DNA of 64,000 nt from Anaerobutyricum hallii. GTDB lineage: Bacteria; Bacillota; Clostridia; Lachnospirales; Lachnospiraceae. The notes beneath the pieces were generated by a model. That model was not told the origin of the DNA. It did not search any database and saw only the letters and a list, made by a program, of their open reading frames with translations. This document shows, one piece after another, positions 1 to 64,000 of this stretch. Both the position numbers and the translations under genes were made by a program. The DNA is taken from positions 863,219 to 927,218 of the forward strand of contig NZ_LT907978.1 of NCBI RefSeq assembly GCF_900209925.1, written 5' to 3'. How positions within the stretch are numbered: position 1 is the first letter of the stretch; every line of letters begins with the position of its first letter.

Positions 1-472
1 AGCATTATTTAAAGCATTCTTAGGTTCTGGTGTTGATTTACCAAAACACAAGAAGATGATCATGACTGTGAAGGATTCTGATAAGTTAGATGCAGTAGAA
101 GTTGGTAAGAGATTCGCAGCACTTGGCTACGAAATCTATGCGACAAGAAATACATGCAAGACATTACAGGAAAGCGGTGTGCCAGCGAAGAGAGTAAATA
201 AAATCGAAGAGACACATCCAAACCTGCTGGATCTGATCTTAGGACATCAGATTGATCTTATCATCGATACACCTTCACAGGGTATTGAAAGAAGCAAAGA
301 TGGTTTTGTTATCCGTCGTCATGCAGTAGAAACAGGTGTGAACTGTCTGACTTCTCTTGATACAGCAAACGCCTTACTTACCAGCTTAGAGTCTTCCTGC
401 AGAGAAGATTTATCTTTAGTGGATATCGCAGAAATTGATAAAGAGATTGAGAGCAAGATTAACGAGGCATAA
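1..472 (+). CDS. carB: carbamoyl-phosphate synthase large subunit, C-terminal MGS-like domain (5' end lies outside the window)
   Basis: The reading frame is open from base 2. The KAFLGSGVDLP...TVKDSDK...IIDTP sequence resembles the CarB C-terminal MGS-like domain. Stop codon at 470-472. Confidence 0.7.
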   Translation, partial: ALFKAFLGSGVDLPKHKKMIMTVKDSDKLDAVEVGKRFAALGYEIYATRNTCKTLQESGVPAKRVNKIEETHPNLLDLILGHQIDLIIDTPSQGIERSKDGFVIRRHAVETGVNCLTSLDTANALLTSLESSCREDLSLVDIAEIDKEIESKINEA

Positions 473-579
473 AAAGGGGAGTGAATCCCTGATATAAATA
501 ATATGTACTCATGGAGTCTTTTGTGCATTTACCCTTGCAAAAGATTTCGTGGGTATATAGCATAATTGGGAGGATACCA

Positions 580-1911
580 ATGGGAAATTATACAAAGCAG
601 GATATTATTCAGCTTGTGGAAGAAAAAGACGTACAGTTTATAAGACTTCAGTTTACAGATGTATCGGGAAACTTAAAAAATGTAGCGATTACAGCCAGCC
701 AGCTTGAAAGAGCATTAGATAATAAATGTATGTTTGACGGCTCTGCAATCGAAGGTTTCGTCCGTATTGAGGAATCTGATATGTATCTGTATCCGGACCT
801 TAATACATTTGAGATTCTTCCATGGCGTCCGCAGCATGGAAAGGTTGCCCGCTTTATGTGTGATGTGTATCGTCCGGATGGGGTACCTTTTGAGGGAGAC
901 AGCCGATATGTCCTGAAAAATGTATTAAAAAGAGCTGCAAAGATGGGATATACTTTTGATGTCGGACCGGAGTGTGAATTTTTCCTTTTTCATACCGATG
1001 ACAATGGACAGCCAACAAACATTACACATGAAAAGGCAAGTTATTTTGACGTAACTCCGTTAGATTTGGGTGAGAATGCAAGAAGAGATATCGTTCTTAC
1101 ATTAGAGAGTATGGGGTTTGAAATTGAAGCATCCCATCATGAAGTTGCTCCGGCACAGCACGAAATTGATTTCAAGTACGATAATGCTCTGATAACTGCT
1201 GACAATATCATGACATTTAAAATGGTAGTAAAGACAATTGCAAAGAGACATGGATTGTATGCAACATTTATGCCAAAGCCGATTACCGATATCGATGGTT
1301 CCGGAATGCATATCAATATGTCGCTTGAAAAGGATGGAAAGAACCTTTTCTTTGATAAGAAAGATCCACTGGGACTAAGCAAAGACTGTTATCATTTTAT
1401 TGCAGGACTTATTAAGCATGCCAGAGGAATGTCCTGTATTTGTAATCCCCTTGTAAACTCCTACAAGAGACTCGTTCCCGGTTACGAAGCGCCGGTAGCA
1501 ATTTGCTGGTCTTCTATTAACAGAAGTCCGCTGATTCGTATACCGGCTTCAAGAGGAGCCGGCACAAGAATCGAATTCAGAAGTCCGGATCCTGCAGCAA
1601 ATCCATATCTTGTCATGGCACTTTGTCTTGCAGCAGGACTGGATGGAATCGAGAATCAGTTAGAAGCGCCGGAACCGATTGGTAAAAATATGTATTTACT
1701 GACAGAAGAGCAAATCGCAGATATGAATATTGATGTCTTGCCATCTACACTTGGTGAAGCATGTGACGCTTTTGAACAGGATACTTATATTCAGGGGGTT
1801 CTTGGAGAGCATATAAGTAAAAAATATCTGGAAGCAAAGAGAAAAGAATGGCATGAATATTGTAGACATGTTTCTGACTGGGAAACAGAATCATATCTTT
1901 ATAAATACTAA
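580..1911 (+). CDS. glnA: glutamine synthetase type I
   Basis: The 443-aa product carries GS-I motifs ([12 protein letters not shown], catalytic region). RBS GGGAGG lies 7 nt upstream of the ATG at 580. The ORF-track start at 511 has no RBS. Confidence 0.9.
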
Positions 1912-1978
1912 ACTACAGTCTTTTAAGATAACGACTGTAGATGGAAACGACTGGATGGCTTATGAGGATGAGTGAGAA

Positions 1979-2530
1979 TTGTTGAATATCGTTGTTGTAT
2001 TTCCGAAAAAGGAAATTGTATTAAAAATGAAAAACGTCCTGATAAAGAATGGATATGATGTATCGGCCGTCTGTGTTACCGGGGCCCAGGCTATTCAGGC
2101 AGTGGAAAGACTAGAGGCGGGTGTTGTTGTATGCGGCATCCGCTTTGCTGATATGATTTATTACGAATTAAAAGATTGTCTTCCGGATACTTTTGAAATG
2201 GTAGTCATCGCCAGTAATGCACAGTGGCAGCAATATGGAGATGATGATGTTATTTATCTGCCATTGCCGTTAAAAGCCTATGATCTGGTCGATACAGTGT
2301 CTGATCTACTGACAGATATACATAGAAAGTTAAAGCAGGAAAAAGAAAAGCCGGATAAGCGTTCTGCAGATGAACAGGGAATTATTAATCAGGCCAAGTC
2401 CTTATTAATAGAAAAGAACGGAATGACAGAGGAAGAAGCACATCGTTATCTTCAGAAAAGAAGTATGGATAATGGAACGAATATGGTAGAAACATCATAT
2501 ATGGTTTTACAGGTTTTTGATTTGAAATGA
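1979..2530 (+). CDS. ANTAR-domain antiterminator-type regulator with a receiver-like N-terminal domain (GlnR/NitR-like), encoded downstream of glnA
   Basis: C-terminal EQGIINQAKSLLIEKNGMTEEEAHRYLQKRSMDNGTNMVE matches the ANTAR domain. The N-terminal half is pseudo-receiver-like. The glnA-ANTAR arrangement is known in Clostridium. Confidence 0.7.
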   Translation: MLNIVVVFPKKEIVLKMKNVLIKNGYDVSAVCVTGAQAIQAVERLEAGVVVCGIRFADMIYYELKDCLPDTFEMVVIASNAQWQQYGDDDVIYLPLPLKAYDLVDTVSDLLTDIHRKLKQEKEKPDKRSADEQGIINQAKSLLIEKNGMTEEEAHRYLQKRSMDNGTNMVETSYMVLQVFDLK

Positions 2531-2771
2531 TTTTTATGTTTCGCGGGTCCCAAAGTCAAAAACCTTATCGTGTAAGCACGAACGGGGTTTTGAGCTGTTG
2601 ATCCTGAAACATCATTTAATTTAATAAATAAAACAGATATCGCAGATATAATTTTGCAAAGTAATTCTGAAGAATCACAGAAATTTTATTAAAAATAGCG
2701 AGAACCCTTGTTAATTAAGAAAGAGTATCGTATATTTTATATGTTATATATGCGACAGAAGGGAGAAGCCT

Positions 2772-3620
2772 ATGAAGTTTACAAAGATGCACGGAATAGG
2801 AAATGACTACGTTTATGTGAATTGTTTTGAGGAGTCTGTAAAGAATCCGGCAGAAGTATCTAAGTTTGTAAGTGATCGTCATTTTGGAATTGGTTCAGAT
2901 GGATTAATTCTTATTAGTCCGTCAGCAACAGCGGATTTTCGTATGAATATTTACAATGCCGATGGTTCTCAGGCAGAAATGTGTGGAAACGGTATTCGCT
3001 GCGTAGCAAAATATGTGTATGATTATGGCTTGACAGATAAGACAGAGATTTCAGTAGAAACATTAGCAGGAATTAAATATCTTCGGCTGCAGGTAGAAAA
3101 CGGAAAGGTTGCAAGTGTTGAGGTAAATATGGGTGCGCCTATTCTTGAACCAAAAGAAATTCCGGTTGCAGTAGAAGAAAGTCCTGTTGTCAACGTACCT
3201 GTTGAGGTAAAAGGAAAAATCTATCATATGACCTGTGTATCTATGGGTAACCCGCATGCCATTATTTTTATGAACAATGTAAAAGATTTGGACATTGAAG
3301 CAAGCGGTCCATATTTTGAAAATCATACGGTATTTCCTAAAAGAACAAATACAGAATTTGTAGAAGTACTTGATCGAAATACTGTAAATATGAGAGTATG
3401 GGAGAGAGGCAGTGATGAAACACTTGCCTGTGGAACCGGTGCCTGTGCAACAACAGTGGCCTGCATATTAAATGATAAGACAGAAAATGAAGTTACAGTA
3501 CATTTGCTCGGAGGAGATTTGAAAATCCGCTGGGATCGAGAAGCCAACCAGGTTTATATGACTGGTCCGGCAACCGTTGTATTTGACGGAGAGATTACCC
3601 TTCCGGATGATATTGCATAA
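2772..3620 (+). CDS. dapF: diaminopimelate epimerase
   Basis: MHGxGNDY motif and two catalytic Cys regions; 282 aa; RBS GGGAGAAG. Confidence 0.9.
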   Translation: MKFTKMHGIGNDYVYVNCFEESVKNPAEVSKFVSDRHFGIGSDGLILISPSATADFRMNIYNADGSQAEMCGNGIRCVAKYVYDYGLTDKTEISVETLAGIKYLRLQVENGKVASVEVNMGAPILEPKEIPVAVEESPVVNVPVEVKGKIYHMTCVSMGNPHAIIFMNNVKDLDIEASGPYFENHTVFPKRTNTEFVEVLDRNTVNMRVWERGSDETLACGTGACATTVACILNDKTENEVTVHLLGGDLKIRWDREANQVYMTGPATVVFDGEITLPDDIA

Positions 3621-3680
3621 TATTTTTGAGCAATGAATTGTAAAGAGACGTAAAGAGGCAAAAGCCAGATTGGAGTAACT

Positions 3681-4895
3681 ATGTTTAAAGTAAATGAGAA
3701 CTATTTAAAACTGCCGGGAAGTTATCTTTTTTCTACAATTGGAAAGAAAGTAGCCGCATACAAAGAGGCAAATCCAGATAAATCTATCATCAGTTTAGGT
3801 ATCGGTGATGTAACACAGCCATTAGCACCAAAGATTATCGAAAGTCTTCATAGTGCGGTAGACGAGATGGGAAAGGCAGAAACTTTTCATGGATACGCTC
3901 CAGATTTAGGATATGAATTTTTAAGAAATGCAATTGCAGATGGTGACTATAAGAGCCATGGCTGCGATATTCATGCAGATGAGATTTTTGTCAGTGATGG
4001 AGCAAAATGTGACTCGGGAAATATTCAGGAAATATTCAGTATAGATAACAAAATTGCAGTATGCGACCCAGTTTATCCAGTTTATGTCGATACGAATGTT
4101 ATGGCAGGAAGAACAGGAACATACGACCCTTCCACAGAAACCTGGAGTGATGTCATCTATATGCCATGCACCGCAGAGAATGATTTTGTACCAGACTTTC
4201 CAAAAGAAGAGCCGGACATTATCTATCTTTGCTTCCCAAATAATCCTACCGGAACAACGATTACAAAAGCACAGCTTCAGGACTGGGTTGATTATGCTAA
4301 TAAGATTGGCGCAGTAATTATTTATGATGCTGCTTACGAGGCATATATCAGCGAAGATGATGTCGCACACAGTATTTATGAATGTGAAGGAGCAAGAACC
4401 TGTGCAATTGAACTTCGAAGCTTTTCAAAGAATGCAGGATTTACAGGAACAAGACTTGGATTTACTGTAGTTCCTAAAGACTTAAAAGCCGGAGATGTTA
4501 CTTTACATTCCTTATGGGCAAGAAGACATGGAACAAAGTACAACGGTGCTCCATACATCATTCAGAGAGCAGGAGAAGCCTGCTACAGTGCAGAAGGAAA
4601 AGCACAGTTAAAAGAGCAGGTTGCTTTCTATATGAACAATGCGAAAATTATCAAAGAAGGCTTAAAAGATGCAGGATACACCGTATTTGGTGGAGTAAAC
4701 GCACCATATATCTGGTTACAGACTCCAGATAAAATGCCATCCTGGGACTTCTTTGACTTCCTGTTAAAGAATGCAAACGTAGTAGGAACACCAGGCTCAG
4801 GATTTGGACCAAGCGGAGAAGGATATTTCCGACTCACAGCATTCGGTTCTCATGAAAATACATTAAAAGCCATCGAAAGAATTAAAGCACTTTAA
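3681..4895 (+). CDS. dapL: LL-diaminopimelate aminotransferase (class I PLP aminotransferase, DapL type)
   Basis: N-terminal [17 protein letters not shown] is typical of DapL. 404 aa. Adjacent to dapF. Confidence 0.8.
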
Positions 4896-4911
4896 GATTA
4901 ATTTGCTGAGC

Positions 4912-5044
4912 AAAAGAAACGAAAACCAGAAATAAAGATAAAATAAAATGTGAAGATAGTCGCGGCGCAGAAAATGCCTGACCGGCATTTTTACTTGCTC
5001 CGACATCACATTTTATTTTATCTTTATTTCTGGTTTTCTGTTTA
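4912..5044. repeat. IR-A palindromic intergenic repeat, copy 1 (core in reverse orientation)
   Basis: The arms AAAACCAGAAATAAAGATAAAATAAAATGTGA and their exact reverse complement flank the core GAAAATGCCTGACCGGCATTTTTACTTGCTCCGACATCACA. Confidence 0.85.
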
Positions 5045-5188
5045 TTGATGCCATATAGAAATTAATATTTTAATCTGGAGAAAAAGGAGCTTGTCAAGAA
5101 GGCTGTGAGAATGGAAATTCTCCAGAAGGCTTTGGCGTTCACTGCTATTTGTTATCAAAACCAGACAGCTGCTGAAATAAAATTCTAT

Positions 5189-5398
5189 GCTGAATTGTAA
5201 AAAAATGTGATAAAGAAAAAAGAATTGTTATACGTATTGTATTTTGTGACTTTGCGCTGTGGAATTTTGACTCTGAAAACTTCGGACTTATTTTTCCGAA
5301 GTTTTCGTTTTTTGAGGCAAAATAAAGCGTTTAGCGCAACGGAACAAAATCAAACGTATAACAATTCTTTTTTCTTTAGAAGACAGACTACAATTCAG
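5189..5398. repeat. IR-C large imperfect palindrome (about 210 bp) with a central terminator-like hairpin, copy A
   Basis: Terminal inverted repeats CTGAATTGTA...TACAATTCAG. Inner arms AGAATTGTTATACGT / ACGTATAACAATTCT. Central hairpin GAAAACTTCGGA-N7-TCCGAAGTTTTC followed by a T-tract. About 80% identical to 24805-25020. Confidence 0.8.
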
Positions 5399-5484
5399 TG
5401 AGAAGATATCCCCTTCTGGAGATTTTCATTCCAAATAAAAACCATAGACTTCTGGGCAATCCCCTTATCCACATCCAAAATTTA

Positions 5485-5662
5485 AATACTAATTTCCATC
5501 TGGAGCCAAAGCACAGAAAAGCAGAAATTTAATAGAGAAGAAAATGTGATGTCGGAGCGAGTAAAAATGCCGGTCAGGCATTTTCTGCGAAGCGACTATC
5601 TTCACATTTTCTTCTCTATTAAATTTCTGCTTTTCGTCTCTTTAATCCATCAAATTAGTATT
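5485..5662. repeat. IR-A palindromic repeat, copy 2 (core in forward orientation), with AAATACTAATTT/AAATTAGTATTT terminal inverted repeats
   Basis: CAGAAAAGCAGAAATTTAATAGAGAAGAAAATGTGA, then the core TGTCGGAGCGAGTAAAAATGCCGGTCAGGCATTTTCTGCGAAGCGAC, then the exact reverse complement of the arm. Confidence 0.85.
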
Positions 5663-6722
5663 TAAACCGTAATGCTTCTTCACTGGTCTGGGAGAGGATT
5701 TTCATCGCTTCTTCCGGATAAGCGCCCATAGCAGTTTCTCCTGTCAGCATTAATGAGGAAGCTCCATCTAAAACGGCCTGAAAGATGTCCGTTACTTCAG
5801 CCCTGGTTGGTACAGGGTTTTCTTCCATGGAGGCGAGCATCTGTGTGACGACCATAAAAGGTTTTTTTGCATGACGGCATGTCGTGGAGATTCTTTTTTG
5901 CACAGCAGGAAGTTTTGGCAGTGGAATAGCATTTCCAAGATCGCCTCGTGCAATTACAATCTCGTCGCAGAAAGGAAGAAGAGAAGGCAAGTGTTCAACA
6001 CCTTCTATGGATTCTATCTTGGCGAAGATGCGAATATAGTCCATATTATCTGCCATCAGTTCTTTTCGGAGTGTGATCAGATCATCTGCGTTTCTTACAA
6101 AAGGAAGCATGACACCGGTAACGTGGTATTTCCGAAGTAGTTTAAGATTTTCCTTGTCGGTTTTTGTAAGAACAGGGAGTGGAACAGTAAGATCTTTGAT
6201 TGCGATACTTTTTCTGGAAGTTAATTCGCCGCCCTTGATTACTTCTGCGCAAAAAATATCTGATTCTAGAGGAGCGGATATTTTTAAAACAATTTTTCCA
6301 TCATTAAGGCGGACTTCCTGCTCTTCATCAAAATAAGAGAAGAGAATTTCCGGACATGGGATAATAAAAAATTCATCTTTGCCATTAAGAATACGGGAAA
6401 AAATATCCGAATTTTCTTTTTTTTCCTGGAAGGACTTTTCTGATATAAGGAAAACGATATCTCCAGAAGAAAGTGATAGAGGAGTATCTAATGTGCCTAT
6501 ACGAAGTTCCGGACCCTGGAGATCAACAAGAAGTTCCGGAATGATATGCATACGTTCGGAAACTTCGTGATACTGCTGCAGCCAGTCTTCGCAGTCATCA
6601 AGATTACTGTGAGAAAGATTGAGCCGCATTCCGGTCATCCCCGCTAAAAACATTGCCTGTATTTTTTCTTTTGAAGCGCAGGCAGGACCGAGTGTTCCGT
6701 ATAAGTGAAGAGAATGTTTCAT
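5655..6722 (-). CDS. pyruvate kinase family protein with A and B domains only, lacking the C-terminal domain
   Basis: RLNLSHS, KIESIEG, ARGDLG, TQML and PTRAEV motifs align to the pyruvate kinase barrel. The product is only 355 aa, against about 470+ aa for a full pyruvate kinase. Confidence 0.6.
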   Translation of the reverse strand: MKHSLHLYGTLGPACASKEKIQAMFLAGMTGMRLNLSHSNLDDCEDWLQQYHEVSERMHIIPELLVDLQGPELRIGTLDTPLSLSSGDIVFLISEKSFQEKKENSDIFSRILNGKDEFFIIPCPEILFSYFDEEQEVRLNDGKIVLKISAPLESDIFCAEVIKGGELTSRKSIAIKDLTVPLPVLTKTDKENLKLLRKYHVTGVMLPFVRNADDLITLRKELMADNMDYIRIFAKIESIEGVEHLPSLLPFCDEIVIARGDLGNAIPLPKLPAVQKRISTTCRHAKKPFMVVTQMLASMEENPVPTRAEVTDIFQAVLDGASSLMLTGETAMGAYPEEAMKILSQTSEEALRFKY

Positions 6723-6834
6723 GATAAAAACCTCCTGTCATGACATATTAACTATTTAAATCCAGTTTATTTTTTAAACTTCTCAAAACTATGAATTTAT
6801 TGTATCATATTTTATAAGAAATGGAGGCGTTTTT

Positions 6835-7683
6835 ATGGAATGGAAATTAACAACATTGATTGAAAATCATGAAGATACAGAAGAAAAATATGTATGTGAG
6901 CATGGCTTTTCTATTTTAATTGAAAAAATGGATTCCAAACCACCGATTCGGCTATTGATGGATACAGGACAAAGCGGGGCATTTTTTGATAATGCAGAAA
7001 AAATGGGTGTTTCTTTAGATAAGCTGGATGCGCTATTGCTTAGTCATGCACACTATGACCATGTGGGTGGTGTGGAAAGATTATTGGAAAATATTCCGAT
7101 AGAAAAAATGTATGTGGGGAAGAGTTTTTTTCAGGAAAAATATCATGAGAAAAAAGATGGAACAGTAAAAAATATAGGAATTTCATTTTCTAGGAATGAT
7201 GTGGAAAGGTATGGAGTAAAAATCTGTGAAATAGAAGAAGATAGCCGGGAAATTTTTCCGGGTATAACGATTCATCGAAATTTTGAACGTATTACAGACT
7301 ATGAGCAGGGAAATCCTCATTTTTTTGTAAAAGAGAAAGGCGTATATAAAAAAGATGATTTTACGGATGAGATTGCAATAGCTCTTGAAATAAAAGACGG
7401 AATTGTCGTAATTACAGGCTGCTCACATCCTGGAATTATGAATATAATTTATACGATCCAAAAAAGAAGTAAAAAAAAGATTTGTGGGATTGTTGGCGGA
7501 ACGCATTTGGTAGAAGCAGATGAGAGTCGGCTTAAAAAGACAATAGCGGCTCTAAAAGAAATCAATATAGAGTTTATTGCAGTTTCGCATTGTACCGGAG
7601 ATGAAAATTTAGAAATTATAAAAAATGCATTTGGGAAAAAATTTATTTTTAATTGTACAGGGAATGTGATTAAAATTTTGTGA
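6835..7683 (+). CDS. MBL-fold metallo-hydrolase
   Basis: HAHYDH metal-binding motif; 282 aa. Confidence 0.7.
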   Translation: MEWKLTTLIENHEDTEEKYVCEHGFSILIEKMDSKPPIRLLMDTGQSGAFFDNAEKMGVSLDKLDALLLSHAHYDHVGGVERLLENIPIEKMYVGKSFFQEKYHEKKDGTVKNIGISFSRNDVERYGVKICEIEEDSREIFPGITIHRNFERITDYEQGNPHFFVKEKGVYKKDDFTDEIAIALEIKDGIVVITGCSHPGIMNIIYTIQKRSKKKICGIVGGTHLVEADESRLKKTIAALKEINIEFIAVSHCTGDENLEIIKNAFGKKFIFNCTGNVIKIL

Positions 7684-7731
7684 TAAAGATGTATCAACTT
7701 TGGAAAAATGTAAAATTAAAAAAATACCTAT

Positions 7732-7790
7732 TGACAATTGAGCAACTATTCAACTATAATGATAACAGTTGAATAGATATTCAATTATCT
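7732..7790 (+). promoter_or_regulatory. sigma-A promoter overlapped by a 12-2-12 ArsR/SmtB-type operator
   Basis: TTGACA-17-TATAAT sits upstream of the ArsR gene. The inverted repeat CTATTCAACTAT..ACAGTTGAATAG overlaps the -10 box. Confidence 0.65.
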
Positions 7791-7810
7791 ATTTAATGAA
7801 GGAGGAAGTT

Positions 7811-8170
7811 ATGGGAACGAAAAAGAGCGATTGTGTGGCAATGTTTCCTGAAAGTATTGAGAAAGTACAAAAGAGTATGCCTAAGGAGACCGAACTTGAT
7901 AAGGTAGTATCTTTTTTTAAGGTTTTAGCAGATGATACAAGGATACGGATTTTGTACGCATTAAAAGAACAGGAGATGTGTGCCGGTGATATTGCCGTTT
8001 TCCTTGACATGACTAAGTCTGCAGTTTCTCATCAGCTTGCTGTGATGCGTAAGATGCATCAGGTGCGGGCAAGAAGAGAAGGGAAGAATGTTTTTTATTC
8101 ACTGGATGACCAGCATATTGTAGATATTATGGAAGAGGCATTGATTCATATGACACATACCGATTCCTGA
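7811..8170 (+). CDS. ArsR/SmtB-family metal-sensing transcriptional repressor (alpha5 site DxH..E..H)
   Basis: Winged-helix DTRIRIL region, a C-terminal DDQHIVDIMEEALIHMTH motif, and RBS GGAGGA 5 nt before the ATG at 7811. The gene lies upstream of the metal ATPase. Confidence 0.8.
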   Translation: MGTKKSDCVAMFPESIEKVQKSMPKETELDKVVSFFKVLADDTRIRILYALKEQEMCAGDIAVFLDMTKSAVSHQLAVMRKMHQVRARREGKNVFYSLDDQHIVDIMEEALIHMTHTDS

Positions 8171-8192
8171 TATCGAGAAGAGAGGTATCACA

Positions 8193-11100
8193 ATGCAGAG
8201 AAAGGTATATATTCTGGAGAATCTTGATTGTGCGAACTGTGCAGCCAAGATTGAAAGAAAGTTAAGCAAGCTGCCGGAGTTAAACGATGTATCAGTTACA
8301 TTTGCAACAAAACAGCTTCGATTTGAAGCAGAAGACCCAGAAGCAGTTTTGCCAAAAATCAGAGAGACAATTCAGTCTATGGAACCAGATGTTGAGGTTG
8401 TAGAAAGAACTCGCGGTAAGCGCAAAACAGCAGAGCATCACCATGAGCACCATGAGCATCATGATCACGAGCATGGTCACGAAGAGAGCTGTGGATGTGG
8501 CCACGAGCATCACCATGACCATCATGATCACGAGCATGATCATGAAGAGAGTTGTGGATGCGGCCACGAGCATCACCATGACCATCATGAGCATCATGAT
8601 CACGAACATGGCCATGAAGACGGTTGTGGATGCGGTCACGAGCATCATCATGAGCATCATGATCACGAGCATGGCCATGAAGAGGGCTGTGGATGTAGCC
8701 ACGAGCATCACCATGACCATCATGATCACGAGCATGGACATGAAGACGGCTGCGGCTGCGGACATGATCATCATCATGAACCATCCAAACCACAGGCGAC
8801 GCGATCACATACACATTTTGAAGTGGAATATCATCATGTAGACGGACATCCGGATCACTGTGATTGCAGTCAGTGTAATTCTTATATAGAATATTGTGAC
8901 GTATGTGGAGAAAGTCTTGCAAAGTGTACTTGCCATATGCCGGATGAGGATTTAGAGAAAAAGGTATATATTTTAGAAGGAATTGATTGTGCGAATTGTG
9001 CGGCTAAGATTGAGGCAAAAATCCGCCAGATGCCGGAAGTAGGATTTGCTTCGGTAGCATTTGCAACAAAGCAGCTTCGTGTTTCAGCAAATAATCAGGC
9101 AGAGTTATTGCCTAAAATGCAGGCTGTTGTAGATTCTATTGAAGACGGCGTGACAATTGTTCCAAGACAGAGAAAGAGACCAACAGGTATTTCTAATACA
9201 AAGATATATATTTTGGAAGGACTTGACTGTGCAAACTGTGCAGCTAAGATTGAAGCAAAGTTAAGAACACTCAATGGTGTAGATGATCTGACAATTACTT
9301 ATGCGACAAAGCAGATGAAGCTTTCTGCAAAGAATCCGGATCAGATGATTCCATTGATTAAAGAAACAATTGATTCTATGGAAGATGGAATTACAATTGT
9401 GCCAAAAGATAATAAAGTAGCAAAATCAGCAGAAAAAGAAGAGAAGAAATTCTCATTTAATAATCCATTAGTAAGTATTGGTATTGGAGCAGTAATATTT
9501 ATTATTGGTGAGGTACTTGAACATATTGGGAATGTACCGGCAATTCCAATGTTTGCTCTATTCTTGATTGCATATTTAGTTCTTGGCGGCAAAGTATTAG
9601 TTACAGCCGGGAAGAATATCATGAAAGGTCAGGTATTTGATGAAAACTTCTTGATGTGTATCGCAACAATTGGTGCGTTCTGTATTCAGGAATTTCCGGA
9701 AGCAGTAGGTGTTATGCTTTTCTATCGTATTGGTGAGTATTTTGAAGAAAAAGCAACGGAGCAGAGTCGTACACAGATTATGGAAGCAGTTGACTTAAGA
9801 CCGGAAGTTGTTAATCTTATTGTTGGAGAAGATATTCGTGTCATTGATGCAGAAGAAGCTAATGTAGGAGATATCCTTTTAGTACGTCCCGGTGACCGTA
9901 TTCCATTAGATGGTGTTATCATTGATGGAGAGAGCCGTATTGATACTTCACCTGTCACCGGTGAACCAGTACCGGTTATGGCAAAAACAGGAGATAATAT
10001 TGTTTCCGGATGTGTCAATACATCAGGACAGTTAAAAATTCGTGTTGAGAAGATTCTTGAGGAATCTATGGTAACAAGAATTCTTGATTCGGTGGAAAAT
10101 GCAGCAGCAAGTAAGCCGAATATTGACAAGTTTATTACTCGTTTTGCAAGAGTGTATACACCGTTTGTTGTATTTTTTGCATTATTTGTAGCAATTGTTC
10201 TTCCATTTATTTTACCTGATTCTCTGAACTGGCATCTTTTTGTAGATAGTGCATACACAGGAACAGTAAATACCATTTATGGAACAAGCGGAACAGCATC
10301 AATTTATACAGCATTGACATTCCTTGTTATCAGTTGCCCTTGTGCATTAGTATTAAGTGTTCCTCTGGCATTCTTTTCAGGAATTGGAGCGGGCTCTAAA
10401 AAAGGTATCCTCTTTAAAGGAGGAATTGCTATTGAAGGGCTTAAAAATGTCAAAGCAATTGTAATGGATAAAACAGGAACGATCACAAAAGGTAACTTTG
10501 TAGTTCAGAAAGCAAATCCGGCAGGAAATGCGATGACTGCAAATGATTTGTTAGCAATCAGTGCAAGTTGTGAATTGTCTTCTACACATCCGATCGGAAA
10601 TAGTATTGTAGATGCAGCAAAAGAAAAGGGACTTTCCATTGAGCGGCCTTCTAAAGTAGAAGAAATCGCAGGACATGGTATACGTGCAGAACTTAGTAAA
10701 GGTGTGGTTCTTTGTGGTAACAGAAAGCTTATGGATGAACAGAATGTTGATCTTAGCTCCTATCAGAAAGAAGACTTTGGCACAGAAGTCCTCGTTGTAT
10801 TAAACGGTAAATTTGTTGGAAACATTGTTATTTCTGATACAGTAAAGGAAGATGCGAAAGAAGCAATCGCAGCGGTAAAGAAGCAGGGAATCATTACTGC
10901 AATGCTTACAGGCGATGCGCAGGAGAGCGCAGATGCTGTTGCAAAAGAAACAGGAATCGACGAAGCACATGCAAAATTGCTTCCACAGGATAAGTTATCC
11001 GAGCTGAAGAAAATCAGAGAAAGTCATGGAGCAGTTATGTTTGTCGGAGATGGTATCAACGATGCACCGGTACTCGCTGGCGCAGATGTTGGTGCGGCAA

Positions 11101-11366
11101 TGGGAAGCGGCGCAGATGCAGCAATTGAAGCAGCAGATGTCGTATTTATGAATTCTGAAATGAAAGCGATTCCGGAAGCAGTCAGCATTGCAAAGATGAC
11201 AAACAGCATTTCATGGCAAAACGTTGTATTTGCACTTGCGATTAAAATTATTGTTATGATCATGGGACTTTTCGGATTTGCAAATATGTGGATCGCAGTA
11301 TTTGCAGATACAGGAGTATCCGTACTCTGCCTTCTGAATTCCATTAGGATTCTTCATAGAAAATAA
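8193..11366 (+). CDS. heavy-metal-translocating P1B-type ATPase (Zn/Cd/Co type) with three HMA-like CANCAAKIE domains and a His-rich repeat insert
   Basis: DKTGT phosphorylation site, CPC motif in TM6, GDGINDAP, a D-T-G motif in TM8, and three N-terminal LDCANCAAKIE domains. Confidence 0.9.
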   Translation: MQRKVYILENLDCANCAAKIERKLSKLPELNDVSVTFATKQLRFEAEDPEAVLPKIRETIQSMEPDVEVVERTRGKRKTAEHHHEHHEHHDHEHGHEESCGCGHEHHHDHHDHEHDHEESCGCGHEHHHDHHEHHDHEHGHEDGCGCGHEHHHEHHDHEHGHEEGCGCSHEHHHDHHDHEHGHEDGCGCGHDHHHEPSKPQATRSHTHFEVEYHHVDGHPDHCDCSQCNSYIEYCDVCGESLAKCTCHMPDEDLEKKVYILEGIDCANCAAKIEAKIRQMPEVGFASVAFATKQLRVSANNQAELLPKMQAVVDSIEDGVTIVPRQRKRPTGISNTKIYILEGLDCANCAAKIEAKLRTLNGVDDLTITYATKQMKLSAKNPDQMIPLIKETIDSMEDGITIVPKDNKVAKSAEKEEKKFSFNNPLVSIGIGAVIFIIGEVLEHIGNVPAIPMFALFLIAYLVLGGKVLVTAGKNIMKGQVFDENFLMCIATIGAFCIQEFPEAVGVMLFYRIGEYFEEKATEQSRTQIMEAVDLRPEVVNLIVGEDIRVIDAEEANVGDILLVRPGDRIPLDGVIIDGESRIDTSPVTGEPVPVMAKTGDNIVSGCVNTSGQLKIRVEKILEESMVTRILDSVENAAASKPNIDKFITRFARVYTPFVVFFALFVAIVLPFILPDSLNWHLFVDSAYTGTVNTIYGTSGTASIYTALTFLVISCPCALVLSVPLAFFSGIGAGSKKGILFKGGIAIEGLKNVKAIVMDKTGTITKGNFVVQKANPAGNAMTANDLLAISASCELSSTHPIGNSIVDAAKEKGLSIERPSKVEEIAGHGIRAELSKGVVLCGNRKLMDEQNVDLSSYQKEDFGTEVLVVLNGKFVGNIVISDTVKEDAKEAIAAVKKQGIITAMLTGDAQESADAVAKETGIDEAHAKLLPQDKLSELKKIRESHGAVMFVGDGINDAPVLAGADVGAAMGSGADAAIEAADVVFMNSEMKAIPEAVSIAKMTNSISWQNVVFALAIKIIVMIMGLFGFANMWIAVFADTGVSVLCLLNSIRILHRK
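8440..8800 (+). repeat. tandem 63-72 nt coding repeats (5 units) encoding a His-rich metal-binding segment
   Basis: Units of about 21-24 aa (HEHHxDHxxHEHGHEExCGCG) repeated five times within the ATPase ORF. Confidence 0.85.
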
Positions 11367-11388
11367 TAGTTTGTAGATTTCGTATAGA

Positions 11389-11506
11389 CGAAAAAAGAAA
11401 TACTGCCCTATCCCATCTGCTCTGTAGTCGCTGTGTTTAAAATGCTCGTCCGCATCTTAAACACGCTCCGAAGCCGCATCTGGGATAGGGCAGTATTTCT
11501 TTTTTC
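11389..11506. repeat. IR-B palindromic terminator-like repeat, copy 1
   Basis: GAAAAAAGAAATACTGCCCTATCCCATCTG, then an inner hairpin GTGTTTAAAATGC/GCATCTTAAACAC, then TGGGATAGGGCAGTATTTCTTTTTTC. Starts 23 bp after the ATPase stop codon. Confidence 0.85.
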
Positions 11507-11670
11507 TGACTATCTAAATCCACAATCGGTGAGAATGAGGGGATTGTCCAGAAGGCTATGGTTTTCATCCAAATAAAGGCTCCAGACAAGGAATATTTTC
11601 TTATGGAGAAATAGTTATTTGATTAAAAATCATAATCTTCCCAAAAATCCCCTTCTCTTTCCAACACAAA

Positions 11671-11846
11671 TCACTAATTTCCATCTGGAACCAAAGAGCA
11701 GAAAACCAGAAATTTAATATAGAAGAAAATGTGATGTCGGAGCGAGTAAAAATGCCGGTCAGGCATTTTCTGCGAAGCGACTATCTTCACATTTTCTTCT
11801 ATATTAAATTTCTGGTTTTCGTTTCTTTAGTCTCTCAAATTAGTAG
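11671..11846. repeat. IR-A palindromic repeat, copy 3
   Basis: Arms AAAACCAGAAATTTAATATAGAAGAAAATGTGA and their exact reverse complement, with the same core as the 5513 copy. Confidence 0.85.
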
Positions 11847-12119
11847 TTAATCTGCTCTGTATTCTTCTGGAATATCTTCTTCATCCCATACGATAACATT
11901 AAAGTTTTTCTGGCATCCCATCTTGATTCCAAAGCCAAGTACATTATCTGTAGAACGGTCTAAAGCAACTTTGATAAAATCAACAGCTTCTTTATGTTTG
12001 GTTCCTACAACATATACATTAAAGTTTTTAGAATATTCTCCATTTAAAACGGTGAATTCTCCTTTTTTTAAATGTTCATCTCGTTCTGGTGCTAACTTTC
12101 TCTTTTCAAGTATTGTCAT
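11847..12119 (-). CDS. hypothetical protein (90 aa)
   Basis: Strong RBS TAGGAGGAGATAT 6 nt upstream of the start. No recognisable domain. Confidence 0.55.
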   Translation of the reverse strand: MTILEKRKLAPERDEHLKKGEFTVLNGEYSKNFNVYVVGTKHKEAVDFIKVALDRSTDNVLGFGIKMGCQKNFNVIVWDEEDIPEEYRAD

Positions 12120-12198
12120 GATATCTCCTCCTAAAAATCTTCACAATAAACCATTATAACATTTATTGCGAATACTTCAAGGTGTCTTGGAGAAAGAA

Positions 12199-13122
12199 TT
12201 ATTGTGGAAGTTCTTGTGTAGAACCTGTCATTAAAAAGTTTTTACAAAGATATCCCTCGCGCACACCGTAGCGGGATACCCATATCTTCTCACAGTGAAG
12301 TCTTTCTATAATTTCTTTTACAACAAGCATACCGGGGATGATCGTATGGACACGATCTGGGCATAGTTTTAAAATATAATTACGGGAAGCAGCATCACGT
12401 TTTAATAGTATTTTTAAAATTTTATTGAATTCATCTTTTGTAATGATTCGATTATTTTCCTCTTTGTTAAAATGGTAATTGACAATATTTAAGATGGCAC
12501 GACATGTACCGCCGACACAACAGACTTTTTCTGGTACTTTTTTTGGAAAATCAACAGCATCGAGTCGTTTTGAAATACGTTTTGCAATCGCTTTTTGTTC
12601 TTTTTTATCTGGCCATAAACCGGAAACGTGATTGTGGAAAAGATTTAAAGAACCGATAGAAATACTTTGGGATTTTTTTACTTTTCCATTTTTTACACGA
12701 ACGAATTCAGTACTTCCACCACCAATATCAAACATAATACCGTTCTTTAAATCGGTTGTGTACAGGGCACCATAGTAGCCTAAGATACCTTCTTCGCTGC
12801 CGGCAATGACATCGACACAAAGACCAGTTCTGCGCTTGATTGTTTCAAGTGCTTTTTCTGTATTCTTGATATTACGTAAAGAAGCGGTGGCAAACACATG
12901 CATTTCGTTCACACCAAGCTGCTGTAAAAGGACTTTGAAATCAAGCAGTACGGCACATGCCTGATTGATACCATCATTAGACATAATTCCATGGGAGACA
13001 TATCCGGCAAGACCGGCCATATATTTTTTTGAGAATAAGGTTTCAAAGCTTCCGTTTTCTAATGTATTGTAAAGAGAAAGACGGATTGTATTGGAACCTA
13101 AATCGACAATAGCACATTTCAT
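12199..13122 (-). CDS. Ppx/GppA-family phosphatase (exopolyphosphatase / guanosine pentaphosphate phosphohydrolase)
   Basis: N-terminal AIVDLGSNTIRL and DIGGGSTEF actin-like ATPase motifs. RBS AGGAGG. Confidence 0.8.
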   Translation of the reverse strand: MKCAIVDLGSNTIRLSLYNTLENGSFETLFSKKYMAGLAGYVSHGIMSNDGINQACAVLLDFKVLLQQLGVNEMHVFATASLRNIKNTEKALETIKRRTGLCVDVIAGSEEGILGYYGALYTTDLKNGIMFDIGGGSTEFVRVKNGKVKKSQSISIGSLNLFHNHVSGLWPDKKEQKAIAKRISKRLDAVDFPKKVPEKVCCVGGTCRAILNIVNYHFNKEENNRIITKDEFNKILKILLKRDAASRNYILKLCPDRVHTIIPGMLVVKEIIERLHCEKIWVSRYGVREGYLCKNFLMTGSTQELPQ

Positions 13123-13292
13123 AAATATTAACCTCCTGATAAAATCGCTATAGTTTATAATAACAAGTATTGGTAAGAAAGGAAAGAAATATAAGTCAAA
13201 TTTATGTAAAAAAGAATATGAAAAATAATATTGAAATAAAAAAAGTATTGTGATAAAATAAATGTAATATTTTTACAATAAAGGAGTTAGCT

Positions 13293-13469
13293 ATGACAAG
13301 TCAATGTGATTTATGTGCATATTACTGGATTGATGAAGAAGATGGGACAGGAGAATGCCAGGTGAATCTGGATGAGGATGATCTGGCGAGAATGTTGTCT
13401 GGTTCTGCAGATAGTTGTCCGTATTTTCAGATGTATGATGAGTATAAGATTGTGCGGAAACAGATCTAG
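13293..13469 (+). CDS. small Cys-rich protein (58 aa, CxxC...C...CP), not in the ORF track because it is under 60 aa
   Basis: RBS AAAGGAG 7 nt upstream of the ATG at 13293. Product MTSQCDLCAYYW...ECQ...CPYFQ. Clean ORF ending in TAG at 13467-13469. Confidence 0.55.
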   Translation: MTSQCDLCAYYWIDEEDGTGECQVNLDEDDLARMLSGSADSCPYFQMYDEYKIVRKQI

Positions 13470-13553
13470 AAGATAAGATGTAGAATAGAAGATATAATCA
13501 GGGATTAAATCCGGGGGTAATGGAAGTCGGTTAACAATCAGCTTATCCAAGTA

Positions 13554-13733
13554 TTAGATAAACTGATTTCGCTCTTTATTATATTCAAAGCCTGCAGAAG
13601 ATAGTTTTTCTTTAAGAGTATTCTCATCAATATTCATATCTTCGCACAAAGCCTCTAATGAAGAGTAGAAGTCGCGCAGCTTTGTGTTAATGACGCTGTA
13701 AAGCATAATCGGATCTTTGGGTAATCGTTCCAT
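13554..13733 (-). CDS. DUF4250-like small protein (59 aa), not in the ORF track
   Basis: Translation of the minus strand gives MERLPKDPIMLYSVINTKLRDFYSSLEALCEDMNIDENTLKEKLSSAGFEYNKERNQFI, which has the DUF4250 pattern. Confidence 0.55.
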   Translation of the reverse strand: MERLPKDPIMLYSVINTKLRDFYSSLEALCEDMNIDENTLKEKLSSAGFEYNKERNQFI

Positions 13734-14121
13734 AGTAGTATCCTTTCTTGGAAATTAATCGTAAATATGCCGAGGCATTATTGAATATCTAATAACATAA
13801 GTTTTATCGAAATATTCTCGGAGATAAATGAACGCAAAAAAAGAGATGTCTACACATAAATATATAAAATAAATATTTAAGAACCAGTATAGTAGTGACA
13901 TCTCTTTAAAATTAGAATAATATGTCTAATTTATGTTTAAATTATATATGAAATTTTAGAAAAAAGCAAGAGAAAATTGAAAGAAAATTCTTAGATTAAT
14001 ATACTATATAGAGATTAGTTATGGAAAGTGGAAAAATAATGGAAAAAAACGTTGATTTTCTGGACTTCATTTTTAATTTGTAGTATTCTAATAAATAGAA
14101 ATTTTATTGGAGGTAATATTT

Positions 14122-14598
14122 ATGAATAAAGTATGGAAATTCCATAATGACGTGGATACCGACCAGATCATTGCATCACAGTATCTACTTTTACCAGATA
14201 TTGAAGCAATGAAACAATATACATTTGAATCCTTAGATCCTGATTTTTCAAAAAAAGCGCAGCCGGGTGATTTGATCGTTGCCGGAGAGAATTTTGGCTG
14301 TGGTTCATCGAGAGAACAGGCACCGAGTGTTTTAAAAGCTCTTGGAATTAAAGCGGTAATTGCCAAGTCATTTGCCAGAATCTTTTATCGTAATTCAATC
14401 AATATCGGACTCCCGGTTATTGTATGTAAGGAATTATACGATTATGTAGAAGACGGTGGAGAGGCAGAGCTTGATCTTTCTGCAGGTACAGTCACGGTTA
14501 ACGGACAGGTATTTTCCTGTACAAAGCTTCCGGAATATATGCAGAATATTTTGAATGCCGGAGGATTGATTGCATCTTTAAATAAGGAGGAAGCGTAG
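14122..14598 (+). CDS. aconitase-family dehydratase small subunit (LeuD-like), pair 1
   Basis: GCGSSREQAP motif. RBS GGAGGT before the ATG at 14122. About 158 aa. Confidence 0.8.
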   Translation: MNKVWKFHNDVDTDQIIASQYLLLPDIEAMKQYTFESLDPDFSKKAQPGDLIVAGENFGCGSSREQAPSVLKALGIKAVIAKSFARIFYRNSINIGLPVIVCKELYDYVEDGGEAELDLSAGTVTVNGQVFSCTKLPEYMQNILNAGGLIASLNKEEA

Positions 14599-14601
14599 AT
14601 T

Positions 14602-15855
14602 ATGGGAATGACTTTAGGAGAAAAGATTATCGCTCGTGCTGCTGGTGTTGATTTTGTAAAACCGAATGATATCCATACAGTAACACTTGATCGTATGATG
14701 AGTAATGATGGTACAACACATCTTACGGTGGATATGTATCATAATCAATTAAAACATCCTCAAATTGCAGATAAAGATAAAGTAGTATTTATCATGGATC
14801 ACAATGTTCCAGCTGAGAACCCGAAGACAGCAGAGGCACATAAAAAGATGCGTGATTTTGCAATAGAGAATGATATTAAGTTATATGAAGGACAGGGAGT
14901 CTGTCACCAGATTATGATGGAAGATTATGTCTGCCCTGGAGAGTTGATTTTTGGCGCAGATTCACATACCACTTCTTACGGAGCATTAGGAGCGTTTGGT
15001 ACAGGGGTTGGATGTACAGATTTTTTATATGCGATGACAACAGGAACATCCTGGGTTATGGTTCCTGAAACAATCCGTTTTAATCTGCATGGAGAATTAA
15101 AAGAAGGGGTTTACCCAAGAGATTTAATTCTTACGATTATTGGAGATATCGGAGCGAATGGAGCGAATTATAAGATTATGGAGTTTGCGGGAGATGGAGC
15201 GCACAAGCTTTCTGTTGATGACCGTATGGTTCTTTGTAATCTCACTGTAGAGGCTGGTGCAAAGGCTGGTATTGTTGAGCCGGATGAAAAGGTTGTAGAA
15301 TATTGTAAAGCGCATGGTCGTGAGGCAGTACATATGTTTAAAAGTGATGAGGATGCACATTTTTGTGAAGTGTATGATTATGACTTGAGTAAGATTGAAC
15401 CAGTTGTTGTACGCCCGGATTTTGTAGATAATTTTGCCCTGCTTAAAGATGTAAAAGAAGAGCGGATCGCTATTGACGAAGCTTTCTTAGGTTCTTGTAA
15501 TAATGGACGTATTGATGACCTTCGGGTAGCTGCTGAGATTGTCAGAGGAAAACAGGTTGATCCTAAGGTTCGATTCATCGTTGCACCGGCTTCAAAAGCT
15601 GTTTACATTCAGGCGTTAGAAGAGGGAATTATCACTACTTTAATGGAAGCAGGAGCGATGGTTATGAATTGTAACTGTTCCGTATGCTGGGGAAGCTGTC
15701 AGGGTGTAATCGGTGAGAATGAAGTACTGATTTCCACAGGAACGAGAAACTTTAAAGGTCGTGCAGGTGCGCCAAGTTCCAAAGTATATCTGGCAAGTGC
15801 TGCAACAGTAGCAGCTTCTGCTCTTGCAGGATACATTACGGAACCGGAAGCGTAA
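14602..15855 (+). CDS. aconitase-family dehydratase large subunit (LeuC-like, short archaeal type), pair 1
   Basis: GADSHT and GSCNNGR motifs and an unusual Cys cluster NCNCSVCWGSC. 417 aa. Confidence 0.8.
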   Translation: MGMTLGEKIIARAAGVDFVKPNDIHTVTLDRMMSNDGTTHLTVDMYHNQLKHPQIADKDKVVFIMDHNVPAENPKTAEAHKKMRDFAIENDIKLYEGQGVCHQIMMEDYVCPGELIFGADSHTTSYGALGAFGTGVGCTDFLYAMTTGTSWVMVPETIRFNLHGELKEGVYPRDLILTIIGDIGANGANYKIMEFAGDGAHKLSVDDRMVLCNLTVEAGAKAGIVEPDEKVVEYCKAHGREAVHMFKSDEDAHFCEVYDYDLSKIEPVVVRPDFVDNFALLKDVKEERIAIDEAFLGSCNNGRIDDLRVAAEIVRGKQVDPKVRFIVAPASKAVYIQALEEGIITTLMEAGAMVMNCNCSVCWGSCQGVIGENEVLISTGTRNFKGRAGAPSSKVYLASAATVAASALAGYITEPEA

Positions 15856-15887
15856 AGCATTTTATCATAGAAAGAGGTAAGTATATC

Positions 15888-16379
15888 ATGGAACAGTTTA
15901 CTGGAAAAGTATGGATACTCGGTGATGATATTGATACAGATATTATTATTCCGACAGAGTATCTGGCACTTCCTACCGTTGAAGATATGAAGCAGTATGG
16001 ATTTTCTCCGTTAAGACCGGAACTTGCAGGGCAGATTCAGGAAGGAGATATCATTGTTGCCGGAAAGAATTTTGGCTGTGGCTCCTCCAGAGAACAGGCA
16101 CCGGAAATTATTAAGGCATTGAAAGTCAAGTGTGTCATTGCAAAGTCTTACGCCCGTATTTTCTTTAGAAACTCTATTAATAACGGACTTTTGCTTATTG
16201 AGAACAGTGATATTCAGGATGTGATTAAAGAAGGCGATACCCTGACAGTGCATATGGGTGAATCTTTAGAATTTGATGGAAAGACATATCCGATTCATCC
16301 ACTGCCAGATAACCTGATGGACATTATTAATGCAGGTGGTCTTGTAAAAGCGATGCAGAAACGTAACGGAATTATTTAG
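15888..16379 (+). CDS. aconitase-family dehydratase small subunit (LeuD-like), pair 2
   Basis: GCGSSREQAP motif; 163 aa. Confidence 0.8.
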   Translation: MEQFTGKVWILGDDIDTDIIIPTEYLALPTVEDMKQYGFSPLRPELAGQIQEGDIIVAGKNFGCGSSREQAPEIIKALKVKCVIAKSYARIFFRNSINNGLLLIENSDIQDVIKEGDTLTVHMGESLEFDGKTYPIHPLPDNLMDIINAGGLVKAMQKRNGII

Positions 16380-16388
16380 GAGGCAGTC

Positions 16389-17627
16389 ATGGGAAGTACA
16401 TTAATTGAGAAAATTATCGAAAAAAATACTGGCCTTTCTAAAGTAACTCCTGGCCAGATTGTTACAGTAAATGTTGACAGAGTAATGATTCATGATATTT
16501 TCATTCCTTTTGTTGCAGAAAAGTTCGAAGAAATGGGATTTACAAAGCTCTGGGATCCGGATAAAGTGGTATTGATCTACGATCATCTTGTTCCGACAAG
16601 TGCAGTAGAAGATGTTCGCCATTTTAAGATTGGAGATGCTTTTGCGGATAAATACGGCTTAACACACGTACACAGACGTGACGGTATCTGTCATCAGCTT
16701 ATGACAGAAGCGGGTTATGCAAAGCCGGGTAATATTGTTTTTGGTACAGATTCCCATACAACAACGTATGGATGTGTCGGCTGTTTTTCTTCTGGTATCG
16801 GTTACACAGAGATGGCTTCGATACTTGGTACAGGAGAAATGTGGATTCGTGTTCCAGAAACAATCAAAGTAGTTATTAATGGAACATTACCGGCAAATGT
16901 AACAGCGAAAGATGTTATTTTACGTTTAATTGGAGATTTGCGTGCTGATGGGGCGACATACAAAGCACTTGAGATTACAGGTTCAGCAGTAGATGCCATG
17001 TCTGTTGCTTCTAGAATGACGATTTCTAATATGGCGATTGAAGCAGGAGCAAAGTGCTGCCTGTTCCGTCCAGATGAGAAAACCTGTGAGTATTCAGAAG
17101 TAAAGATGGAAGATGTCGATTGGTTATATGGTGATGAAGATGCTGCGTATTGCCGGACGATCACGTATCAGGCGGAAGAACTCGTACCGGTGTGTGCCTG
17201 CCCTTCACAGGTAGATAATATCCATCCTGTGAGCGAACTTGTCGGAACAGATATCGATCAGGTATTCATCGGTTCCTGTACAAACGGACGATTAGAAGAT
17301 TTAGCAGTAGCAGCAAAAATCCTTGAAGGAAAGACGGTAGCATGTCGTACCATCATAACTCCGGCAAGCCGTAAGATTTACATTGAGGCAATAAAAGCAG
17401 GTTATATGGAAACCTTAGCAAAAGCAGGAGCAATTATTACTCAACCAGGCTGTGGATTATGCTGTGGACGTGCAGGAGGAATCCTTTGTGACGGAGAAAA
17501 AGTACTTGCAACAAATAATCGAAATTTCCTGGGACGTATGGGAACATCTAAAGTAGGAATTTATCTAGGCTCCCCTGCAACTGCGGCAACATCTGCAGTT
17601 TATGGAAAGATTACATTACCAAAGTAA
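16389..17627 (+). CDS. aconitase-family dehydratase large subunit (LeuC-like), pair 2
   Basis: GTDSHT, GSCTNGR and GCGLCCG motifs; 412 aa. Confidence 0.8.
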   Translation: MGSTLIEKIIEKNTGLSKVTPGQIVTVNVDRVMIHDIFIPFVAEKFEEMGFTKLWDPDKVVLIYDHLVPTSAVEDVRHFKIGDAFADKYGLTHVHRRDGICHQLMTEAGYAKPGNIVFGTDSHTTTYGCVGCFSSGIGYTEMASILGTGEMWIRVPETIKVVINGTLPANVTAKDVILRLIGDLRADGATYKALEITGSAVDAMSVASRMTISNMAIEAGAKCCLFRPDEKTCEYSEVKMEDVDWLYGDEDAAYCRTITYQAEELVPVCACPSQVDNIHPVSELVGTDIDQVFIGSCTNGRLEDLAVAAKILEGKTVACRTIITPASRKIYIEAIKAGYMETLAKAGAIITQPGCGLCCGRAGGILCDGEKVLATNNRNFLGRMGTSKVGIYLGSPATAATSAVYGKITLPK

Positions 17628-17643
17628 TTAAAAGATAAAAAAT

Positions 17644-17682
17644 AGCCCCCTGATAACTAACGTATATAGTTGTCAGGGGGCT
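17644..17682. terminator. stem-loop after dehydratase pair 2 (AGCCCCCTGATAACTA / TAGTTGTCAGGGGGCT)
   Basis: 16-bp near-perfect inverted repeat. The T-tract lies on the minus-strand side. Confidence 0.45.
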
Positions 17683-17860
17683 GTGACGTTAGAATAATAC
17701 ATACATATTAAAAATAGTGGAAATTGTATAAATATATATACATAAGAGCGGCTGTATAGTATAATGAAAGAAACACATTGAGGATGCAAAATGTACTCTT
17801 AGAAAAGACTCTGATTAGAAAAGACTCTGAGACTACATCAAAGAGGAAGGGAGAAGGTCT

Positions 17861-18070
17861 ATGCAGAAATATGTTGTATTACAGGTTACATTAAAGGAGA
17901 AGTTAATTGGAACTTCATCTAAGAATTTAAGTGAACTGGAGGATGTAATTAACAAACAGGCAGATAAGGGATATCGGTTACACACAATCAGTACCACATC
18001 AGGCGGAAGCAAGGGACTTGGAGGCGGAGACCGTATTCAGGCTACGATGGTATTTGAAAGAATTGAATAA
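17861..18070 (+). CDS. DUF4177-like small protein
   Basis: RBS GGAGAAGG before the ATG; 69 aa. Confidence 0.6.
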   Translation: MQKYVVLQVTLKEKLIGTSSKNLSELEDVINKQADKGYRLHTISTTSGGSKGLGGGDRIQATMVFERIE

Positions 18071-18145
18071 GAAAAATTGAATAAAAAAGAATCGAATAAA
18101 CTTATAGATTCATTTCTTGTAAAGTGAATATATAAGTTAAAAAGC

Positions 18146-18187
18146 GAATCCCCCAGATGAGGAACTTTCTGGGGGATTCTTTATATT
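18146..18187. terminator. bidirectional intrinsic terminator
   Basis: GAATCCCCCAGA-N10-TCTGGGGGATTC with a U-tract on one side and an A-tract on the other. Lies between convergent genes. Confidence 0.7.
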
Positions 18188-18222
18188 AAGTAATGAAGAT
18201 ATGATAAAAAATATGGAAAGGA

Positions 18223-19458
18223 TTAGTTATTGCTTAAAACGTCTTTCACTGTATCTTCTACCATTTTTTTAGTAACGATCTCAACGGTATCGCGGCAGAT
18301 AGCAAGCTCTTCGTTTGTTGGGATACAGATAACTTTTACTTTGGAATCTGGAGTAGAGATGATACGTTCTTCTCCATGCATCTTGTTTGCTTTCTGGTCT
18401 AATGTTGTATCAAGATAATCGAAGTGTTCGATAATTCTTGAACGGATGATATCGTCGTTCTCACCGATACCAGCTGTAAATACGATAGCATCAACACCGT
18501 TCATAACGGCAATGAAACTTCCGATATATTTAACTACAGAGTGAGCGAATACTCTTAAAGCTAAATCAGCACGTTTGTTACCTGCTTTTGCAGCTTCATC
18601 AAGATCGCGGAAGTCAGAAGAAACACCGGAAATACCAAGAACACCAGATTTCTTATTTATGATATCCATAACCTGCTCGAGAGAAAGGTTTTCTTTATGA
18701 GCGATGAATTCGATACAAGTAGGGTCGATATCACCAGAACGTGTACCCATTACAAGTCCCTCTAATGGAGTAAGTCCCATAGATGTATCTACGCACTTTC
18801 CACCATCAACTGCGGAAATAGAAGAACCATTACCAAGGTGGCATACAACGATTTTTAAATCTTCTGGTTTTTTACCAAGGATTTCAGCTGCTCTTAAAGA
18901 AACATATTTGTGAGATGTTCCATGGAAACCGTAACGACGAACAGCATATTTTTCATAATACTCGTATGGAAGACCATAAATGTAAGCTTCTGGTGGCATA
19001 GTCTGATGGAATGCTGTATCAAATACACCAACCATAGGAGTTGTAGGAAGGAGCTCTCTACAAGCAGCAACACCAACTAATGTAGGAGGGTTGTGAAGTG
19101 GAGCTAAGTCGTTACAGGATTCTACAGTCTTTAATACTTCATCTGTAAGCAGTGTAGAGCAAGCAAACTTCTCACCACCATGTACCATACGGTGTCCAAC
19201 AGCATCAATTTCATCGATAGATTTTAAAATACCATTTTCAGGGTTTGTTAACTGTTTTAATACAAGTTCAACAGCCTGACGATGTGCAGGCATAGCAGCT
19301 TCATATTTAATCTTGTCCTGACCAGCAGGCTGGTAAGTTAAAACACCATCAATACCAATTCTTTCACATAAACCCTTTGCAAGAACATGTTCTGTCTCAG
19401 AATCGATAACCTGATATTTGAGAGAAGAGCTACCGCAGTTAATTACTAATACCTTCAT
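18223..19458 (-). CDS. ackA: acetate kinase
   Basis: MKVLVINCGSSSLKYQ N-terminus. RBS AAAGGAG before the internal ATG at 19458. 411 aa. Confidence 0.9.
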   Translation of the reverse strand: MKVLVINCGSSSLKYQVIDSETEHVLAKGLCERIGIDGVLTYQPAGQDKIKYEAAMPAHRQAVELVLKQLTNPENGILKSIDEIDAVGHRMVHGGEKFACSTLLTDEVLKTVESCNDLAPLHNPPTLVGVAACRELLPTTPMVGVFDTAFHQTMPPEAYIYGLPYEYYEKYAVRRYGFHGTSHKYVSLRAAEILGKKPEDLKIVVCHLGNGSSISAVDGGKCVDTSMGLTPLEGLVMGTRSGDIDPTCIEFIAHKENLSLEQVMDIINKKSGVLGISGVSSDFRDLDEAAKAGNKRADLALRVFAHSVVKYIGSFIAVMNGVDAIVFTAGIGENDDIIRSRIIEHFDYLDTTLDQKANKMHGEERIISTPDSKVKVICIPTNEELAICRDTVEIVTKKMVEDTVKDVLSNN

Positions 19459-19841
19459 TTTGTATCTCCTTTTGTATAATAATTTATTACGAAACGCCAA
19501 ATTTCGCTTATTTTATTCTGTTAGGCATATTATAGAACTTTTTTTTTACGTTGGAAATGTACTTATTCAACTTGTGATGGAGTTTTTTTGTTATTTCGGC
19601 ACTTTTTTTTAAGTTTTGATAGGTAATTGTATTTCATAATAAACAATAAACGTTTTTGTTTGAAAGTTAACATGATTAGACAAAAAGATAAAAATGTCAA
19701 AAATACGCGATTATACAAGTATAAAAATGTAAGAAATCACAAGAAACAGAAAAGTTGCTGTTTTATTTGTTTTCAGGTATACTATAGATGGTTTAAAATA
19801 TTTATAATCGTAAAGAGTAGATAATAGAAAAGGAATTCGTT

Positions 19842-21188
19842 ATGAAGGTAGCAGGAATCATTGCAGAATATAATCCGTTTCACAAAGGACATCAATATCA
19901 TATAGAAGAAACAAGAAAGCAGACAGGAGCAGATTACGTTATTGCAGTAATGAGCGGAGATTATGTACAAAGAGGAGAACCAGCAATTGCAGATAAATAT
20001 ATGAGAACCCGGATGGCTCTGTCAGGAGGGGCAGATCTCGTCATTGAAATGCCGGTAATATATGCGACAGCCAGTGCAGAATATTTTGCGACTGCAGGTA
20101 TCGGCATACTTGACCGCTTAGGTTGTGTTGATTATCTTTCTTTTGGAAGTGAATGGGCAGATGTTGAAGATTACTCTTCCTATGCGACGTTGTTTCTTGA
20201 AGAACCGGAAGAATATAGGCAGATTTTACAAGAACAATTAAAGCGAGGAAAAAGTTTTCCAGAAGCAAGAGCTTTCGCAGCAGGAAAGCTGCTTTTTGAT
20301 TCGAAACCAGAAACAGCCGTAGAATTTTTGAAAGAGCCGAATCACATATTAGGTTTAGAATATATTAAGGCACTGCGTCGGAGAAATTCTTCCATTCAAC
20401 CAATTACCGTTAAAAGAAAAGGAAACCATTATCATGAACAAATACTTGCCGAAGAGTATTCTTCTGCAACATCCATCAGAATGGAACTGTATCAATATTA
20501 TAGTAGGAACAAAGGAAATAAAATATTTTTTAATAAAAATAATGAAAAAATGTTTGTAAATAGAGAGTACTCTGTGGATAAAGAAAACTATGTCGCTAAA
20601 AAATATGAAAAGAGTGCATTTGTAAATGCACTTTGCGGAGAATATTCACCTTTTATAGAAGGGTTTTTACATGGAAACTTTGTTACATGGGAAGATATGA
20701 TGCCGTATCTTGAATATACGTTTCTTTTGAAAAACAGGGTGATCGGAAAATACTTTGGAATGAACCTTGATCTGGCGAGAAGATTTCAAAATTTATTTGA
20801 ACCAGGGCTTTCTTTTGAAACTTTAATAGAAAGACTTCACGCAAAACAACTTACGGATGCCGCATTAAGGAGAGTACTTTTGCATATCGTACTCCATATA
20901 AAATATTATCCATTTTTAGAAGAAGCGAAAAACATTCCGGTACCGTATGCAAGAATTTTAGGTTTTTCTAAAAAAGCCTCCCCGCTTTTGAGGGAAATAC
21001 GAAAGGAATCCAGTATAGATATTATTCAGCGCCCAATCGAAGGTAAAAAGTTATATGCTGCTGGTTCCCCACAGGCTCAGATTTATAATGTAGATATTCG
21101 TAGTGCGGATTTTTATGAGCAGATTGCCGCAAGAAAAGCCGGAAGAAAACCGGTTAGAGAATATACACGCCAACAAATAGTAAAATAA
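19842..21188 (+). CDS. tmcAL: nucleotidyltransferase of the TmcAL/YlbM family (tRNA(Met) cytidine acetate ligase-like)
   Basis: N-terminal IIAEYNPFHKGHQYHI HIGH-like nucleotidyltransferase motif, typical of UPF0348/YlbM proteins. Confidence 0.65.
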   Translation: MKVAGIIAEYNPFHKGHQYHIEETRKQTGADYVIAVMSGDYVQRGEPAIADKYMRTRMALSGGADLVIEMPVIYATASAEYFATAGIGILDRLGCVDYLSFGSEWADVEDYSSYATLFLEEPEEYRQILQEQLKRGKSFPEARAFAAGKLLFDSKPETAVEFLKEPNHILGLEYIKALRRRNSSIQPITVKRKGNHYHEQILAEEYSSATSIRMELYQYYSRNKGNKIFFNKNNEKMFVNREYSVDKENYVAKKYEKSAFVNALCGEYSPFIEGFLHGNFVTWEDMMPYLEYTFLLKNRVIGKYFGMNLDLARRFQNLFEPGLSFETLIERLHAKQLTDAALRRVLLHIVLHIKYYPFLEEAKNIPVPYARILGFSKKASPLLREIRKESSIDIIQRPIEGKKLYAAGSPQAQIYNVDIRSADFYEQIAARKAGRKPVREYTRQQIVK

Positions 21189-21423
21189 ATTTGTGCGTTT
21201 CTTTTTTTGTGTGATTCTCTCATTATTCGAAAGTGGCTTACTATTGCCAAAGACAGAATTTAACATAATAATATAGAGAATTTTTTAGAATCGCGTTATA
21301 ATAGTTTACGTATCCAATGTGAGGGGACTCACCACCTGAAAGAGGTGGGAGTCTTCTCGACTGAGATAAAATAGACAGCAAAGAGAATACAAAATAAAAA
21401 GAGATAGAAAGAGAGGTCGATTT

Positions 21424-22272
21424 ATGTATAATGCAGGATTGATTTTAGAAGGAGGAGGAATGCGCGGGGTGTATACCGCCGGTGTGTTAGATGCCTTTTT
21501 AGATGCAGGAATTGAATTTTCAAGTGTATATGGTGTATCAGCAGGAAGCTGCCATGCATGCAGTTATCTTTCAAAGCAAAGAGGAAGAGCCTTTCGGGTG
21601 AATGTTGATTATCTGGATGATCCAAATTATTGTGGAGCAAAAACATTTTTAAAAACAGGGAATGTTTTTGGACCGGAGATGCTTTATGAACAGATTCCGG
21701 ATGTATTAGACCCATTTGATCATCAGGTTTTTTTAAATTATCCGGGCAAGTTTTATGCTGTTGTTACTGATGTAGATACTGGAGCCGCAAGGTATTTAAG
21801 GGTACGTGATCTGAGAAAGCAGATGTGGATGATCCGCGCATCAAGCTCTCTCCCGTTAGTATCTAAGACACTCGTTGTAAAAGGTCATAAACTTCTTGAT
21901 GGAGGAATCGCAGACAGCATTCCGATTCGTAAATCAATAGAAGACGGCAATGAGAAGAATGTAGTTATTCTTACAAGAGATAAAGGATATCGCAAAGAGC
22001 CAAATAAACTAATGCCGCTCATGTACCTTCGTTATCCAAAATATAAAGCATTTCTTCATGCAATGGAAACAAGACATATCCGTTACAATGAAACACTGGA
22101 CTTCTTAGAAGAACAGGAAAAGGAAGGAAAAGTATTGATCATTCGTCCGCAGGTGAAGGTTGATGTCGGAAGAGTTGAGAAAGATAAAGCGAAACTTACC
22201 GTTCTTTATAAACAAGGTTTTCATGATGGCGGACAAATGATAGAAACAATGAAAGAATACCTTGAGAAATAG
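21424..22272 (+). CDS. patatin-like phospholipase
   Basis: GGGMRG oxyanion motif and the GVSAG lipase serine motif. Confidence 0.8.
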   Translation: MYNAGLILEGGGMRGVYTAGVLDAFLDAGIEFSSVYGVSAGSCHACSYLSKQRGRAFRVNVDYLDDPNYCGAKTFLKTGNVFGPEMLYEQIPDVLDPFDHQVFLNYPGKFYAVVTDVDTGAARYLRVRDLRKQMWMIRASSSLPLVSKTLVVKGHKLLDGGIADSIPIRKSIEDGNEKNVVILTRDKGYRKEPNKLMPLMYLRYPKYKAFLHAMETRHIRYNETLDFLEEQEKEGKVLIIRPQVKVDVGRVEKDKAKLTVLYKQGFHDGGQMIETMKEYLEK

Positions 22273-22336
22273 TAGAAATTCTTCTCATTTTCTGATAGAC
22301 TAAAAGACAAGTAATAAGTAGAAAGGATTGGAAAAC

Positions 22337-23266
22337 ATGAGCAAGAAAAAAGTAGTAGTAGCTCTTGGACACAGAGCACTCGGAACAACAATGCCAGAAC
22401 AGTACAAAGCAACAAGAAAGACAGCCAAAGCGATTGCTGATTTAGTAGAAGCAGGAGCAGATGTTGTTATTTCTCATAGTAATGCGCCGCAGGTTGGAAT
22501 GATTCATACAGCCATGAATGAATTTAGTAAGGAAAGAGAAGATTATACACAGGCACCGATGTCTGTCTGCTCTGCGATGAGTCAGGGATATGTCGGATAT
22601 GATTTACAGAATGCTATTCGTGCAGAACTTTTAAAAAGAGGTGTATATCGCCCTGTATGTACAATCATTACACAGGTAATGGTAGATCCTTACGATGATG
22701 CATTCACCGAACCGGTAAAGGTGATTGGAAGACTCCTTTCCAAAGAAGAAGCAGAACAGGAAGAGAAACATGGTAACTATGTAACAGAAGTAGAAGGCGG
22801 ATATCGAAGAATCGTAGCAGCGCCAAAGCCACAGGGAATTATTGAGATAGATTCAATCAAAGCTTTATCTGATCAGGGACAGGTAGTGATTGCCTGCGGC
22901 GGTGGTGGAATTCCTGTATTAGCACAGGGCGTAGAGCTTCATGGTGCAAGTGCAGTAATTGAAAAAGACTATGCGAGCGGAAGAATGGCAGAACTTTTGA
23001 ATGCAGACGCACTTATGATCTTAACAAGCGTAGAGCATGTATGTGTAGGTTATAATACAGATCAGGAAGTTCCATTAGAACATATTTCTGTAGAAGACGC
23101 ACAGCAGTATATTAATTCAGGACAGTTTGAGCCAAATACAATGCTTCCGAAGATTGAAGCTGGAGTATCCTTCCTTGAAAAAGGCAATGGAAGAAAGGTA
23201 ATTATCACATCTATTGATAAAGCCTTAGAAGGATATTTAGGTAAAACAGGTACAATAATAGAATAA
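22337..23266 (+). CDS. arcC: carbamate kinase
   Basis: KKVVVALGHRALG N-terminus and glycine-rich motifs; about 309 aa. The ATG at 22337 is preferred over the TTG at 22328. Confidence 0.8.
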   Translation: MSKKKVVVALGHRALGTTMPEQYKATRKTAKAIADLVEAGADVVISHSNAPQVGMIHTAMNEFSKEREDYTQAPMSVCSAMSQGYVGYDLQNAIRAELLKRGVYRPVCTIITQVMVDPYDDAFTEPVKVIGRLLSKEEAEQEEKHGNYVTEVEGGYRRIVAAPKPQGIIEIDSIKALSDQGQVVIACGGGGIPVLAQGVELHGASAVIEKDYASGRMAELLNADALMILTSVEHVCVGYNTDQEVPLEHISVEDAQQYINSGQFEPNTMLPKIEAGVSFLEKGNGRKVIITSIDKALEGYLGKTGTIIE

Positions 23267-23363
23267 GTTTTCAAATTCACAAGTTAAATCTTTTTGCTTA
23301 TATTGCACATCTGCATTTTTACTGAATATATTGTTGTAGAATCAAACAGGAGTATTATCAGGT

Positions 23364-24365
23364 ATGATGAGAAGATATCTTGTAATATTAATGATGCCAT
23401 GTTTCGTGATGCTGTTTGGTATCTGTTGTCTGGCAGGCTGTGAGGGAAGTAAACATCATTTGAAAAAAGTACGTTTAAATGAAGTGGCTCATTCTATTTT
23501 TTATGCCCCACAATATGTGGCGATAGAAAAAGGTTATTTTGAGAAAGAGGGCATTAAGCTAGAACTCACAACCGGGTTTGGCGCAGATAAAACGGCGACA
23601 GCAGTCATCAGTGGAGATGCAGATATTGCTTTTATGGGACCGGAGGCAACGATTTATCAATTCAATCAGGGGAATGCAGATTATCTTATCAATTTTGCCC
23701 AGCTTACTCAAAGAGCAGGCAATTTTGTTGTAAGCCGGAACAAAGAAGAAGATTTTCAATGGGAGAACTTAAAAGGAAAGAAAGTTATTGGCGGAAGGCC
23801 AGGCGGCATGCCGGAAATGGTATTTGAGTATGTTTTGAAAAAACATGGGATGAATCCACAAAAAGACATTGATCTTGTACAAAATATTGATTTTGCGAAT
23901 ACATCTGGAGCATTTGTTTCAGGAAAAGCAGATTATACTATTGAATTTGAACCGTCAGCAACATTGATTGAAGAACAGGGGGCAGGTTATGTAGTTGCCT
24001 CTGTAGGAAAAGAGAGCGGATATGTGCCATATACAGCTTACAGCGTAAAGAAAAGCTATCTTGAATCACATAAAGAATTACTGGAAGCATTTACCCGGGC
24101 AATCGAAAAAGGACAGCAATATGTCAATACACATACACCGAAAGAAGTTGCAAAGGTAATTGCACCGCAATTTAAAGATACAGATAGAAAAACAATAGAA
24201 AAAATAGTAAAAAGATATGCTGAACAGGATAGTTATAAAGAAAATACAAAATTTGAAAAAGAAAGTTTTGTATTAATTCAGGATATCTTAGAAGAAGCAG
24301 GAGAACTAGAAAAACGCGTAGAATATGAAACATTAGTTACAACAGAATTTTCAGAAAAATACTAA
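23364..24365 (+). CDS. ABC-transporter substrate-binding lipoprotein (NMT1/SsuA/TauA-like), orphan
   Basis: Lipoprotein signal peptide with an LAGC lipobox and an NMT1-like fold. No permease or ATPase gene is adjacent. Confidence 0.7.
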   Translation: MMRRYLVILMMPCFVMLFGICCLAGCEGSKHHLKKVRLNEVAHSIFYAPQYVAIEKGYFEKEGIKLELTTGFGADKTATAVISGDADIAFMGPEATIYQFNQGNADYLINFAQLTQRAGNFVVSRNKEEDFQWENLKGKKVIGGRPGGMPEMVFEYVLKKHGMNPQKDIDLVQNIDFANTSGAFVSGKADYTIEFEPSATLIEEQGAGYVVASVGKESGYVPYTAYSVKKSYLESHKELLEAFTRAIEKGQQYVNTHTPKEVAKVIAPQFKDTDRKTIEKIVKRYAEQDSYKENTKFEKESFVLIQDILEEAGELEKRVEYETLVTTEFSEKY

Positions 24366-24537
24366 TTTGAGGGACTAAAGAAACGAAAACCAGAAATTTG
24401 ATAGAAAAGAAAATGTGAAGATAGTCGCTTCGTAGAAAATGCCTGACCGGCATTTTTACTTGCTCCGACATCACATGTTCTTTTCTATCAAATTTCTGGT
24501 TTTCTGTTCGTTGGCTCCAGATGGAAATTAGTATTTT
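24361..24537. repeat. IR-A palindromic repeat, copy 4 (reverse orientation)
   Basis: AAAACCAGAAATTTGATAGAAAAGAAAATGTGA..GAAAATGCCTGACCGGCATTTTT..arm reverse complement..TTGGCTCCAGATGGAAATTAGTATTTT. Confidence 0.85.
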
Positions 24538-24804
24538 AATTTTGAATGGAGAGGGGATTGTCCAGAAGTCTATGATTTTCATTGGGATTAAAATCTCCAG
24601 ATGGGGATATCTTCTTACAGAATTGTAAGGATATTATAGTGAAAGAAATCGGATCAACCAGAAGAATTTGGCTTTCACTGCTATTTTCTTATGGTGAAAC
24701 AGTTCTTTGATTAAAAATCATAATTTTCTGGAGAATCCCCTTCTCTTTCCAACAGAAATTACTAGTTTGCTATTTGTTGTTAAACTATCAGCCGCCGGAA
24801 TAAA

Positions 24805-25020
24805 TTTTTATGCTGAATTGTAAGAAAACTATGGTAAAGAAAAAAAGAATTGTTATAAGTTAGATTTTGTGACTTTGCGCTATGGAATTCTGACCATAGG
24901 AACTTGGGACTCGTTTTTCCCAAGTTCCTGTTTTTCTGGGCAGAATGGAATGCTTAGCGCAACGGAATAAAATCTAACTTATAGCAATTCTTTTTTCTTA
25001 GAAGACCGCCTGCAATTCAG
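24805..25020. repeat. IR-C large palindrome, copy B
   Basis: Same architecture as 5189-5398. The central hairpin GGAACTTGGGA-N7-TCCCAAGTTCC carries compensatory changes relative to copy A. Confidence 0.8.
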
Positions 25021-25062
25021 CTTAATATTTTCTACTAAAGCGGCGTCTGTGTCTCCAGCAAA

Positions 25063-25842
25063 TTAGTATTGTAATAATTTCCTTGATCTTTGAATTAATG
25101 CCGGGTCATCGGAGCTGTTTAAAAAGGTGACATTACCTTTGTGGTTTTGGTCAACCTGTCTTAGATTAGCAACGGTAAGGCGGCGGAGCAGTTCTTTGGC
25201 AGTTCCGTATCCACCATCAAAAATTGTGACAGATGAACCAACAATCTTTTGGATGGTGTCTTTTAAAAACGGATAGTGTGTGCATCCAAGGACGATTCCG
25301 GTAATATCTTTATCTTTATAAGGATCAAGAAGGTTGTGAAGAAAGTTTTCGAGTTTTTCTCCGGAGAGAATACCCTGTTCAACAAATTCCATCAGACCGG
25401 GACAGGGGAGTGGATAAATATCCGCCTGTTTATCGTAAATACTTTCCAGCTTGTGGAATTTTTCTTCGCGTAATGTCATTGGAGTAGCCATAACGATAAC
25501 TTTTGCGTGTTCGCAGGCAAGTACAGCTGGCTTAATAGCAGGTTCCACCCCGACTAAAGGCAGATCGGGATACATGTCTCTTAAGATGCGTACAGCAGCA
25601 CTTGTTGCAGTGTTACAGGCAACAGCAATAGCTTTTGCCTGTTTTTCTTTGATAAGGTATGTAATATGTTCAATCGTAAGTGTACGAACTTCTTCAAGTG
25701 TTTTTGTACCATAAGGGGCGTGTTTGGAGTCCCCGTAATAAATAAAATCTTCATTTGGCATCAGTTTTGTCATCTCTCTTAAAACACTGATGCCGCCCAT
25801 GCCGGAATCAAATACGGCAATAGGATCAGATAGTTGATTCAT
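25063..25842 (-). CDS. murI: glutamate racemase
   Basis: VFDSGMGG motif, catalytic Cys, and GCTHYP motif. Confidence 0.9.
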   Translation of the reverse strand: MNQLSDPIAVFDSGMGGISVLREMTKLMPNEDFIYYGDSKHAPYGTKTLEEVRTLTIEHITYLIKEKQAKAIAVACNTATSAAVRILRDMYPDLPLVGVEPAIKPAVLACEHAKVIVMATPMTLREEKFHKLESIYDKQADIYPLPCPGLMEFVEQGILSGEKLENFLHNLLDPYKDKDITGIVLGCTHYPFLKDTIQKIVGSSVTIFDGGYGTAKELLRRLTVANLRQVDQNHKGNVTFLNSSDDPALIQRSRKLLQY

Positions 25843-26074
25843 AATTAATTATGTTCCTCCTGATTAAATTTTCCTTAGTCTTTAAAATAGTATAGTTTCT
25901 TTTCTTCTTGAAATCAAGAGAATTGTGCATAAACAGTGATTGATTTATACATTTTCGTTGAAAGGCCGCGAGGGATGTGGTATCATTTAAATCGCTTTTA
26001 ATGAAATAAATAGAGATAATAAAAGAATATTCATAGAAACGATTGATCAAAAACAGTAAATAAGATTAGAGGGA

Positions 26075-26584
26075 ATGATAGCGAGTATGGGAAAGAAATA
26101 TTTAGTGGTTAGTGATAATCATGGAAGTATGGCGAATTTGGAATATGTAATTGACAGATTTCATGGTCAGATTGAAGGACTTATCCATTGTGGTGATATG
26201 GAAATTCCGCCGGAAATGTTAGAAGAACTGGCTGGGTGCCCGGTTTATATGGCAGCCGGAAACTGTGATTATAATTTTAGCAGAGATAAAGAAGATGTTT
26301 TTGAACTTGGCGATCATGTGGCGTTTGTGACACATGGAGATGTTTATGGCGTGAGCTGGGGTGAAGAAGAACTTGTAAGCAGAGCGCAGGAGATGGGAGC
26401 AGATGTCGTTTTTTACGGTCATACGCATTGTCCGGCATATCATGTATATGAAAGTGAAGGTGTGACAGTCTTTAATCCGGGAAGTATTGCTTTGCCAAGA
26501 CAGATGACACCATCGGGTCCGACTTTTTTGATTATTGATCTGGCAGATGACGGAAGACTTACACCGGAATTATATACGTTATAA
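26075..26584 (+). CDS. YfcE-type metallophosphoesterase
   Basis: VVSDNHG and GHTH metallophosphatase motifs. Confidence 0.75.
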   Translation: MIASMGKKYLVVSDNHGSMANLEYVIDRFHGQIEGLIHCGDMEIPPEMLEELAGCPVYMAAGNCDYNFSRDKEDVFELGDHVAFVTHGDVYGVSWGEEELVSRAQEMGADVVFYGHTHCPAYHVYESEGVTVFNPGSIALPRQMTPSGPTFLIIDLADDGRLTPELYTL

Positions 26585-26648
26585 ATAGATACTTTTAAAA
26601 TGACCGGCTATGATGAAGTGAAACATATAGCAGGGGTTTGGAGGAAAT

Positions 26649-27470
26649 ATGAAGCGACAGAAAAGGGTAGCGGTAATTAATGATGTGACAGGGTTTGGCA
26701 GATGTTCTGCTGCTGTGGCACAGCCGATTATTTCTGCGATGAAGATACAGTGTTGTGTAATGCCGACAGCAATTTTGTCTGTGCATACAGGATTTCCGAA
26801 CTATTTTTTACAGGATTATACGCCATATCTTGAGACATATATGAATAGTTGGGAAGAAACCGGTATTGAATTTGATGGAATTACGACAGGATTTATTGGT
26901 TCAAAAGAACAGATCGGACTAGTTGTCGAATTTTTTAAAAAATTTAAAAAAGAGAATACATTGGCTGTAGTTGATCCGGTAATGGGAGATTACGGGAAGT
27001 TGTATTCTTCTTATACGGATGATATGTGTCTGGAGATGAAGAAACTTCTTCCTTATGCGGATGTGCTTACTCCAAATCTTACAGAAGCATGTCGTATCCT
27101 TGATCTGGATTATCATAAGGTGGATTTGTCAGAAGAAGGTTTGGAGGCAATCTGTGAGGCATTAAGTGAAATGGGACCGGACCGGATTGTGATTACCGGA
27201 CTGCAGCAGGGGGATTTGATTTTTAATTATATTTTTGAGAAAGATAAAACTTCGGAGCTGTTGTCTACAAGAAAAATTGGTGGAGACCGTTCTGGAACAG
27301 GTGATGTTTTTTCTTCTATTGTAACGGGAGCCTTAGTGCAGGGACAGGATTTTAAAACTGCGGTGAAAAGAGCAGTAACTTTTCTTGACAAAGCCATTGC
27401 TTATACAGCACAGATGGGATTGCCATGGAATTACGGAATATGTTTTGAAGAATATTTAGAGGAGATTTAG
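26649..27470 (+). CDS. pdxK: pyridoxal/pyridoxamine kinase (PdxK/PdxY, ribokinase superfamily)
   Basis: GSGD anion-hole motif; 273 aa; PdxY-like N-terminus. Confidence 0.75.
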   Translation: MKRQKRVAVINDVTGFGRCSAAVAQPIISAMKIQCCVMPTAILSVHTGFPNYFLQDYTPYLETYMNSWEETGIEFDGITTGFIGSKEQIGLVVEFFKKFKKENTLAVVDPVMGDYGKLYSSYTDDMCLEMKKLLPYADVLTPNLTEACRILDLDYHKVDLSEEGLEAICEALSEMGPDRIVITGLQQGDLIFNYIFEKDKTSELLSTRKIGGDRSGTGDVFSSIVTGALVQGQDFKTAVKRAVTFLDKAIAYTAQMGLPWNYGICFEEYLEEI

Positions 27471-27472
27471 AG

Positions 27473-28141
27473 ATGATTTTATATACAGTAAAAAATGGTG
27501 TTTATTATAATTTAGAAGATTTTAAAGAGGATTTATCAGATCTTGGAGAGAATGGATTCCCGAATAAGATTTATATTAATATGACAAATCGATGCTCTTG
27601 TTCTTGTACATTTTGTTTAAGAAGTTTAAAAGAATTTAATGAACATAACAGTTTATGGCTTAAGGAAGAACCATCGGTAGAATTAGTAAAAGAATTGTTT
27701 TCAAAATATGACTGGTCTCATGTAGCAGAAATTATTTTCTGTGGTTTTGGAGAACCGACCATGCGCTTTGATGATGTAGTGGAAGTGGCTCGGTGGTTAA
27801 AGAGTATACATCCGGATATTCCGTTACGTATCAATACGAATGGTTTATCCGATTTGGTGTTCGGAGAACCGACTGCAAGTCGACTTGCAGGAATTTTTGA
27901 TACAGTTTCGATCAGTTTAAATTCTTCTACCGCACAGAAATACCTTGATGTAACAAGAAATCGCTTTGGTCTGGCCTCTTATGATGCCATGTTAAGTTTT
28001 GCAAAAGCATGTCAGCGCTATGTTCCGAATGTAGTGATGACAGTTGTTGATGTAATTGGTGCCGAAGAAGTTGCAGATTGTCAGAAAGTCTGCGATACAC
28101 ATGGTCTTCAGCTTCGCGTGCGTCCATACGAGGCAAATTAA
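27473..28141 (+). CDS. small radical SAM protein (QueE/NrdG-like)
   Basis: CSCSCTFC contains CxxxCxxC, and GFGEPT resembles a glycine-rich SAM-binding motif. Starts 3 nt after pdxK. Confidence 0.65.
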   Translation: MILYTVKNGVYYNLEDFKEDLSDLGENGFPNKIYINMTNRCSCSCTFCLRSLKEFNEHNSLWLKEEPSVELVKELFSKYDWSHVAEIIFCGFGEPTMRFDDVVEVARWLKSIHPDIPLRINTNGLSDLVFGEPTASRLAGIFDTVSISLNSSTAQKYLDVTRNRFGLASYDAMLSFAKACQRYVPNVVMTVVDVIGAEEVADCQKVCDTHGLQLRVRPYEAN

Positions 28142-28175
28142 CAGATATGAATAATTTCTTTTAAAACAGCAGAAA

Positions 28176-28201
28176 ATACCTCCGGTAAGGAGGTGTTTTT
28201 T
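28176..28201 (+). terminator. intrinsic terminator upstream of ldh
   Basis: ACCTCC-GGTAA-GGAGGT followed by TTTTTTT. Confidence 0.55.
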
Positions 28202-28202
28202 T

Positions 28203-29147
28203 ATGAAAAAAGCAGAAAAAAGAAAGGTTGTTTTAATAGGGACCGGAATGGTGGGAATGAGTTATGCCTACGCAATATTAAATCAAAATTTATGTGATGA
28301 ACTTGTGTTGATTGATATCAATAAGAAAAAAGCTGAGGGAGAGGCCATGGATTTAAATCATGGAGTGGCTTTTAGCGGGGGTAACATGGAAATTTATGCA
28401 GGAGAATATAGTGATTGCAGGGATGCTGATCTTATAGTTCTTACAGCAGGATTGCCACAAAAAGAGAGGCAGAGTCGTCTGGATTTATTAAAAGAAAACC
28501 GGAAAATATTTGAAAGTATTCTACATTCGGTTTTACAAAGTGGTTTTTGTGGTATTTTTCTTGTGGCAACGAATCCTGTAGACATTATGACAAGGATCGT
28601 GTATGAAATTAGTGGATTTTCTCCAGAAAAAGTTATTGGTACAGGAACTGCGCTGGATACAGCAAGGCTTCGATATCTTCTTGGAGAAAAGTTTATGATA
28701 GATCCTAGAAATATGCATGCCTATGTAATGGGAGAACATGGGGATAGTGAGTTCGTTCCATGGAGTCAGGCTATGATGGCGACAAAACCGATCTTTGATC
28801 TGTGTGGAGAAACAAAAGGCTGTCATTTTCAGGAACTGCTTGAATTAGAAGAAGAAGTGCGGATGGCAGCATATAAAATTATTGAAGCGAAAAAAGCAAC
28901 ATATTATGGGATAGGAATGGCAATGGCTCGAATTACAAAGGCTATCTTTGGAAATGAGTATAGCGTGCTTACAGTATCGGCGTATTTACAGGGGGAATAT
29001 GGAGAAAGTGGAATTTATATTGGAATTCCATGTGTTGTAAATCGGATGGGAATTCAGCGGATCGTGGAACTTCCGCTTGGAGGAGAAGAAAAACAGCGTT
29101 TACATTCTTCGTGTGAAATGTTAGAAAATACGTACCAGGAAATTTAA
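28203..29147 (+). CDS. ldh: L-lactate dehydrogenase
   Basis: GTGMVGMSYA NAD-binding motif and LDH catalytic motifs; 314 aa. Confidence 0.9.
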   Translation: MKKAEKRKVVLIGTGMVGMSYAYAILNQNLCDELVLIDINKKKAEGEAMDLNHGVAFSGGNMEIYAGEYSDCRDADLIVLTAGLPQKERQSRLDLLKENRKIFESILHSVLQSGFCGIFLVATNPVDIMTRIVYEISGFSPEKVIGTGTALDTARLRYLLGEKFMIDPRNMHAYVMGEHGDSEFVPWSQAMMATKPIFDLCGETKGCHFQELLELEEEVRMAAYKIIEAKKATYYGIGMAMARITKAIFGNEYSVLTVSAYLQGEYGESGIYIGIPCVVNRMGIQRIVELPLGGEEKQRLHSSCEMLENTYQEI

Positions 29148-29323
29148 CTATAAAAAAGCAGAAAAATATGATATACTATGAAACTGTGATGATGTATTAC
29201 GTTAATGTATAAGTGAGGTTCCCGCATTTATACGGGAACCTTTAACAGATGTAACATAAGATTTAATAGATGCAACAATGTGACAGATTAAGTAAGACAG
29301 ATTTTGATGGAGCGGAGGAAATA

Positions 29324-30052
29324 ATGGATTATTTATTAGATGTGCATACGCATACGATTGCTAGCGGACATGCTTATAACAGTATGATGGAGATGGCAAA
29401 AGCAGGGTTTGATAAAGGGTTAAAGTTGCTTGGTATTACAGAGCATGCACCAATGATGCCGGGAACATGCCATAGTTTATATTTTCATAATTTAAAAGTT
29501 GTTCCGCGTACAATGTGTGGTATTGAAGTAATGCTGGGTGTTGAGCTTAACATTTTAGATTATGACGGACATGTAGATCTGGATGAAAGAACATTACGAC
29601 AGCTCGATCTTAAGATTGCCAGTTTACATAGTGTTTGTATTCAGCCAGGGACAAGGAAGGAGAATACACAGGCAGTTTTAGGAGCGATACATAATCCTTT
29701 GGTAGATATTATCGGACACCCGGACGATGGGATTTATCCGTTAGAATATGAACCGATTGTAGAAGCAGCAAAGGAAACCAATACTCTTTTAGAAGTAAAT
29801 AATAACTCTTTGAATCCGATGGGTGCAAGAAAGCATACGAGAGAGAATCTGATTGCAATGTTGGAATTGTGTAAGGAATATAAACAGCCGGTAGTAATGA
29901 ACAGCGATTCTCATGTATTTTGTGATGTGGCAAGAAGAGACTTCTCAGAAAAATTGATAGAAGAAATTGATTTTCCGGAAGAGTTGATCGTGAATCATTC
30001 CGTAGACGTATTTAAAGAATATATTCATAGAAAGTACAAAGAGGATAAATAA
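29324..30052 (+). CDS. PHP-domain phosphoesterase
   Basis: LDVHTHT motif. RBS GGAGG 5 nt before the ATG at 29324. Confidence 0.7.
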   Translation: MDYLLDVHTHTIASGHAYNSMMEMAKAGFDKGLKLLGITEHAPMMPGTCHSLYFHNLKVVPRTMCGIEVMLGVELNILDYDGHVDLDERTLRQLDLKIASLHSVCIQPGTRKENTQAVLGAIHNPLVDIIGHPDDGIYPLEYEPIVEAAKETNTLLEVNNNSLNPMGARKHTRENLIAMLELCKEYKQPVVMNSDSHVFCDVARRDFSEKLIEEIDFPEELIVNHSVDVFKEYIHRKYKEDK

Positions 30053-30100
30053 AGATTAGAAGATACATAGATTTGAATTTTTAAGGAAGAGGTGAAACTT

Positions 30101-30406
30101 ATGGGAAAAAGTGTACATAATGAAGAGACAAGAAAGTTAATGGAGGGTATTTTAAAGCTACAGTCTGTAGAAGAATGTTATGCTTTTTTTGAAGATTTAT
30201 GTACGGTCAATGAATTATTGTCGTTGGGACAGCGCTTCGAGGTGGCAAATATGCTTCGGAATCATAAAACTTATAATGAGGTAGCCGAAGTAACCGGTGC
30301 ATCTACGGCAACGATCAGTCGAGTGAACCGTTGTTTGAATTATGGAACAGACGGGTATCAGCTTGTACTTAGCCGAATGGAAAAATTAGAAAAAAAAGAA
30401 GATTAG
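30101..30406 (+). CDS. YerC/YecD-family TrpR-like DNA-binding protein
   Basis: EVAEVTGASTATISRV helix-turn-helix. RBS AGGAAGAGGTG. Confidence 0.7.
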   Translation: MGKSVHNEETRKLMEGILKLQSVEECYAFFEDLCTVNELLSLGQRFEVANMLRNHKTYNEVAEVTGASTATISRVNRCLNYGTDGYQLVLSRMEKLEKKED

Positions 30407-30477
30407 ATTTGACAGGAGTTGGGATTTGCGTGGACGTTGCATGTTGATTCTGATTTGGCTTGTTAGAAAATATAAAA

Positions 30478-30533
30478 AGACCAGAGAGAGGATTCAAACA
30501 GTGCAGATGAATCTCTTTGGTCTTTTTATATTT
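30478..30533 (+). terminator. intrinsic terminator
   Basis: AGACCAGAGAGAGGATTC..GAATCTCTTTGGTCT followed by TTTTATATTT. Confidence 0.7.
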
Positions 30534-30634
30534 AAATCAGATGTGAGATGACTTCCCCCTCTGCAGGTGGCGAGCAACAAATCAGTATCAGTGGGGCATT
30601 CTTGAATCTTATTCTGAAATGATAATAAAATGAA

Positions 30635-31244
30635 TCAGCCCTTTTTCTTTTTGGGGTGTTCTTCGCGTCTACGGTCAATGAGCTTCTCGATAATCTGCTT
30701 TCTCATATAGATATCAGAGCAAAGCTGGTAGATAAAGGAAAAATCATCCAGATATTTTGCTTCTTCTTCCGAAAGAGAATACTCAGCAAAAGAATTACGG
30801 CTTTTTTTCCCAGGTTTTTATAATATCTTCGGATATGGCAGTTTCATTCACTGCGTAGTCATTAATGATCTTATGGTAAATATCGGAAAGTGAGAGCCCA
30901 TTCTCGGTATTTTCAGGAAAATACCTTTCTGATAGTGGCTCTAAAAGACTTTGAATATCAGAAATAGATAATATACTCTTCAAGTAATAGATCATAATTA
31001 AAAGAAAAATATGCTCTCTTGAATACTTCTTCTTGTTAGAAGGAGGAAGAAGTTTATTCTTTGTATAATTGTTGATCATTGTTTTCGTAAGAATCTTATC
31101 ATCCGGATAGCGCTTGGAACCAGCTAATCTGGTGTCCATTAAAGTGGTTACCTGATCCATATATAATCCGATATCCGGGATGTCTTCCGGTGGAATAGAT
31201 TCTGTTTTTAATAAATTACACAGCCAGTCTTTATAATTATCCAA
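30635..31244 (-). pseudogene. DUF1836-family gene interrupted by a frameshift at a T7 homopolymer (30802-30808)
   Basis: The ORF 30795..31244 ends with ...KTWEKKP*. The -1 frame continues without stops for 53 codons (SRNSFAEYSLSEEEAKYLDD...EEHPKKKKG*) to 30635. Confidence 0.55.
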
Positions 31245-31477
31245 AATGGTACCTCCATATGTTTTACAAATGTTTGTGTAACTATATTATATAGTTTTTA
31301 TTACTATATAGCAAGTGGAAATATCGTGAAAAATAAAATCCATATCCTAAGTGACAAGAATATAAAAGTAATGTATAATAAAAATAAGTACCAGTCTTTT
31401 GACAGTGAATATAAAATATGTATATATAATAAATGTACTTGCAGATTTTGTAGTACATGGGTGTAAGGAGGTATATT

Positions 31478-32524
31478 ATGGGATTATTTAAAAATCAGCT
31501 TGCCAATGTAGTAGAGTGGGAAGAATACAGAGATGACGTTATTTTTTACAAATGGAATAACAGTGAAATTAAAAAGGGATCCCGTTTAATTATTCGTCCG
31601 GGACAGGATGCTATTTTTTTATATAATGGTGTTACGGAAGGTGTTTTTGAAAAAGAAGGCAATTATGATATAGAATCAGATATCATGCCATTTCTTTCTA
31701 CATTAAAGGGATTTAAGTTTGGATTTAACAGTGGAATCCGCGCAGAGGTAATTTTCATTAATACAAAGGAATTTACTATGAAGTGGGGAACCAAACAGGC
31801 TGTCAATCTTCCTACCCCGGCTCTTCCAGGAGGAATGCCGATTCGTGCGAATGGAACATTCCAGTTTAAAGTTGGAAGTTACCAGATGCTGATCGACAAA
31901 GTAGCAGGGATAAAGAAACAGTATACAACAGAGGAAGTAAGAGAACGTGTATTATCTGTTCTTAATCAGCTGCTTCTTCGATGGATCGTTCGTGAAGGAA
32001 AGGATATGTTTAATATTCAGGCGAACGCAGTCGAGATTTCTGAGGGAATCATGGGAGAACTGAATACAGAACTGGAGAAAATCGGACTTGCTGCAACCGG
32101 ATTCCAGATTGATTCTGTCAGCTATCCGGAAGAAGTTCAGGAAATGGTAACTAAGGTGGCTGGTCAGAGTATGGTTGGTGACATGGGACGATATCAGCAG
32201 ATGGCGATGATCGATGCGATGACAAATACTAGCAATAATGGCGGCGGAAACAATATGGCAGCAGATATGGCATCTATGCAGATGGGAATGATGATGGGAC
32301 AGCAGATGGTAAATCAGATGCAGAATGCCATGCAGGGACAGAATAATCAGAATATTGCACAGGGACAGGTTCAGAATACAGCTTCAAATGTACAGCCTCA
32401 AAGCCAGCCTCAGCCACAGGCAGAGCAGCCGGCAGGAGGAGTACCAAACTTTTGTCCAAACTGTGGTCAGAAGACGGAAGGAAGTAAGTTCTGTCCAAAC
32501 TGTGGTCAGAAACTGGTGCCTTAG
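31478..32524 (+). CDS. SPFH/band-7-like protein with a C-terminal double zinc ribbon (YdjI-like)
   Basis: RBS AAGGAGG before the ATG at 31478. Q/N/M-rich linker. Two FCPNCGQK motifs. Confidence 0.7.
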   Translation: MGLFKNQLANVVEWEEYRDDVIFYKWNNSEIKKGSRLIIRPGQDAIFLYNGVTEGVFEKEGNYDIESDIMPFLSTLKGFKFGFNSGIRAEVIFINTKEFTMKWGTKQAVNLPTPALPGGMPIRANGTFQFKVGSYQMLIDKVAGIKKQYTTEEVRERVLSVLNQLLLRWIVREGKDMFNIQANAVEISEGIMGELNTELEKIGLAATGFQIDSVSYPEEVQEMVTKVAGQSMVGDMGRYQQMAMIDAMTNTSNNGGGNNMAADMASMQMGMMMGQQMVNQMQNAMQGQNNQNIAQGQVQNTASNVQPQSQPQPQAEQPAGGVPNFCPNCGQKTEGSKFCPNCGQKLVP

Positions 32525-32597
32525 CATATTGATAAAGGGATTTATCCTATAAATGAAGTATCAATATAATGACACAGTGTTTTAGAAAGGTTGGATA

Positions 32598-34817
32598 ATG
32601 AGTATTTACGATACTTTAAATAAAGAACAAAGAGAGGCGGTCTTCTGTACAGAAGGCCCCCTTTTGATGCTTGCGGGAGCAGGATCGGGAAAGACCAGAT
32701 CACTAACACACCGTATTGCATATTTAATAGAAGAAAAAGGAATTGCACCATGGAACATTCTGGCAATCACTTTCACAAACAAGGCGGCGCAGGAGATGAG
32801 AGAGCGTGTAGATTCTCTGGTAGGATACGGTTCAGAAGATATTTGGATCAGCACCTTTCATGCTACTTGCAGCCGTATTTTGCGAAGACATATTGATTTG
32901 TTAGGATATGACAGAAATTTTACGATTTATGATGCAAGCGATCAAAAGTCTCTTATGAAAGAAGTTTTAAAAGAGATGAAAATCGATACGAAGCAGTTTC
33001 CAGAACGCTCGGTTATGTCAGAAATTTCTTCTGCCAAGAATGAATATAAATCTCCGCTCGATTATCGTAATGAGTACGGAAGTAATTATCGTAATCAGAG
33101 AATTGCGGATATTTATGAATGTTATCAGAAGCGTCTAAAGGAGAATAATGCACTTGATTTTGACGATCTTCTTGTAAAAATGGTAGATTTATTTCAGGCA
33201 AATCCAGAAGTTTTAGAGCATTATCAGGATCGTTTTCGGTATATTATGGTTGACGAATATCAGGATACGAATACAGTACAGTTCCTATTGGTAAGTCTTC
33301 TTGCAAAGAAATATTGTAATCTTTGTGTTGTCGGAGATGATGATCAGTCTATTTATAAATTCCGGGGAGCCAATATTTATAATATTTTAAATTTTGAGAA
33401 AGTATTTCCGGATGCACAGGTAATCCGTTTAGAACAGAATTATCGTTCCACGCAGAATATTCTTAATGCTGCAAACGGAGTTATTGCAAATAATAAAGGA
33501 AGAAAAGAAAAGAAATTGTGGACCGAAAACCAGAAGGGAGAATTGGTTCACTTTAAGCAGTATGATACGGAATATGAAGAGGCAGAAGGAGTTGTATCCA
33601 CTATTAATTTCCTCTCCATGCGAGGGGTAGAATATAAGGATATGGCAATTTTATATAGAACGAATGCACAGTCTCGCATATTTGAAGAAAAGTTAAAACA
33701 AAGAAATATTCCATATGCGATCGTACGAGGAATTAGTTTTTACGATAGAAAAGAAATTAAAGATTTGATGAGCTATCTGAAAGTGGTAGACAGCGGAATG
33801 GATGATCTCTCCGTAAAAAGAATTATCAATGTTCCGAAAAGAGGAATTGGTCAGACAACAATTAACCGTCTGCAGGAGTTTGCGATCATGAATCAGATGA
33901 GTTTCCTTGATGCAGTATTTAATGCAGATGAGATTCCGGAAGTTGCAAGGGCACTTGCAAAGCTTCATAAATTTGCAGATATGATAGAAAATTTTCGAAA
34001 TTACAGTATGGAACATGAAATCAGTGAATTGTTAGAACATATTCTTGATGTAACACAATATAGAGCAGAATTAGAAGCAGAAGGAACAGATGAATCCATC
34101 AGCCGCTTAGAAGATATAGAGGAACTTTTTAACGATATTGCATATTACGAAGAAGAGGAAGAAAATCCGAATCTTCGAGATTTCCTTGCAGAAAAAGATA
34201 TGTATACACTAAATGCGGGAATTGATAACTTAGAAGAAGAGGATAATAAGGTGTTATTGATGACACTTCATAATGCAAAAGGTCTGGAATTTAATAATGT
34301 TTTCCTTGGAGGCATGGAAGAAGGCGTGTTTCCAGGTTATGGTGCTATGATGTCAGGCGATGAATCAGAAATAGAAGAAGAACGCCGGCTTTGCTATGTT
34401 GGAATCACAAGAGCAAAGGAAAGACTGTTCTTAAGTTCAGCCAAGAGAAGAATGTTACGTGGTCAGACACAATATAACAGGCATTCCCGCTTTATCGATG
34501 AAATCCCTTCCGCTTATCTCGATATAAAGAAGAATAATTCCACACATCAGGAAGTGAAAAAGACAGATCGCCCGGTGAAGTATCAATATGGAGCGGGAGC
34601 AGGAAAACCGTATAATCTGAGTGATTTTAAAATAAAACCAGCCGGAGAATTAAATTATCAGGTGGGAGACCGCGTGAAGCATATCAAGTTTGGCGTGGGA
34701 ACCGTACAGGAAATCACAAAAGGTGGAAGAGATTATGAAGTCTCCGTAGACTTTGACAGAGTAGGACGAAAAAAAATGTTCGCATCTTTCGCAAAATTAA
34801 AAAAAGTTACTATTTGA
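32598..34817 (+). CDS. pcrA: ATP-dependent DNA helicase PcrA (UvrD family)
   Basis: GAGSGKT Walker A, DEYQDTN, and UvrD helicase motifs; 739 aa. Confidence 0.9.
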   Translation: MSIYDTLNKEQREAVFCTEGPLLMLAGAGSGKTRSLTHRIAYLIEEKGIAPWNILAITFTNKAAQEMRERVDSLVGYGSEDIWISTFHATCSRILRRHIDLLGYDRNFTIYDASDQKSLMKEVLKEMKIDTKQFPERSVMSEISSAKNEYKSPLDYRNEYGSNYRNQRIADIYECYQKRLKENNALDFDDLLVKMVDLFQANPEVLEHYQDRFRYIMVDEYQDTNTVQFLLVSLLAKKYCNLCVVGDDDQSIYKFRGANIYNILNFEKVFPDAQVIRLEQNYRSTQNILNAANGVIANNKGRKEKKLWTENQKGELVHFKQYDTEYEEAEGVVSTINFLSMRGVEYKDMAILYRTNAQSRIFEEKLKQRNIPYAIVRGISFYDRKEIKDLMSYLKVVDSGMDDLSVKRIINVPKRGIGQTTINRLQEFAIMNQMSFLDAVFNADEIPEVARALAKLHKFADMIENFRNYSMEHEISELLEHILDVTQYRAELEAEGTDESISRLEDIEELFNDIAYYEEEEENPNLRDFLAEKDMYTLNAGIDNLEEEDNKVLLMTLHNAKGLEFNNVFLGGMEEGVFPGYGAMMSGDESEIEEERRLCYVGITRAKERLFLSSAKRRMLRGQTQYNRHSRFIDEIPSAYLDIKKNNSTHQEVKKTDRPVKYQYGAGAGKPYNLSDFKIKPAGELNYQVGDRVKHIKFGVGTVQEITKGGRDYEVSVDFDRVGRKKMFASFAKLKKVTI

Positions 34818-34837
34818 TTCATTTAGAAGAAAACAGA

Positions 34838-34955
34838 CGAAAAAAGAAATAATACCATATCCCATCTGCTCTGTAGTCGCTGTGTTTAAGATGCTCATCC
34901 GCATCTTAAACACGCTCCGAAGCCGCATCTGGGATATGGTATTATTTCTTTTTTC
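34838..34955. repeat. IR-B palindromic terminator-like repeat, copy 2
   Basis: GAAAAAAGAAATAATACCATATCCCATCTG..GTGTTTAAGATGC/GCATCTTAAACAC..GGGATATGGTATTATTTCTTTTTTC. The inner hairpin is perfect through an A-to-G compensatory change. Confidence 0.85.
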
Positions 34956-35150
34956 TGTGTTTTGGCTCCAGAAGGAATGAATGCAATAGTCTTTGGAGAG
35001 AGATGGGGAAGAAATCAGAAGACTACTGCTTGCTCGGAAGATGTATCATCCAGAAGATTATTTTCTCGCTCTTAACGAGTAGTAAAGAGAAAGGAGATTG
35101 TCATTTTACAAAAAAGTACAGAAATCGCCTTTATATTTATCGTACATTCT

Positions 35151-35180
35151 AATTCAAGAACGCCTTGGCATTCTTGCTGC
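35151..35180. repeat. short palindrome family (CAAGAACGCCTTGGCATTCTTGCTGCG)
   Basis: Reverse orientation of the CGCAGCAAGAATGCC..GGCATTCTTGAAT element seen at 40287 and 55994. Confidence 0.6.
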
Positions 35181-35418
35181 GAGATGTGCGTTATATATAA
35201 CGTATGGCATATGTTTTGAGAAAAAACGATATATTGCGACAATATAATGATAAAATTATTATGTACAGTGATAGGTTTCGGTATCATCTTATCATCAGTG
35301 AAACTTGAAAAAAGGTTCAGCATAGTAGAAATAGCATCGAAATAAGCCACAACCTCCTGACCTCTCCCCCCTTTCTCTCCCCAAAAACTATTTCATTCAT
35401 TCCATGTGGTACCAACAC

Positions 35419-35542
35419 ACAGAAAATAAAAATAATAGACCATTGCAAATATAATGTGAGAGCAAGTAAAAATGCCGAACAGGCATTTTCTACGCAGTGA
35501 TATCTTTATATTTGCAATGGTCTATTATTTTTATTTTCGTCT
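35419..35542. repeat. IR-A palindromic repeat, copy 5 (divergent arms)
   Basis: Arms GAAAATAAAAATAATAGACCATTGCAAATATAA and their exact reverse complement, with the core GTAAAAATGCCGAACAGGCATTTTC. Confidence 0.8.
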
Positions 35543-35640
35543 GTTTTCCCCTAATGAATCAAATAGTAAAAAAATATTGTTGGTAAAGCAGGCTTTATCG
35601 TGATATACTAAAGAAAAGATTAGTAAGGAGGACTTGCATA

Positions 35641-35952
35641 ATGAAAAATATTGATGAATTACTTGGTGTTGCAAAGTTATCAGAGTTAATGAGCAATGAT
35701 AAGAAGGATGAATCTAAGAAAGTTTTATGGGTTCTGGCAATTATCGGAGCAGTAGCAGCAGTTGCAGGAATTGCAGCTTTAGTTTATAAGTATCTTTCTC
35801 CAGATTATTTAGAAGATATTGATGATGACTATGATGACGACTTTGACGATGATTTCTTCGATGAAGAAGAGGATGAACCAGAGCAGGAAGAGACAGAAGA
35901 GACAGAAGAAACAGAAAAAGTAGAAGAAACAGAAAAGGCAGAAGAAAATTAA
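35641..35952 (+). CDS. small membrane protein with an acidic D/E-rich tail
   Basis: RBS AAGGAGG. One transmembrane helix, then a DDDYDDDFDDDFFDEEEDE tail. Confidence 0.55.
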   Translation: MKNIDELLGVAKLSELMSNDKKDESKKVLWVLAIIGAVAAVAGIAALVYKYLSPDYLEDIDDDYDDDFDDDFFDEEEDEPEQEETEETEETEKVEETEKAEEN

Positions 35953-35968
35953 AATCTTAAGTGTTTAA

Positions 35969-36016
35969 AGGACAGTCGGTATAATGAAGAAAAGTTTATA
36001 CCGGCTGTTTTTTTGT
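35969..36016 (+). terminator. intrinsic terminator
   Basis: GACAGTCGGTATA..TATACCGGCTGT followed by TTTTTTT. Confidence 0.7.
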
Positions 36017-36187
36017 TTTATGGAGAGCATATTCTTATAAAGTAAAAAATGCTTCACATTTTAAGATATCACTATAAGGATATAAGAAAAATGCCAGGTG
36101 GAAATGTCAAAAAATAAATGTACAGTTGTGCTAATTGTCTGAAAAAAATATATTTTTAAAAATTTTAAGAAAAGTTAAAAAAAACTG

Positions 36188-36216
36188 TTGACATTTTGTT
36201 TGGGGTAGTATATAAT
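36188..36216 (+). promoter_or_regulatory. consensus sigma-A promoter of the tRNA cluster
   Basis: TTGACA, a 17-nt spacer, then TATAAT (36188-36193 and 36211-36216), about 50 nt upstream of the first tRNA. Confidence 0.75.
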
Positions 36217-36265
36217 GCATATTGTCAGCGCGAGAGAATGGCGAGGACATGAATTATTTGAATAT

Positions 36266-36340
36266 CGGGGTGTGGCTCAGCTTGGCTAGAGCGCTTGATT
36301 TGGGATCAAGAGGCCGCAGGTTCGAATCCTGTCACCCCGA
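36266..36340 (+). tRNA. tRNA-Pro(TGG)
   Basis: Cloverleaf with a C1:G72 pair, anticodon loop TTTGGGA, and T-loop TTCGAAT. No encoded CCA. Confidence 0.85.
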
Positions 36341-36345
36341 TATCT

Positions 36346-36416
36346 GCGGGTGTAGTTCAATGGTAGAACACTAGCCTTCCAAGCTAGATACGTGGGTTCG
36401 ATTCCCATCACCCGCT
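36346..36416 (+). tRNA. tRNA-Gly(TCC)
   Basis: Acceptor GCGGGTG/CACCCGC. Anticodon loop CTTCCAA. Confidence 0.85.
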
Positions 36417-36465
36417 TCTGCGAGAGCAGTATTTACAGTTATATAATGTAACTACTATTTTATGC

Positions 36466-36539
<74 letters not shown>

Positions 36540-36561
36540 TTTGTCAGGTTGTCCTGGCTAT

Positions 36562-36636
36562 GGTGGGTGTGGCGCAGTTGGTTAGCGCGCCAGATTGTGG
36601 CTCTGGAGGCCGAGGGTTCGAATCCCTCTACCCACC
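36562..36636 (+). tRNA. tRNA-His(GTG) with encoded G-1
   Basis: An extra 5' G pairs with C73. Anticodon loop TTGTGGC. Confidence 0.85.
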
Positions 36637-36642
36637 TTATAA

Positions 36643-36714
36643 TGGGCTATCGCCAAGCGGTAAGGCACAGGACTTTGACTCCTGCATTCGCTGGTTCGAA
36701 TCCAGCTAGTCCAG
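36643..36714 (+). tRNA. tRNA-Gln(TTG)
   Basis: Anticodon loop CTTTGAC. T-loop TTCGAAT. Confidence 0.8.
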
Positions 36715-36756
36715 TTGGACCAGTGATTCGATATGCTGGCTCAGTAATATTTATAT

Positions 36757-36829
36757 GGGATATTAGCTCAGTTGGTAGAGCACTTGACTTTTAATCAAGT
36801 TGTCCGGGGTTCGAATCCCCGATGTCTCA
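36757..36829 (+). tRNA. tRNA-Lys(TTT)
   Basis: TAGCTCAGTTGGTAGAGC D-arm. Anticodon loop CTTTTAA. Confidence 0.8.
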
Positions 36830-36880
36830 TTTGAGAATCGTCTTATAGATGATTTTTGATTTAAAACATTATAGTTATAC

Positions 36881-36955
36881 CGGGGTGTGGCTCAGCTTGG
36901 CTAGAGCGCTTGATTTGGGATCAAGAGGCCGCAGGTTCGAATCCTGTCACCCCGA
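36881..36955 (+). tRNA. tRNA-Pro(TGG), second identical copy
   Basis: Identical in sequence to 36266-36340. Confidence 0.85.
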
Positions 36956-36960
36956 TATCT

Positions 36961-37031
36961 GCGGGTGTAGTTCAATGGTAGAACACTAGCCTTCCAAGCT
37001 AGATACGTGGGTTCGATTCCCATCACCCGCT
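36961..37031 (+). tRNA. tRNA-Gly(TCC), second identical copy
   Basis: Identical in sequence to 36346-36416. Confidence 0.85.
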
Positions 37032-37075
37032 TTCTTTTTTCGCCTACGAAAAAAGATAATTGAATTACAGGATAT

Positions 37076-37155
37076 GCGGATATGGCGGAACTGGCAGACG
37101 CGCTAGACTTAGGATCTAGTTCTTCGGAGTGCAGGTTCGATTCCTGTTATCCGCA
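37076..37155 (+). tRNA. tRNA-Leu(TAG)
   Basis: Anticodon loop CTTAGGA. Extended variable arm TTCTTCGGAGT. T-loop TTCGATT. Confidence 0.75.
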
Positions 37156-37159
37156 TAGT

Positions 37160-37207
37160 AAAAGCCGGAGGGCCGCTATTTTAGTAGGTTTCCGGCTTTT
37201 ATTTTTG
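37160..37207 (+). terminator. intrinsic terminator of the tRNA operon
   Basis: AAAGCCGGA..TCCGGCTTT followed by TATTTTTG. Confidence 0.75.
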
Positions 37208-37313
37208 GGTAGTGGTAATAAAATGGTAATATTTTATTTATAAAGTTTCTATAAAGTGGTCAAATTCCTTTTTTATAGGCGGTTAGCAGTATGGGAATGG
37301 GTGAAATGCCTGT

Positions 37314-37456
37314 TTGACAATAGGAGCGGCATAGAATATAATATACTTAACAAGACAACTGGGAAAGATGGGCGCACTCCATCTGACCCGGGCAAGTTAA
37401 TAGACTATTGAAATAGCCGTCCTAAACTTTAATAGAGAACAGGACGGCTATTTTTT
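37314..37456 (+). ncRNA. candidate small RNA (about 107 nt) with its own consensus promoter and intrinsic terminator
   Basis: TTGACA-17-TATAAT at 37314-37342. The terminator ATAGCCGTCCT..AGGACGGCTAT followed by TTTTTT ends at 37456. No ORF with an RBS lies inside. Confidence 0.45.
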
Positions 37457-37595
37457 ATGTAAATTAGTATTGAGGGCTGAAAAATTCACAACAAATGTTA
37501 CGGAAAAGTTTCCAAAGTGTTAAATTTTACTATAGAAAAAAATGATTGTCGGTGTTATAATCAGATGCAAATATTTGATACAAAGAGGTATTGAG

Positions 37596-38744
37596 ATGAG
37601 TGAAGCAGTGAGCAGAAACACAAAGCGCATTTATAAGTGGGACAATCTGAAGTGTTTTTTAATTGTTATGGTTGTTATAGGACATTTTGTGAATCAGTAT
37701 GCACCAATATCGAATACAATGAAAAGCCTTTCTCTTTTTATTTATTCCTTCCATATGCCGCTTTTTATTTTTTTGTCAGGATTATTACAGAAGAAGTGGG
37801 GTGCAAGGCATCCGTTTCGATGGGATAAGCCTATATATTATATTATGATTGGTTACACGTTGAAGTTTTGCATTTATGGAATTAAGTTATTATTTCATCA
37901 GGAAGCGGTATTTCAGTGGTTTGAAGATACAGGAATTCCATGGTATATGTTTGCCATGGCTGCTTTTATGCTTATGACATATTTGCTGCGTGAATTACCG
38001 CTGTGGTTTGTTATGCCGATCAGTATTATGATTGCATGTCTTGCTGGATATGATACGAATATTGGAAGCTTTCTTTATCTTTCAAGGATTATTGTATTTT
38101 TTCCTTTTTATTATGTGGGATATCATTTGGATATAAAGAAAGTGCAGGAGGTTTTAGATAAACTGTGGATTAAGTGTCTTTCTGCTATTTTTCTTACGGA
38201 TATGATTTTATATACGTTAGCGAGAATCGAAGATAAGTATTCTTATATACGTCTTTTTACGGGAAGGAATGCGTATGAATTTATTAATGTAGAAGATTGT
38301 GGGGCAGTGCATCGTCTGGTATTCTATATGATTGCCTTTCTTATGGGAATTGCGATTATAAGCCTTGTGCCAAATCGTAAGATTCCGGTTATAGGAACAG
38401 TAGGTAAAAGAACGTTGCAGATTTATTTCTGGCATCGATTAGTGTTATATATACTTACATTTTCTGGTATGACAGATGAGCTTATTAAAAAGGTTCCATC
38501 TGGCTGGATATGGATTTATCTTGCGATTGCGGTGGTGCTTCCGTTTGTATTATCATTAAAAATTTTTGGCGTACCACTTACGTTTCTTAAAAACAGTGAG
38601 CATATCATGCTGACTGGAATAAACAGAGTTGCTGTGAATCTGTATAAATGGAAAGAGAGTACCCTTACGGTACTCCCTGTGTTAGAATTCGTTACAATTG
38701 TATTAATGCTGATTTATTATGGTGAGGATGTCGGCATCCTGTAG
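37596..38744 (+). CDS. acyltransferase family 3 membrane protein (OatA-like O-acyltransferase)
   Basis: About 10 transmembrane helices and an N-terminal WDNLKCFLIVMVVIGHF motif. RBS AGAGG before the ATG at 37596. Confidence 0.75.
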   Translation: MSEAVSRNTKRIYKWDNLKCFLIVMVVIGHFVNQYAPISNTMKSLSLFIYSFHMPLFIFLSGLLQKKWGARHPFRWDKPIYYIMIGYTLKFCIYGIKLLFHQEAVFQWFEDTGIPWYMFAMAAFMLMTYLLRELPLWFVMPISIMIACLAGYDTNIGSFLYLSRIIVFFPFYYVGYHLDIKKVQEVLDKLWIKCLSAIFLTDMILYTLARIEDKYSYIRLFTGRNAYEFINVEDCGAVHRLVFYMIAFLMGIAIISLVPNRKIPVIGTVGKRTLQIYFWHRLVLYILTFSGMTDELIKKVPSGWIWIYLAIAVVLPFVLSLKIFGVPLTFLKNSEHIMLTGINRVAVNLYKWKESTLTVLPVLEFVTIVLMLIYYGEDVGIL

Positions 38745-38963
38745 CACCTTTAACAGTTTTTGACAGAATGGAACTCCGAGCTGCGCGCACATTCTGTCGT
38801 AATGAAGAAATTTAATCTGTAAACGATCTGGATGTTCTGTTAAAATATCATATAGAGCATCCAGATTATTTCCAAAATATTCTGGAACATTCAGTTCAGT
38901 TTTTATGTTCGCATAAAAATCTTCTTTCTTTTTTATGGATAATCCATCGATTGTGATTGTCAT
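38703..38963 (-). CDS. barstar-family RNase inhibitor (immunity protein)
   Basis: 86 aa with a barstar-like pattern (DALYDILTEHP..). The start overlaps the RNase stop by 4 nt (ATGA). Confidence 0.75.
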   Translation of the reverse strand: MTITIDGLSIKKKEDFYANIKTELNVPEYFGNNLDALYDILTEHPDRLQIKFLHYDRMCAQLGVPFCQKLLKVLQDADILTIINQH

Positions 38964-39550
38964 TGTATATCATCCCCATAAAGTAAAGTAAAAGTTTCAT
39001 AGTGATCATCTGTATAATAAATCTGACCGTCATCTGAGTAGATAATTCGTTTAGCTCCGCGGCTTTTTGCATTCAAAGTGTCGATATCGCACTCGTGGTA
39101 GGTTCTTCCAGAGACAACTGGTAATCGTTGTTCATAATTGCCGAAATAATCTCCACCGATACATTTGCCTGGAGCATAAGGTTCTAAGCTTCCGCCAGAC
39201 CAGCCCAGTTTTTTTGCTTCTTTTTTTGTAATGAAATTCGTCGGAAGCTGTCTGTACTGGATAAGGTAGTTTGTCACATCTTCTTTAGATGTGTAGCTGC
39301 CGTTTTTGTTAAGATAATCATCCGTTTCATCGATTTGTTTCTTTTTAGAAGAAGCAGTGCCTGCATTGTCCGACTGTGAGGTGTCCGAAGTGTTTTTATC
39401 GGAATTATTAGTAATTGTTGAAGTGTATGTTCTGGTTTCTGTAGTGCTTTCTACATTAAAAGAGGAGTTACATCCGCTGATCGGAAGAACGACAAGTAAT
39501 AATGTAGAAAGGATGGATAGAAAATACCATAATTTCTTTTTGAAATGCAT
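38960..39550 (-). CDS. secreted barnase-family guanyl-specific ribonuclease, lipoprotein
   Basis: C-terminal KCIGGDYFGNYEQRLPVVSGRTYHECDIDT...RIIYSDDGQIYYTDDHYETFTLL aligns with the barnase catalytic domain. Signal peptide with an ISGC lipobox. RBS GGGAGG. Confidence 0.8.
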   Translation of the reverse strand: MHFKKKLWYFLSILSTLLLVVLPISGCNSSFNVESTTETRTYTSTITNNSDKNTSDTSQSDNAGTASSKKKQIDETDDYLNKNGSYTSKEDVTNYLIQYRQLPTNFITKKEAKKLGWSGGSLEPYAPGKCIGGDYFGNYEQRLPVVSGRTYHECDIDTLNAKSRGAKRIIYSDDGQIYYTDDHYETFTLLYGDDIQ

Positions 39551-39884
39551 TAAAATTCCTCCCTGCATTGTGATGATGTACTCTCGGAGTCTTTCTTATA
39601 CTTGAGTTTATGGCTGATTTTCCGCCAGTTGCACCCGAATTTCATCAACGTACGCACCGCGTACGCCTCAAAAATTTGGATACAACTGACAAAAAAACTT
39701 CTCACAAAATCAAGCACAAAAAGATTCCGAGAGTACATTGTGTAATTTTAAATTTATATTCCTTCTGAAATTAGTATAACAAAAAGGAAAGAGGCAGTAA
39801 AGAAGCTGTAGAAAAATTTGTTTACGCAAATTTTCGCTTCCCTACTGCCTTTTTAGCAGAATATAAAAAAATGATAGAGTACGG

Positions 39885-40085
39885 TTACATGTCGCGTCCG
39901 ATTCGACCAAATAAGGTAAGTAAATATAAACCGGACAGGCCGACAAGATCATAGATAAGACGGGAAAACCAGCTATTTTCTCCAAAAAAGAATGAGACAA
40001 GATTAAATTGGAATATGCCGATTAATCCCCAGGTAATCGCGCCAATAATAGCTAAAGTTAGAGCGGTATAATCAATCCACTTCAT
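39885..40085 (-). CDS. DUF378 small membrane protein
   Basis: Two transmembrane helices; 66 aa; typical DUF378 pattern. Confidence 0.6.
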   Translation of the reverse strand: MKWIDYTALTLAIIGAITWGLIGIFQFNLVSFFFGENSWFSRLIYDLVGLSGLYLLTLFGRIGRDM

Positions 40086-40286
40086 AAATAAATACTCCTT
40101 TCTGTGTTGGTTTTATCAGTATAACCATTTTCTATAAAATTATAAAAAGCGGAATAAATAAATTATATTTTTTGAAAAAGTGCAGATAATATTTATAAAA
40201 CGATATGTACTCTCGGAATCTTTTTGTAAAGGCAAGTATATCAGATGCGCGGAAGAAGTATGTCATGCATTTCATGACGTGCAGCT

Positions 40287-40316
40287 TGCAGCAAGAATGC
40301 CGGGGCATTCTTGAAT
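40287..40316. repeat. short palindrome family (TGCAGCAAGAATGCCGGGGCATTCTTGAAT)
   Basis: Perfect inverted repeat CAAGAATGCC/GGCATTCTTG. Related copies lie at 35151, 55994, 30591 and 40848. Confidence 0.6.
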
Positions 40317-40358
40317 GAAGAATCAGAGACTACATTAATAAAGAAAGGAGTTTTATTG

Positions 40359-40844
40359 ATGAAAAAATCAAAAATGTATGTGGTAATGTTACTGGCGGTA
40401 ATGGTTGTGTGTGCTCTTGTCGGCTGTGGAATGAAAAATTCAAATGGAGAGGATATGGAAGCAACAACTGGATGGAGTGTGGAAGATCCTGATAATACAA
40501 AGGAAAATAATAAAGCGACAGAAGATACAAATGATACAGAGGATACAGGAGATACAGGAGATGGCATTATGGGTCATTTAGGGGCAGGCACTTTTGATAC
40601 GTATGAAGATGCTAAAAATTATCTGAAGGATAAACTAGAAACAGATCATCAGGATATTTCGTACGAATTTCGTGAGGAAAATGAGAAACTTACTGCTTAT
40701 AACAGTGAAAATCCAGGAGCAGAAGGATATGAGTTCCACGTATATGAAGCTGATGGTGGGAAAAAAACAGGGGATTATTACGTAGATAAAGATACTGGTA
40801 AAGTATATCTTTATACAGAAGATAATAAGATTACGGAGTATTAA
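40359..40844 (+). CDS. hypothetical lipoprotein
   Basis: RBS AAAGGAG before the ATG at 40359. Signal peptide with an LVGC lipobox. Confidence 0.6.
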   Translation: MKKSKMYVVMLLAVMVVCALVGCGMKNSNGEDMEATTGWSVEDPDNTKENNKATEDTNDTEDTGDTGDGIMGHLGAGTFDTYEDAKNYLKDKLETDHQDISYEFREENEKLTAYNSENPGAEGYEFHVYEADGGKKTGDYYVDKDTGKVYLYTEDNKITEY

Positions 40845-41034
40845 AATTTAAGAATATCTGGGCATTCTTGAAAAGATGACAGATTGGAACAAGATGTAAA
40901 ACAATGTTCCAATCTGTCATAGAATAAAATAAATAGAAAAAAATAGAAAAAATACTGGAAAAATATTACAAAATATGCTATGATATTTCCATAATAAATA
41001 AAAAAACATATATTATGGAAAGTGAGGAATAAAG

Positions 41035-41937
41035 ATGACATTTGACATGTTTCAGGAATACATAGAGGAGCATATTTTAGAAGGCTGGAAAAGTGATGTG
41101 GAATTAGATGTTGCTATGGTAACGAAGAACAATGGGGTACAGTTAAGAGGACTGTATATTAAGAGTAAGGAGATGAATGTTTCTCCGGCAATCTATCTGG
41201 ATGAGTATTATAGTTATTATTTAAAAGGGGAGAGTCTGGAAGAGATTATTCGCAGAATTCGAGAAGAATATGAATGGAAGATTTCACGAGTTGCGGATTA
41301 TCATTTTAAGTTGGAGAAGTTTGAGTATGTAAAGGACAGAATTATTTATCGGCTTGTGAATTATAAGAAGAATGAAGAGATTTTAGAAGATTGTCCTTAT
41401 TTAAAGTTGTATGATCTCGCGCTGACATTTCGCTGGGTGGCACATAGTGATGATATAGGGATTTCTACAGCGCTTGTAACGAATCAGGAGATGGAAGCGT
41501 GGGGGATTTCTATGAACGAGCTTTTGTTAGCGGCAAGAGAGAATACACCGAGATTATTTCCGGCACAGATGGTGGATATGGATGAGATGATTCAGAGAGC
41601 AGGGGTTTGTATGCCAATGGATCGTTCGGCGATCCCTATGTATATTATGACGAACAGACAGGAAGTGAATGGGGCTTCTGTACTGTTATATGATGATGTA
41701 TTGCAGACATTTGCCTTGAAAAAGAAGACAGATTTTTATATTCTGCCGAGCAGTATCCATGAAGTGATTCTGGTGCCGTCAGATAGAATTGATAATCCAT
41801 CAGATCTTTTTACTATGGTAGAGGATGCAAATAGAACAGTAGTTGCCCTAGGAGATATATTATCAGATTCTGTATATTATTATAATAGAGAAAAGAATCA
41901 GATTGTACCAGTTACAGAGGAAAAGAGAATTGTGTAG
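41035..41937 (+). CDS. hypothetical protein (DUF5688-like)
   Basis: 300 aa with an RBS. No catalytic motif recognised. Confidence 0.55.
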   Translation: MTFDMFQEYIEEHILEGWKSDVELDVAMVTKNNGVQLRGLYIKSKEMNVSPAIYLDEYYSYYLKGESLEEIIRRIREEYEWKISRVADYHFKLEKFEYVKDRIIYRLVNYKKNEEILEDCPYLKLYDLALTFRWVAHSDDIGISTALVTNQEMEAWGISMNELLLAARENTPRLFPAQMVDMDEMIQRAGVCMPMDRSAIPMYIMTNRQEVNGASVLLYDDVLQTFALKKKTDFYILPSSIHEVILVPSDRIDNPSDLFTMVEDANRTVVALGDILSDSVYYYNREKNQIVPVTEEKRIV

Positions 41938-42063
41938 AATTTCATAATATATTTGTGCAAGTCTTTCAAAATTCTGTTGATGAAAGCATCTGGTTGAAAA
42001 TATAAAGGGCTGTGCTATACTTGTAGTTACATTTATTTTGTTTAGAGAGCAGGTGACATCAAA

Positions 42064-43200
42064 GTGAAGAAATGGAAGATATTGTTGAATATTATTATGG
42101 AATTGCTTGTGTTTTTTGGTATGGCAATGATTTTGATTTTTGGAATTCCAAAGTTGATGGGGTTTTTCTGGCCATTTGTAGCCAGTTGGATATTGGCGTT
42201 ACTAGCCACACCGTTATGTAATTTCCTGGAAAAGCATATTAAGCTGAATAAAAAGTGGTCTTCGGCTGTAATTATTATTTTGGTTTTGGTGCTGATTGCA
42301 GGGTTAGGATATATTGCGATAACGAAGCTTGGAAGGGAGTTAATGGAACTTTTTTCTGGAGCGCCGGCATATTATGGATATGTGAAGACGACCATAAAGC
42401 TGTTGAGTAAGAACCTTACAGATATAGTTTCTCCAATTTCGGCTGATTTTGGTAATCAGATACAGGTCTTTTTTAATAATCTTCTTAGCCAGATGGGCGG
42501 AGTGATTAATAAGTTTGCTCCAAAAGGAGTGGAGATGATGGGAACAGCAGCGGCAGATCTGACGAATGGATTTATCGGAACGATTGTGATGATTATTTCA
42601 GCATATTTTTTTATTGCGGATAGAGAGAGACTGGGGGAATTTTTCTGGAAGGTAGTTCCGGAAGATATTGGACAGACGGCAAGGGATATTAAGGATAAAG
42701 TTTTTGCTGCTCTGGGTGGATTTTTCGTAGCGCAGGTTAAAATAATGTGTATTGTTTTTGTGATTTTACTGATAGGATTTTTAATTATTGGTAACCCATA
42801 TGCGCTTTTACTTGCGTTAGTAATTTCCATTGTGGACCTGCTGCCTATTTTAGGGACGGGAACGATATTGATACCATGGACTCTTATCTGTTTTTTACAA
42901 AGAGATTATCGTCAGGCGATGTTCCTTATCATTTTATATGTTGTGTGTCTGGTTGCAAGACAGTTCCTGCAGCCAAAGATGATAGCTGATAGCGTGGGAC
43001 TAGATTCAATGACGACGCTTGTATTAATTTACAGTGGGTATAAGTTGGACGGGATGAAGGGAATGATTCTGGCGTTACTTATGGGGGTTGTTATTATCAC
43101 ATTATATAAACTGGGATTATTTGACCGAAAGATTCAGAGGATGAACAGACTGTTGTATGAATACAGACATTGTGAAGATAATATTACTCGAAAAATGTAA
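42064..43200 (+). CDS. AI-2E family transporter (YtvI-like sporulation membrane protein)
   Basis: Eight transmembrane helices and the AI-2E/PerM signature. GTG start at 42064. Confidence 0.7.
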   Translation: MKKWKILLNIIMELLVFFGMAMILIFGIPKLMGFFWPFVASWILALLATPLCNFLEKHIKLNKKWSSAVIIILVLVLIAGLGYIAITKLGRELMELFSGAPAYYGYVKTTIKLLSKNLTDIVSPISADFGNQIQVFFNNLLSQMGGVINKFAPKGVEMMGTAAADLTNGFIGTIVMIISAYFFIADRERLGEFFWKVVPEDIGQTARDIKDKVFAALGGFFVAQVKIMCIVFVILLIGFLIIGNPYALLLALVISIVDLLPILGTGTILIPWTLICFLQRDYRQAMFLIILYVVCLVARQFLQPKMIADSVGLDSMTTLVLIYSGYKLDGMKGMILALLMGVVIITLYKLGLFDRKIQRMNRLLYEYRHCEDNITRKM

Positions 43201-43337
43201 AATATGATAAAAATTCAGATAATTATGTAGAATAATTATAATTATCTGAAAATATATTGACTTGTATCTAGCATTGTGCTAAAATAATGCTATCCTGACC
43301 GGGAGAAGGCAGGTAGTTTGATAATGGAGGTATTCCG

Positions 43338-43538
43338 ATGTTTAAGGGAAGAGTGAAGTGGTTTAACAATCAGAAGGGGTATGGGTTTATACAGGATGAG
43401 AGTGGCAAAGATATCTTTGTACATTATACAGGACTGAATATGCCAGGCTTTAAATCATTAGAAGAAGGGAATGAAGTAGAGTTTGATATTGTTCAGGGAG
43501 AGAAAGGACCGCAGGCTTCAAATGTTGTGAGGCTTTAA
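43338..43538 (+). CDS. cold-shock protein (CspA family)
   Basis: [15 protein letters not shown]1 motif and VHYTG RNP2 motif; 66 aa. Confidence 0.9.
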
Positions 43539-43552
43539 AAATACATGGGATG

Positions 43553-43590
43553 ATGCCGTTGCAGTAATTGATTTGCAACGGCTTTTTTTG
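43553..43590 (+). terminator. intrinsic terminator after the cold-shock gene
   Basis: GCCGTTGCA..TGCAACGGC followed by TTTTTTT. Confidence 0.8.
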
Positions 43591-43639
43591 TATAATAAAC
43601 AAAGAATAGAAGATGAATATAAAATAGAAACTTGAGGAA

Positions 43640-44284
43640 ATGATAATGAGACTTTATTTGATTCGACATGGAGAAACCGCACTGAATGCGAAGGGGTGTT
43701 ATTATGGAAGAACAGATGCCGTTCTTTCTGAAAAAGGGATTTCCCAGGCAAGATATTTAAAAGAAATCTTAAAAGAGGTTTCTTTTGATTATATAGTAGC
43801 AAGTCCATTAGTTCGTGCATATAATACAGCACAGATTGTGATGGAAGAGCGAGAGCAGGAGATCTTTGGTGATCGACGACTTATGGAACAGGATTTTGGT
43901 ATATTTGAGGGGATGACTTATAAAGAAATACAGAGTAATTATCCAAAAGAGTTAGATGCCTGGAATGAAGAATTTTCTACATACAGGATTCCAAAAGGAG
44001 AAAGTTTTGCAGATGTGCGCAGCAGGACAGAAGATTTTTTGAGGGATATTCCGTCAGGAAGAGAATCTAAGGGAGAAAAGATGCTTATTGCGGCACATAA
44101 GGGGACACTTGGACATCTTTTGGCGGCGATGCTGAAGTTACCGCTGGATGGATACTGGAACTTTGTATTTGAACAGGGATGTTATAGTGTAGTTGATCTG
44201 GAAGATGGCTATGCAATTATACGAAAGTTAAATGCAAGCATTTTGGTTGAAGGAGAACCGGCATCCGTAAAAAGTGTGAAATAA
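43640..44284 (+). CDS. histidine phosphatase family protein (phosphoglycerate mutase/CobC-like)
   Basis: LIRHGET catalytic RHG motif; 214 aa. Confidence 0.75.
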   Translation: MIMRLYLIRHGETALNAKGCYYGRTDAVLSEKGISQARYLKEILKEVSFDYIVASPLVRAYNTAQIVMEEREQEIFGDRRLMEQDFGIFEGMTYKEIQSNYPKELDAWNEEFSTYRIPKGESFADVRSRTEDFLRDIPSGRESKGEKMLIAAHKGTLGHLLAAMLKLPLDGYWNFVFEQGCYSVVDLEDGYAIIRKLNASILVEGEPASVKSVK

Positions 44285-44371
44285 CAAGGGTAGAAAAAGC
44301 AGAGACAGGACAAGTGATTGTGTAACTAGAGAAGACAACAAGGAAGGGAATAAATAAACAGAGGCAAAAGA

Positions 44372-45694
44372 ATGGACTTATTTGAATATATGAGTATGCA
44401 GAGGAAAAAGGAAGAATCGCCTCTTGCGGTGAGAATGCGTCCTAAAAATCTTGATGAAGTTGTAGGACAGCAGCATATTATAGGAAAAGATAAACTTTTA
44501 TATCGTGCGATCAAGGCGGATAAGATTAGCTCGCTGATTTTTTATGGTCCTCCTGGAACAGGAAAGACAACATTAGCAAAAGTAATCGCGAATACGACGA
44601 GTGCAGATTTTGTGCAGATGAATGCAACTACTTCGGGTAAGAAGGATATGGAACAGGCAGTATCTCAGGCTAAAGATGCATTTGGTATGTATGGTAAGAA
44701 AACGATATTGTTTATTGACGAGATTCATCGTTTTAATAAGGCACAGCAGGATTATCTGTTGCCGTTTGTGGAAGATGGTACGGTCATTTTGATTGGAGCA
44801 ACAACAGAGAATCCGTATTTTGAAGTGAATAGCGCCCTGCTTTCCCGTTCCCAGATTTTTCATCTGGAACCATTGTCACAGAAAGATATTTGTAAATTAG
44901 TGAAAACTGCAGTGGAAGATAATGAAAGAGGGATGGGAGCATATGGTGCGGAAATCACAGAGGAAGCAGCACAGTTTATTGCGCAGATGGCAGGGGGAGA
45001 TGCAAGAAGAGCGCTTAATGCAGTAGAGCTTGGTATATTGACTACAGAGCCGGATGAGAATGGAAGGACATTAATTGACTTGACAGCAGCGGAAGAATGT
45101 ATTCAAAGAAAAGCAGTGAACTATGACAGGGATGGCGATAATCATTACGATACAATTTCTGCATTTATAAAAAGTATGAGAGGAACAGATCCGGATGCAG
45201 CTGTGTTTTATCTGGCACGCATGCTTGATGCAGGCGAAGATCCAAAGTTTATTGCCCGGAGAATCATGATATGCGCCTCAGAAGATGTGGGCAATGCAGA
45301 TCCGCAGGCGTTAGTAGTTGCAGTAGCAGCTTCTCAGGGAGTCGAGAGGATTGGTATGCCGGAAGCTAGAATTTTGTTGTCGCAGGCGGCAGCCTATGTG
45401 GCAAGTGCACCAAAAAGTAATGCGTGTATCATGGCGGTAGATAAGGCGTTATCTATGGTACGGAGCCAGAATACAGGGCAGGTTCCTCCGTATTTAAGAG
45501 ATGCTCATTACGGAGGAGCAAAAAAATTAGGACATGGAATTGGTTATAAATATGCGCATGATTATCCGGAAAACTATGTAAAACAACAGTATCTTCCAGA
45601 TGAGGTAAAAGAGGAACGATTTTATATTCCTACAGAAAATGGTTATGAGAATCATATAAAAGAGTACTTAAAACATTTAAGAGAGGATCGTTAA
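44372..45694 (+). CDS. rarA: replication-associated recombination protein A (AAA+ ATPase)
   Basis: GPPGTGKTT Walker A, the MgsA/RarA C-terminal domain, and an N-terminal MRPKNLDEVVGQ motif. Confidence 0.9.
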   Translation: MDLFEYMSMQRKKEESPLAVRMRPKNLDEVVGQQHIIGKDKLLYRAIKADKISSLIFYGPPGTGKTTLAKVIANTTSADFVQMNATTSGKKDMEQAVSQAKDAFGMYGKKTILFIDEIHRFNKAQQDYLLPFVEDGTVILIGATTENPYFEVNSALLSRSQIFHLEPLSQKDICKLVKTAVEDNERGMGAYGAEITEEAAQFIAQMAGGDARRALNAVELGILTTEPDENGRTLIDLTAAEECIQRKAVNYDRDGDNHYDTISAFIKSMRGTDPDAAVFYLARMLDAGEDPKFIARRIMICASEDVGNADPQALVVAVAASQGVERIGMPEARILLSQAAAYVASAPKSNACIMAVDKALSMVRSQNTGQVPPYLRDAHYGGAKKLGHGIGYKYAHDYPENYVKQQYLPDEVKEERFYIPTENGYENHIKEYLKHLREDR

Positions 45695-45706
45695 AAAAGA
45701 ATTGTT

Positions 45707-45904
45707 ATGAAAAAAGTAAAAAGAATAGCAGCATTGTTGATAGTAATCTTTTTGATCGCGATGGTTTTTGTTACATTATATTGTGCGATTACGGGGAGTC
45801 CATATTTTATGGCATCTTTGTTTACGATGCTTGCGTTACCGTTATTGATTTATGCATATATGTTTATCTATCGAATCGTAAAAGATAAAAACGAGAAAAA
45901 ATAA
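45707..45904 (+). CDS. small hydrophobic membrane protein (hypothetical)
   Basis: 65 aa with two predicted transmembrane helices. Weak RBS. Confidence 0.4.
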   Translation: MKKVKRIAALLIVIFLIAMVFVTLYCAITGSPYFMASLFTMLALPLLIYAYMFIYRIVKDKNEKK

Positions 45905-46113
45905 TCATTTTTTTCTTGACAATTATTTATTAATAAGATATTATATAAAAAGTAAGAGTTACTGTTATTGATTTAGCGGTAGTTATATCTTTTATGAGTT
46001 ACTATAATATAATGTTTCAGAATTACGGGAGTAGCGTTAGCTACGGAGTAATTCGTGACATCATGTAATAATGGGATTAATAAATATGATTTAATATAAG
46101 AAAGGGGTTTATT

Positions 46114-46656
46114 ATGCCAGAATTAAAAGGAACAAAAACAGAACAGAATTTAATGACAGCTTTTGCAGGAGAATCTCAGGCAAGAAACAAGTATTCTTAT
46201 TTTGCAAGTAAGGCAAAAAAAGAAGGATATGTTCAGATTGCAAATATTTTTGAAGAAACAGCTAATAATGAGAAAGAACATGCAAAGATGTGGTTTAAAC
46301 TCCTTGAAGGAGGAGCAATCCGCTCTACGATCGAGAATCTTCAGGCAGCAGCAGAAGGTGAGAACTATGAGTGGACAGATATGTATGCAACTTTTGCAAA
46401 AGAAGCAAGAGAAGAAGGTTTTGATGATATTGCGGAGAAGTTCGAAGGCGTTGGCGCCATTGAAAAGGAACATGAAGCAAGATATTTAAAACTTCTTGAT
46501 AATGTACAGAAAGAAATCGTTTTCTCCAGAGATGGCGATACGATTTGGCAGTGTGCAAACTGTGGACATATCTGTGTTGGAAAGAAAGCACCAGATGTAT
46601 GTCCGGTATGTGATCATCCACAGTCTTATTTCCAGATTAAAGCAGAGAATTTCTAG
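46114..46656 (+). CDS. rbr: rubrerythrin
   Basis: Ferritin-like diiron ExxH motifs plus a C-terminal rubredoxin CxxC...CxxC motif. Confidence 0.9.
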
Positions 46657-46668
46657 ATTTTATATAGA

Positions 46669-46740
46669 CGAAAAAAGAAACCATGCCCTATCCCATCTGC
46701 GACTAAAGAGCAGATGGGATAGGGCATGGTTTCTTTTTTT
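46669..46740. repeat. IR-B palindromic terminator-like repeat, copy 3 (short form without the inner hairpin)
   Basis: GAAAAAAGAAACCATGCCCTATCCCATCTGC-loop-GCAGATGGGATAGGGCATGGTTTCTTTTTTT. Starts 13 bp after the rbr stop codon. Confidence 0.85.
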
Positions 46741-46832
46741 CTGACCATCTTAAATCCACAGATCTGGAAATTTTCATTTTAATGAACAGCATAGACTTCT
46801 GGGCAATCCCATTATTACCCAAAAAAAATTTA

Positions 46833-47009
46833 AATACTAATTTCATCTGCAGCCAAAGAACAGAAAACCAGAAATTTAATAAAACAGAAAATGTGATGTC
46901 GGAGCGAGTAAAAATGCCGAGCAGGCATTTTCTACGCTGCGACTATCTTCACATTTTCTGTTTTATTAAATTTCTGGTTTTCGTTTCCTTAGCCTCATAA
47001 ATTAGTATT
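46833..47009. repeat. IR-A palindromic repeat, copy 6
   Basis: Arms AAAACCAGAAATTTAATAAAACAGAAAATGTGA and their exact reverse complement, with the core GTAAAAATGCCGAGCAGGCATTTTC. Confidence 0.85.
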
Positions 47010-47108
47010 AAAAAAAGAAAGGAAAAGTACTTGACAAAAATATTTGTGTCGTATATAATAGCCAACTGTAAAGCAAAACTACTTTACATGACATGAGGTG
47101 AGAGACTA

Positions 47109-47465
47109 TTGGATAGAATAGTAGAGAAGTCATTACTTTTTGATTTTTATGGTGAATTGCTGACACAGCACCAGAAAGATGTTTATGGTGAATACATTCA
47201 GAATGATTTATCTCCTACAGAGATTGCATCAATTCGAGGAATCAGCCGGCAGGGTGCGCATGATTTGATTAAGAGATGTGAGAAGATTCTTACAGATTAC
47301 GAGAATCGTCTTCATCTGGTAGAGCATTTTCAAAAAGTAAAGAAGACAGTAGCTTCCATTCATACATGTGCAGAAGAGATTGCGGAGTGTGATGATAAGT
47401 CCGTTGTCAGAGAAAAGATTGCACAGATTGCAGAACTGTCCAGTAAGATACTGGAAGAGTATTAA
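47109..47465 (+). CDS. ylxM: YlxM/UPF0122 putative DNA-binding protein (SRP operon)
   Basis: Conserved position upstream of ffh. TTG start with RBS GAGGTGAGA. Confidence 0.7.
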   Translation: MDRIVEKSLLFDFYGELLTQHQKDVYGEYIQNDLSPTEIASIRGISRQGAHDLIKRCEKILTDYENRLHLVEHFQKVKKTVASIHTCAEEIAECDDKSVVREKIAQIAELSSKILEEY

Positions 47466-47483
47466 GAGCAGGGAGATTTTGTT

Positions 47484-48839
47484 ATGGCATTTGAGAGCCT
47501 TACGGATAAATTACAGAATGTTTTTAAGAATTTAAGAAGCAAGGGCCGTCTGACAGAAGCTGACGTAAAGGAAGCGATGAAGGAAGTAAAGAGAGCCCTG
47601 TTGGAAGCGGATGTTAACTTCCGTGTAGTAAAATCCTTTGTCAAGACAGTAACTGACAGAGCGATAGGACAGGATGTTCTGACTGGACTTAATCCAGGTC
47701 AGATGGTAATAAAGATTGTAAAAGAAGAGATGGAATCTTTAATGGGTTCCGAGATGACAGAACTGGTAATTAAGCCGGGGAATGAGATAACCGTTTTTCT
47801 TATGGCAGGTCTTCAAGGTGCAGGTAAGACAACAACCTGTGCAAAGATTGCCGGACAGCTCAAGAAGAAAGGGAAAAAGCCTTTATTAGTTGCCTGTGAC
47901 GTATATCGTCCGGCAGCGATCAAGCAGTTGGAAGTGAATGGTGCAAAGCAGGGAGTACCTGTGTTTACTATGGGAGATAAGCAGAATCCTGTAGATATTG
48001 CCAAGGCTTCTATTGAGCATGCCAGAGAGAATGACAATAATATTGTTATTTTGGATACTGCGGGTCGTCTTCATGTAGATGAGTCTATGATGGAGGAGCT
48101 GCAGAATATAAAAGCGAACGTTGATGTGACACAGACTGTATTAGTTGTAGATGCTATGACAGGTCAGGATGCAGTGAATGTAGCGAAGACTTTTGAAGAG
48201 AAGGTTGGCATCGACGGCGTTATCTTAACTAAGCTTGACGGTGATACCAGAGGTGGTGCGGCACTTTCTATCCGCGCGGTAACAGGTAAGCCGATATTAT
48301 ATGTAGGTATGGGTGAGAAACTCGAAGATTTACAGCAGTTTTATCCAGACCGAATGACAAGCCGTATTCTTGGAATGGGAGATGTATTTACTCTTATTGA
48401 GAAAGCGGAGAATGCAGTGGATGAAGAAGAAGCAAGAAAGTTAGAGCAGAAGCTTCGAAAAGCAGAGTTTGGCTTTGATGATTTTCTTTCTCAGATGCAG
48501 CAGATTAAGAAGATGGGTGGTCTTACAGATATCCTTTCTATGATTCCAGGTGTAGGAAGCCAGCTTAAGAATGTAGACATAGATGATGGAGCGATGGACA
48601 GCATTGAAGCAATCATTTATTCTATGACACCGGAAGAGAGAGCAAACCCAAGTATTTTGAACCCTTCCAGGAAGAAGAGAATTGCAGCAGGAGCTGGTGT
48701 AAAGCTTCAGGATGTGAATAAGCTTTGCAAACAGTTTGAGCAGTCACGTAAGATGATGAAGCAGATGAATGGAATGATGGGAAAGGGTGGCCGCAGAAAA
48801 GGCGGATTTAACCTTGGTGGAATGAAGCTTCCATTTTAA
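47484..48839 (+). CDS. ffh: signal recognition particle protein Ffh
   Basis: NG domain GLQGAGKTT and DTAGR motifs. Met-rich M domain. Confidence 0.95.
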   Translation: MAFESLTDKLQNVFKNLRSKGRLTEADVKEAMKEVKRALLEADVNFRVVKSFVKTVTDRAIGQDVLTGLNPGQMVIKIVKEEMESLMGSEMTELVIKPGNEITVFLMAGLQGAGKTTTCAKIAGQLKKKGKKPLLVACDVYRPAAIKQLEVNGAKQGVPVFTMGDKQNPVDIAKASIEHARENDNNIVILDTAGRLHVDESMMEELQNIKANVDVTQTVLVVDAMTGQDAVNVAKTFEEKVGIDGVILTKLDGDTRGGAALSIRAVTGKPILYVGMGEKLEDLQQFYPDRMTSRILGMGDVFTLIEKAENAVDEEEARKLEQKLRKAEFGFDDFLSQMQQIKKMGGLTDILSMIPGVGSQLKNVDIDDGAMDSIEAIIYSMTPEERANPSILNPSRKKRIAAGAGVKLQDVNKLCKQFEQSRKMMKQMNGMMGKGGRRKGGFNLGGMKLPF

Positions 48840-48938
48840 ATATAAATTTAAAAAGTTTAATTAACGATGGTATCCGGGTAACCGGTTCCAATATAGATGA
48901 ATGAATTATACACAAATATTATGAAAGAGGTGAATCAC

Positions 48939-49184
48939 ATGGCAGTAAAAATGAGATTAAAAAGAATGGGTAAAAAGAGAAATCCTATCTATAGAATTGT
49001 AGTTGCAGATGCAAGATCTCCAAGAGATGGAAGAAACATCGACGAAATCGGTTTATACGATCCTAACCAGGAACCATGCGTAGTTAATATCGATGAAGAA
49101 GCAGCTAAAGACTGGCTTTCTAAAGGAGCTCAGCCAACAGACACAGTTGCAAGATTATTAAAGAATGCCGGTATTGAGAAATAA
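48939..49184 (+). CDS. rpsP: 30S ribosomal protein S16
   Basis: [25 protein letters not shown]-terminus. RBS AAAGAGGTGA before the ATG at 48939. Confidence 0.9.
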
Positions 49185-49202
49185 TAACTGGAGGCTAATA
49201 TA

Positions 49203-49433
49203 ATGAAAGAATTAGTAAGAGTTATAGCAGTTTCTCTCGTTGATCATCCGGACGAAGTTGCTGTCACAGAGAAGGAGACAGAGAACTCCATTATCTTAGA
49301 ATTACATGTTGCTCCAGATGATATGGGCAAAGTAATTGGCAAACAGGGACGTATTGCAAAGGCAATCCGTACGGTTGTAAAGGCAGCGGCATCCCGCGAT
49401 GATAAAAAAGTGATAGTTGATATCGCACAGTAA
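49203..49433 (+). CDS. KH-domain RNA-binding protein (YlqC-like)
   Basis: GKVIGKQGRIAKAIR KH motif; 76 aa. Confidence 0.85.
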   Translation: MKELVRVIAVSLVDHPDEVAVTEKETENSIILELHVAPDDMGKVIGKQGRIAKAIRTVVKAAASRDDKKVIVDIAQ

Positions 49434-49526
49434 TAGGCATTTGAAATGTTACCTGTAAATATTTGAGCAGGTAACATTTTTTTCTATACAGGGAAGAATT
49501 CAACGGCAGAATGGAGATAATAAGGT

Positions 49527-50036
49527 ATGGAAGATTTATTTCAGATTGGTATTATTACGGGAACACATGGACTGAAAGGTGAAGTCAAAGTTTTTCCAAC
49601 AACAGATGATAAAGAAAGATTCCTCGACTTAGATACGGTCATTATTGACACAGGTAAGGAACTGGTTGAGAAGAAGGTGCAGTATTGTAAGTTTTTCAAA
49701 CAGTTTGTTTTTGTAAAGTTTGAAGGACTGGATGATATTAATGACGTAGAAAAGTATAAGAGATGTCCTCTTAAAGTTACGAGAGAGAATGCTGTTCCAT
49801 TAGAAGAGGATGAATACTATGTTGCAGATTTGCTGGGCCTTACGCTTGTTGACGAAAGTGGTGTAACGATCGGTGAGCTTGTTGATGTTATAGAGACTGG
49901 TGCGAATGACGTGTACGAAGTAAAAACATCCGATGGAGGTCATGTACTTCTTCCGGCAATCAAAGATTGTATTCTTGATGTGGATATGGATGAGAAAATT
50001 ATTTTGGTTCATATGCTGAAAGGGCTGGTGGACTAA
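49527..50036 (+). CDS. rimM: ribosome maturation factor RimM
   Basis: GLKGEVKV motif and a PRC barrel; 169 aa. Confidence 0.9.
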
Positions 50037-50782
50037 TGAATTTCCATGTACTCACTCTGTTTCCGGATATGATTGAGGCAGGGCTTCATACGAGTGTAAC
50101 CGGAAGAGCGTTACAGAATGGATATATTCATCTGAATGCGGTAAATATACGAGATTATTCCAAAGATAAACATAAACATGTGGATGATTATCCTTATGGT
50201 GGAGGAGCGGGAATGGTGATGCAGCCGGAACCGATTTATCTTGCGTATGAGGATATTACACAGAATATAGAGAAAAAACCAAGAGTAGTTTATGTGACAC
50301 CACAGGGAGCTGTTTTTAATCAATCAATGGCGGAAGAGTTTGCTAAAGAAGAAGATCTGATTTTTCTATGTGGACATTACGAAGGGGTAGATGAAAGAAT
50401 TTTAGAAGAAATCGTAACAGATTATGTATCGATTGGTGATTATGTCCTTACGGGCGGAGAACTGCCGGCAATGGTCATGATTGATGCGGTTTCCCGTCTT
50501 GTACCCGGAGTTTTGAATAATGAAGAATCTGCTGAATTTGAGTCGTTCCATGACAATCTTTTAGAGCATCCCCAGTATACAAGACCGGTAGAATTCCATG
50601 GGAAAAGGGTTCCGGATGTGCTTTTGTCCGGTCATCATGGTAATGTGGATAAATGGCGGCGGGAACAGTCGTTGAAGAGAACTTTAGAAAGGCGGCCTGA
50701 TTTGTTAGAGAAGGCTGACTTATCTAAAGATGATGAAAAGTATTTAAAAAAGTTAAAAAAAGACTTGCATGACCAGGCATAG
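50036..50782 (+). CDS. trmD: tRNA (guanine37-N1)-methyltransferase
   Basis: SPOUT fold. ATG overlaps the rimM stop codon. Confidence 0.9.
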
Positions 50783-50869
50783 TATGGTACACTTAACAAG
50801 TTGTGAAAAAAGGTGGTCCGCTTTTACATTTAGGTATTAAGAACACCGAGAATATATAGGAGGTCACAC

Positions 50870-51217
50870 ATGAAAGATATTATTAAAAGCATTGAAGATG
50901 CACAGTTAAAACCAGAAGTTGATAGTTTCCGCGTTGGAGATACAGTTCGTGTTTCTGCAAAGGTAGTAGAAGGTTCACGTGAGCGTATCCAGGTATTTGA
51001 AGGAACTGTTATTAAGAGACAGAACGGTGGAGCAAAAGAAACTTTCACAGTAAGAAAGTTCTCCAATGGTGTTGGTGTTGAGAAGACATGGCCATTACAT
51101 TCTCCAATCGTTACAAAGATTCAGGTAGTAAGAAAAGGTAAAGTAAGAAGAGCTAAACTTTACTACTTACGTGAGAGAATCGGTAAGAAAGCTAAGGTAA
51201 AAGAATTAGTTAAATAG
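50870..51217 (+). CDS. rplS: 50S ribosomal protein L19
   Basis: FRVGDTVRV and [11 protein letters not shown] motifs. Confidence 0.9.
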
Positions 51218-51230
51218 TATCACAAAAATC

Positions 51231-51260
51231 GGGGCGAGTATTTATACTTGCCCTGTTTTT
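51231..51260 (+). terminator. intrinsic terminator after rplS
   Basis: GGGCGAGTAT..ATACTTGCCC followed by TGTTTTT. Confidence 0.6.
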
Positions 51261-51293
51261 CCATACAGATTTCCGGGAAACAGGTGAAAACAG

Positions 51294-51839
51294 ATGAAAA
51301 ATTATCGATATTTAGAAAGAAGAAATTTGATGATCCGCCGAATTGGTCTATGGGTCGGAGAGATTGCAGCAGCAATTCTGTTAGCATTTTTGGTTATTCA
51401 GTTTTGTTTTCAGACAGTAACCGTCCATGGGGATTCTATGCAACCTGCATATTATGATGGAGATACTGTGTTGGTAAATAAACTGGATTATCGATTCGGC
51501 AGTCCGAAGAGGCTTGATGCGGTTATTTTAGAACTTGAGAATGGCTCTACAACACATTATTCCGTAAAGCGGGTTATTGGTCTGCCGGGTGAAACTGTAA
51601 AGATAGAGAATGGAAAGATTTATATAAATAATAAAGAACTGAAAGGTTTTTCAGAGGAAGAAATCCTTTCAGCAGGTTTAGCTGCATATGATGTGGCACT
51701 GGAAGATGATGAGTATTTTGTGATGGGAGATAACTGTAATAACAGTGAAGATTCAAGAGTATCTAATATTGGAAACATCAAACGTTCACAATTTGTCGGT
51801 AAAATAACAGGTACGATTCATAAAGCAAAGAGACAGTAG
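51294..51839 (+). CDS. lepB: signal peptidase I (paralog 1)
   Basis: GDSMQP catalytic Ser motif, the K box, and a GDN box. RBS AGGTGA. Confidence 0.85.
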   Translation: MKNYRYLERRNLMIRRIGLWVGEIAAAILLAFLVIQFCFQTVTVHGDSMQPAYYDGDTVLVNKLDYRFGSPKRLDAVILELENGSTTHYSVKRVIGLPGETVKIENGKIYINNKELKGFSEEEILSAGLAAYDVALEDDEYFVMGDNCNNSEDSRVSNIGNIKRSQFVGKITGTIHKAKRQ

Positions 51840-51862
51840 GAAGAATAGCAGGAGGGAAAGAA

Positions 51863-52711
51863 ATGCATTTTCAGTGGTATCCTGGTCATATGACAAAGGC
51901 CAGAAGAATGATGCAGGAGAATATCAAGTTAATTGATATTGTAGTGGAACTGGTAGATGCCAGAGTTCCGCTTAGCAGTAAAAATCCGGACATAGATGAA
52001 CTGGCAAGGAATAAGTATCGTCTTATTGTGCTAAATAAGGCAGATATGGCAGATGCAAAAACAACGGCAGCGTGGCAGAGTTATTTTGAAGCAAAAGGTT
52101 TTTTTGTGGCAAAGGTGAACTCACAAAAAGGTGCCGGAATGAAAGAAGTAAAGTCTCTGATAGAAAAGGTCTGTCAGGAAAAAAAGGCAAGAGATAAAAA
52201 AAGAGGAATATTAAACCGTCCACTACGTGCGATGGTTGTAGGAATTCCGAATGTAGGAAAGTCTACTTTTATCAATTCTTTTGCAGGCAAAGCCTGTGCG
52301 AAGACAGGAAATAAGCCAGGTGTTACAAAGGGAAAGCAGTGGATTAAGATTAATAAGAATGTCGAGCTTTTAGATACGCCAGGTATTTTATGGCCGAAAT
52401 TTGAAGATCAGGCAGTTGGACTCCGACTGGCATTAATTGGTTCTATTAAAGAAGAGATTCTTAATACAACAGAGATGGCAATTGCGTTTATTGATTTCCT
52501 GAAGAAAACCTATAAAGGGGTACTGGAAGAAAGATATGCTGTAGATGAGGGCAAAGAGAATTTAGAGATTCTTGAAGAAATTGCAAGAGTGAGAGGATGT
52601 CTGATGAAAGGAAATCAGATGGATATTGACAAAGCAGGACGACTTCTTTTAGAGGATTTCCGTTCCCTGCGTCTTGGCAAGTTGTCTTTGGAGGTGCCAG
52701 ATGAGCAATAA
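51863..52711 (+). CDS. rbgA: ribosome biogenesis GTPase A (YlqF)
   Basis: Circularly permuted GTPase with NKADM then GIPNVGKST motifs. Confidence 0.9.
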   Translation: MHFQWYPGHMTKARRMMQENIKLIDIVVELVDARVPLSSKNPDIDELARNKYRLIVLNKADMADAKTTAAWQSYFEAKGFFVAKVNSQKGAGMKEVKSLIEKVCQEKKARDKKRGILNRPLRAMVVGIPNVGKSTFINSFAGKACAKTGNKPGVTKGKQWIKINKNVELLDTPGILWPKFEDQAVGLRLALIGSIKEEILNTTEMAIAFIDFLKKTYKGVLEERYAVDEGKENLEILEEIARVRGCLMKGNQMDIDKAGRLLLEDFRSLRLGKLSLEVPDEQ

Positions 52712-53303
52712 AGAAATTGAAACAGAGAAGAACAGTGAGAAAGAAACGAGTGGGACAAAGGAAAACAGTACTGCAAAAAATATTTTAGGTACGATCGCAT
52801 ACATAGCCGGTGTCTGTATTTTTGTATTTCTTATTTTACATTTTGTAGGACAGAGAACAGTGGTTAATGGAAATTCTATGGATACCACATTGGCAAATGG
52901 ACAGAATCTGGTTATGGATAAGCTTTCCTATCGTTTTCATGATCCAAAGAGATATGATATTATCATTTTCCCTGGACCAGAAGAAGAAGGAATGCATCCG
53001 TATTATATTAAGCGGATTATCGGAATGCCAGGTGAAACCGTCCAGATTAAAGATGGAAAGGTCTATATTAACGATAAAGAGCTAAAGAGTGATGTATATG
53101 GCATTACAGATTATATTGATTATCCGGGAATAGCCGAGGAGCCGGTGACATTAGGGAAGGATGAGTATTTCTGTTTAGGGGATAATCGTCCGGTCAGTCA
53201 GGATAGCCGTTATGAGATTGTTGGCCCCGTAAAGCGTTCACAGATTGTTGGCAAGGTATGGATAAGAATCTGGCCATTAAATAAGTTTGGAAAAGTTTCC
53301 TGA
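52701..53303 (+). CDS. signal peptidase I (paralog 2)
   Basis: GNSMDTT and RIWPLNKFGKVS motifs. RBS GGAGGTG. Overlaps the rbgA 3' end. Confidence 0.85.
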   Translation: MSNKEIETEKNSEKETSGTKENSTAKNILGTIAYIAGVCIFVFLILHFVGQRTVVNGNSMDTTLANGQNLVMDKLSYRFHDPKRYDIIIFPGPEEEGMHPYYIKRIIGMPGETVQIKDGKVYINDKELKSDVYGITDYIDYPGIAEEPVTLGKDEYFCLGDNRPVSQDSRYEIVGPVKRSQIVGKVWIRIWPLNKFGKVS

Positions 53304-53353
53304 TTTGATAAAGTATCTTAAAAAGTATCTTGAATGGAAGGTGTCTGCGAAAT

Positions 53354-53965
53354 ATGGCTAGAAGAGCAAGGAAGAACCAGGAAGTAAGACTGGGAAGGCG
53401 GCAGCGCAGAAGAAAAGAACAGAGAAGAAAGAACGTGAAAGAAGTGATTGGTACAATACTGTATCTTGTTATTTTATGTGCGATAGTATATTTTATACTT
53501 CACTATGTAGGACAGAGGACAGTTGTACGAGGAGATTCTATGGATACGACTCTCTCTGATGGACAGAACCTTATCATGGATAAATTATCCTACCGTTTTC
53601 ATGAACCAGAAAGATATGATATTGTTATTTTTCCGGGACCGGAAGAATATGGAGAACACCCGTATTATATAAAGCGTATTATAGGGCTGCCGGGAGAAAC
53701 GGTGCAAATAAAAAAGGGCAAGGTTTATATCAATGGAAAGAAGCTAAAAAGCGATATATACGGCATTACGGATTATATCGATGAGGCAGGTGTGGCAAAG
53801 AGTGCGCAAAAACTTGGTAAGGATGAGTATTTTTGTTTGGGAGATAACCGTCCTGTCAGTTATGACAGCCGCTATGAGGAGGTTGGTCCGGTACACCGTT
53901 CACAAATTATTGGTAAGGTATGGATAAGAATCTGGCCGTTAAATAAGTTTGGAAAGGTTTCTTAA
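53354..53965 (+). CDS. signal peptidase I (paralog 3, tandem duplicate of paralog 2)
   Basis: High identity to 52701..53303 across the catalytic core and the C-terminal IWPLNKFGKVS motif. Confidence 0.8.
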   Translation: MARRARKNQEVRLGRRQRRRKEQRRKNVKEVIGTILYLVILCAIVYFILHYVGQRTVVRGDSMDTTLSDGQNLIMDKLSYRFHEPERYDIVIFPGPEEYGEHPYYIKRIIGLPGETVQIKKGKVYINGKKLKSDIYGITDYIDEAGVAKSAQKLGKDEYFCLGDNRPVSYDSRYEEVGPVHRSQIIGKVWIRIWPLNKFGKVS

Positions 53966-53968
53966 AAA

Positions 53969-54736
53969 ATGAAAAGTATTACTGCTATAAAAGAAGAATT
54001 TAAAAATCTTACCCCAGAAGAAATTTCTGCACAGATTGTATTGTATCAGAACGATGAAAGAAAAGGCGTACAGAGTTTTTTACTTTCTCAGAAAAAAAAG
54101 GTGGAAAAGTATTATCAGGAAGTAGAGAGAATAGAGAATCTGTGCCGGTTTGAGAAAGAATACAGTCAATATGAGTTTATTTGTGGAATCGATGAAGTGG
54201 GCCGGGGACCATTAGCAGGTCCGGTTGTAGCCGGAGCGGTTGTTTTGCCAAAAGAAAGCAGAATCTTATACATTAATGATTCAAAGAAGCTTTCTGCAAA
54301 AAAGAGAGAAGAATTATTTGAGGTAATTCAAAAAGAAGCGGTTTCTGTAGGAATCGGAATGGCTTCTCCAGAGCGTATTGATGAAATCAATATTTTACAG
54401 GCAACGTATGAAGCGATGCGCCAGGCGGTTGCAAATCTGTCTGTGAAGCCAAGTCTGTTATTAAATGATGCAGTAACGATTCCGGGAATGGACATGAAAC
54501 AGGTTCCGATTATCAAGGGAGATGCCAAAAGTATTTCTATCGGAGCAGCAAGTATTATGGCAAAAGTTTACAGAGATCGTATGATGGAAGAGTATGATCA
54601 TATTTTCCCAGGATATGATTTTGCATCCAATAAGGGATATGGTTCTAAGGAACATATCGAGGCGATACATCGACAGGGTCCATGTCCAATACATCGCCGC
54701 AGTTTCCTTAAAAACATTTGTGGGGAGCAGATTTAA
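53969..54736 (+). CDS. rnhB: ribonuclease HII
   Basis: GIDEVGRGPLAGPVV motif. Confidence 0.9.
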   Translation: MKSITAIKEEFKNLTPEEISAQIVLYQNDERKGVQSFLLSQKKKVEKYYQEVERIENLCRFEKEYSQYEFICGIDEVGRGPLAGPVVAGAVVLPKESRILYINDSKKLSAKKREELFEVIQKEAVSVGIGMASPERIDEINILQATYEAMRQAVANLSVKPSLLLNDAVTIPGMDMKQVPIIKGDAKSISIGAASIMAKVYRDRMMEEYDHIFPGYDFASNKGYGSKEHIEAIHRQGPCPIHRRSFLKNICGEQI

Positions 54737-54740
54737 AGGA

Positions 54741-55109
54741 ATGGAGAAGGCAGCAGTGCGAAGAAATTACGGAATGGCTGCAGAGGAAGCAGCAGCTCTT
54801 TTTCTTGAGGAAAAGGGGATTCGCATACTGGAGAGAAACTTTCGAAGTTACCATGGAGAAATTGATATTATTGCGCTGGAAAAAGAAACCATTCTTATTG
54901 TGGAAGTAAAGATGAGAAGAAGCAAAGAATGTGGTACTCCGGCGGAAGCAGTTAATTTAAAAAAACAAAAAAGAATCTGTTATACATTAAATTATTATCG
55001 TATGAAAAAACAGCTTATGGACACAACTGCTGTTCGATTTGATGTTATAGAAGTAGATAAAGATTTACAATGTCACTGGATAAAGAATGCATTTGAGTTT
55101 CAGGAATAA
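54741..55109 (+). CDS. yraN: YraN family (UPF0102) putative endonuclease
   Basis: GEIDIIA...VEVK restriction-endonuclease-like motif; 122 aa from the ATG at 54741. Confidence 0.8.
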   Translation: MEKAAVRRNYGMAAEEAAALFLEEKGIRILERNFRSYHGEIDIIALEKETILIVEVKMRRSKECGTPAEAVNLKKQKRICYTLNYYRMKKQLMDTTAVRFDVIEVDKDLQCHWIKNAFEFQE

Positions 55110-55143
55110 GTGTTAGATTGAATTAGAAACTGTGGAGAAAGCT

Positions 55144-55980
55144 ATGAAGTTTGTATATGCTAATGAGAATCATTCGACAATGATAAATGAGAAAAACGGG
55201 GTAGTATTCCTTACATTTCCAAAGCTTGTGAAGGCTGGAGTATGTCATGGTTTTTCTACTCGAATCGGCGGTGTAAGTGAAGGATATCTTTCTTCAATGA
55301 ATCTGTCGTTTACTCGTGGAGACGATCCACAAAAAGTACAGGAGAATTTTCAAAGAATCGGAGAAGCAATTGGTTTTAATGCAGCAGATCTGGTGTTGTC
55401 TTCTCAGATTCATGAGACCAGGATTCGTAAAGTTACAGCAAAGGATAAGGGCGATGGCATTATAAGAGAAACAGTGCCGGGAATTGATGCACTTATTACA
55501 GATGAGAAAGGGATTCCCCTCTATACTTCTTATGCCGATTGTGTTCCTCTTCTTTTTTATGATCCGGAACACCATGTGGCTGGAATGGCTCATTCTGGCT
55601 GGCGTGGTACTGTAAAAAAGATTGGAGCAAAGTTTGTAGCATATATGCAAAATGAATACGGAAGTAAGCCGGAAAATATTATTGCGGCAATTGGTCCGTC
55701 TATTTGCCGAAACTGCTATGAAGTTGGTGAAGAAGTTGCAGATGCATTTAAGAAAGTTTTTTTGCCGGAGGAAATACCGTTGATCATGGATGATAAAGGT
55801 AATGGAAAGTATCAGTTGGATTTATGGAAGGTAAATGAACTCATACTTACGCAGGCGGGAATCCGCAAGGAGAATCTGGATATCACAGACATTTGTACCT
55901 GTTGTAATAGCGACAAGTTATTTTCACATAGAGCAAGTCATGGGAAAAGAGGAAATATGGGCTGTTTTATGTGTCTGTAA
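55144..55980 (+). CDS. pgeF: peptidoglycan editing factor PgeF (YfiH/DUF152 family)
   Basis: His/Cys active-site motifs HSGWRG and CTCC. RBS GGAGA before the ATG at 55144. Confidence 0.8.
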   Translation: MKFVYANENHSTMINEKNGVVFLTFPKLVKAGVCHGFSTRIGGVSEGYLSSMNLSFTRGDDPQKVQENFQRIGEAIGFNAADLVLSSQIHETRIRKVTAKDKGDGIIRETVPGIDALITDEKGIPLYTSYADCVPLLFYDPEHHVAGMAHSGWRGTVKKIGAKFVAYMQNEYGSKPENIIAAIGPSICRNCYEVGEEVADAFKKVFLPEEIPLIMDDKGNGKYQLDLWKVNELILTQAGIRKENLDITDICTCCNSDKLFSHRASHGKRGNMGCFMCL

Positions 55981-55993
55981 CTTTTTAAAATTT

Positions 55994-56023
55994 CGCAGCA
56001 AGAATGCCGAGACATTCTTGAAT
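55994..56023. repeat. short palindrome family (CGCAGCAAGAATGCCGAGACATTCTTGAAT)
   Basis: Lies 14 bp after the pgeF stop codon. Inverted repeat CAAGAATG / CATTCTTG. Confidence 0.6.
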
Positions 56024-56067
56024 TATATGATTTATGTCAGGAATCTTTGAATAAATGGAGAAGAAGA

Positions 56068-57402
56068 ATGAAAAAACATTTGCATATTATTGCCTCGGTT
56101 GAATCGGGAAGTATTGCTGAAGAACTTGGTTTAGAGCCGGGGGATGCCATAGAGGAAATCAACGGAAATGAAATAGAAGACATATTTGATTATCAGTATT
56201 ATGTGGAAGAAGAGTATTTAGATGTGCTGGTTCTCACAAAAGACGGGGAAGAGTGTGTATTGGAGATTGAGAAAGATGAGGATGAAGATTTGGGAATTAC
56301 TTTTGAGTCTTCTCTCATGGATGAATACCACTCCTGCTGTAATAAATGTATGTTCTGCTTTATTGACCAGATGCCTCCGGGAATGAGAGAAACACTTTAC
56401 TTTAAAGATGATGATTCACGTTTGTCTTTTTTACAGGGGAATTATATTACATTAACCAATATGCGTGATAAAGACATCGAAAGAGTGATTCGGTATCATT
56501 TATCACCAATTAATATCTCTGTTCATGCAACGAATCCAGAGCTTCGATGTAAGATGCTTCACAATCGTTTTGCAGGAGATATTTTAGAAAAAATAGGACG
56601 ACTTTATAAAGCAGGCATTCGCATGAACAGTCAGGTCGTACTGTGTAAAGGATTGAATGATGGAGAAGAACTTGATCGGACGATATCTGATCTTGGAAAG
56701 TTTCTTCCGTACATGGAAAGTTTATCTGTCGTTCCGGTTGGTCTTACAAAGTACAGAGAAGGTCTTGCTCCGCTTGAGCTTTTTGAAAAAGAAGATGCAG
56801 GTAAAGTACTGAAGCAGATTCATAAATGGCAGGATTATTTTCGTGAAAATTATGGAACAACCTTTGTTCATGCAAGCGATGAATGGTTTATTCTCGCAGA
56901 ACAGGAATTCCCAGATGAGGCGTATTATGAAGGCTATGGACAGCTTGAAAATGGTGTCGGTATGATGCGGCTTTTGCTAGAGGAAGTAAAAGAACACCTT
57001 GCGGAGCTTACCGGTGATGATCGGGAAAAACATGTAGCAATCGCGACAGCGAAACTTGCTTATCCAACGATTAAGAAGCTTGCAGCGGATGTGGAAACGA
57101 AATTCCCTGGTATTAAGATAGATGTGTACTGCATTACTAATAAATTTTTTGGTGAACATATTACAGTTTCAGGTCTTTTGACCGGACAGGATATTATTGC
57201 ACAGTTAAAAGGAAAGGCGCTTGGAGAGGAGCTCCTCCTTCCATGCAATGTGTTAAAAGCTGATGAGGATATTTTCCTTGATGACATTTCATTAAAGGAA
57301 CTTTCCGATTCTTTACAAGTTCCCGTAAATATTATACAATCAGAGGGAAGAGACTTTGTTGATAAAATTATTACGATAGAGAATGGAGGAAATTATGAGT
57401 AA
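56068..57402 (+). CDS. DUF512-domain protein (PDZ plus radical-SAM-like), conserved upstream of der
   Basis: CCNKCMFCF cysteine motif with an N-terminal PDZ-like domain. RBS GGAGAAG before the ATG at 56068. Confidence 0.75.
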
Positions 57403-58720
57403 ACCGGTTGTTGCGGTGGTAGGCCGCCCGAATGTAGGGAAATCTACGCTGTTTAATGCGTTAGCAGGAAGCAGGATTTCAATAGTAGAAGACACACCAG
57501 GAGTAACAAGGGACCGTATCTATGCGGAGGTCAGCTGGTTAGACTATCAGTTTACCCTGATTGATACCGGAGGAATTGAACCTGAGTCTGATGACATTAT
57601 CATTTCACGAATGAGGGAACAGGCAGAGACAGCAATTATGACAGCAGATGTTATTTTGTTCCTTGTAGATGTACGTCAGGGACTTGTAGATGCAGATTTT
57701 AAAGTGGCAGATATGTTACGCCGTTCGCATCGTCCGGTTCTTCTTGTCGTAAACAAAGTAGATAACTTTGAAAAATATATGCCGGATGTCTATGAATTTT
57801 ATAATCTTGGTCTTGGTGATCCGATTCCTGTTTCTGCACAGGGCAAACTTGGAATAGGTGATATGTTAGATCATGTAATTGAACAGTTTGAAACACCGGC
57901 ACGAGAAGAGGAAGAGGAAGATGAACGTCCGAAGATTGCGGTAATCGGTAAACCGAATGCAGGTAAGTCTTCGATTATCAATAAGCTTCTTGGAGAAGAA
58001 CGAGTGATTGTATCTCCGGTTGCAGGAACGACAAGAGATGCGATTGATACAACGGTAAAGCGTAATGGTCAGGAATATATCTTTATTGATACAGCGGGGC
58101 TTCGTAGAAAGAGTAAGATTAAAGAAGAATTAGAGCGTTACAGTATTATTCGTACCGTTACAGCCGTAGAGCGTTGTGATGTTGCCGTTTTGATTATTGA
58201 TGCAACGGAAGGAATTACGGAGCAGGATGCAAAGATTGCAGGAATTGCCCACGAACGTGGTAAAGGTATGATTATTGCAGTGAACAAGTGGGATCTTGTG
58301 GAAAAAGATAATACCACGATGAAGAAGTTCACAGAAAAGATTCGCGAAAAGCTTTCCTATATGCCATATGCGGAACTGATTTTCCTTTCTGCAAAGACAG
58401 GACAGAGACTTCCAAAGCTTTTTGATATGATTGATGCCGTAATTGAAAACTGTGCCCTTCGTGTACAGACAGGTGTCTTAAATGAAATTCTTACCGAAGC
58501 AATGGCTATGAAGCAGCCACCATCAGATAAAGGTAAGCGTTTACGAATTTACTATATTACTCAGGTTTCTGTAAAGCCGCCGACATTTGTTATGTTCATT
58601 AACGAGAAGAAACTGACACATTTTTCATATACCAGATATATTGAGAATCAGATCCGTACGACATTTGGTTTTCGTGGTACTCCGATCCATTTCATCTATC
58701 GTGAGAGAAAGGAGAAGTAA
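57395..58720 (+). CDS. der: ribosome biogenesis GTPase Der (EngA)
   Basis: Tandem GTPase domains (GRPNVGKST and GKPNAGKSS) plus a KH-like C-terminus. Confidence 0.95.
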
Positions 58721-59353
58721 ATGACTGCTGTATATTATGTGCTTGTAATTGTGGTAGGCTATTTTTGCGGCTGCATTGAAAGTGGTTACCTTGTAGGAAA
58801 GTTATGCGGAATGGATATTCGTGACTATGGAAGCGGGAATTCTGGTACAACGAATGTACTTCGTGTACTTGGTAAAACTCGTGCATTACTTACTTTCCTT
58901 GGAGATGCATTAAAAAGCTTTGTTCCGGTACTTATTGTAAAGTTTGTATTATGTCCGGCTGTACCAGATTTGAATGCAGAACTGATTCAGCTTGTTACAG
59001 GGTTTGCGGCAGTAATGGGACATGATTATCCTGTTTTCTTAAAGTTTAAAGGAGGAAAAGGAATTGCGACAACAGCCGCCGCAATGATGGCTTTTGACTG
59101 GAGAATCGGTTTATGCTGTTTTATTATCTTTGTGACAGTCACAGCTGTAACAAGATATGTTTCCTTAGCTTCGATCCTATTATCAGCAGGTATCGTAGTA
59201 GAAATTCTTATTTTTCATCCAGGAAGATGGGATTTATTTGCGATGTGTGTCCTTTATGCATTTTTTGCAATTTATCGCCATAGAGCAAATATTGGCAGAC
59301 TTTTATCTGGAACGGAAAGTAAGATCGGACAGAAAGTAAATGTTAATAAATAA
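58721..59353 (+). CDS. plsY: glycerol-3-phosphate acyltransferase PlsY
   Basis: GSGNSGTTN motif and five transmembrane helices. Confidence 0.9.
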   Translation: MTAVYYVLVIVVGYFCGCIESGYLVGKLCGMDIRDYGSGNSGTTNVLRVLGKTRALLTFLGDALKSFVPVLIVKFVLCPAVPDLNAELIQLVTGFAAVMGHDYPVFLKFKGGKGIATTAAAMMAFDWRIGLCCFIIFVTVTAVTRYVSLASILLSAGIVVEILIFHPGRWDLFAMCVLYAFFAIYRHRANIGRLLSGTESKIGQKVNVNK

Positions 59354-59380
59354 TAATTTCCGGTTTTAGATTGGAAAGAA

Positions 59381-59477
59381 TAAAAACGATATATCTCATC
59401 TGAAGTTTTGAGATGCGTTCAAGATGCAAGAACATTTTTTACGCAGCATTTACAGAACAGGTGGGATATATCGTTTT
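59381..59477. repeat. IR-B-related palindrome (AAAAACGATATATCTCATCTG ... CAGGTGGGATATATCGTTTTTT)
   Basis: Shares the ATC(T/C)CATCTG / CAGATGGGAT arms and the A-tract/T-tract architecture of IR-B. Confidence 0.65.
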
Positions 59478-59781
59478 TTGTTTTTCTTTTATTTGAAACG
59501 TAGACAGGAACTCTTAGATATGACGCTGTGCAATGATAAAGTAAATGAAGGAAAATGAAATGTATTATGCGAAAAAAGATATAAAAAATACTATCTCTTG
59601 ACAAATTTAACTTTAATGATAGAATAATAACGGGAATAAAATGAAGTTTTTAAAAATGATTTATGCAATTCAGGTTGCTCGACTTGAAAGTCAGGATACT
59701 TTTGGAAACTATGCTATACTATATGGGTTTTTATAGACTGTGAATTGCCGTCATATTAATAAAAGAAATGGAGATAGAACT

Positions 59782-61182
59782 ATGGAAATGGATAACCGCT
59801 CAGTTCGGCTGAACAAAAAATCAAATTTATTGAAATTAGATGAATATATGTACCCGCTGGTTGATACGGATAAGCCTAATGTATTCCGTAATCTGTTCCC
59901 GTATGAGGAAGTGCCGAAAATAGCCTTTAATGACCGAATCGTACCTCATGAAATGCCGGAAGATATCTGGATTACGGATACAACTTTCCGCGATGGACAG
60001 CAGTCAAGAACGCCGTATTCAACAGATCAGATCGTGCATATATATGATGCATTCCACCGCTTAGGAGGACCGAAAGGAATTATTCGTCAGTGCGAATTTT
60101 TCTTATATAGTAAAAAAGATAGAGATGCGGTATATAAATGTATGGAAAAGGGTTATAAATTTCCTGAAATTACAAGCTGGATTCGTGCAAGTAAGAAAGA
60201 CTTTGAATTAGTAAAAGAAATTGGTTTAAAAGAAACCGGAATTCTTGTAAGCTGTTCTGATTACCATATTTTCTATAAAATGAAAATGACAAGAAAACAG
60301 GCGATGGAACATTATTTAGGCGTTGTAAGAGAATGTCTTGAAACCGGAATCAGTCCAAGATGCCACCTGGAAGATATTACCCGTTCTGATATTTATGGAT
60401 TTGTTATTCCATTTTGTCTGGAGCTTATGAAATTAAAAGATGAGTATGGTATTCCTGTAAAAATTCGTGCCTGCGATACGATGGGATATGGAGTAAACTT
60501 CCCAGGAGCTGTGATTCCACGTTCTGTGCCGGGAATTATTTATGGATTAAAAGAACATGCCGGAGTACCATCAGAATTACTAGAATGGCATGGTCATAAT
60601 GATTTCTATAAAGCAGTGAATAATTCTACAACAGCATGGCTTTATGGAGCATCTGCTGTAAACAGTGCATTATTTGGAATCGGTGAACGTACAGGAAACA
60701 CCCCGCTTGAGGCAATGGTATTTGAATATGCCCAGCTTCGTGGAACATTAGACGGAATGGATACTACAGTTATTACAGAACTGGCAGAGTATTATGAGAA
60801 AGAGATTGGATATCACATTCCAGAAAGAACACCGTTTGTAGGAAAGAACTTTAATGTGACAAGAGCCGGAATCCATGCAGATGGTCTTCTTAAAAATGAA
60901 GAAATCTATAACATATTTGATACAGATAAATTGTTAAACCGTCCGGTGCTTGTAGCGGTATCAAATACAAGCGGACTTGCTGGAATTGCCCATTGGATAA
61001 ATACTTACTATCGCTTAAAGGGAGATAAGGCAGTAGACAAGAAGAGTCCACTGGTAGCCGAGGTAAAGAAGTGGGTTGATCAGGAATATGAAACAGGTCG
61101 AGTAACTGCAATTACAGATGGCGAATTAGAAAAAGTAATTAAAGAAAGCAGCAAAAAATTAAATGTTAACCTAATCCCATAA
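59782..61182 (+). CDS. HMGL-like (DRE-TIM) acyl-CoA:2-oxoacid condensing enzyme, homocitrate / Re-citrate / isopropylmalate synthase family
   Basis: TDTTFRDGQQS and WHGHNDF metal and substrate motifs of the pyruvate carboxyltransferase fold. RBS GGAGA before the ATG at 59782. Confidence 0.6.
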   Translation: MEMDNRSVRLNKKSNLLKLDEYMYPLVDTDKPNVFRNLFPYEEVPKIAFNDRIVPHEMPEDIWITDTTFRDGQQSRTPYSTDQIVHIYDAFHRLGGPKGIIRQCEFFLYSKKDRDAVYKCMEKGYKFPEITSWIRASKKDFELVKEIGLKETGILVSCSDYHIFYKMKMTRKQAMEHYLGVVRECLETGISPRCHLEDITRSDIYGFVIPFCLELMKLKDEYGIPVKIRACDTMGYGVNFPGAVIPRSVPGIIYGLKEHAGVPSELLEWHGHNDFYKAVNNSTTAWLYGASAVNSALFGIGERTGNTPLEAMVFEYAQLRGTLDGMDTTVITELAEYYEKEIGYHIPERTPFVGKNFNVTRAGIHADGLLKNEEIYNIFDTDKLLNRPVLVAVSNTSGLAGIAHWINTYYRLKGDKAVDKKSPLVAEVKKWVDQEYETGRVTAITDGELEKVIKESSKKLNVNLIP

Positions 61183-61222
61183 ATCAGTTAAAAACAGAAC
61201 TTAATACGAAGGATTTAAAGTA

Positions 61223-61291
61223 GACAGAAAAAATAAAAAAACGATATATTCCAGATGCAATTACAGGGCGGAGGAATATATCGTTTTTCTG
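61223..61291. terminator. palindromic bidirectional terminator between convergent genes (IR-B-related AAAAACGATATATTCC / GGAATATATCGTTTTT)
   Basis: GACAGAAAAA..ACGATATATTCC-loop-GGAATATATCGTTTTTCTGTC. Confidence 0.6.
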
Positions 61292-61317
61292 TCTATATCG
61301 AATCTACAAATTAAAAA

Positions 61318-63246
61318 TTATTCTGATAATTCTTCCCATTTGTCATAGAGTTCTAGTAAGGTAGATTCATTTTCTTCAAATTTAGTATTGAGTTCCATAA
61401 GTTTTGATACATTGGTAGCATTTTCAGGTAATGCCATTTCATTTTTTAACTGATCATTTTCTGCTTCTAAGCGACTGATTTCTTTTTCTGTCTTCTTTAA
61501 ATCGTTGGCACGCTTACGCTGTTTTGCGGCCTCTTCACGCGAACGTTTCCAGTCCTCCTTGGCTTTTTCTGGAGAAGGGGCAGGAGATTTATCAGCGGAG
61601 GCAGCAAGTGTGATGTTATCGCTGTCAGCAGATACGTTTCCAGCTTCTTTTTGTTCTAAGTAATAGTTGTAGTTGCCTTTATAGTTTACGATGCCTTCTG
61701 GGGATAAGTCCAGGATTCTTGTGGCTGTTTGATTAATGAAGTAACGGTCATGGGAAACGTAAAATACAGTTCCCTCATAGTTGTTAATCGCTTCTTCTAA
61801 AATTTCTCTGGACTGGATGTCTAAATGGTTGGTCGGCTCATCAAGAATGATGAAGTTCGCATTGGAAAGCATGAGTTTAGCGAGAGAAACTCGTCCTTTT
61901 TCGCCACCACTCAAAGTGCCGATGACCTGAAATACATCTTCGCCGGTAAAAAGAAAGGCAGCAAGAACATTTCGGATGCGGGTATTAGTCAGCTTTGGAT
62001 AGGCATCAGAAATTTCATCAAAAATTGTTTTGGAATCGTCTAATACATGTTGTTCCTGATCATAATAACCGATGGACACCTTAGAGCCGTAGCGGATTTT
62101 TCCAGAGTCAGCACGAAGCTGGCGGTTAATGATTTTTAAAAGAGTGGTTTTTCCGGTACCGTTGGCACCGAGGAGTCCAACAACTTCCCCACGTTTAATC
62201 TGAACATTTAAATTACGGAATAAAGCCTTATCACCAAAAGATTTGGAAAGTCCTTCAATAGTAAGAACATCGTTTCCACTAAGTACTTCCGGTTCTAAAG
62301 TGATACGCATCTTACTGTTTAAAGTCACAGGTTTATCGACAAGTTCAATCTTACTAAGCATTTTCTCCCGGCTTTCGGCACGTTTGATGGACTTTTCACG
62401 ATTGAAAGAGCGAAGCTTTGTGATTACCTCCTCCTGATGGTGGATTTCTTGTTGCTGATTCATATAAAGTTTCATCTGGGCATCACGCTGTGCTTTTTTC
62501 TTTTCGGCGTAAGCACTGTAGTTGCCGTTAAATACCTGACTGTTTCCACGCTCGATCTCGATTACTTTATCAACAACTTTATCAAGAAAATAGCGGTCAT
62601 GGGAAACAATAAGCACCGCACCCCGGTAGTTAGAAAGGAAAGTTTCTAACCAGCGAATGGATTCCATATCAAGGTGGTTAGTCGGCTCATCAAGTAAAAT
62701 GAGATCCGGGTGCATCAGAAGAATACGGCTGAGTGCTACGCGGGTCTTCTGTCCTCCGGAAAGTGTATGGATTGGTGTGTCAAACTGGCTTTCATCAAAA
62801 CCAAGACCTTTTAATACACCGATAATTTCGCTTTTCCAGGCATAACCATTTGCCTTCTCAAAGCGGTCAGTGAAACGGGAATAACTTTCCATTGCGCTTT
62901 CTAGTGCTTCACCGGACAAAGTGCTGATATCTTTTTCTAACTGACGTATTTTCTTTTCTAGTTCGATGATATCTTTTTTGGCATCAAGCATTTCTTCATA
63001 AATGCTGCGATGAGAACTTACGTCAATGATCTGAGATAAGTAGCCATAAGTAGATCCTTTCTGAAAGATAACCTCCCCATGATCTGCCTCATATTCTCCG
63101 GTGATAATTTTGAAAAGAGTGGTTTTACCGGCGCCGTTGATACCGATTACAGCAGCCTTTTCCCCTTCATTAATTAAAAAATTAACATTATTTAATACGG
63201 ATTTGCCTCCGAATGCTTTTTCGATTTTCTGACAGGCTAAAATCAT
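61318..63246 (-). CDS. ABC-F family ATPase (two ABC domains, no transmembrane domain; Uup/EttA-like) with a C-terminal coiled coil
   Basis: Two Walker A motifs (GINGAGKTT and GANGTGKTT), two LSGGQ/LSGGE signatures, and an acidic/basic coiled-coil tail. RBS GGAGG before the ATG at 63246. Confidence 0.85.
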   Translation of the reverse strand: MILACQKIEKAFGGKSVLNNVNFLINEGEKAAVIGINGAGKTTLFKIITGEYEADHGEVIFQKGSTYGYLSQIIDVSSHRSIYEEMLDAKKDIIELEKKIRQLEKDISTLSGEALESAMESYSRFTDRFEKANGYAWKSEIIGVLKGLGFDESQFDTPIHTLSGGQKTRVALSRILLMHPDLILLDEPTNHLDMESIRWLETFLSNYRGAVLIVSHDRYFLDKVVDKVIEIERGNSQVFNGNYSAYAEKKKAQRDAQMKLYMNQQQEIHHQEEVITKLRSFNREKSIKRAESREKMLSKIELVDKPVTLNSKMRITLEPEVLSGNDVLTIEGLSKSFGDKALFRNLNVQIKRGEVVGLLGANGTGKTTLLKIINRQLRADSGKIRYGSKVSIGYYDQEQHVLDDSKTIFDEISDAYPKLTNTRIRNVLAAFLFTGEDVFQVIGTLSGGEKGRVSLAKLMLSNANFIILDEPTNHLDIQSREILEEAINNYEGTVFYVSHDRYFINQTATRILDLSPEGIVNYKGNYNYYLEQKEAGNVSADSDNITLAASADKSPAPSPEKAKEDWKRSREEAAKQRKRANDLKKTEKEISRLEAENDQLKNEMALPENATNVSKLMELNTKFEENESTLLELYDKWEELSE

Positions 63247-63432
63247 AATAACCTCCAAATGATTATATTATTATATAGTAGAAATATTTCTGATGTATTT
63301 TATCATGAAAGAAAAAATAAGTAAATAAGTGTTGGAATTTTTAACAATCCTATTTGACATTAAAACTATTTTTGTATATAATTGATTAAGTAGAGCTTGA
63401 GAATGGGAATTTTTTATCAAAGGGAGGATCTT

Positions 63433-64000
63433 ATGCCAGGCAATAAAGCAGTTGTAAAAACAGGGAATGAAAAGTCAATTTCTCCGGCAGTGATAAAAAG
63501 ATTACCCCGGTACTATCGGTATCTTGGAGATTTACTGAAGAATGATGTTGTTCGTATTTCTTCAAAGGAACTGAGTCAGAGAATGAACGTCACTGCTTCT
63601 CAGATTCGTCAGGATTTAAATAATTTTGGTGGGTTTGGTCAGCAGGGATATGGTTATAATGTAGAGTATCTTTATAATGAGATGGGTAAGATTCTGGGTC
63701 TGGATAGAACAAATAACATCATTATCGTAGGTGCGGGTAATCTTGGTCAGGCGTTGGCGAATAACCAGGATTTTGACAGTAATGGATTTAAAATTATCGG
63801 ACTTTTCGATGTGAATCCAAGATTAATTGGTATGACAGTGCGGGGTGTGGAAGTATATGATATCGACATGCTGGAAACATTTTTAAAAGAGCATGAGGTA
63901 ATGATTGCTGCATTAACGTTACCGAAGTCAAAAGCGGTAAAGGTTGCAGAACAGTTAGTTGATTTAGGAATTAAGGCATTATGGAACTTTGCACCGGTAG
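63433..64000 (+). CDS. rex: redox-sensing transcriptional repressor Rex (3' end lies outside the window)
   Basis: The N-terminal winged helix RLPRYYRYL and the Rossmann GAGNLG motif. RBS GGGAGG. Confidence 0.85.
   Translation, partial: MPGNKAVVKTGNEKSISPAVIKRLPRYYRYLGDLLKNDVVRISSKELSQRMNVTASQIRQDLNNFGGFGQQGYGYNVEYLYNEMGKILGLDRTNNIIIVGAGNLGQALANNQDFDSNGFKIIGLFDVNPRLIGMTVRGVEVYDIDMLETFLKEHEVMIAALTLPKSKAVKVAEQLVDLGIKALWNFAPV

What the first reader, a model, noticed from the sequence alone, without database searches (positions are those of the whole stretch)
5485..5662. IR-A: six-copy palindromic intergenic element with a conserved core and hypervariable, perfectly self-complementary arms
Six copies are present: 4912-5044, 5485-5662, 11671-11846, 24361-24537, 35419-35542 and 46833-47009. 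They share an orientation-specific core (GTGATGTCGGAGCGAGTAAAAATGCC-GGTCA-GGCATTTTCTGCGAAGCGACTATCTTCAC) and the outer ends AAATACTAATTT..AAATTAGTATTT. The 30-36 bp arms flanking the core differ between copies: TAGAGAAG, TATAGAAG, AAAACAG, AAAGATAAAAT, TGATAGAAAAG and ATAATAGACCATTGCAAATAT. Within every copy the two arms remain exact reverse complements of each other. That pattern is not expected from neutral decay of a MITE. It points either to selection on a hairpin, whether RNA or cruciform, or to a copy mechanism that regenerates one arm from the other. Density is about one per 10 kb, always intergenic and near gene 3' ends, and four of six lie downstream of an IR-B element. No transposase or RAYT gene is in the window.
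Basis: seen in the sequence. Interest (0 to 1): 0.8.

Follow-up and report, generated by a model that had tools for sequence, protein, structure and literature searches.

The report
Repeated long-hairpin elements at gene ends
A human-gut butyrate producer (Anaerobutyricum hallii group) carries many copies of a ~180-base hairpin-forming repeat that starts at the stop codon of genes in a fixed orientation; only its tip is conserved in sequence while its stem drifts with both sides changing together, and no description of this kind of bacterial intergenic repeat was found.

Summary
All six copies exist, against 0 core matches expected by chance. In 125 distinct copies gathered from other strains and gut metagenomes, the 32-33 bp inner arms come in 74 versions, yet 63 are perfect and 111 have at most 2 defects. 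Arms taken from different copies show 9.5 defects on average.

New findings:
- The element is strongly oriented. In 44 of 69 independent loci its "right" end overlaps the stop codon of a gene reading into it, against 5 for the left end.
- On the mRNA-sense strand the tip reads TAGTCGC-N33-GCTCCGA. Two sister families (IR-C and a third one) share these 7-mers and the same orientation bias.
- The stem is A-rich on its 5' side and U-rich on its 3' side, with a U-rich tail, like a bidirectional terminator.
- The next gene downstream is usually convergent.
- Strains differ by deletions spanning the hairpin, module swaps and conversion between copies.

Best reading (confidence about 0.5): a family of terminator-like 3'-end hairpin cassettes with a conserved apical motif. 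The stem is constrained only to pair, and the family spreads and decays like REP/BIME or MITE repeats.

No transposase is linked to it, no Rfam family matches, and no publication was found. RNA-level versus DNA-level maintenance of the pairing remains unresolved.

The parts
5484..5663 (+). IR-A copy 2, the focal copy. '+' means the core reads GTGATGTCGGAGC on the + strand. The mRNA-sense strand of the abutting gene (5655-6722, minus strand) is the opposite one.
   Evidence: As RNA it folds at -86.5 kcal/mol, z -12.6. As DNA it folds at -56.4 kcal/mol, z -13.3.
5484..5495 (+). Outer left terminal 12-mer AAATACTAATTT. It pairs with 5652-5663.
   Evidence: 12 matches in the window against 1.6 expected.
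5496..5515 (+). Asymmetric outer region CCATCTGGAGCCAAAGCACA. It holds the conserved CCATCTGGAG motif and is only partly paired with 5636-5651.
   Evidence: (columns 33-54 are poorly paired in all copies).
5516..5549 (+). Left inner arm, 34 nt and purine-rich. The variable window is roughly 5531-5541.
   Evidence: (I5, 100% complementary).
5550..5601 (+). Asymmetric 52-nt core. It contains the conserved 7-mers TCGGAGC (5552-5558) and GCGACTA (5592-5598), the apical stem AAAATGCC/GGCATTTT (5564-5571/5577-5584) and the loop GGTCA (5572-5576).
5602..5635 (+). Right inner arm, 34 nt and pyrimidine-rich. It is the exact reverse complement of 5516-5549.
   Evidence: I5.
5652..5663 (+). Outer right terminal 12-mer AAATTAGTATTT. 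It contains the stop codon (5655-5657, TTA on the + strand) of the minus-strand gene 5655-6722, so that protein ends in K-Y-stop.
4895..5073 (-). IR-A copy 1. Arms are 4921-4953/5006-5038. It starts right after the stop codon (4893-4895) of the + strand gene 3681-4895.
   Evidence: (I6).
11668..11849 (+). IR-A copy 3. Arms lie within 11690-11734/11787-11831. Its right end holds the stop codon (11847-11849) of the minus-strand gene 11847-12119.
   Evidence: (I1).
24357..24539 (-). IR-A copy 4. Arms lie within 24377-24418/24471-24512. The stop codon of the + strand gene 23364-24365 lies inside its terminal 12-mer. It has one arm mismatch that other strains lack.
   Evidence: (I3).
35400..35567 (+). 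IR-A copy 5, a diverged 'type 2'. Arms are 35422-35454/35506-35538. It does not abut a gene end.
   Evidence: (I7).
46829..47010 (+). IR-A copy 6. Arms lie within 46852-46896/46949-46993. It does not abut a gene end. A TTGACA-N17-TATAAT promoter-like site follows it.
   Evidence: (I2).
11366..11530 (+). IR-C, a sister family with the same architecture. It reads TAGTCGC-N33-GCTCCGA on the + strand and starts about 20 nt after the stop of the + strand gene 8193-11366.
   Evidence: I9; it hits the IR-A HMM on the opposite strand, E 3e-12.
34835..34957 (+). IR-C copy after the + strand gene 32598-34817.
   Evidence: (I10).
46650..46760 (.). Core-less IR-C derivative: a perfect 30-bp stem with a 9-nt loop, followed by a T run.
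   Evidence: (I8).
5400..5484 (.). Module X, adjacent to the left end of IR-A. Further copies are at 11535-11601, 24538-24615 and 46763-46815.
   Evidence: The X motif lies next to the left end in 31 of 68 independent loci.

Best explanation
IR-A is one family of a small superfamily (IR-A, IR-C and a third family) of repeated long-hairpin cassettes. They sit at the ends of transcription units in Anaerobutyricum and, by MAG labels, related Lachnospiraceae.

**Proposed mechanism.**
- The element begins at, or supplies, the stop codon of the upstream gene and is transcribed as that gene's 3' end.
- The A-rich 5' arm and the U-rich 3' arm close into a helix of about 33 bp, flanked by an A tract and a U-rich tail. 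This helix acts as a terminator and/or as a barrier to 3'-exonucleases.
- A conserved apical module, 5'-UAGUCGC-(hairpin)-GCUCCGA-3' on the mRNA-sense strand, caps the stem. It is probably a recognition site for a protein or a folding nucleus.
- Only pairing matters in the stem, so its sequence drifts and both sides change together.

**How complementarity is kept.** Selection on the helix is the main candidate. It is probably helped by DNA-level events in the extruded hairpin, such as templated correction or template switching.

**How copies change and spread.** Copies exchange sequence by conversion and are lost by deletions that span the hairpin. They were spread in a modular way, like MITE or BIME repeats, by an agent not identified here.

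**Shown:** the anatomy, the covariation, the orientation and position bias, the shared apical 7-mers, the deletions and the conversions.

**Inferred:** transcription, termination or stabilisation, the role of the apical motif, and the mode of spread.
For: **Covariation.** In the 34-bp helix, 98.4% of cells are paired and 20 of 34 pairs changed on both sides. The structure beats all 500 shuffles and all slid controls. Within-copy pairing far exceeds cross-copy pairing.

**Orientation and position.**
- In 69 independent loci, a gene of at least 90 aa reads into the right end in 44 and into the left end in 5.
- The stop codon sits at two sharp offsets inside the terminal TAACTACTAATTT.
- With the strand defined as the one reading TAGTCGC...GCTCCGA, the gene end lies upstream in 62 cases against 3 for IR-A, 39 against 6 for IR-C, and 5 against 1 for the third family.
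- A bias tied to the direction of the neighbouring gene, rather than to the chromosome strand, is what a transcript-level role predicts. Copies 1 and 2 face opposite ways 600 bp apart, each toward its own gene.

**Terminator-like build.**
- The 5' arm is 57% A and the 3' arm 55% T.
- The 15 nt at the stem base are 62-64% T on both strands.
- The type-3 and IR-C versions have G+C-rich stems followed by runs such as TTTCTTTTTTT.
- The next gene downstream is convergent in 29 of 43 cases.
- For copies 1 and 4, the only canonical terminator of the region lies downstream of IR-A, inside the IR-B palindrome, so IR-A would be transcribed.

**Stability.** The RNA fold is -86.5 kcal/mol, z -12.6.

**Constraint at the tip.** Core positions that were not fixed by the search are at least 90% conserved across type-1 copies, whereas sites in the stem's 10-12 bp variable window show a majority base in only 30-90% of copies. 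The apical stem itself covaries between families.
Against: - There are no expression or 3'-end data.
- The consensus terminator scan did not call IR-A. The stem is only 24% G+C and its base is A-U rich, which is poor for intrinsic termination.
- Mismatches show no excess of G.U on the mRNA-sense strand (20 against 17, with 35 transversion-type). Helix 2 has very few G.U pairs, which is unusual for an RNA helix under selection.
- Copies 5 and 6 do not abut a gene end.
- Strains that lost the inner hairpin behind the 355-aa gene with a pyruvate-kinase-family (Pfam PK) domain (5655-6722) exist, so the element is dispensable there.
- The function of the apical motif is unknown.
Confidence: 0.5

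Rival explanations
1. IR-A is a selfish, non-autonomous mobile element of the REPIN/PATE/MITE type, moved as a single-stranded DNA hairpin by a transposase encoded elsewhere. Under this reading:
- the apical 7-mers flanking a hairpin are the enzyme's recognition or cleavage sites;
- the long arms only serve to extrude the tip;
- complementarity is restored in the single-stranded intermediate;
- position and orientation reflect target choice.
For: - Copy density is high, about 1 per 10 kb in the window, and 237 HMM hits were found in 1.38 Mb of fetched loci.
- Terminal inverted 12-mers are shared by several module types.
- One 183-bp IR-C indel is flanked by direct copies of the 12-mer, and module-level indels have junctions at TTAG/CTAG.
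- Stop codons are supplied by the element's end in all three reading frames.
- The lack of wobble bias fits a DNA-level process.
- Compensatory changes in REPIN hairpins are described in PMC3116915.
- IS200/IS605 TnpA occurs in the species' pan-genome.
Against: - No IR-A insertion was caught against a clean empty site. Every strain difference at IR-A loci is a deletion or a conversion.
- No autonomous element with IR-A ends was found in about 1.7 Mb.
- No transposase is in the window. The IS605 and DDE insertion sequences seen in other strains have unrelated ends.
- A putative TTAA or TA target duplication cannot be told apart from the palindrome itself.
- Orientation follows the adjacent gene rather than the replication strand, which single-strand transposition would follow.
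- Copies with identical cores differ at about 10% of arm positions. This points to conservation of the core after insertion, which a purely selfish element does not need.
Confidence: 0.27
2. IR-A is a DNA-level structural site, either a cruciform or a binding site for a chromosomal protein (as proposed for gyrase, IHF and Pol I at BIMEs). Its arms are kept identical by arm-to-arm gene conversion or quasipalindrome template switching, with no RNA function.
For: - The stems are perfect, with no wobble tolerance.
- Deletions span the hairpin between short direct repeats, as expected if the DNA hairpin forms in vivo.
- The single-stranded DNA fold is -56 kcal/mol, z -13.
- Template switching is documented as a way to create and maintain hairpins (PMC8794818, listed).
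Against: - A DNA site has no reason to be oriented relative to the neighbouring gene or to start at its stop codon.
- Nor does it explain the preserved A-rich/T-rich strand asymmetry of the arms.
Confidence: 0.1
3. The strand opposite to the neighbouring gene encodes a small hydrophobic peptide like a type I toxin. The features are GGAG, 8 nt, ATG, then 33-36 codons reading MPxRHFLR(S/R)D... The hairpin would sequester its ribosome-binding site, and the read-through of the neighbouring gene would act as the antisense partner.
For: - The SD-like GGAG plus ATG is conserved.
- Frame 0 is open for at least 25 codons in 119 of 125 copies.
- Four of five variable sites in codons 7-10 are third positions.
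Against: - The other frames are also largely open, because the arm is pyrimidine-rich (99 of 125 and 51 of 125).
- There is no significant 3-base periodicity of variation (p 0.08 for type 1, 0.66 for type 2).
- The synonymous share is barely above that of the other frames.
- A 1-nt indel shifts the frame between type 1 and type 2.
- By my own reading of the IR-C sequence, the equivalent ORF there is 15 codons and not hydrophobic.
- Arm changes are driven by pairing, not by codons.
Confidence: 0.04

Closest known systems
REP / BIME / REPIN elements of Proteobacteria (RAYT-associated)
   Same: - Extragenic, high-copy palindromic repeats at gene 3' ends and between convergent genes.
- They combine with other motifs into mosaics.
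- REPINs form long hairpins in which compensatory changes on the two sides are common (PMC3116915).
- Proposed roles are in the 3' UTR: stability and termination.
   Different: - A REPIN is two inverted copies of a 20-40 nt REP whose conserved 16-mers lie at the ends, with a variable spacer in the middle.
- IR-A has a single asymmetric conserved module at the tip, with variable arms below it.
- IR-A is about 180 nt and A+T-rich.
- It is strictly oriented to the upstream gene and overlaps the stop codon.
- No RAYT was seen.
MITE-type repeats with RNA-level effects (Neisseria Correia/nemis, enterobacterial ERIC, pneumococcal BOX/RUP, Bacillus bcr1); comparison from my own knowledge
   Same: - 100-200 bp with terminal inverted repeats.
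- They fold into long hairpins when co-transcribed with neighbouring genes.
- They can supply stop codons and terminators.
- BOX elements are modular.
   Different: - Those families show clear target-site duplications or known parent insertion sequences, and their internal sequence is conserved throughout.
- IR-A has a variable stem with compensated changes.
- Its apical motif is shared by three otherwise different families.
- No target-site duplication could be proved and no parent element was found.
Bidirectional intrinsic (Rho-independent) terminators
   Same: - An A tract, a stem and a U-rich tract readable on both strands.
- They sit at the ends of transcription units, often between convergent genes.
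- The stem sequence is free as long as it pairs.
   Different: - The IR-A stem is 33 bp, only 24% G+C, and is interrupted by a conserved 52-nt apical module.
- The simple terminator scan does not call it.
- It is a repeated family, not a set of unique terminators.
Integron attC sites
   Same: - Imperfect palindromes of 57-141 bp placed just 3' of ORFs in a fixed orientation.
- Structure is conserved while sequence varies.
- Conserved bulged bases.
   Different: - In attC the conserved sites are at the outer ends (RYYYAAC/GTTRRRY).
- attC sites flank promoterless cassettes in one-directional arrays next to intI.
- Here the neighbours are housekeeping genes in both directions, and no integrase is in the window.
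Quasipalindrome template-switch mutation / arm-to-arm conversion (a mechanism, not a family)
   Same: It can turn a one-sided change into a complementary pair in a single event, and so can keep hairpins perfect (PMC8794818 and PMC5453318, listed).
   Different: No event was directly observed here. Conversion between copies, and single changes that remain uncompensated, are also seen.

Membership tests
REP/REPIN | The unit is a short (about 20-40 nt) imperfect palindrome with a conserved 5' GTAG, arranged as an inverted doublet. | tested here: not met
   There is one asymmetric 52-nt core at the tip of a 180-nt hairpin, with no inverted pair of short conserved units. IR-C has GTAGTCGC, but IR-A has ATAGTCGC.
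REP/REPIN | A RAYT (Y1 transposase) gene in the genome, typically flanked by the repeats. | not testable with these tools
   None is in the 64-kb window (Pfam tables), and the rest of the 3.5-Mb genome could not be read. The Y1_Tnp seen in strain L173 belongs to an IS605 with TnpB and unrelated ends.
REP/REPIN | Extragenic, many copies, with compensatory changes in the hairpin. | tested here: met
MITE | Terminal inverted repeats and a size of 50-500 bp. | tested here: met
   AAATACTAATTT...AAATTAGTATTT and about 180 bp. The termini covary too: ACTAATTT/AAATTAGT against CCTGATTT/AAATCAGG.
MITE | Target-site duplication flanking each copy. | tested here: inconclusive
   TTAA or TA is often present on both sides. 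It is itself palindromic, so it cannot be separated from the inverted repeat, and several copies lack it.
MITE | Presence/absence polymorphism with a precise empty site. | tested here: not met
   Across about 40 strain alleles of the six loci, only internal deletions, conversions and module-level indels were seen. One IR-C indel with 12-bp direct repeats is ambiguous between insertion and deletion.
MITE | A related autonomous IS with the same ends. | tested here: not met
   Every occurrence of the terminal sequences in about 1.7 Mb belongs to full or internally deleted IR-A copies. There is no plasmid or phage match. This is a limited search, not a whole-genome one.
Intrinsic terminator | A stable stem followed directly by a U-rich tract, at the end of a transcription unit. 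| tested here: inconclusive
   The stem plus a 62-64% T tail is present on both strands, the element sits at gene ends, and convergent neighbours are enriched. But the stem is 24% G+C, the loop is 52 nt, and the consensus scan does not report it.
Intrinsic terminator | Transcript 3' ends map to the U tract. | not testable with these tools
   No transcript data were available.
Integron attC | R''/R' core sites (RYYYAAC/GTTRRRY) at the outer ends, in a cassette array next to intI. | tested here: not met
   The ends are AAATACTAATTT. The neighbours are housekeeping genes in both directions, and no integrase is in the window.
Any Rfam family | A covariance-model match at the gathering score. | tested here: not met
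   Only tRNAs pass in the window. At E up to 10, only generic long-hairpin (plant miRNA precursor) models match, far below their thresholds.
Type I toxin small ORF | A conserved reading frame with a coding-type substitution pattern. | tested here: not met
   There is no significant periodicity and the frame is broken between subtypes.

The most novel reading that the evidence does not exclude
The oriented apical module, 5'-UAGUCGC-(variable hairpin, fixed 33-nt spacing in two families)-GCUCCGA-3', may be the recognition element of a dedicated, still unknown machinery in Lachnospiraceae. The module is displayed on top of a free-sequence stem of about 33 bp that starts at the stop codon. Three families with unrelated stems share it. 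The machinery could be a protein that processes, terminates or stabilises mRNA 3' ends. Alternatively it could be a hairpin-specific enzyme that installs these cassettes at gene ends in a transcription-oriented way. Either case would be a new class of structured 3'-end element, not just another REP-like repeat.
Probability: 0.25. Interest if true: 0.75.

Novelty: new variant of a known kind. Interest (0 to 1): 0.55.

Why it matters
Anaerobutyricum hallii and A. soehngenii are abundant butyrate and propionate producers of the human gut. The proteins flanking these elements occur in thousands of metagenome assemblies.

- **Gene expression.** If these cassettes are what ends and stabilises many of the organism's mRNAs, they matter for annotating its transcription units. 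They also matter for engineering gene expression in a clade that has few genetic tools.
- **Assembly.** Many metagenome contigs stop exactly at the element, which helps explain why assemblies of this clade are fragmented.
- **Evolution of hairpins.** The family is a clean natural data set on how long hairpins stay perfect: dozens of arm variants, with compensated changes visible between strains. It could separate selection on RNA from DNA-level templated correction.
- **A testable motif.** The conserved apical motif is a concrete handle for finding a binding partner.

Tried and rejected
- **Rfam.** The gathering and permissive searches found no family. Only generic long-hairpin models matched.
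- **Literature.** Searches for a description in Anaerobutyricum, Eubacterium hallii or Lachnospiraceae found nothing. A 2026 preprint on coevolutionary mining does not cover this element.
- **Genome-contig scan** with the apical stem pattern. It gave only 11 loci, 9 of them real copies. The source genome is apparently not among the species representatives or is not matched, so no genome-wide census was possible.
- **Plasmid and phage collections**. No match. One IMG/VR contig holds a copy, which I did not follow up.
- **Link to IS200/IS605.** An IS605 (TnpA plus TnpB) and a DDE insertion sequence sit in the copy-6 intergenic region of two other strains. They are inserted in module X and in IR-C, and their ends are unrelated to IR-A. 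Rejected as the mobilising agent.
- **Parent element.** A search for an autonomous element carrying the IR-A termini found only internally deleted remnants.
- **Strand-specific wobble test** for RNA selection. No bias.
- **Small-ORF hypothesis**. Not supported.
- **Hypermutable arms.** Orthologous alleles do not show arms more variable than the flanks (small sample).
- **Known RNA motifs by eye.** The core did not fit hammerhead, hairpin-ribozyme, K-turn, sarcin-ricin or PyrR/CsrA-like motifs. This was inspection only, not a test.
- **Taxonomy of the Catenibacillus-labelled contig.** I tried to check it through its HtpG protein. The result was uninformative, because the closest clusters carry no names. 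Spread beyond Anaerobutyricum therefore rests on MAG labels only.
- **Caveats on my own numbers.**
  - The 125 copies include orthologues from several strains; they collapse to 69 loci.
  - About 9 chimeric copies may be metagenome assembly artefacts.
  - 21 core positions were fixed by the search pattern.
Full report
**1. The observation**

- The 26-nt core occurs five times with at most one mismatch, against 0.00 expected in shuffles.
- The sixth copy (35419-35542) is a diverged subtype. An HMM built from the copies finds it at E 5e-38.
- The inverted-repeat search gives inner arms of 33-34 nt. They are 100% complementary in three copies and 90-91% over 42-45 nt in the other three.
- The lower figures come from a conserved bulge just outside the 33-bp stem, plus one real mismatch in the copy at 24361-24537.
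- The focal copy folds at -86.5 kcal/mol as RNA (z -12.6) and -56.4 kcal/mol as DNA (z -13.3).

**2. Source and further copies**

- The window is part of CP182330.1, a 3.5-Mb chromosome. Its proteins are labelled Anaerobutyricum hallii.
- Look-ups of window proteins returned the same regions from about 40 other strains or assemblies.
- The scan of species representatives gave 9 true copies. The records are labelled Anaerobutyricum, Anaerostipes, Catenibacillus and 'Clostridia' MAGs.
- From all loci I extracted 125 distinct full-length copies.

**3. Arm complementarity at scale**

- The 125 copies carry 74 different 32-nt arm sequences. Of the copies, 63 are perfect and 111 have at most two defects.
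- Pairing the left arm of one copy with the right arm of another gives 9.5 defects on average.
- On 39 distinct type-1 copies with the structure written explicitly, the 34-bp helix is paired in 98.4% of cells. 20 of 34 pairs changed on both sides and none varies on one side only.
- Every measure exceeds all 500 shuffles. Paired cells fall from 94.7% to 41-53% when partners are slid.
- RNAalifold on 83 copies of all subtypes shows up to four pair types per position.
- Between type-1 copies with identical 47-nt cores, the arms differ at 3.25 paired positions on average, and two-sided changes outnumber one-sided ones five to one. That set was preselected for at most 2 mismatches.
- Two compensated double substitutions separate orthologous alleles of close strains:
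  - copy 2: TTTAATAGAG/CTCTATTAAA against TTTGATAGAG/CTCTATCAAA;
  - copy 1: AAAGATAAA/TTTATCTTT against AAATATAAA/TTTATATTT.
- About six single uncompensated changes occur in the same allele sets.
- 'Hypervariable' needs qualifying. Within a subtype the variation sits in a 10-12 bp window of the stem. Orthologous arms are not visibly more variable than the flanks.

**4. Orientation and position (new)**

- After collapsing to 69 independent loci, an ORF of at least 90 aa reads into the element's right end (core '+' orientation) in 44 loci, and into the left end in 5.
- The stop codon lies at two sharp offsets inside the terminal TAACTACTAATTT. That sequence offers stops in all three frames.
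- In the window this holds for four copies. The stops at 5655-5657 and 24363-24365 lie inside the terminal 12-mer, so two unrelated proteins end in K-Y-stop.
- Copies 1 and 2 lie 600 bp apart in opposite orientations, each facing its own gene. The bias therefore follows the gene and not the chromosome strand.
- The next gene downstream is convergent in 29 of 43 cases.

**5. A superfamily with a shared apical motif (new)**

- On the mRNA-sense strand, the tip of IR-A reads TAGTCGC-N33-GCTCCGA.
- The palindromes I call IR-C (11366-11530, 34835-34957 and others) have the same two 7-mers at the same 33-nt spacing, around a different apical stem. They have different arms, and they hit the IR-A HMM on the opposite strand.
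- A third family has a 41-43 nt middle between the same 7-mers.
- The apical stems covary within and between families.
- All three families share the orientation bias: the gene end lies upstream in 62 against 3, 39 against 6, and 5 against 1 cases.
- Core positions not fixed by my search pattern are at least 90% conserved in type 1.

**6. Terminator-like build**

- The 5' arm is 57% A and the 3' arm 55% T, and G+C is 24%. The 15 nt at the stem base are 62-64% T on either strand.
- Type-3 IR-A and IR-C have G+C-rich stems followed by runs such as TTTCTTTTTTT. A core-less IR-C at 46671-46739 is a perfect 30-bp hairpin followed by a T run.
- The simple scan does not call IR-A a terminator. It does call the centre of the IR-B palindrome (5274-5307), which lies downstream of copy 1.
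- For copies 1 and 4, IR-A thus sits between the stop codon and the nearest canonical terminator.

**7. Dynamics between strains**

- Differences at IR-A loci include deletions of the hairpin interior between short direct repeats: ATTAAA in copy 2 of L158, and CA in copy 3.
- Module-level indels have junctions at the shared 12-mer or at TTAG/CTAG.
- Conversion from other copies creates mismatched arms (L024, L030).
- About nine chimeric copies may be real recombinants or assembly artefacts.
- No clean IR-A insertion against an empty site was found, and no autonomous parent element was found.
- The window has no transposase.
- The IS605 and the DDE insertion sequence found in other strains at the copy-6 locus are unrelated insertions.

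**8. RNA or DNA?**

- For RNA: the gene-tied orientation, the start at the stop codon, the A/U asymmetry, and conservation of apical nucleotides after insertion.
- For DNA:
  - the mismatches show no wobble preference (17 G.T-type, 20 A.C-type, 35 transversion-type);
  - G.U pairs are rare in the helix;
  - the hairpin-spanning deletions indicate that the DNA hairpin forms in vivo.
- I conclude that the element most likely works at the transcript's 3' end. DNA-level hairpin events probably contribute to keeping the arms perfect and to losing copies. This split is inference.

**9. Comparison and novelty**

- The nearest known kinds are REP/BIME/REPIN repeats, MITEs with RNA-level effects, and bidirectional terminators.
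- Compensatory change in repeat hairpins is already described for REPINs (PMC3116915). Template switching is a documented way to maintain hairpins (PMC8794818, listed).
- The architecture is what differs: a conserved asymmetric tip on a free-sequence stem, the 7-mer pair shared by three families, and the strict orientation at the stop codon.
- Rfam has no match. No paper describing it was found in the library searched.
- I rate it a new variant of a known kind, with moderate to good interest.

Noticed in passing
window 11366-11530, 34835-34957, 46650-46760; weaker relative at 59374-59486: A second palindromic family (IR-C) starts about 20 nt after the stop codons of + strand genes. It shares TAGTCGC-N33-GCTCCGA with IR-A but has different arms and a different apical stem. 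The copy at 46671-46739 has lost the core and is a perfect 30-bp hairpin. The element at 59374-59486 has similar arms but a different core.
   Followed up: partly
window 5140-5400 (arms 5211-5235/5354-5378) and 24768-25020 (arms 24841-24882/24955-24996): A larger palindrome (IR-B) has at its centre a canonical intrinsic terminator, for example 5274-5307 followed by TTTTTT on the + strand. Its outer ends carry the same ACTAATTTG-type terminal motif as IR-A.
   Followed up: partly
window 5400-5484, 11535-11601, 24538-24615, 46763-46815: Module X contains GGGGATTGYCCAGAAG. It sits next to the non-gene end of IR-A in 4 of 6 window copies and in 31 of 68 independent loci. The hexamer CCAGAA/TTCTGG recurs in all module types.
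   Followed up: partly
L044:2606, L049:4362, L051:3720, L108:2688, L001:2754 and others: A third family has the same flanking 7-mers, TAGTCGC and GCTCCGA, around a 41-43 nt hairpin (GGTTTGAAT...ATCCAAACC). Its stem shows compensatory variants.
   Followed up: partly
L173:3139-4763 and L168:3314-4525 (orthologous to window about 46740-46830): In two other strains the intergenic region that holds copy 6 has acquired an insertion sequence. One is an IS200/IS605 element (Y1 TnpA plus TnpB), inserted in module X after TTTTCAT. The other is a DDE_Tnp_1 element, inserted in the left part of IR-C.
   Followed up: yes
L014, L015, L016, L017: Several metagenome contigs end within about 100 nt of the aminotransferase stop codon, that is, inside IR-A copy 1. 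The repeats appear to break short-read assemblies of this organism.
   Followed up: no
window 5552-5663 on the + strand, and the equivalent in other copies: A GGAG, 8 nt, ATG arrangement is followed by a 33-36 codon open frame (MPxRHFLRSDYLH, then a hydrophobic tail). It lies on the strand opposite to the neighbouring gene. It was tested and no coding signal was found.
   Followed up: yes
window 36266-37155: A cluster of nine tRNA genes, including two duplicated pairs with identical scores.
   Followed up: no
window about 38703-39568: An adjacent barstar-like gene (PF01337) and a secreted-ribonuclease-like gene (PF00545) lie on the minus strand, according to the Pfam table.
   Followed up: no
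L157 (IMGVR_UViG_3300045988_107356), 11300-11325: One IR-A-type core match lies in a 45.8-kb contig of the viral collection. I did not check whether it sits in phage DNA or in a host flank.
   Followed up: no
L164:1236-6013: One strain carries a small integrative element (Rep_trans, Tn916-type Xis and integrase) beside the DUF4250 gene, where the window strain has aconitase genes.
   Followed up: no

What the first reader, a model, noticed from the sequence alone, without database searches (positions are those of the whole stretch)
11389..11506. IR-B: terminator-like palindromes with variable but self-complementary distal arms, always within 25 bp of plus-strand stop codons
Copies at 11389-11506 (after the metal ATPase), 34838-34955 (after pcrA) and 46669-46740 (after rbr) share the form A-tract, arm, ATCCCATCTG ... 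CAGATGGGAT, reverse-complement arm, T-tract. The distal arms (ATACTGCCCT, ATAATACCAT, ACCATGCCCT) co-vary perfectly with their partners. The two long copies hold an inner hairpin, GTGTTTAA(A/G)ATGC / GCATCTTAAACAC, where an A-to-G change in one copy restores perfect pairing. The A-tract-stem-U-tract layout suggests bidirectional intrinsic terminators built from a repeat family. Related hairpins at 59381-59477 and 61223-61291 share the AAAAACGATATAT arms.
Basis: seen in the sequence. Interest (0 to 1): 0.6.

Follow-up and report, generated by a model that had tools for sequence, protein, structure and literature searches.

The report
Stop-codon-docked palindromic repeat family
The "terminator-like palindromes" are copies of a previously undescribed repeat family of the gut bacterium Anaerobutyricum. 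Each copy sits directly on the stop codon of a gene, almost always in one orientation, and probably serves as that gene's transcription terminator or 3'-end hairpin.

Summary
Three IR-B copies and two diverged ones lie at the stated places, fold far better than shuffles, and their 9-10 bp arms co-vary. Two corrections: in the long copies the right inner box is GCATCTGGGAT, not CAGATGGGAT, and the element is larger than described.

IR-B is one subfamily of a superfamily with 11 members in the window, including the neighbouring "IR-A" palindromes. All share this layout: stop-rich left flank, GACGAAAA A-tract, about 23 bp of helix, an asymmetric 47-nt module (TAGTCGC-hairpin-GCTCCGA), the mirror helix, T-tract.

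In 79 centre-anchored copies from gut metagenomes, the arms are as variable as unconstrained sites (pi 0.31) but 94% Watson-Crick paired. The tracts, inner helix and unpaired loops are nearly invariant (pi 0.02-0.06).

The upstream gene's stop codon lies 0-30 nt before GACG in 53 of 71 elements and never 31-118 nt before it. Orientation follows that gene 54:1.

In the sister species A. hallii, the same pcrA site carries an ordinary GC-rich hairpin.

Best reading: a REPIN/ERIC-like dispersed palindrome that acts as a terminator cassette. Terminator activity, the means of spread and the partner of the conserved module are inferred, not shown.

The parts
11360..11529 (+). IR-B long copy 1. Left flank 11360-11386 (AAAATAATAGTTTGTAGATTTCGTATA); A-tract 11387-11400; arm 11400-11409; inner box ATCCCATCTGC 11410-11420; 55-nt centre 11421-11475; GCATCTGGGAT 11476-11486; mirror arm 11487-11496; T-tract 11496-11508; right flank to about 11529.
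   Evidence: I10; 175 bits on +, 83 on -. The upstream P-type ATPase (8193..11366, Pfam) ends inside the left flank.
11425..11471 (+). Conserved asymmetric 47-nt module of copy 1: TAGTCGC, T, hairpin 11433-11445 / 11452-11464 with loop TCGTCC, then GCTCCGA.
   Evidence: Exactly 47 nt in both IR-A and IR-B copies. A third hairpin type carries the same brackets. Diversity of the internal loops is 0.04-0.06.
34808..34989 (+). IR-B long copy 2 inside a type-b outer flank (TACTATTTGATTCATT..GAAAACA / CTGTGTTTTGGCTCC..GGAATGAATGCAATAG). Core 34836-34957; module 34874-34920.
   Evidence: I11; 168 bits on +. The pcrA stop TGA (34815-34817) lies inside the flank. A. hallii has an ordinary hairpin at this site.
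46650..46761 (.). IR-B short copy (deletion derivative). Core 46667-46743; 9-nt loop GACTAAAGA, which is the flipped TCTTTAGTC; perfect CAGATGGGAT.
   Evidence: I9; 79.9 bits on +, 72 on -. The rubrerythrin stop TAG (46654-46656) is the TAG of the flank. The copy is conserved in 10 or more strains and decaying in some.
59365..59499 (-). Diverged long IR-B-like copy in reverse orientation, with arms CGATATAT and a 55-nt centre.
   Evidence: I13; E 4e-9; 61 bits on -, 34 on +. It follows plsY (+), so it is one of the few copies not co-oriented with the upstream gene.
61214..61312 (-). Diverged short copy with the same CGATATAT arms. It is docked on the stop of the minus-strand ABC-F gene 61318..63258.
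   Evidence: (37.9 bits on -, 24.6 on +).
4908..5051 (+). IR-A member of the superfamily, docked on the stop of 3681..4895 (+).
   Evidence: I7; 61.5 bits.
5503..5648 (-). IR-A member, docked on the stop of 5655..6722 (-).
   Evidence: I6; 56.6 bits.
11688..11833 (-). IR-A member, docked on the stop of 11847..12119 (-). It faces IR-B copy 1 across a convergent spacer.
   Evidence: I1; 56.7 bits.
24372..24517 (+). IR-A member, docked on the stop of the substrate-binding-protein gene 23364..24365 (+).
   Evidence: I4; 58.6 bits. The 94%-identical ortholog ends 2 codons earlier and is followed by a different hairpin.
35409..35551 (-). IR-A-type member in a type-b flank, inverted partner of copy 2. 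Not docked on a gene.
   Evidence: I8; 76.8 bits. It has swapped places with IR-B in strains L039 and L047.
46850..46995 (-). IR-A member downstream of the short IR-B copy. Not docked on a gene.
   Evidence: I2; 65.4 bits. Deleted in strain L071.

Best explanation
IR-B is one subfamily of a lineage-specific superfamily of dispersed, nested-palindrome DNA repeats in Anaerobutyricum, a human-gut Lachnospiraceae genus. Elements are about 140-170 nt.

Each element reads, on the strand of the upstream gene:
1. a left flank rich in stop codons ((T)AAAATACTRATTTGTAGATTT..TAGACG);
2. an A-tract;
3. a helix whose 9-10 outer base pairs may be any sequence as long as they pair;
4. a conserved inner helix with a fixed 2x2 mismatch;
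5. a 47-nt asymmetric module (TAGTCGC-hairpin-GCTCCGA);
6. the mirror helix;
7. a T-tract.

Shown: it is a repeat family; the helix is maintained by compensated changes; the element is docked on the stop codon of a co-oriented gene and usually supplies that stop; copies are reshuffled by recombination.

Inferred: once transcribed with the upstream gene, the element folds into a very stable hairpin followed by UUUCUUUUUUC. That hairpin acts as the gene's factor-independent terminator and 3'-end protecting structure. The invariant unpaired loops are the binding site of an unidentified partner, either a protein that acts on the RNA or the enzyme that copies the element.
For: Repeat family:
- There are 3 exact A-tract/inner-box copies in the window.
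- A pattern scan of 185,579 species genomes found about 22 further copies, all in Anaerobutyricum-type genomes, plus 5-6 chance hits.
These represent 82 independent loci when clustered by upstream flank.
- A covariance model finds 11 members in the window, including the IR-A copies, at E 1e-11 to 1e-15 in the predicted orientation.
- IR-A and IR-B are colinear: same left flank, GACGAAAA, and a 47-nt module of identical length.

Structure:
- Folding z-scores are -9 to -15.
- 96.5% of cells are paired; 9 pairs show double changes; 43 cells changed on both sides; 0 of 500 shuffles reach this; sliding the partner columns collapses pairing to about 45-57%.
- In 79 independent-anchor cores the arm cells are 670 Watson-Crick, 7 G-U and 34 mismatched, with 33 distinct left arms.
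- Compensated changes also occur between orthologous copies: L054, L039 and L075 against the window.

Constraint pattern (nucleotide diversity, pi):
- arms 0.31, hairpin loop 0.21, outer flanks 0.38-0.50;
- A-tract 0.02, inner helix 0.02-0.04, internal loops 0.04-0.06, T-tract 0.05.

Docking and orientation:
- The co-oriented upstream ORF stops -2 to 30 nt before GACG in 53 of 71 elements, and never 31-118 nt before it.
- Stops of opposite-strand ORFs are spread 24-300 nt from the right end.
- 54 elements have only a co-oriented docked ORF; 1 has only an opposite one.
- The stops used are TRA at -17 and TAG/TAA at -10, inside the conserved flank.
- Three minus-strand genes in the window carry minus-oriented elements, so orientation follows the gene rather than the replication strand.

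Terminator position:
- At the pcrA site A. hallii (PcrA 94% identical) has a 124-nt spacer holding an ordinary GC-rich hairpin. The window has the repeat composite there.
- A second site shows the same contrast.
Against: - No transcript 3'-end data were available, so termination is unproven.
- The hairpin spans 113 nt and has about 42 pairs, far outside the usual terminator size. A standard terminator scan does not flag it.
- A plain terminator needs neither the invariant unpaired loops nor a fixed orientation.
- G-U pairs are not favoured over other mismatches (7 against 34), and many double changes are A-T to C-G. This fits pairing maintained at the DNA level at least as well as RNA-level selection.
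- No clean empty site, target-site duplication or autonomous partner was found, so the means of spread is unknown.
- Some mismatched or mirror-image copies in metagenomes may be assembly chimeras.
- ORFs were called only as open frames of 80 codons or more.
Confidence: 0.6

Rival explanations
1. A purely selfish, non-autonomous mobile element of the REPIN, PATE or MITE kind. A transposase encoded elsewhere recognises the conserved 47-nt module and inner boxes on folded single-stranded DNA and copies the element. The terminator-like shape is incidental. Docking on stop codons reflects a target preference for TAATTTG-like sequences.
For: - The conserved-box / variable-paired-spacer pattern with compensatory changes is exactly what was reported for REPINs (PMC3116915, read).
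- A GTAG lies 4 nt 5' of the inner hairpin in IR-B.
- Both native sites in the sister species read TAA(A)TTTTG or TAATTTG at the junction.
- The type-b composite ends in a perfect 16-bp inverted repeat flanked by TA on each side.
- IS200/IS605 Y1 transposases are active in these genomes.
- Watson-Crick-only covariation fits DNA hairpins.
Against: - No empty site, duplication or excision product was seen.
- IR-B was present at all three window sites in every strain examined.
- No RAYT-like gene was found in about 1.3 Mb of held DNA. The IS605 ends carry a different hairpin (CCCACTACC..GGTGGTGGG).
- IR-A has ATAG where IR-B has GTAG.
- Orientation follows gene direction even for minus-strand genes. 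Lagging-strand single-stranded DNA transposition does not predict this.
- A short sequence preference cannot easily explain the complete absence of insertions 31-118 nt past stop codons in AT-rich spacers.
Confidence: 0.25
2. A dedicated cis-acting 3'-UTR RNA element. The conserved asymmetric internal loop is bound by a protein or cut by an RNase, and this sets mRNA stability or couples translation termination to mRNA fate. Termination itself is secondary.
For: - The unpaired loops are the most conserved part and are shared by three subfamilies with different hairpins.
- The 54:1 orientation bias and the docking within a ribosome footprint of the stop codon point to a function read on the sense transcript.
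- From my own knowledge, not checked here: E. coli REPs within about 15 nt of a stop codon modulate translation through ribosome stalling, and ERIC effects on upstream mRNA depend on orientation.
Against: - There is no match to any Rfam family, even at E up to 10.
- No G-U tolerance is seen in the helix.
- The short derivatives lack most of the module yet persist at docked sites (46650-46761, and L012, L022, L033).
- No binding partner is known.
Confidence: 0.2
3. A DNA-level site, for example a target of a site-specific recombinase that exchanges 3' cassettes, or a binding site for gyrase or a nucleoid protein at gene ends, as proposed for BIMEs.
For: - IR-A and IR-B cores have swapped places and orientation inside the same outer flanks between strains.
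- Modules come and go in the ATPase spacer, which ranges from 392 to 850 nt.
- Different modules follow a common CTRATTT leader at orthologous gene ends in sister species.
- Mirror-image and loop-flipped copies exist.
Against: - The swaps are explained by ordinary homologous recombination between inverted repeats.
- There is no integrase or recombinase linkage.
- Integron attC features (R/L boxes GTTRRRY, an array next to intI) are absent.
- Some mirror forms may be assembly artefacts.
Confidence: 0.1
4. Unrelated terminators that resemble each other by chance or convergence, not a repeat family.
For: A-tract/stem/T-tract is a generic terminator layout.
Against: Over 100 copies are 90-100% identical across about 100 nt, including unpaired positions, at unrelated genes. 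Motif counts far exceed shuffles.
Confidence: 0.01

Closest known systems
REPINs / REP-BIME elements (Pseudomonas, E. coli)
   Same: - Dispersed extragenic palindromes at gene 3' ends that form long hairpins.
- Highly conserved boxes separated by a spacer in which only length and pairing matter, with frequent compensatory changes (PMC3116915).
- They cluster with other palindromic modules in mosaics.
   Different: - No sequence similarity.
- Found in Firmicutes rather than Proteobacteria.
- The conserved centre is a single asymmetric 47-nt module, not two inverted REPs.
- GTAG is not conserved across subfamilies.
- No RAYT was found.
- Strict docking on the stop codon and a 54:1 orientation bias are not described for REPINs.
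ERIC / IRU elements of enterobacteria (from my own knowledge, not checked here)
   Same: - An imperfect palindrome of about 127 bp across its whole length.
- Lies in transcribed intergenic regions.
- Has long and short forms produced by internal insertions or deletions.
- Compensatory substitutions are reported.
- Effects on the upstream mRNA depend on orientation.
   Different: - Unrelated sequence and host.
- ERIC copies occur in both orientations and at variable distance from genes.
- ERIC has no A-tract/T-tract terminator layout.
Intrinsic (Rho-independent) terminators
   Same: - A stable hairpin followed immediately by a U-rich tract, just downstream of a stop codon.
- An A-tract upstream, as in bidirectional terminators.
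- It occupies the position that an ordinary terminator hairpin holds in the sister species.
   Different: - The hairpin spans 67-113 nt, against the usual 15-40 nt.
- It is a multi-copy homologous family with conserved unpaired loops and fixed orientation.
- Simple terminator criteria do not detect it.
Correia (Neisseria), RUP/BOX (pneumococcus) and other bacterial MITEs (from my own knowledge)
   Same: - Non-coding repeats of 100-200 bp with terminal inverted repeats.
- Co-transcribed with neighbouring genes.
- Some act as terminators or RNase III substrates.
- A TA dinucleotide flanks the type-b composite here, as it does Correia elements.
   Different: - No demonstrated target-site duplication and no parent insertion sequence.
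- The palindrome runs through almost the whole element.
- The element is docked on stop codons.
Integron attC sites
   Same: - An imperfect palindrome lying directly after, and often overlapping, the stop codon of the upstream ORF in a fixed orientation.
- Structure is conserved more than sequence in part of the helix.
- Conserved mismatches could mark one strand.
   Different: - No R''/L''/L'/R' boxes (RYYYAAC / GTTRRRY), no integrase and no cassette array.
- The upstream genes are housekeeping genes in conserved synteny (pcrA, a P-type ATPase, rubrerythrin).

Membership tests
Intrinsic terminator | Stable stem-loop followed within 0-2 nt by a U-rich tract | tested here: met
   Folding gives -56 to -68 kcal/mol. 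The stem runs straight into UUUCUUUUUUC.
Intrinsic terminator | Compact hairpin (stem about 5-14 bp, loop 3-8 nt) | tested here: not met
   About 30 pairs (short form) to 42 pairs (long form), with a span of 67-113 nt. Not reported by the consensus terminator scan.
Intrinsic terminator | Transcript 3' ends map to the U-tract | not testable with these tools
   No Term-seq or RNA-seq data for Anaerobutyricum were available.
REP / REPIN | Conserved palindromic boxes in inverted orientation forming a hairpin, with a spacer constrained only in length and pairing | tested here: met
   Diversity is 0.31 in the arms against 0.02-0.06 in the boxes. 94% of arm cells are Watson-Crick.
REP / REPIN | Conserved 5' GT[AG]G next to the REP hairpin | tested here: inconclusive
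   IR-B has CTGTAGTCGC 4 nt before the inner hairpin. IR-A has GATAGTCGC (ATAG).
REP / REPIN | A single-copy RAYT (Y1 transposase) gene flanked by the repeats | tested here: inconclusive
   tblastn with the local IS605 TnpA over all held loci found only IS605 copies and one IS200 fragment, none of them flanked in the RAYT manner. Whole genomes could not be scanned.
MITE | Small, non-coding, multi-copy, with terminal inverted repeats | tested here: met
   140-170 nt and 82 or more independent loci. Outer flanks are inverted repeats, perfect in L022 and in the type-b composite. The only ORF nearby (35072..35350) has no Pfam match and looks spurious.
MITE | Target-site duplication and filled/empty site polymorphism | tested here: inconclusive
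   TA flanks both ends of the type-b composite. However, the sister-species site is not empty: it carries another hairpin module, and about 57 nt are replaced. No strain lacked IR-B at the three window sites.
MITE | Parent insertion sequence with the same ends | tested here: not met
   None was found in the held loci. There is no match in the plasmid or phage collections.
Integron attC | R''-L''...L'-R' boxes with a GTTRRRY core, in a cassette array next to intI | tested here: not met
   The boxes are absent from the sequence. Neighbouring genes are housekeeping genes in conserved synteny.
Any Rfam RNA family | Covariance-model score at or above the gathering threshold | tested here: not met
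   Only tRNAs pass in the window. At E up to 10, the region 11340-11870 gives only sub-threshold miRNA-hairpin noise, on the IR-A part.

The most novel reading that the evidence does not exclude
The 47-nt module (TAGTCGC-hairpin-GCUCCGA), always read in the sense of a gene whose stop codon lies within a ribosome footprint of the element, is the recognition site of a dedicated and still unknown protein. Under this reading the cassettes form a new class of stop-codon-coupled 3'-end elements, distinct from REP/RAYT. They would either link translation termination to mRNA fate, or be placed at stop codons by a machinery that senses gene ends.
Probability: 0.25. Interest if true: 0.75.

Novelty: new variant of a known kind. 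Interest (0 to 1): 0.55.

Why it matters
- Anaerobutyricum hallii and A. soehngenii are prominent butyrate producers of the human gut. About a fifth of gene ends in this window carry one of these cassettes.
- The cassettes probably define many transcript 3' ends, are missed by standard terminator predictors, and break short-read assemblies. Several census hits sit at contig ends.
- The family gives a clean natural example of a helix that evolves freely while staying paired, next to invariant unpaired loops. This makes a hidden partner experimentally approachable.
- It is also a caution. Strong covariation in a palindromic DNA repeat need not mean RNA-level selection.
- The strict docking on stop codons and the near-absolute orientation bias are not explained by what is known of REP, ERIC or MITE elements.

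Tried and rejected
- **Known RNA family:** none found in Rfam at gathering thresholds or at E up to 10.
- **Ribozymes:** I compared the loops by eye with the hammerhead, hairpin-ribozyme, K-turn and sarcin-ricin motifs. Required junctions or second loops are missing, and Rfam gave no hit.
- **Plasmid or phage origin:** no blastn match.
- **Published description:** full-text searches gave nothing relevant.
- **Integron attC:** the boxes and the context are absent.
- **Coding potential:** an ATG in the inner hairpin opens short frames, but there is no ribosome-binding site, the arm changes are non-synonymous, and the third hairpin type has no ATG. ORF 35072..35350 between the two pcrA elements has no Pfam hit and looks spurious.
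- **Linked transposase:** the IS200-like ORF between two IR-B copies in L011 is a truncated remnant next to a YqeY gene. The IS605 and its mini-derivative inserted near IR-B have unrelated hairpins.
- **Hypermutation of the arms:** not needed. The arms are no more variable than the hairpin loop and the outer flanks.
- **Homogenisation of the core by inter-copy gene conversion:** this would also homogenise the arms that lie inside it. It may still explain multi-site arm differences between orthologous copies.
- **Orientation set by the replication strand:** contradicted by three minus-strand genes with minus-oriented elements.
- **Orthology of census loci to the window:** none.
- **Search for an empty site:** the two sister-species sites turned out to hold other modules.

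Full report
**Observation.** The three main copies and the two "related hairpins" are at the stated coordinates. Each main copy reads GACGAAAAAAGAAA, a 10-nt arm, ATCCCATCTGC, a centre, the mirror arm and TTTCTTTTTTCTG. The arms are perfectly complementary within each copy. The RNA folds reach -56 to -68 kcal/mol, with z-scores of -11 to -13 against dinucleotide shuffles, and the reverse strands fold about as well. The flanking motifs are far more frequent than in shuffles.

Four corrections are needed:
- In the two long copies the right inner box is GCATCTGGGAT, which leaves a conserved 2x2 pyrimidine mismatch. Only the short copy has CAGATGGGAT.
- The short copy's 9-nt loop is the reverse complement of the start of the long centre.
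- The repeat unit continues outward as a further imperfect palindrome (11360-11529).
- 59381-59477 and 61223-61291 are diverged long and short members lying on the minus strand.

**Organism and census.** The rubrerythrin locus is identical in GCA_048164435.1 and in many human-gut metagenomes. PcrA is 94% identical to that of Anaerobutyricum hallii. A pattern scan of one genome per species (GAAAAAAGAAA-N8-12-ATCCCATCTG) returned about 22 true copies, all in Anaerobutyricum-type genomes, plus a handful of chance hits in unrelated phyla. None of those loci is orthologous to the window. Clustering by upstream flank gives 82 independent loci. Nothing similar occurs in the plasmid or phage collections, in Rfam or in the searched literature.

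**Anatomy.** A covariance model built from 22 copies finds 11 members in the window. The strand with the higher score defines the orientation. Six of the 11 are the neighbouring "IR-A" palindromes. IR-A and IR-B are colinear: both have the left flank AATACTAATTTG.., then GACGAAAA, about 23 bp of helix, a module running from TAGTCGC to GCTCCGA that is exactly 47 nt in both, the mirror helix and a T-rich tract. A third hairpin type carries the same TAGTCGC / GCTCCGA brackets. Short forms keep TAGTCGC and lack the 46 nt up to the next CGC, so they are deletion derivatives. A medium form is deleted between two CCGCATCT repeats (L174).

**Covariation and constraint.**
- On 22 copies, 96.5% of cells pair. 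Nine pairs show changes on both sides (43 cells). No shuffle out of 500 reaches this, and sliding the partner columns drops pairing to about 45-57%.
- The double changes are concentrated in the arms. Many are A-T to C-G or T-A to A-T, which have no wobble intermediate.
- In 79 distinct cores from the centre-anchored scan, where the arms and tracts were not part of the search pattern, the arm cells are 670 Watson-Crick, 7 G-U and 34 mismatched. There are 33 distinct left arms.
- Nucleotide diversity is 0.31 in the arms, 0.21 in the inner hairpin loop and 0.38-0.50 in the outer flanks. It is only 0.02 in the A-tract, 0.02-0.04 in the inner helix, 0.04-0.06 in the unpaired internal loops and 0.05 in the T-tract.

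The arms are therefore not hypervariable. They behave like unconstrained sequence that must stay paired, while the rest, including the unpaired loops, is held constant.

Compensated differences also separate orthologous copies in different strains:
- ATACTGCCCT/AGGGCAGTAT against ATAATGCCCT/AGGGCATTAT after the ATPase;
- ATAATACCAT against ATAATCCCAT after pcrA;
- three compensated pairs in the rubrerythrin copy of L075.

Uncompensated states exist too (L049, L003, L071). Because G-U is not favoured and transversion pairs are common, the pairing may be maintained at the DNA level (arm-to-arm templating in a hairpin or cruciform, or replacement by another copy) as readily as by RNA-level selection. 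I could not separate these.

**Docking and orientation.** "Forward" is defined as the strand that reads TAGTCGC...GCTCCGA.
- In 71 distinct centre-anchored elements with enough flank, a co-oriented open frame of 80 or more codons ends -2 to 30 nt before GACG in 53. None ends 31-118 nt before it. Opposite-strand frames end anywhere from 24 to 300 nt beyond the right end.
- 54 elements have only the co-oriented docked ORF and 1 has only an opposite one.
- 59 of the 82 independent loci are docked.
- IR-A behaves the same way: 13 of 19 copies are docked.
- Conservation of the left flank begins about 29 nt before GACG. The stops used are the flank's own TRA at -17 and TAG/TAA at -10.
- In the third reading frame the stop sits at the flank boundary, or rarely the ORF reads on to +55 (L158, L187).
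- In the window 7 members are docked and co-oriented. Three of these follow minus-strand genes in a region dominated by plus-strand genes, so orientation follows the gene rather than the replication strand.
- The exceptions are mostly second elements of inverted pairs (35409-35551, 46850-46995) or copies with a flipped centre.

**Comparison with relatives.**
- In A. hallii the pcrA-to-next-gene spacer is 124 nt and holds an ordinary GC-rich hairpin that overlaps the stop codon.
- In the window about 750 nt of repeat composite, bounded by TACTATTTGATTCATT / AATGAATCAAATAGTA, replaces that hairpin. The junction lies two codons before the native stop.
- After the substrate-binding-protein gene (23364..24365), the 94%-identical ortholog ends GAA TAA and is followed by a different hairpin. 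The window reads GAA AAA TAC TAA TTTG.. into IR-A.
- Both native junctions read TAA(A)TTTTG or TAATTTG. Both are followed by a GCCGCAGGCA-type motif that itself recurs after other stop codons. These are therefore not truly empty sites, but sites occupied by another module behind a similar CTRATTT leader.
- A more distant relative (Ppx 87% identical) has a plain hairpin where the window has IR-A.

**Dynamics.**
- In strains L039 and L047 the IR-B and IR-A cores of the pcrA spacer have exchanged places and orientation inside the same outer flanks, while the middle keeps its orientation. Two successive recombinations between inverted flanks explain this.
- The ATPase spacer varies from 392 to 850 nt as further palindromic modules come and go.
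- IR-A is deleted between TTCTGG repeats in L071.
- Mirror-symmetric and loop-flipped copies occur in metagenomes (L195, L129, L087). Some of these may be assembly chimeras.

**Interpretation.** The repeat-family nature, the maintained helix, the docking and the orientation bias are shown. That the element terminates transcription is inferred from four things:
- its shape (a very stable hairpin running into UUUCUUUUUUC);
- its position;
- the absence of any other terminator after the genes concerned;
- its replacement of an ordinary terminator hairpin in the sister species.

A plain terminator does not explain the invariant unpaired loops or the fixed orientation. These suggest a partner that reads the module on the sense transcript or on one DNA strand. 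The closest described systems are REPINs, for which conserved boxes around a spacer constrained only in length and pairing, with frequent compensatory changes, were reported (PMC3116915), and ERIC-type palindromes. Membership in REP/RAYT is not established: GTAG is not conserved across subfamilies, and no RAYT was found in the DNA held. I therefore file the finding as a new variant of the dispersed-palindrome kind. What marks it out is stop-codon docking, near-absolute co-orientation with the upstream gene and a shared asymmetric module.

**Limits.**
- ORFs were simple open frames.
- Metagenomic copies are partly orthologous, which I addressed by clustering.
- Both census patterns impose some ascertainment bias. 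The centre-anchored one leaves the arms, tracts and flanks free.
- Complete genomes could not be scanned, so copy number per genome and any linked gene remain unknown.

Noticed in passing
window 4908-5051, 5503-5648, 11688-11833, 24372-24517, 35409-35551, 46850-46995: The larger "IR-A" palindromes (core AAAATGCC..GGCATTTT) are colinear homologues of IR-B. They share the left flank, GACGAAAA and the 47-nt TAGTCGC...GCTCCGA module, and they are docked on stop codons in the same way.
   Followed up: yes
window 11537-11680 and 24525-24768; 5211-5378 and 24841-24996: Two further palindromic repeat modules sit next to IR-A/IR-B in mosaics: GGGGATTGTCCAGAAGG../..CTTCTGGAGAATCCCC, and AAAAAAGAATTGTTATA... 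They are present or absent between strains, and the ATPase spacer ranges from 392 to 850 nt.
   Followed up: partly
L058-L067 about 4218-4265; L204 about 1085-1110; L136, L143, L165, L189: A GC-rich motif, TTGCC(C)GCAGGCA(A/G)(A/G)GAGAC, recurs directly after stop codons behind a CTGATTT/TAATTTG leader, including at the A. hallii sites orthologous to the window's pcrA and 23364..24365 elements. It looks like another module of the same mosaic system.
   Followed up: partly
L008-L010, L068, L070, L072-L074 (downstream of rbr); L003 and L075 (inside the IR-B left flank); L069: Strain-specific insertions next to the rubrerythrin IR-B copy: an IS200/IS605 element (Y1 transposase plus OrfB/TnpB) after TTTTCAT, a 55-nt hairpin mini-element between GATTTTAT and ATAGACG, and a DDE transposase element in L069.
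   Followed up: partly
L039 and L047 against window 34808-35580: The IR-B and IR-A cores have swapped ends and orientation within the pcrA spacer between strains, while the middle segment keeps its orientation.
   Followed up: yes
window 8375-8779: There are 63-nt tandem repeats in the N-terminal His-rich / HMA region of the P-type ATPase. The called ATPase length ranges from 809 to 1131 aa among strains.
   Followed up: no
window 36253-37155: A cluster of nine tRNA genes contains an internal duplication: 36253-36417 is 97% identical to 36868-37032.
   Followed up: no
L012, L014, L024, L036 and many of L084-L203: Many census hits lie at the very ends of contigs, which suggests these repeats break short-read assemblies of Anaerobutyricum.
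   Followed up: no

What the first reader, a model, noticed from the sequence alone, without database searches (positions are those of the whole stretch)
14122..17627. Two tandem aconitase-family dehydratase subunit pairs in small-then-large order, not linked to leuA/leuB
Four consecutive genes (D1 14122-14598, C1 14602-15855, D2 15888-16379, C2 16389-17627) encode two paralogous LeuD-like and LeuC-like subunit pairs of the short type (about 160 and 415 aa). In both pairs the small subunit precedes the large one, the reverse of canonical leuC-leuD order. No isopropylmalate synthase or dehydrogenase gene is adjacent. Pair 1 carries an unusual Fe-S Cys cluster, NCNCSVCWGSC, where pair 2 has GCGLCCG. 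One pair may be isopropylmalate or citramalate isomerase. The other may serve a different substrate, such as homoaconitate or dimethylmalate, or a new one. An HMGL-family synthase lies 42 kb away at 59782-61182.
Basis: partly seen in the sequence, partly recalled or inferred. Interest (0 to 1): 0.6.

Follow-up and report, generated by a model that had tools for sequence, protein, structure and literature searches.

The report
Paired isopropylmalate-type isomerase operon in Lachnospiraceae
The four genes are a real operon, conserved in order across hundreds of gut Lachnospiraceae species, that encodes two different LeuCD-like iron-sulfur isomerases, most likely one for leucine synthesis and one for the citramalate route to isoleucine; this is an uncharacterised variant of a known enzyme type, not a new kind of system.

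Summary
D1 (14122-14598), C1 (14602-15855), D2 (15888-16379) and C2 (16389-17627) are two small-then-large pairs of short-type aconitase-family subunits in Anaerobutyricum hallii.

- **Family placement.** None of the four reaches NCBI's LeuC/LeuD, HacA/HacB or aconitase equivalog cut-offs. The paralogs are old: C1/C2 share 39% identity, and both are about equally distant from canonical clostridial LeuC.
- **Conservation.** The order D1-C1-D2-C2 holds in 76 of 76 complete loci, drawn from the best 80 of at least 571 matching stretches in the species-representative genome collection. Natural fusions fix the pairing as D1+C1 and D2+C2.
- **Pathway links.** The lack of leuA/leuB linkage is only local. 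In two assemblies of an Anaerovoracaceae-like lineage the cassette follows leuA-leuB where relatives carry canonical leuC-leuD. In another lineage it follows a bona fide citramalate synthase. In seven or eight Lachnospiraceae it lies beside ilvN and/or ilvC.
- **Substrate loops.** Both small subunits have apolar substrate-recognition loops (YLLLP, YLAL[KP]) with no arginine.
- **Best reading.** Two 2-alkylmalate isomerases, one for isopropylmalate and one for citramalate. Which pair takes which substrate is unresolved.
The first Cys of "NCNC" is not conserved. The distant HMGL gene looks like Re-citrate synthase, not a partner.
- **Verdict.** New variant of a known kind, of moderate interest.

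The parts
13977..14005 (+). Promoter-like site (TTGAAA, 17-nt spacer, TATACT) about 115 nt upstream of D1
   Evidence: Consensus scan, 10 of 12 matches. The count of such sites in the region is no higher than in shuffled sequence, so this is only a candidate. No riboswitch or T-box is found upstream.
14122..14598 (+). D1: small subunit (158 aa) of pair 1. Carries the GSSRE motif and the substrate-recognition loop YLLLP.
   Evidence: PF00694 77.8 bits. TIGR02087 188 bits against a cut-off of 109, but TIGR02084 LeuD 170 against 246 and HacB 171 against 230. The loop is YLLLP in 77 of 79 orthologs. Best PDB match is M. jannaschii IPMI small subunit 3vba, 171 bits.
14602..15855 (+). C1: large subunit (417 aa) of pair 1. 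Cys ligands are C299, C359 and C362. Clade signatures are S-N-D-G-T-T-H, G-T-R-N-F-K-G-R and N-C-S-V-C-W-G-[SG]-C.
   Evidence: PF00330 314.8 bits. NF001614 508 bits against 385, but LeuC TIGR02083 453 against 611, HacA 408 against 550 and PRK07229 aconitase 321 against 612. Invariant columns are listed. TGTRNFKGR is present in 81 of 81 orthologs, where C2 and canonical LeuC have NRNF. Only one full-length 50%-cluster representative lies above 50% identity in 1.84 billion.
15888..16379 (+). D2: small subunit (163 aa) of pair 2. Carries the GSSRE motif and the substrate-recognition loop YLALP.
   Evidence: PF00694 69.1 bits. TIGR02087 172 bits, TIGR02084 151 against 246. The loop is YLAL[KP] or YLAM[KP] in all 75 orthologs. 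47% identical to D1.
16389..17627 (+). C2: large subunit (412 aa) of pair 2. Motifs are I-H-D-I-F-I-P-F, G-C-G-L-C-C-G-R and N-N-R-N-F-L-G-R.
   Evidence: PF00330 309.5 bits. NF001614 530 bits, TIGR02083 426 against 611, HacA 424 against 550. Best PDB match is M. jannaschii IPMI large subunit 4kp1, 402 bits, against HacA 328. 39% identical to C1.
17642..17684 (+). 18-bp hairpin 15 nt after the C2 stop codon; probable 3' end of the operon (no T tract)
   Evidence: RNA fold -31.5 kcal/mol, z = -7.8 against shuffled sequence. Sequence. Not listed by the terminator scan because it lacks a T run.

Best explanation
The four genes form one operon that makes two separate heterodimeric [4Fe-4S] hydro-lyases of the isopropylmalate-isomerase/homoaconitase "short" type, D1+C1 and D2+C2. 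Each enzyme would isomerise a 2-alkylmalate to the 3-alkylmalate through the alkylmaleate intermediate, by the aconitase mechanism. In that mechanism the large subunit holds the cluster on three Cys. The small subunit supplies the GSSRE serine base and a five-residue loop that reads the alkyl side chain.

Together the two enzymes do the LeuCD-type steps of branched-chain amino-acid synthesis in Lachnospiraceae:
- 2-isopropylmalate to 3-isopropylmalate, for leucine;
- (R)-citramalate to 3-methylmalate, for the pyruvate route to isoleucine.

Shown here:
- family membership;
- intact catalytic motifs;
- the pairing D1+C1 and D2+C2;
- strict co-inheritance of the four genes;
- physical linkage to leuA-leuB, cimA and ilvN/ilvC in other genomes.

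Inferred:
- the two substrates;
- that the cassette is the only LeuCD in A. hallii.

Not resolved: which pair takes which substrate. A weak lean is D1C1 for citramalate and D2C2 for isopropylmalate. This rests on cimA lying next to D1 in L179, the bulkier Leu-Leu loop of D1, and C2 being closer to M. jannaschii LeuC.
For: 1. Family and intact active sites. Pfam and NCBIfam subfamily hits are strong. The DSHT, CHQ, GSC(N/T)NGR, CxxC, RNFxGR and GSSRE motifs are conserved in both pairs.

2. Co-inheritance. D1, C1, D2 and C2 lie in that order on one strand in 76 of 76 complete loci. The other 7 of 83 loci are cut by contig ends. These loci are the best 80 of at least 571 C1-type stretches matched in the one-genome-per-species collection. 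Median identities to the window proteins are 73-79% for all four, so both pairs are under similar constraint.

3. Pairing. Natural single-polypeptide fusions exist. D1-C1 fusions arise by stop-codon loss or an 18-nt deletion in Anaerobutyricum variants. In L181 adjacent fused D1C1 (589 aa) and D2C2 (594 aa) genes are found.

4. Leucine link. L063 and L091 carry ilvD-ilvC-ilvN-ilvB, then leuA-leuB-D1-C1-D2-C2. LeuA scores 800 bits against a cut-off of 455 and LeuB 515 against 353. Their close relatives (LeuB 77-87% identical) carry leuA-leuC-leuD-leuB with equivalog-level LeuC and LeuD. The cassette therefore stands where canonical leuCD is missing.

5. Isoleucine link. In L179 and L180 the gene 86 nt upstream of D1 is a citramalate synthase, TIGR00977 700 bits against a cut-off of 450.

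6. ilvN and/or ilvC lie just upstream in 7-8 Lachnospiraceae loci.

7. Both recognition loops are apolar and lack Arg. Published work places substrate choice in this loop (PMC7308503, read, citing Yasutake 2004, Jeyakanthan 2010 and Lee 2012).

8. Both pairs match M. jannaschii isopropylmalate/citramalate isomerase better than its homoaconitase.

9. Being in one operon argues for two simultaneous functions, not condition-specific isozymes (inference).
Against: - No enzyme assay or genetics exists. I found no paper on this cassette.
- One LeuCD normally handles both isopropylmalate and citramalate, for example the M. jannaschii enzyme named in PDB as isopropylmalate/citramalate isomerase. Two enzymes are therefore not required by the chemistry.
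- I could not inspect the rest of the A. hallii genome. I do not know whether a canonical leuCD, cimA, ilvA, leuA or leuB is present there.
- The leuA-leuB and cimA linkages come from four assemblies (two lineages) outside typical Lachnospiraceae. In most Lachnospiraceae loci the neighbours vary.
- The cues for which pair takes which substrate conflict. D1 is closer to M. jannaschii LeuD, while C2 is closer to M. jannaschii LeuC. C1 carries a HacA-like D-G-T-T motif.
- No T-box, riboswitch or convincing CodY site ties the operon to a branched-chain amino-acid regulon.
Confidence: 0.55

Rival explanations
1. Both pairs serve the same isomerisation. Either they split the two half-reactions (one dehydrates the 2-alkylmalate, the other hydrates the alkylmaleate, as yeast aconitase plus homoaconitase do for homocitrate), or they form one hetero-oligomeric enzyme.
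For: - The four genes are never found apart.
- They were kept together after transfer into the leuA-leuB operon of L063 and L091, where one LeuCD would have been enough to replace the lost genes.
- C1 has an altered cluster environment: Thr in place of the Asn that C2 and canonical LeuC have before RNF, and the C-S-V-C-W-G-S-C motif. This could mean a restricted catalytic repertoire.
- A precedent for split half-reactions exists in fungal and Thermus lysine synthesis (my own knowledge, not checked here).
Against: - In L181 each pair is fused into its own polypeptide. This fits two self-contained enzymes.
- All catalytic residues are present in both pairs.
- The two recognition loops differ consistently, YLLLP against YLAL[KP]. 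This is more easily explained by two substrates.
- The separate links to cimA and to leuA/leuB fit two substrates.
Confidence: 0.13
2. One pair is the aconitase that links the HMGL-type (Re-)citrate synthase to NADP isocitrate dehydrogenase for 2-oxoglutarate and glutamate synthesis. The other pair is the isopropylmalate isomerase.
For: - The window's HMGL protein looks like Re-citrate synthase. Its orthologs form an HMGL-GntR-ICDH operon with no aconitase gene in it.
- C1 shares the D-[GA]-T-T motif with the tricarboxylate enzyme HacA.
Against: - Both small subunits have apolar loops without the Arg that binds the extra carboxylate in HacB and in aconitase (Arg580, from my own knowledge).
- In L179 a third small-then-large pair with an Arg-bearing loop (FLQRS) follows the cassette. 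It is a better candidate for a tricarboxylate substrate.
- Scores on aconitase models are far below cut-off, and lower than those of canonical LeuC.
- The cassette is never within 10 kb of the HMGL gene or an ICDH gene.
- Another Lachnospiraceae has a 763-aa YbhJ-type hydratase 2.6 kb from its Re-citrate synthase.
- In C. thermocellum a standard aconitase gene neighbours Re-citrate synthase (PMC6115520).
Confidence: 0.1
3. One pair acts on a different or new 2-substituted malate unrelated to leucine or isoleucine: 2,3-dimethylmalate, homoaconitate, maleate/D-malate, or longer or aromatic 2-alkylmalates made by recursive 2-oxoacid elongation.
For: - Neither pair belongs to any curated equivalog.
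- C1 is a compact, isolated clade with unusual conserved residues.
- The nearest outgroup of C1 at 45% identity (P0445) sits in a catabolic cluster with TctAB and PrpD-like genes. This shows that the wider family has diverse substrates.
Against: - The only pathway genes ever found next to the cassette are branched-chain amino-acid genes: leuA, leuB, cimA, ilvN, ilvC.
- There are no nicotinate-fermentation, transporter or catabolic neighbours.
- About 75% identity across genera and near-universal presence suggest a housekeeping role.
- There is no Arg in the loops for homoaconitate.
Confidence: 0.15
4. The two pairs are redundant isozymes with the same substrate range. One is a stress-tolerant, oxygen-tolerant or iron-sparing back-up, as with AcnA/AcnB or FumA/FumC.
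For: C1's cluster-binding region differs from all others examined here (Thr for Asn before RNF, Trp and an extra Cys after the second ligand).
Against: - Back-up isozymes are normally regulated separately. Here both pairs are in one operon in every genome, with short intergenic gaps (medians of about 9, 87 and 21 nt).
- The recognition loops differ consistently.
- Both pairs are equally conserved.
Confidence: 0.05

Closest known systems
Methanocaldococcus jannaschii isopropylmalate/citramalate isomerase (MJ0499/MJ1277; PDB 4kp1, 4nqy, 3vba)
   Same: Short-type heterodimer of about 420 and 160 aa. It is the best solved-structure match for all four proteins: C1 375 bits, C2 402, D1 171, D2 132. 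It has an apolar recognition loop (YLVYT) and acts on both isopropylmalate and citramalate.
   Different: Identity is only about 45%. One archaeal enzyme does both jobs, whereas here there are two enzymes. The recognition loops differ (YLLLP and YLAL[KP]). C1 has N-D-G-T-T-H, T-R-N-F and C-S-V-C-W-G-S-C in place of H-D-I-T-G-P, N-R-N-F and C-S-A-C-M-G.
Canonical clostridial LeuC/LeuD (NCBIfam TIGR02083/TIGR02084), as in the leuA-leuC-leuD-leuB operons of Anaerotignum and Anaerovoracaceae
   Same: Same superfamily, same subunit sizes and the same pathway context. The cassette occupies the leu operon in L063 and L091, where these genes are missing.
   Different: Identity is about 41-42% and scores fall well below the equivalog cut-offs. 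The gene order is reversed (small then large). There are two pairs, not one. The canonical recognition loop is [HY]LNT[AST], against YLLLP and YLAL[KP] here.
The two-pair arrangement of methanogens: IPMI (LeuCD) plus homoaconitase (HacAB)
   Same: Two paralogous short-type pairs in one genome, with specificity set by the small-subunit loop.
   Different: HacB has the YLRT loop, whose Arg binds a carboxylate. Neither D1 nor D2 has an Arg. HacA/HacB cut-offs are not reached. From my own knowledge, the methanogen genes are not organised as one invariant four-gene operon.
Aconitase B (AcnB) domain order
   Same: The swivel domain (equivalent to the small subunit) precedes the three cluster-binding domains. 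That is also the order in this cassette and in the natural D1C1 and D2C2 fusions. The AcnB domain order is from my own knowledge.
   Different: There is no HEAT-like N-terminal domain. Sequence similarity is weak: 180 and 160 bits against a cut-off of 782. The substrate loops are apolar.
Arabidopsis IPMI, with one large subunit and three small subunits
   Same: Paralogous small subunits with different recognition regions divide leucine synthesis from another 2-oxoacid elongation pathway (PMC7308503).
   Different: In the plant only the small subunit is duplicated. Here both subunits are duplicated, and fusions show that the pairs do not mix.

Membership tests
Aconitase superfamily (Pfam PF00330 + PF00694) | Aconitase catalytic domain in the large subunit and the swivel (Aconitase_C) domain in the small subunit, both above Pfam gathering scores | tested here: met
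   C1 314.8 and C2 309.5 bits (cut-off 28.7). D1 77.8 and D2 69.1 bits (cut-off 22.8).
Aconitase superfamily (Pfam PF00330 + PF00694) | Three Cys ligands for the [4Fe-4S] cluster (GSC..., then C-x-x-C), plus the GSSRE serine/arginine motif in the small subunit | tested here: met
   C299, C359 and C362 are invariant across C1 orthologs and C2. GCGSSREQAP is present in D1 and D2. Actual cluster binding is not testable here.
Bona fide LeuC/LeuD (NCBIfam equivalogs TIGR02083 / TIGR02084) | Whole-protein score at or above the curated equivalog cut-off | tested here: not met
   C1 452.7 and C2 425.7 against 610.65. D1 170.2 and D2 151.0 against 245.85. Positive control: canonical LeuC scores 738.3 and LeuD 271.9.
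Bona fide LeuC/LeuD (NCBIfam equivalogs TIGR02083 / TIGR02084) | Clustering with other leucine-synthesis genes (leuA, leuB) | tested here: inconclusive
   Not met in the window or in 82 of the 83 non-redundant cassette loci analysed (one window-species locus, two other Lachnospiraceae loci and the 80 genome-scan loci). Met in L063, and in the metagenome contig L091, where leuA-leuB-D1-C1-D2-C2 replaces leuA-leuC-leuD-leuB.
Bona fide LeuC/LeuD (NCBIfam equivalogs TIGR02083 / TIGR02084) | Isopropylmalate isomerase activity | not testable with these tools
   Needs an anaerobic enzyme assay or leuCD complementation.
Methanogen-type homoaconitase HacA/HacB | Score above the equivalog cut-offs, and an Arg in the small-subunit recognition loop (YLRT) | tested here: not met
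   HacA_Meth 408 and 424 against 550. HacB models 171 or less against 230. The loops are YLLLP and YLAL[KP], against YLRTT in 2pkp.
Aconitate hydratase (PRK07229 / TIGR01342 / AcnA / AcnB) | Score above the equivalog cut-off; a basic residue for the extra carboxylate; linkage to citrate synthase or isocitrate dehydrogenase | tested here: not met
   PRK07229 321 and 316 against 612, lower than canonical LeuC at 342. No Arg in the loops. No HMGL or ICDH gene within 10 kb of any cassette. Activity itself was not tested.
2,3-Dimethylmalate dehydratase DmdA/DmdB (Eubacterium barkeri nicotinate fermentation) | Location in a nicotinate-fermentation gene cluster | tested here: not met
   In the window the neighbours are Ppx/GppA, two small DUF genes, DUF4177 and acetate kinase. 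Across 83 loci the recurring neighbours are LysR, ilvN, ilvC and YbaK.
2,3-Dimethylmalate dehydratase DmdA/DmdB (Eubacterium barkeri nicotinate fermentation) | Close sequence relationship to DmdA/DmdB | not tested
   No DmdA or DmdB reference sequence was available in the tools. Both D subunits hit TIGR02087, the "LeuD/DmdB family", only at subfamily level.
Aconitase X (AcnX; PF04412) | Pfam gathering score | tested here: not met
   C1 scores 19.1 bits against a cut-off of 31.5. No hit for C2.

The most novel reading that the evidence does not exclude
At least one of the two pairs is not simply a LeuCD but an enzyme with a specificity or role not yet described for this family. Three versions remain open:
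- a dedicated citramalate/citraconate isomerase, distinct from isopropylmalate isomerase, which would be the first such split in bacteria;
- the two pairs dividing the dehydration and hydration half-reactions;
- C1D1, with its HacA-like D-G-T-T-H motif and altered cluster pocket, being a heterodimeric aconitase that completes the Re-citrate synthase to isocitrate dehydrogenase route in gut Lachnospiraceae.

The probability given is for the two more radical versions only (split half-reactions, or aconitase or another non-branched-chain substrate).
Probability: 0.25. Interest if true: 0.65.

Novelty: new variant of a known kind. Interest (0 to 1): 0.45.

Why it matters
Lachnospiraceae such as Anaerobutyricum, Anaerostipes, Blautia, Coprococcus and Fusicatenibacter are major human-gut butyrate producers. 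[quoted passage not shown]

In these bacteria the LeuCD step appears to be carried by a four-gene module that automated annotation labels as two copies of "3-isopropylmalate dehydratase". Metabolic reconstructions therefore either double-count LeuCD or leave the second pair's reaction unassigned.

If the two pairs are specialised for isopropylmalate and citramalate, this would be a clear natural case of subfunctionalisation of an enzyme that is bifunctional elsewhere. The short recognition loops (YLLLP against YLAL[KP]) could then be tested directly and reused to engineer 2-oxoacid elongation pathways.

The displacement of canonical leuCD by the cassette in an Anaerovoracaceae-like lineage (L063, L091), and the repeated small-then-large fusions, also bear on how the AcnB-type domain order can arise.

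Tried and rejected
- **Regulatory RNA.** Rfam at gathering thresholds found only tRNAs in the window. Nothing lies upstream of the cassette in seven other loci. There is thus no T-box whose specifier codon could have named the amino acid.
- **CodY box.** The only site upstream of D1 has three mismatches. The window total (22) is reached by 3 of 100 shuffles. Not usable.
- **Divergent LysR regulator** (13 loci). It gives only generic LysR hits, far below every equivalog cut-off, including CcpC, GltC and IlvY. Uninformative.
- **Aconitase idea.** I pursued it through the HMGL gene. Its orthologs do sit with a GntR regulator and an NADP-ICDH gene. But a YbhJ-type hydratase lies near it in another species. 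The apolar loops, and the Arg-bearing third pair in L179, make the cassette a poor aconitase candidate. Kept only as a minor rival.
- **Literature.** Five full-text searches found nothing on this cassette or on two-subunit aconitases, and an Anaerobutyricum plus isopropylmalate search also found nothing. A sixth led only to Ashniev et al. 2022, whose per-genome branched-chain sheet is not in the stored supplement. The Soto-Martin et al. 2020 supplements do not list these enzymes. Li et al. 2007 on Re-citrate synthase is not held.
- **Regex error.** My first pattern for HMGL/LeuA motifs was too strict. I redid the test with a corrected pattern and BLAST; the conclusion did not change.
- **Structure prediction and fold search.** Not run. 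Family and fold are not in doubt, and the tools return no coordinates with which to inspect the substrate pocket.
- **Rest of the genome.** I could not see the rest of the A. hallii genome (CP182330.1). The presence or absence of canonical leuCD, cimA, ilvA, leuA, leuB, icd and an aconitase there remains unknown.

Full report
**What is there.** Four co-directional ORFs occupy 14122-17627: D1 (158 aa), C1 (417 aa), D2 (163 aa) and C2 (412 aa). D1's true start is ATG 14122, which lies 8 nt after a GGAGG and matches public gene calls. The flanks are an AT-rich region with one promoter-like site at 13977-14005 and, 15 nt after the C2 stop, an 18-bp hairpin at 17642-17684 (-31.5 kcal/mol, z = -7.8). 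The neighbouring genes are unrelated: Ppx/GppA, two small DUF genes, DUF4177 and acetate kinase on the opposite strand. The four genes therefore look like an operon of their own. Exact protein matches identify the organism as Anaerobutyricum hallii (WP_096239398, WP_096239399, WP_096239400).

**Family.**
- D1 and D2 are Aconitase_C proteins, and C1 and C2 are Aconitase-domain proteins.
- In NCBIfam all four pass only subfamily models: TIGR02087 for the small subunits, and NF001614, TIGR01343 and TIGR02086 for the large ones.
- All four fall well short of the equivalog cut-offs for LeuC (453 and 426 against 611), LeuD (170 and 151 against 246), methanogen HacA/HacB, and aconitases.
- These cut-offs do discriminate. 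Canonical LeuC and LeuD from clostridial leu operons recovered here score 738 and 272.
- The catalytic and cluster motifs are intact in both pairs.
- C1 and C2 are 39% identical, and D1 and D2 47%.
- In a distance tree C1, C2, canonical LeuC, M. jannaschii LeuC and M. jannaschii HacA are five deep lineages, each 40-50% identical to the others. The pairs are ancient paralogs, not a recent duplication.

**The cassette is an invariant unit.**
The best 80 are almost all Lachnospiraceae, including Anaerostipes, Blautia, Fusicatenibacter, Coprococcus comes, Lacrimispora and Hungatella.
- Of the 83 non-redundant loci analysed, 76 are complete, and all 76 have D1, C1, D2 and C2 in that order on one strand. 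The other seven are cut by contig ends.
- All four proteins are similarly conserved, with median identity of 73-79% to the window proteins.
- The flanks differ from genus to genus.
- In a search of 1.84 billion 50%-identity cluster representatives, only one full-length representative is more than 50% identical to C1. The next full-length ones are at 45% or less. C1 is therefore a compact clade.
- The C1 clade's signatures are S/T-N-D-[GA]-T-T-H, G-T-R-N-F (C2 and canonical LeuC have N-R-N-F) and N-C-S-V-C-W-G-[SGA]-C.

**Which subunit works with which.**
- In the window, D1's stop and C1's start are in frame, one codon apart.
- Metagenomic Anaerobutyricum variants carry TAG-to-CAG, TAG-to-AAG or an 18-nt in-frame deletion at this junction. 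Each gives a 571-577-aa D1-C1 fusion.
- In another genome (L181) both pairs are fused, as adjacent D1C1 (589 aa) and D2C2 (594 aa) genes.
- These fusions fix the pairing as D1+C1 and D2+C2. They argue for two self-contained enzymes with the small-subunit domain in front, as in AcnB.

**What pathway.** In the window nothing nearby suggests a pathway. Other genomes do.
1. In L063 (a MAG labelled Aminipila sp.) and in metagenome contig L091 the order is ilvD-ilvC-ilvN-ilvB, then leuA-leuB-D1-C1-D2-C2. LeuA and LeuB are bona fide there.
   - The 78 other loci found with L063's LeuB (77-87% identical) come from Anaerotignum and Anaerovoracaceae. Those long enough to show the flanks have the same supercluster but with leuA-leuC-leuD-leuB and equivalog-level LeuCD.
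   - In L063 and L091 the canonical leuCD is therefore absent from the operon, and the cassette sits after leuB.
   - L063's C1 and C2 nest among the Lachnospiraceae sequences. This suggests that the whole cassette was transferred.
   - This is the strongest evidence that the cassette supplies isopropylmalate isomerase.
2. In L179 and L180, which carry the most distant C1-type protein (54% identical), the gene 86 nt upstream of D1 is a citramalate synthase. It scores 700 bits on TIGR00977 against a cut-off of 450.
   - The D1 and D2 loops (YLLLP, YMALK) and the C1 signatures are kept there.
3. ilvN and/or ilvC lie just upstream of the cassette in 7-8 Lachnospiraceae loci.

No other pathway genes recur next to the cassette.

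**Specificity cues.** Published work places substrate choice in a five-residue loop of the small subunit (PMC7308503).

| Small subunit | Recognition loop |
|---|---|
| D1 | YLLLP (77 of 79 orthologs) |
| D2 | YLAL[KP] or YLAM[KP] (all 75 orthologs) |
| Canonical clostridial LeuD | [HY]LNT[AST] (mostly) |
| M. jannaschii LeuD | YLVYT |
| M. jannaschii HacB | YLRTT |

Both cassette loops are apolar and lack Arg. That argues against homoaconitate and citrate and for alkyl side chains such as methyl (citramalate) and isopropyl. In L179 a third small-then-large pair follows the cassette, and its loop (FLQRS) does contain Arg. This shows what a tricarboxylate-type relative looks like in the same array.

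Which pair takes which substrate is not settled:
- cimA is adjacent to D1, D1's loop is bulkier, and C2 is closer to M. jannaschii LeuC (402 against 375 bits). These point to D1C1 for citramalate.
- D1 is closer to M. jannaschii LeuD (171 against 132 bits), and C1's D-G-T-T motif resembles HacA. These point the other way or nowhere.

**The HMGL gene.** The protein at 59782-61182 scores 141 bits or less on every LeuA, CimA or NifV model (cut-offs above 410). It has only the HMGL-like domain. Orthologs (82-100% identical) in other Lachnospiraceae sit in an HMGL-GntR-ICDH operon. The ICDH there scores 681 bits on NF006156 against a cut-off of 335. The operon is followed by the same ABC-F gene as in the window. 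Re-citrate synthase is known to be related to homocitrate and isopropylmalate synthases (Li et al. 2007, as cited in PMC6115520). The gene is therefore most likely Re-citrate synthase, not a partner of the cassette. This raised the question of whether one pair is the missing aconitase. The apolar loops, the low aconitase-model scores, the lack of any linkage, and a YbhJ-type hydratase next to Re-citrate synthase in another Lachnospiraceae make that a minor rival.

**Conclusion.**
These are two distinct, non-canonical LeuCD-like enzymes, and isopropylmalate and citramalate are the best candidate substrates.
- The "orphan" status is only local. Homoaconitate and dimethylmalate are not supported. 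The "unusual Cys" is only partly real. The HMGL gene belongs to another pathway.
- I rate the two-substrate model for leucine and isoleucine at about 0.55.
- The broader claim that the cassette does LeuCD-type steps of branched-chain amino-acid synthesis is more secure, at about 0.75.
- No experimental work on this cassette was found.
- It is a new variant of a known kind: widespread, consistently organised and uncharacterised, and easy to test.

Noticed in passing
window 14596-14604; proteins P0002, P0005, P0007, P0008, P0009: D1's TAG stop and C1's ATG are in frame, one codon apart. Metagenomic Anaerobutyricum variants have TAG changed to CAG (Q) or AAG (K), or an 18-nt in-frame deletion. 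These are three different events that fuse D1 and C1 into one 571-577-aa protein with AcnB-like domain order.
   Followed up: partly
window 59782-61182; L171-L176: The HMGL-family gene is probably Re-citrate synthase. Orthologs form an HMGL-GntR-NADP isocitrate dehydrogenase operon upstream of the same ABC-F gene. In the window the GntR and ICDH genes are missing at that spot: HMGL ends at 61182 and ABC-F occupies 61318-63258 on the minus strand.
   Followed up: partly
L177:5059-7350 and L178: A 763-aa YbhJ-type "hydratase" of the aconitase family (NF008503, 1350 bits) lies 2.6 kb upstream of the Re-citrate synthase gene in another Lachnospiraceae. It is a candidate for the aconitase of these bacteria.
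   Followed up: no
L179:7260-9253 (also L180): A third small-then-large pair (D3 170 aa, C3 446 aa) directly follows cimA-D1-C1-D2-C2. D3's recognition loop is FLQRS, which contains an Arg. Uma2 and 23S-rRNA-IVP genes are inserted between D1 and C1 and between D2 and C2 without breaking the order.
   Followed up: partly
L063:6364-13033 and L091: In an Anaerovoracaceae-like lineage (L063, L091) the canonical leuC-leuD genes between leuA and leuB are gone, and the Lachnospiraceae-type cassette follows leuB. This looks like displacement by horizontal transfer.
   Followed up: yes
L181:7988-11785: In one genome (GC 52%) both pairs are fused into adjacent 589-aa and 594-aa genes. AzlC/AzlD (branched-chain amino-acid exporter family) genes lie 3.5 kb downstream.
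   Followed up: partly
window 12199-14121 compared with L001, L003-L005 (1-9500): The left flank of the cassette varies between strains. The window, L002 and L006 have Ppx/GppA, DUF6472 and DUF4250. Other contigs with an identical C1 have three hybrid histidine kinases, a solute-binding protein and a Crp/Fnr-type regulator directly upstream of D1.
   Followed up: no
L026:3484-5324: In one MAG a methyltransferase gene and a GNAT acetyltransferase gene are inserted between D2 and C2.
   Followed up: no
window 36266-37155: An array of nine tRNA genes. Two pairs have identical Rfam scores (36266/36881 and 36346/36961), which suggests a tandem duplication of part of the array.
   Followed up: no
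L182 (protein P0445): One of the two nearest full-length outgroups of C1 (45% identical) sits, in large-then-small order, in a cluster with TctA/TctB tricarboxylate transporter, PrpD-like, Asp/Glu-racemase-like and RidA genes. It is a catabolic relative of unknown substrate.
   Followed up: no
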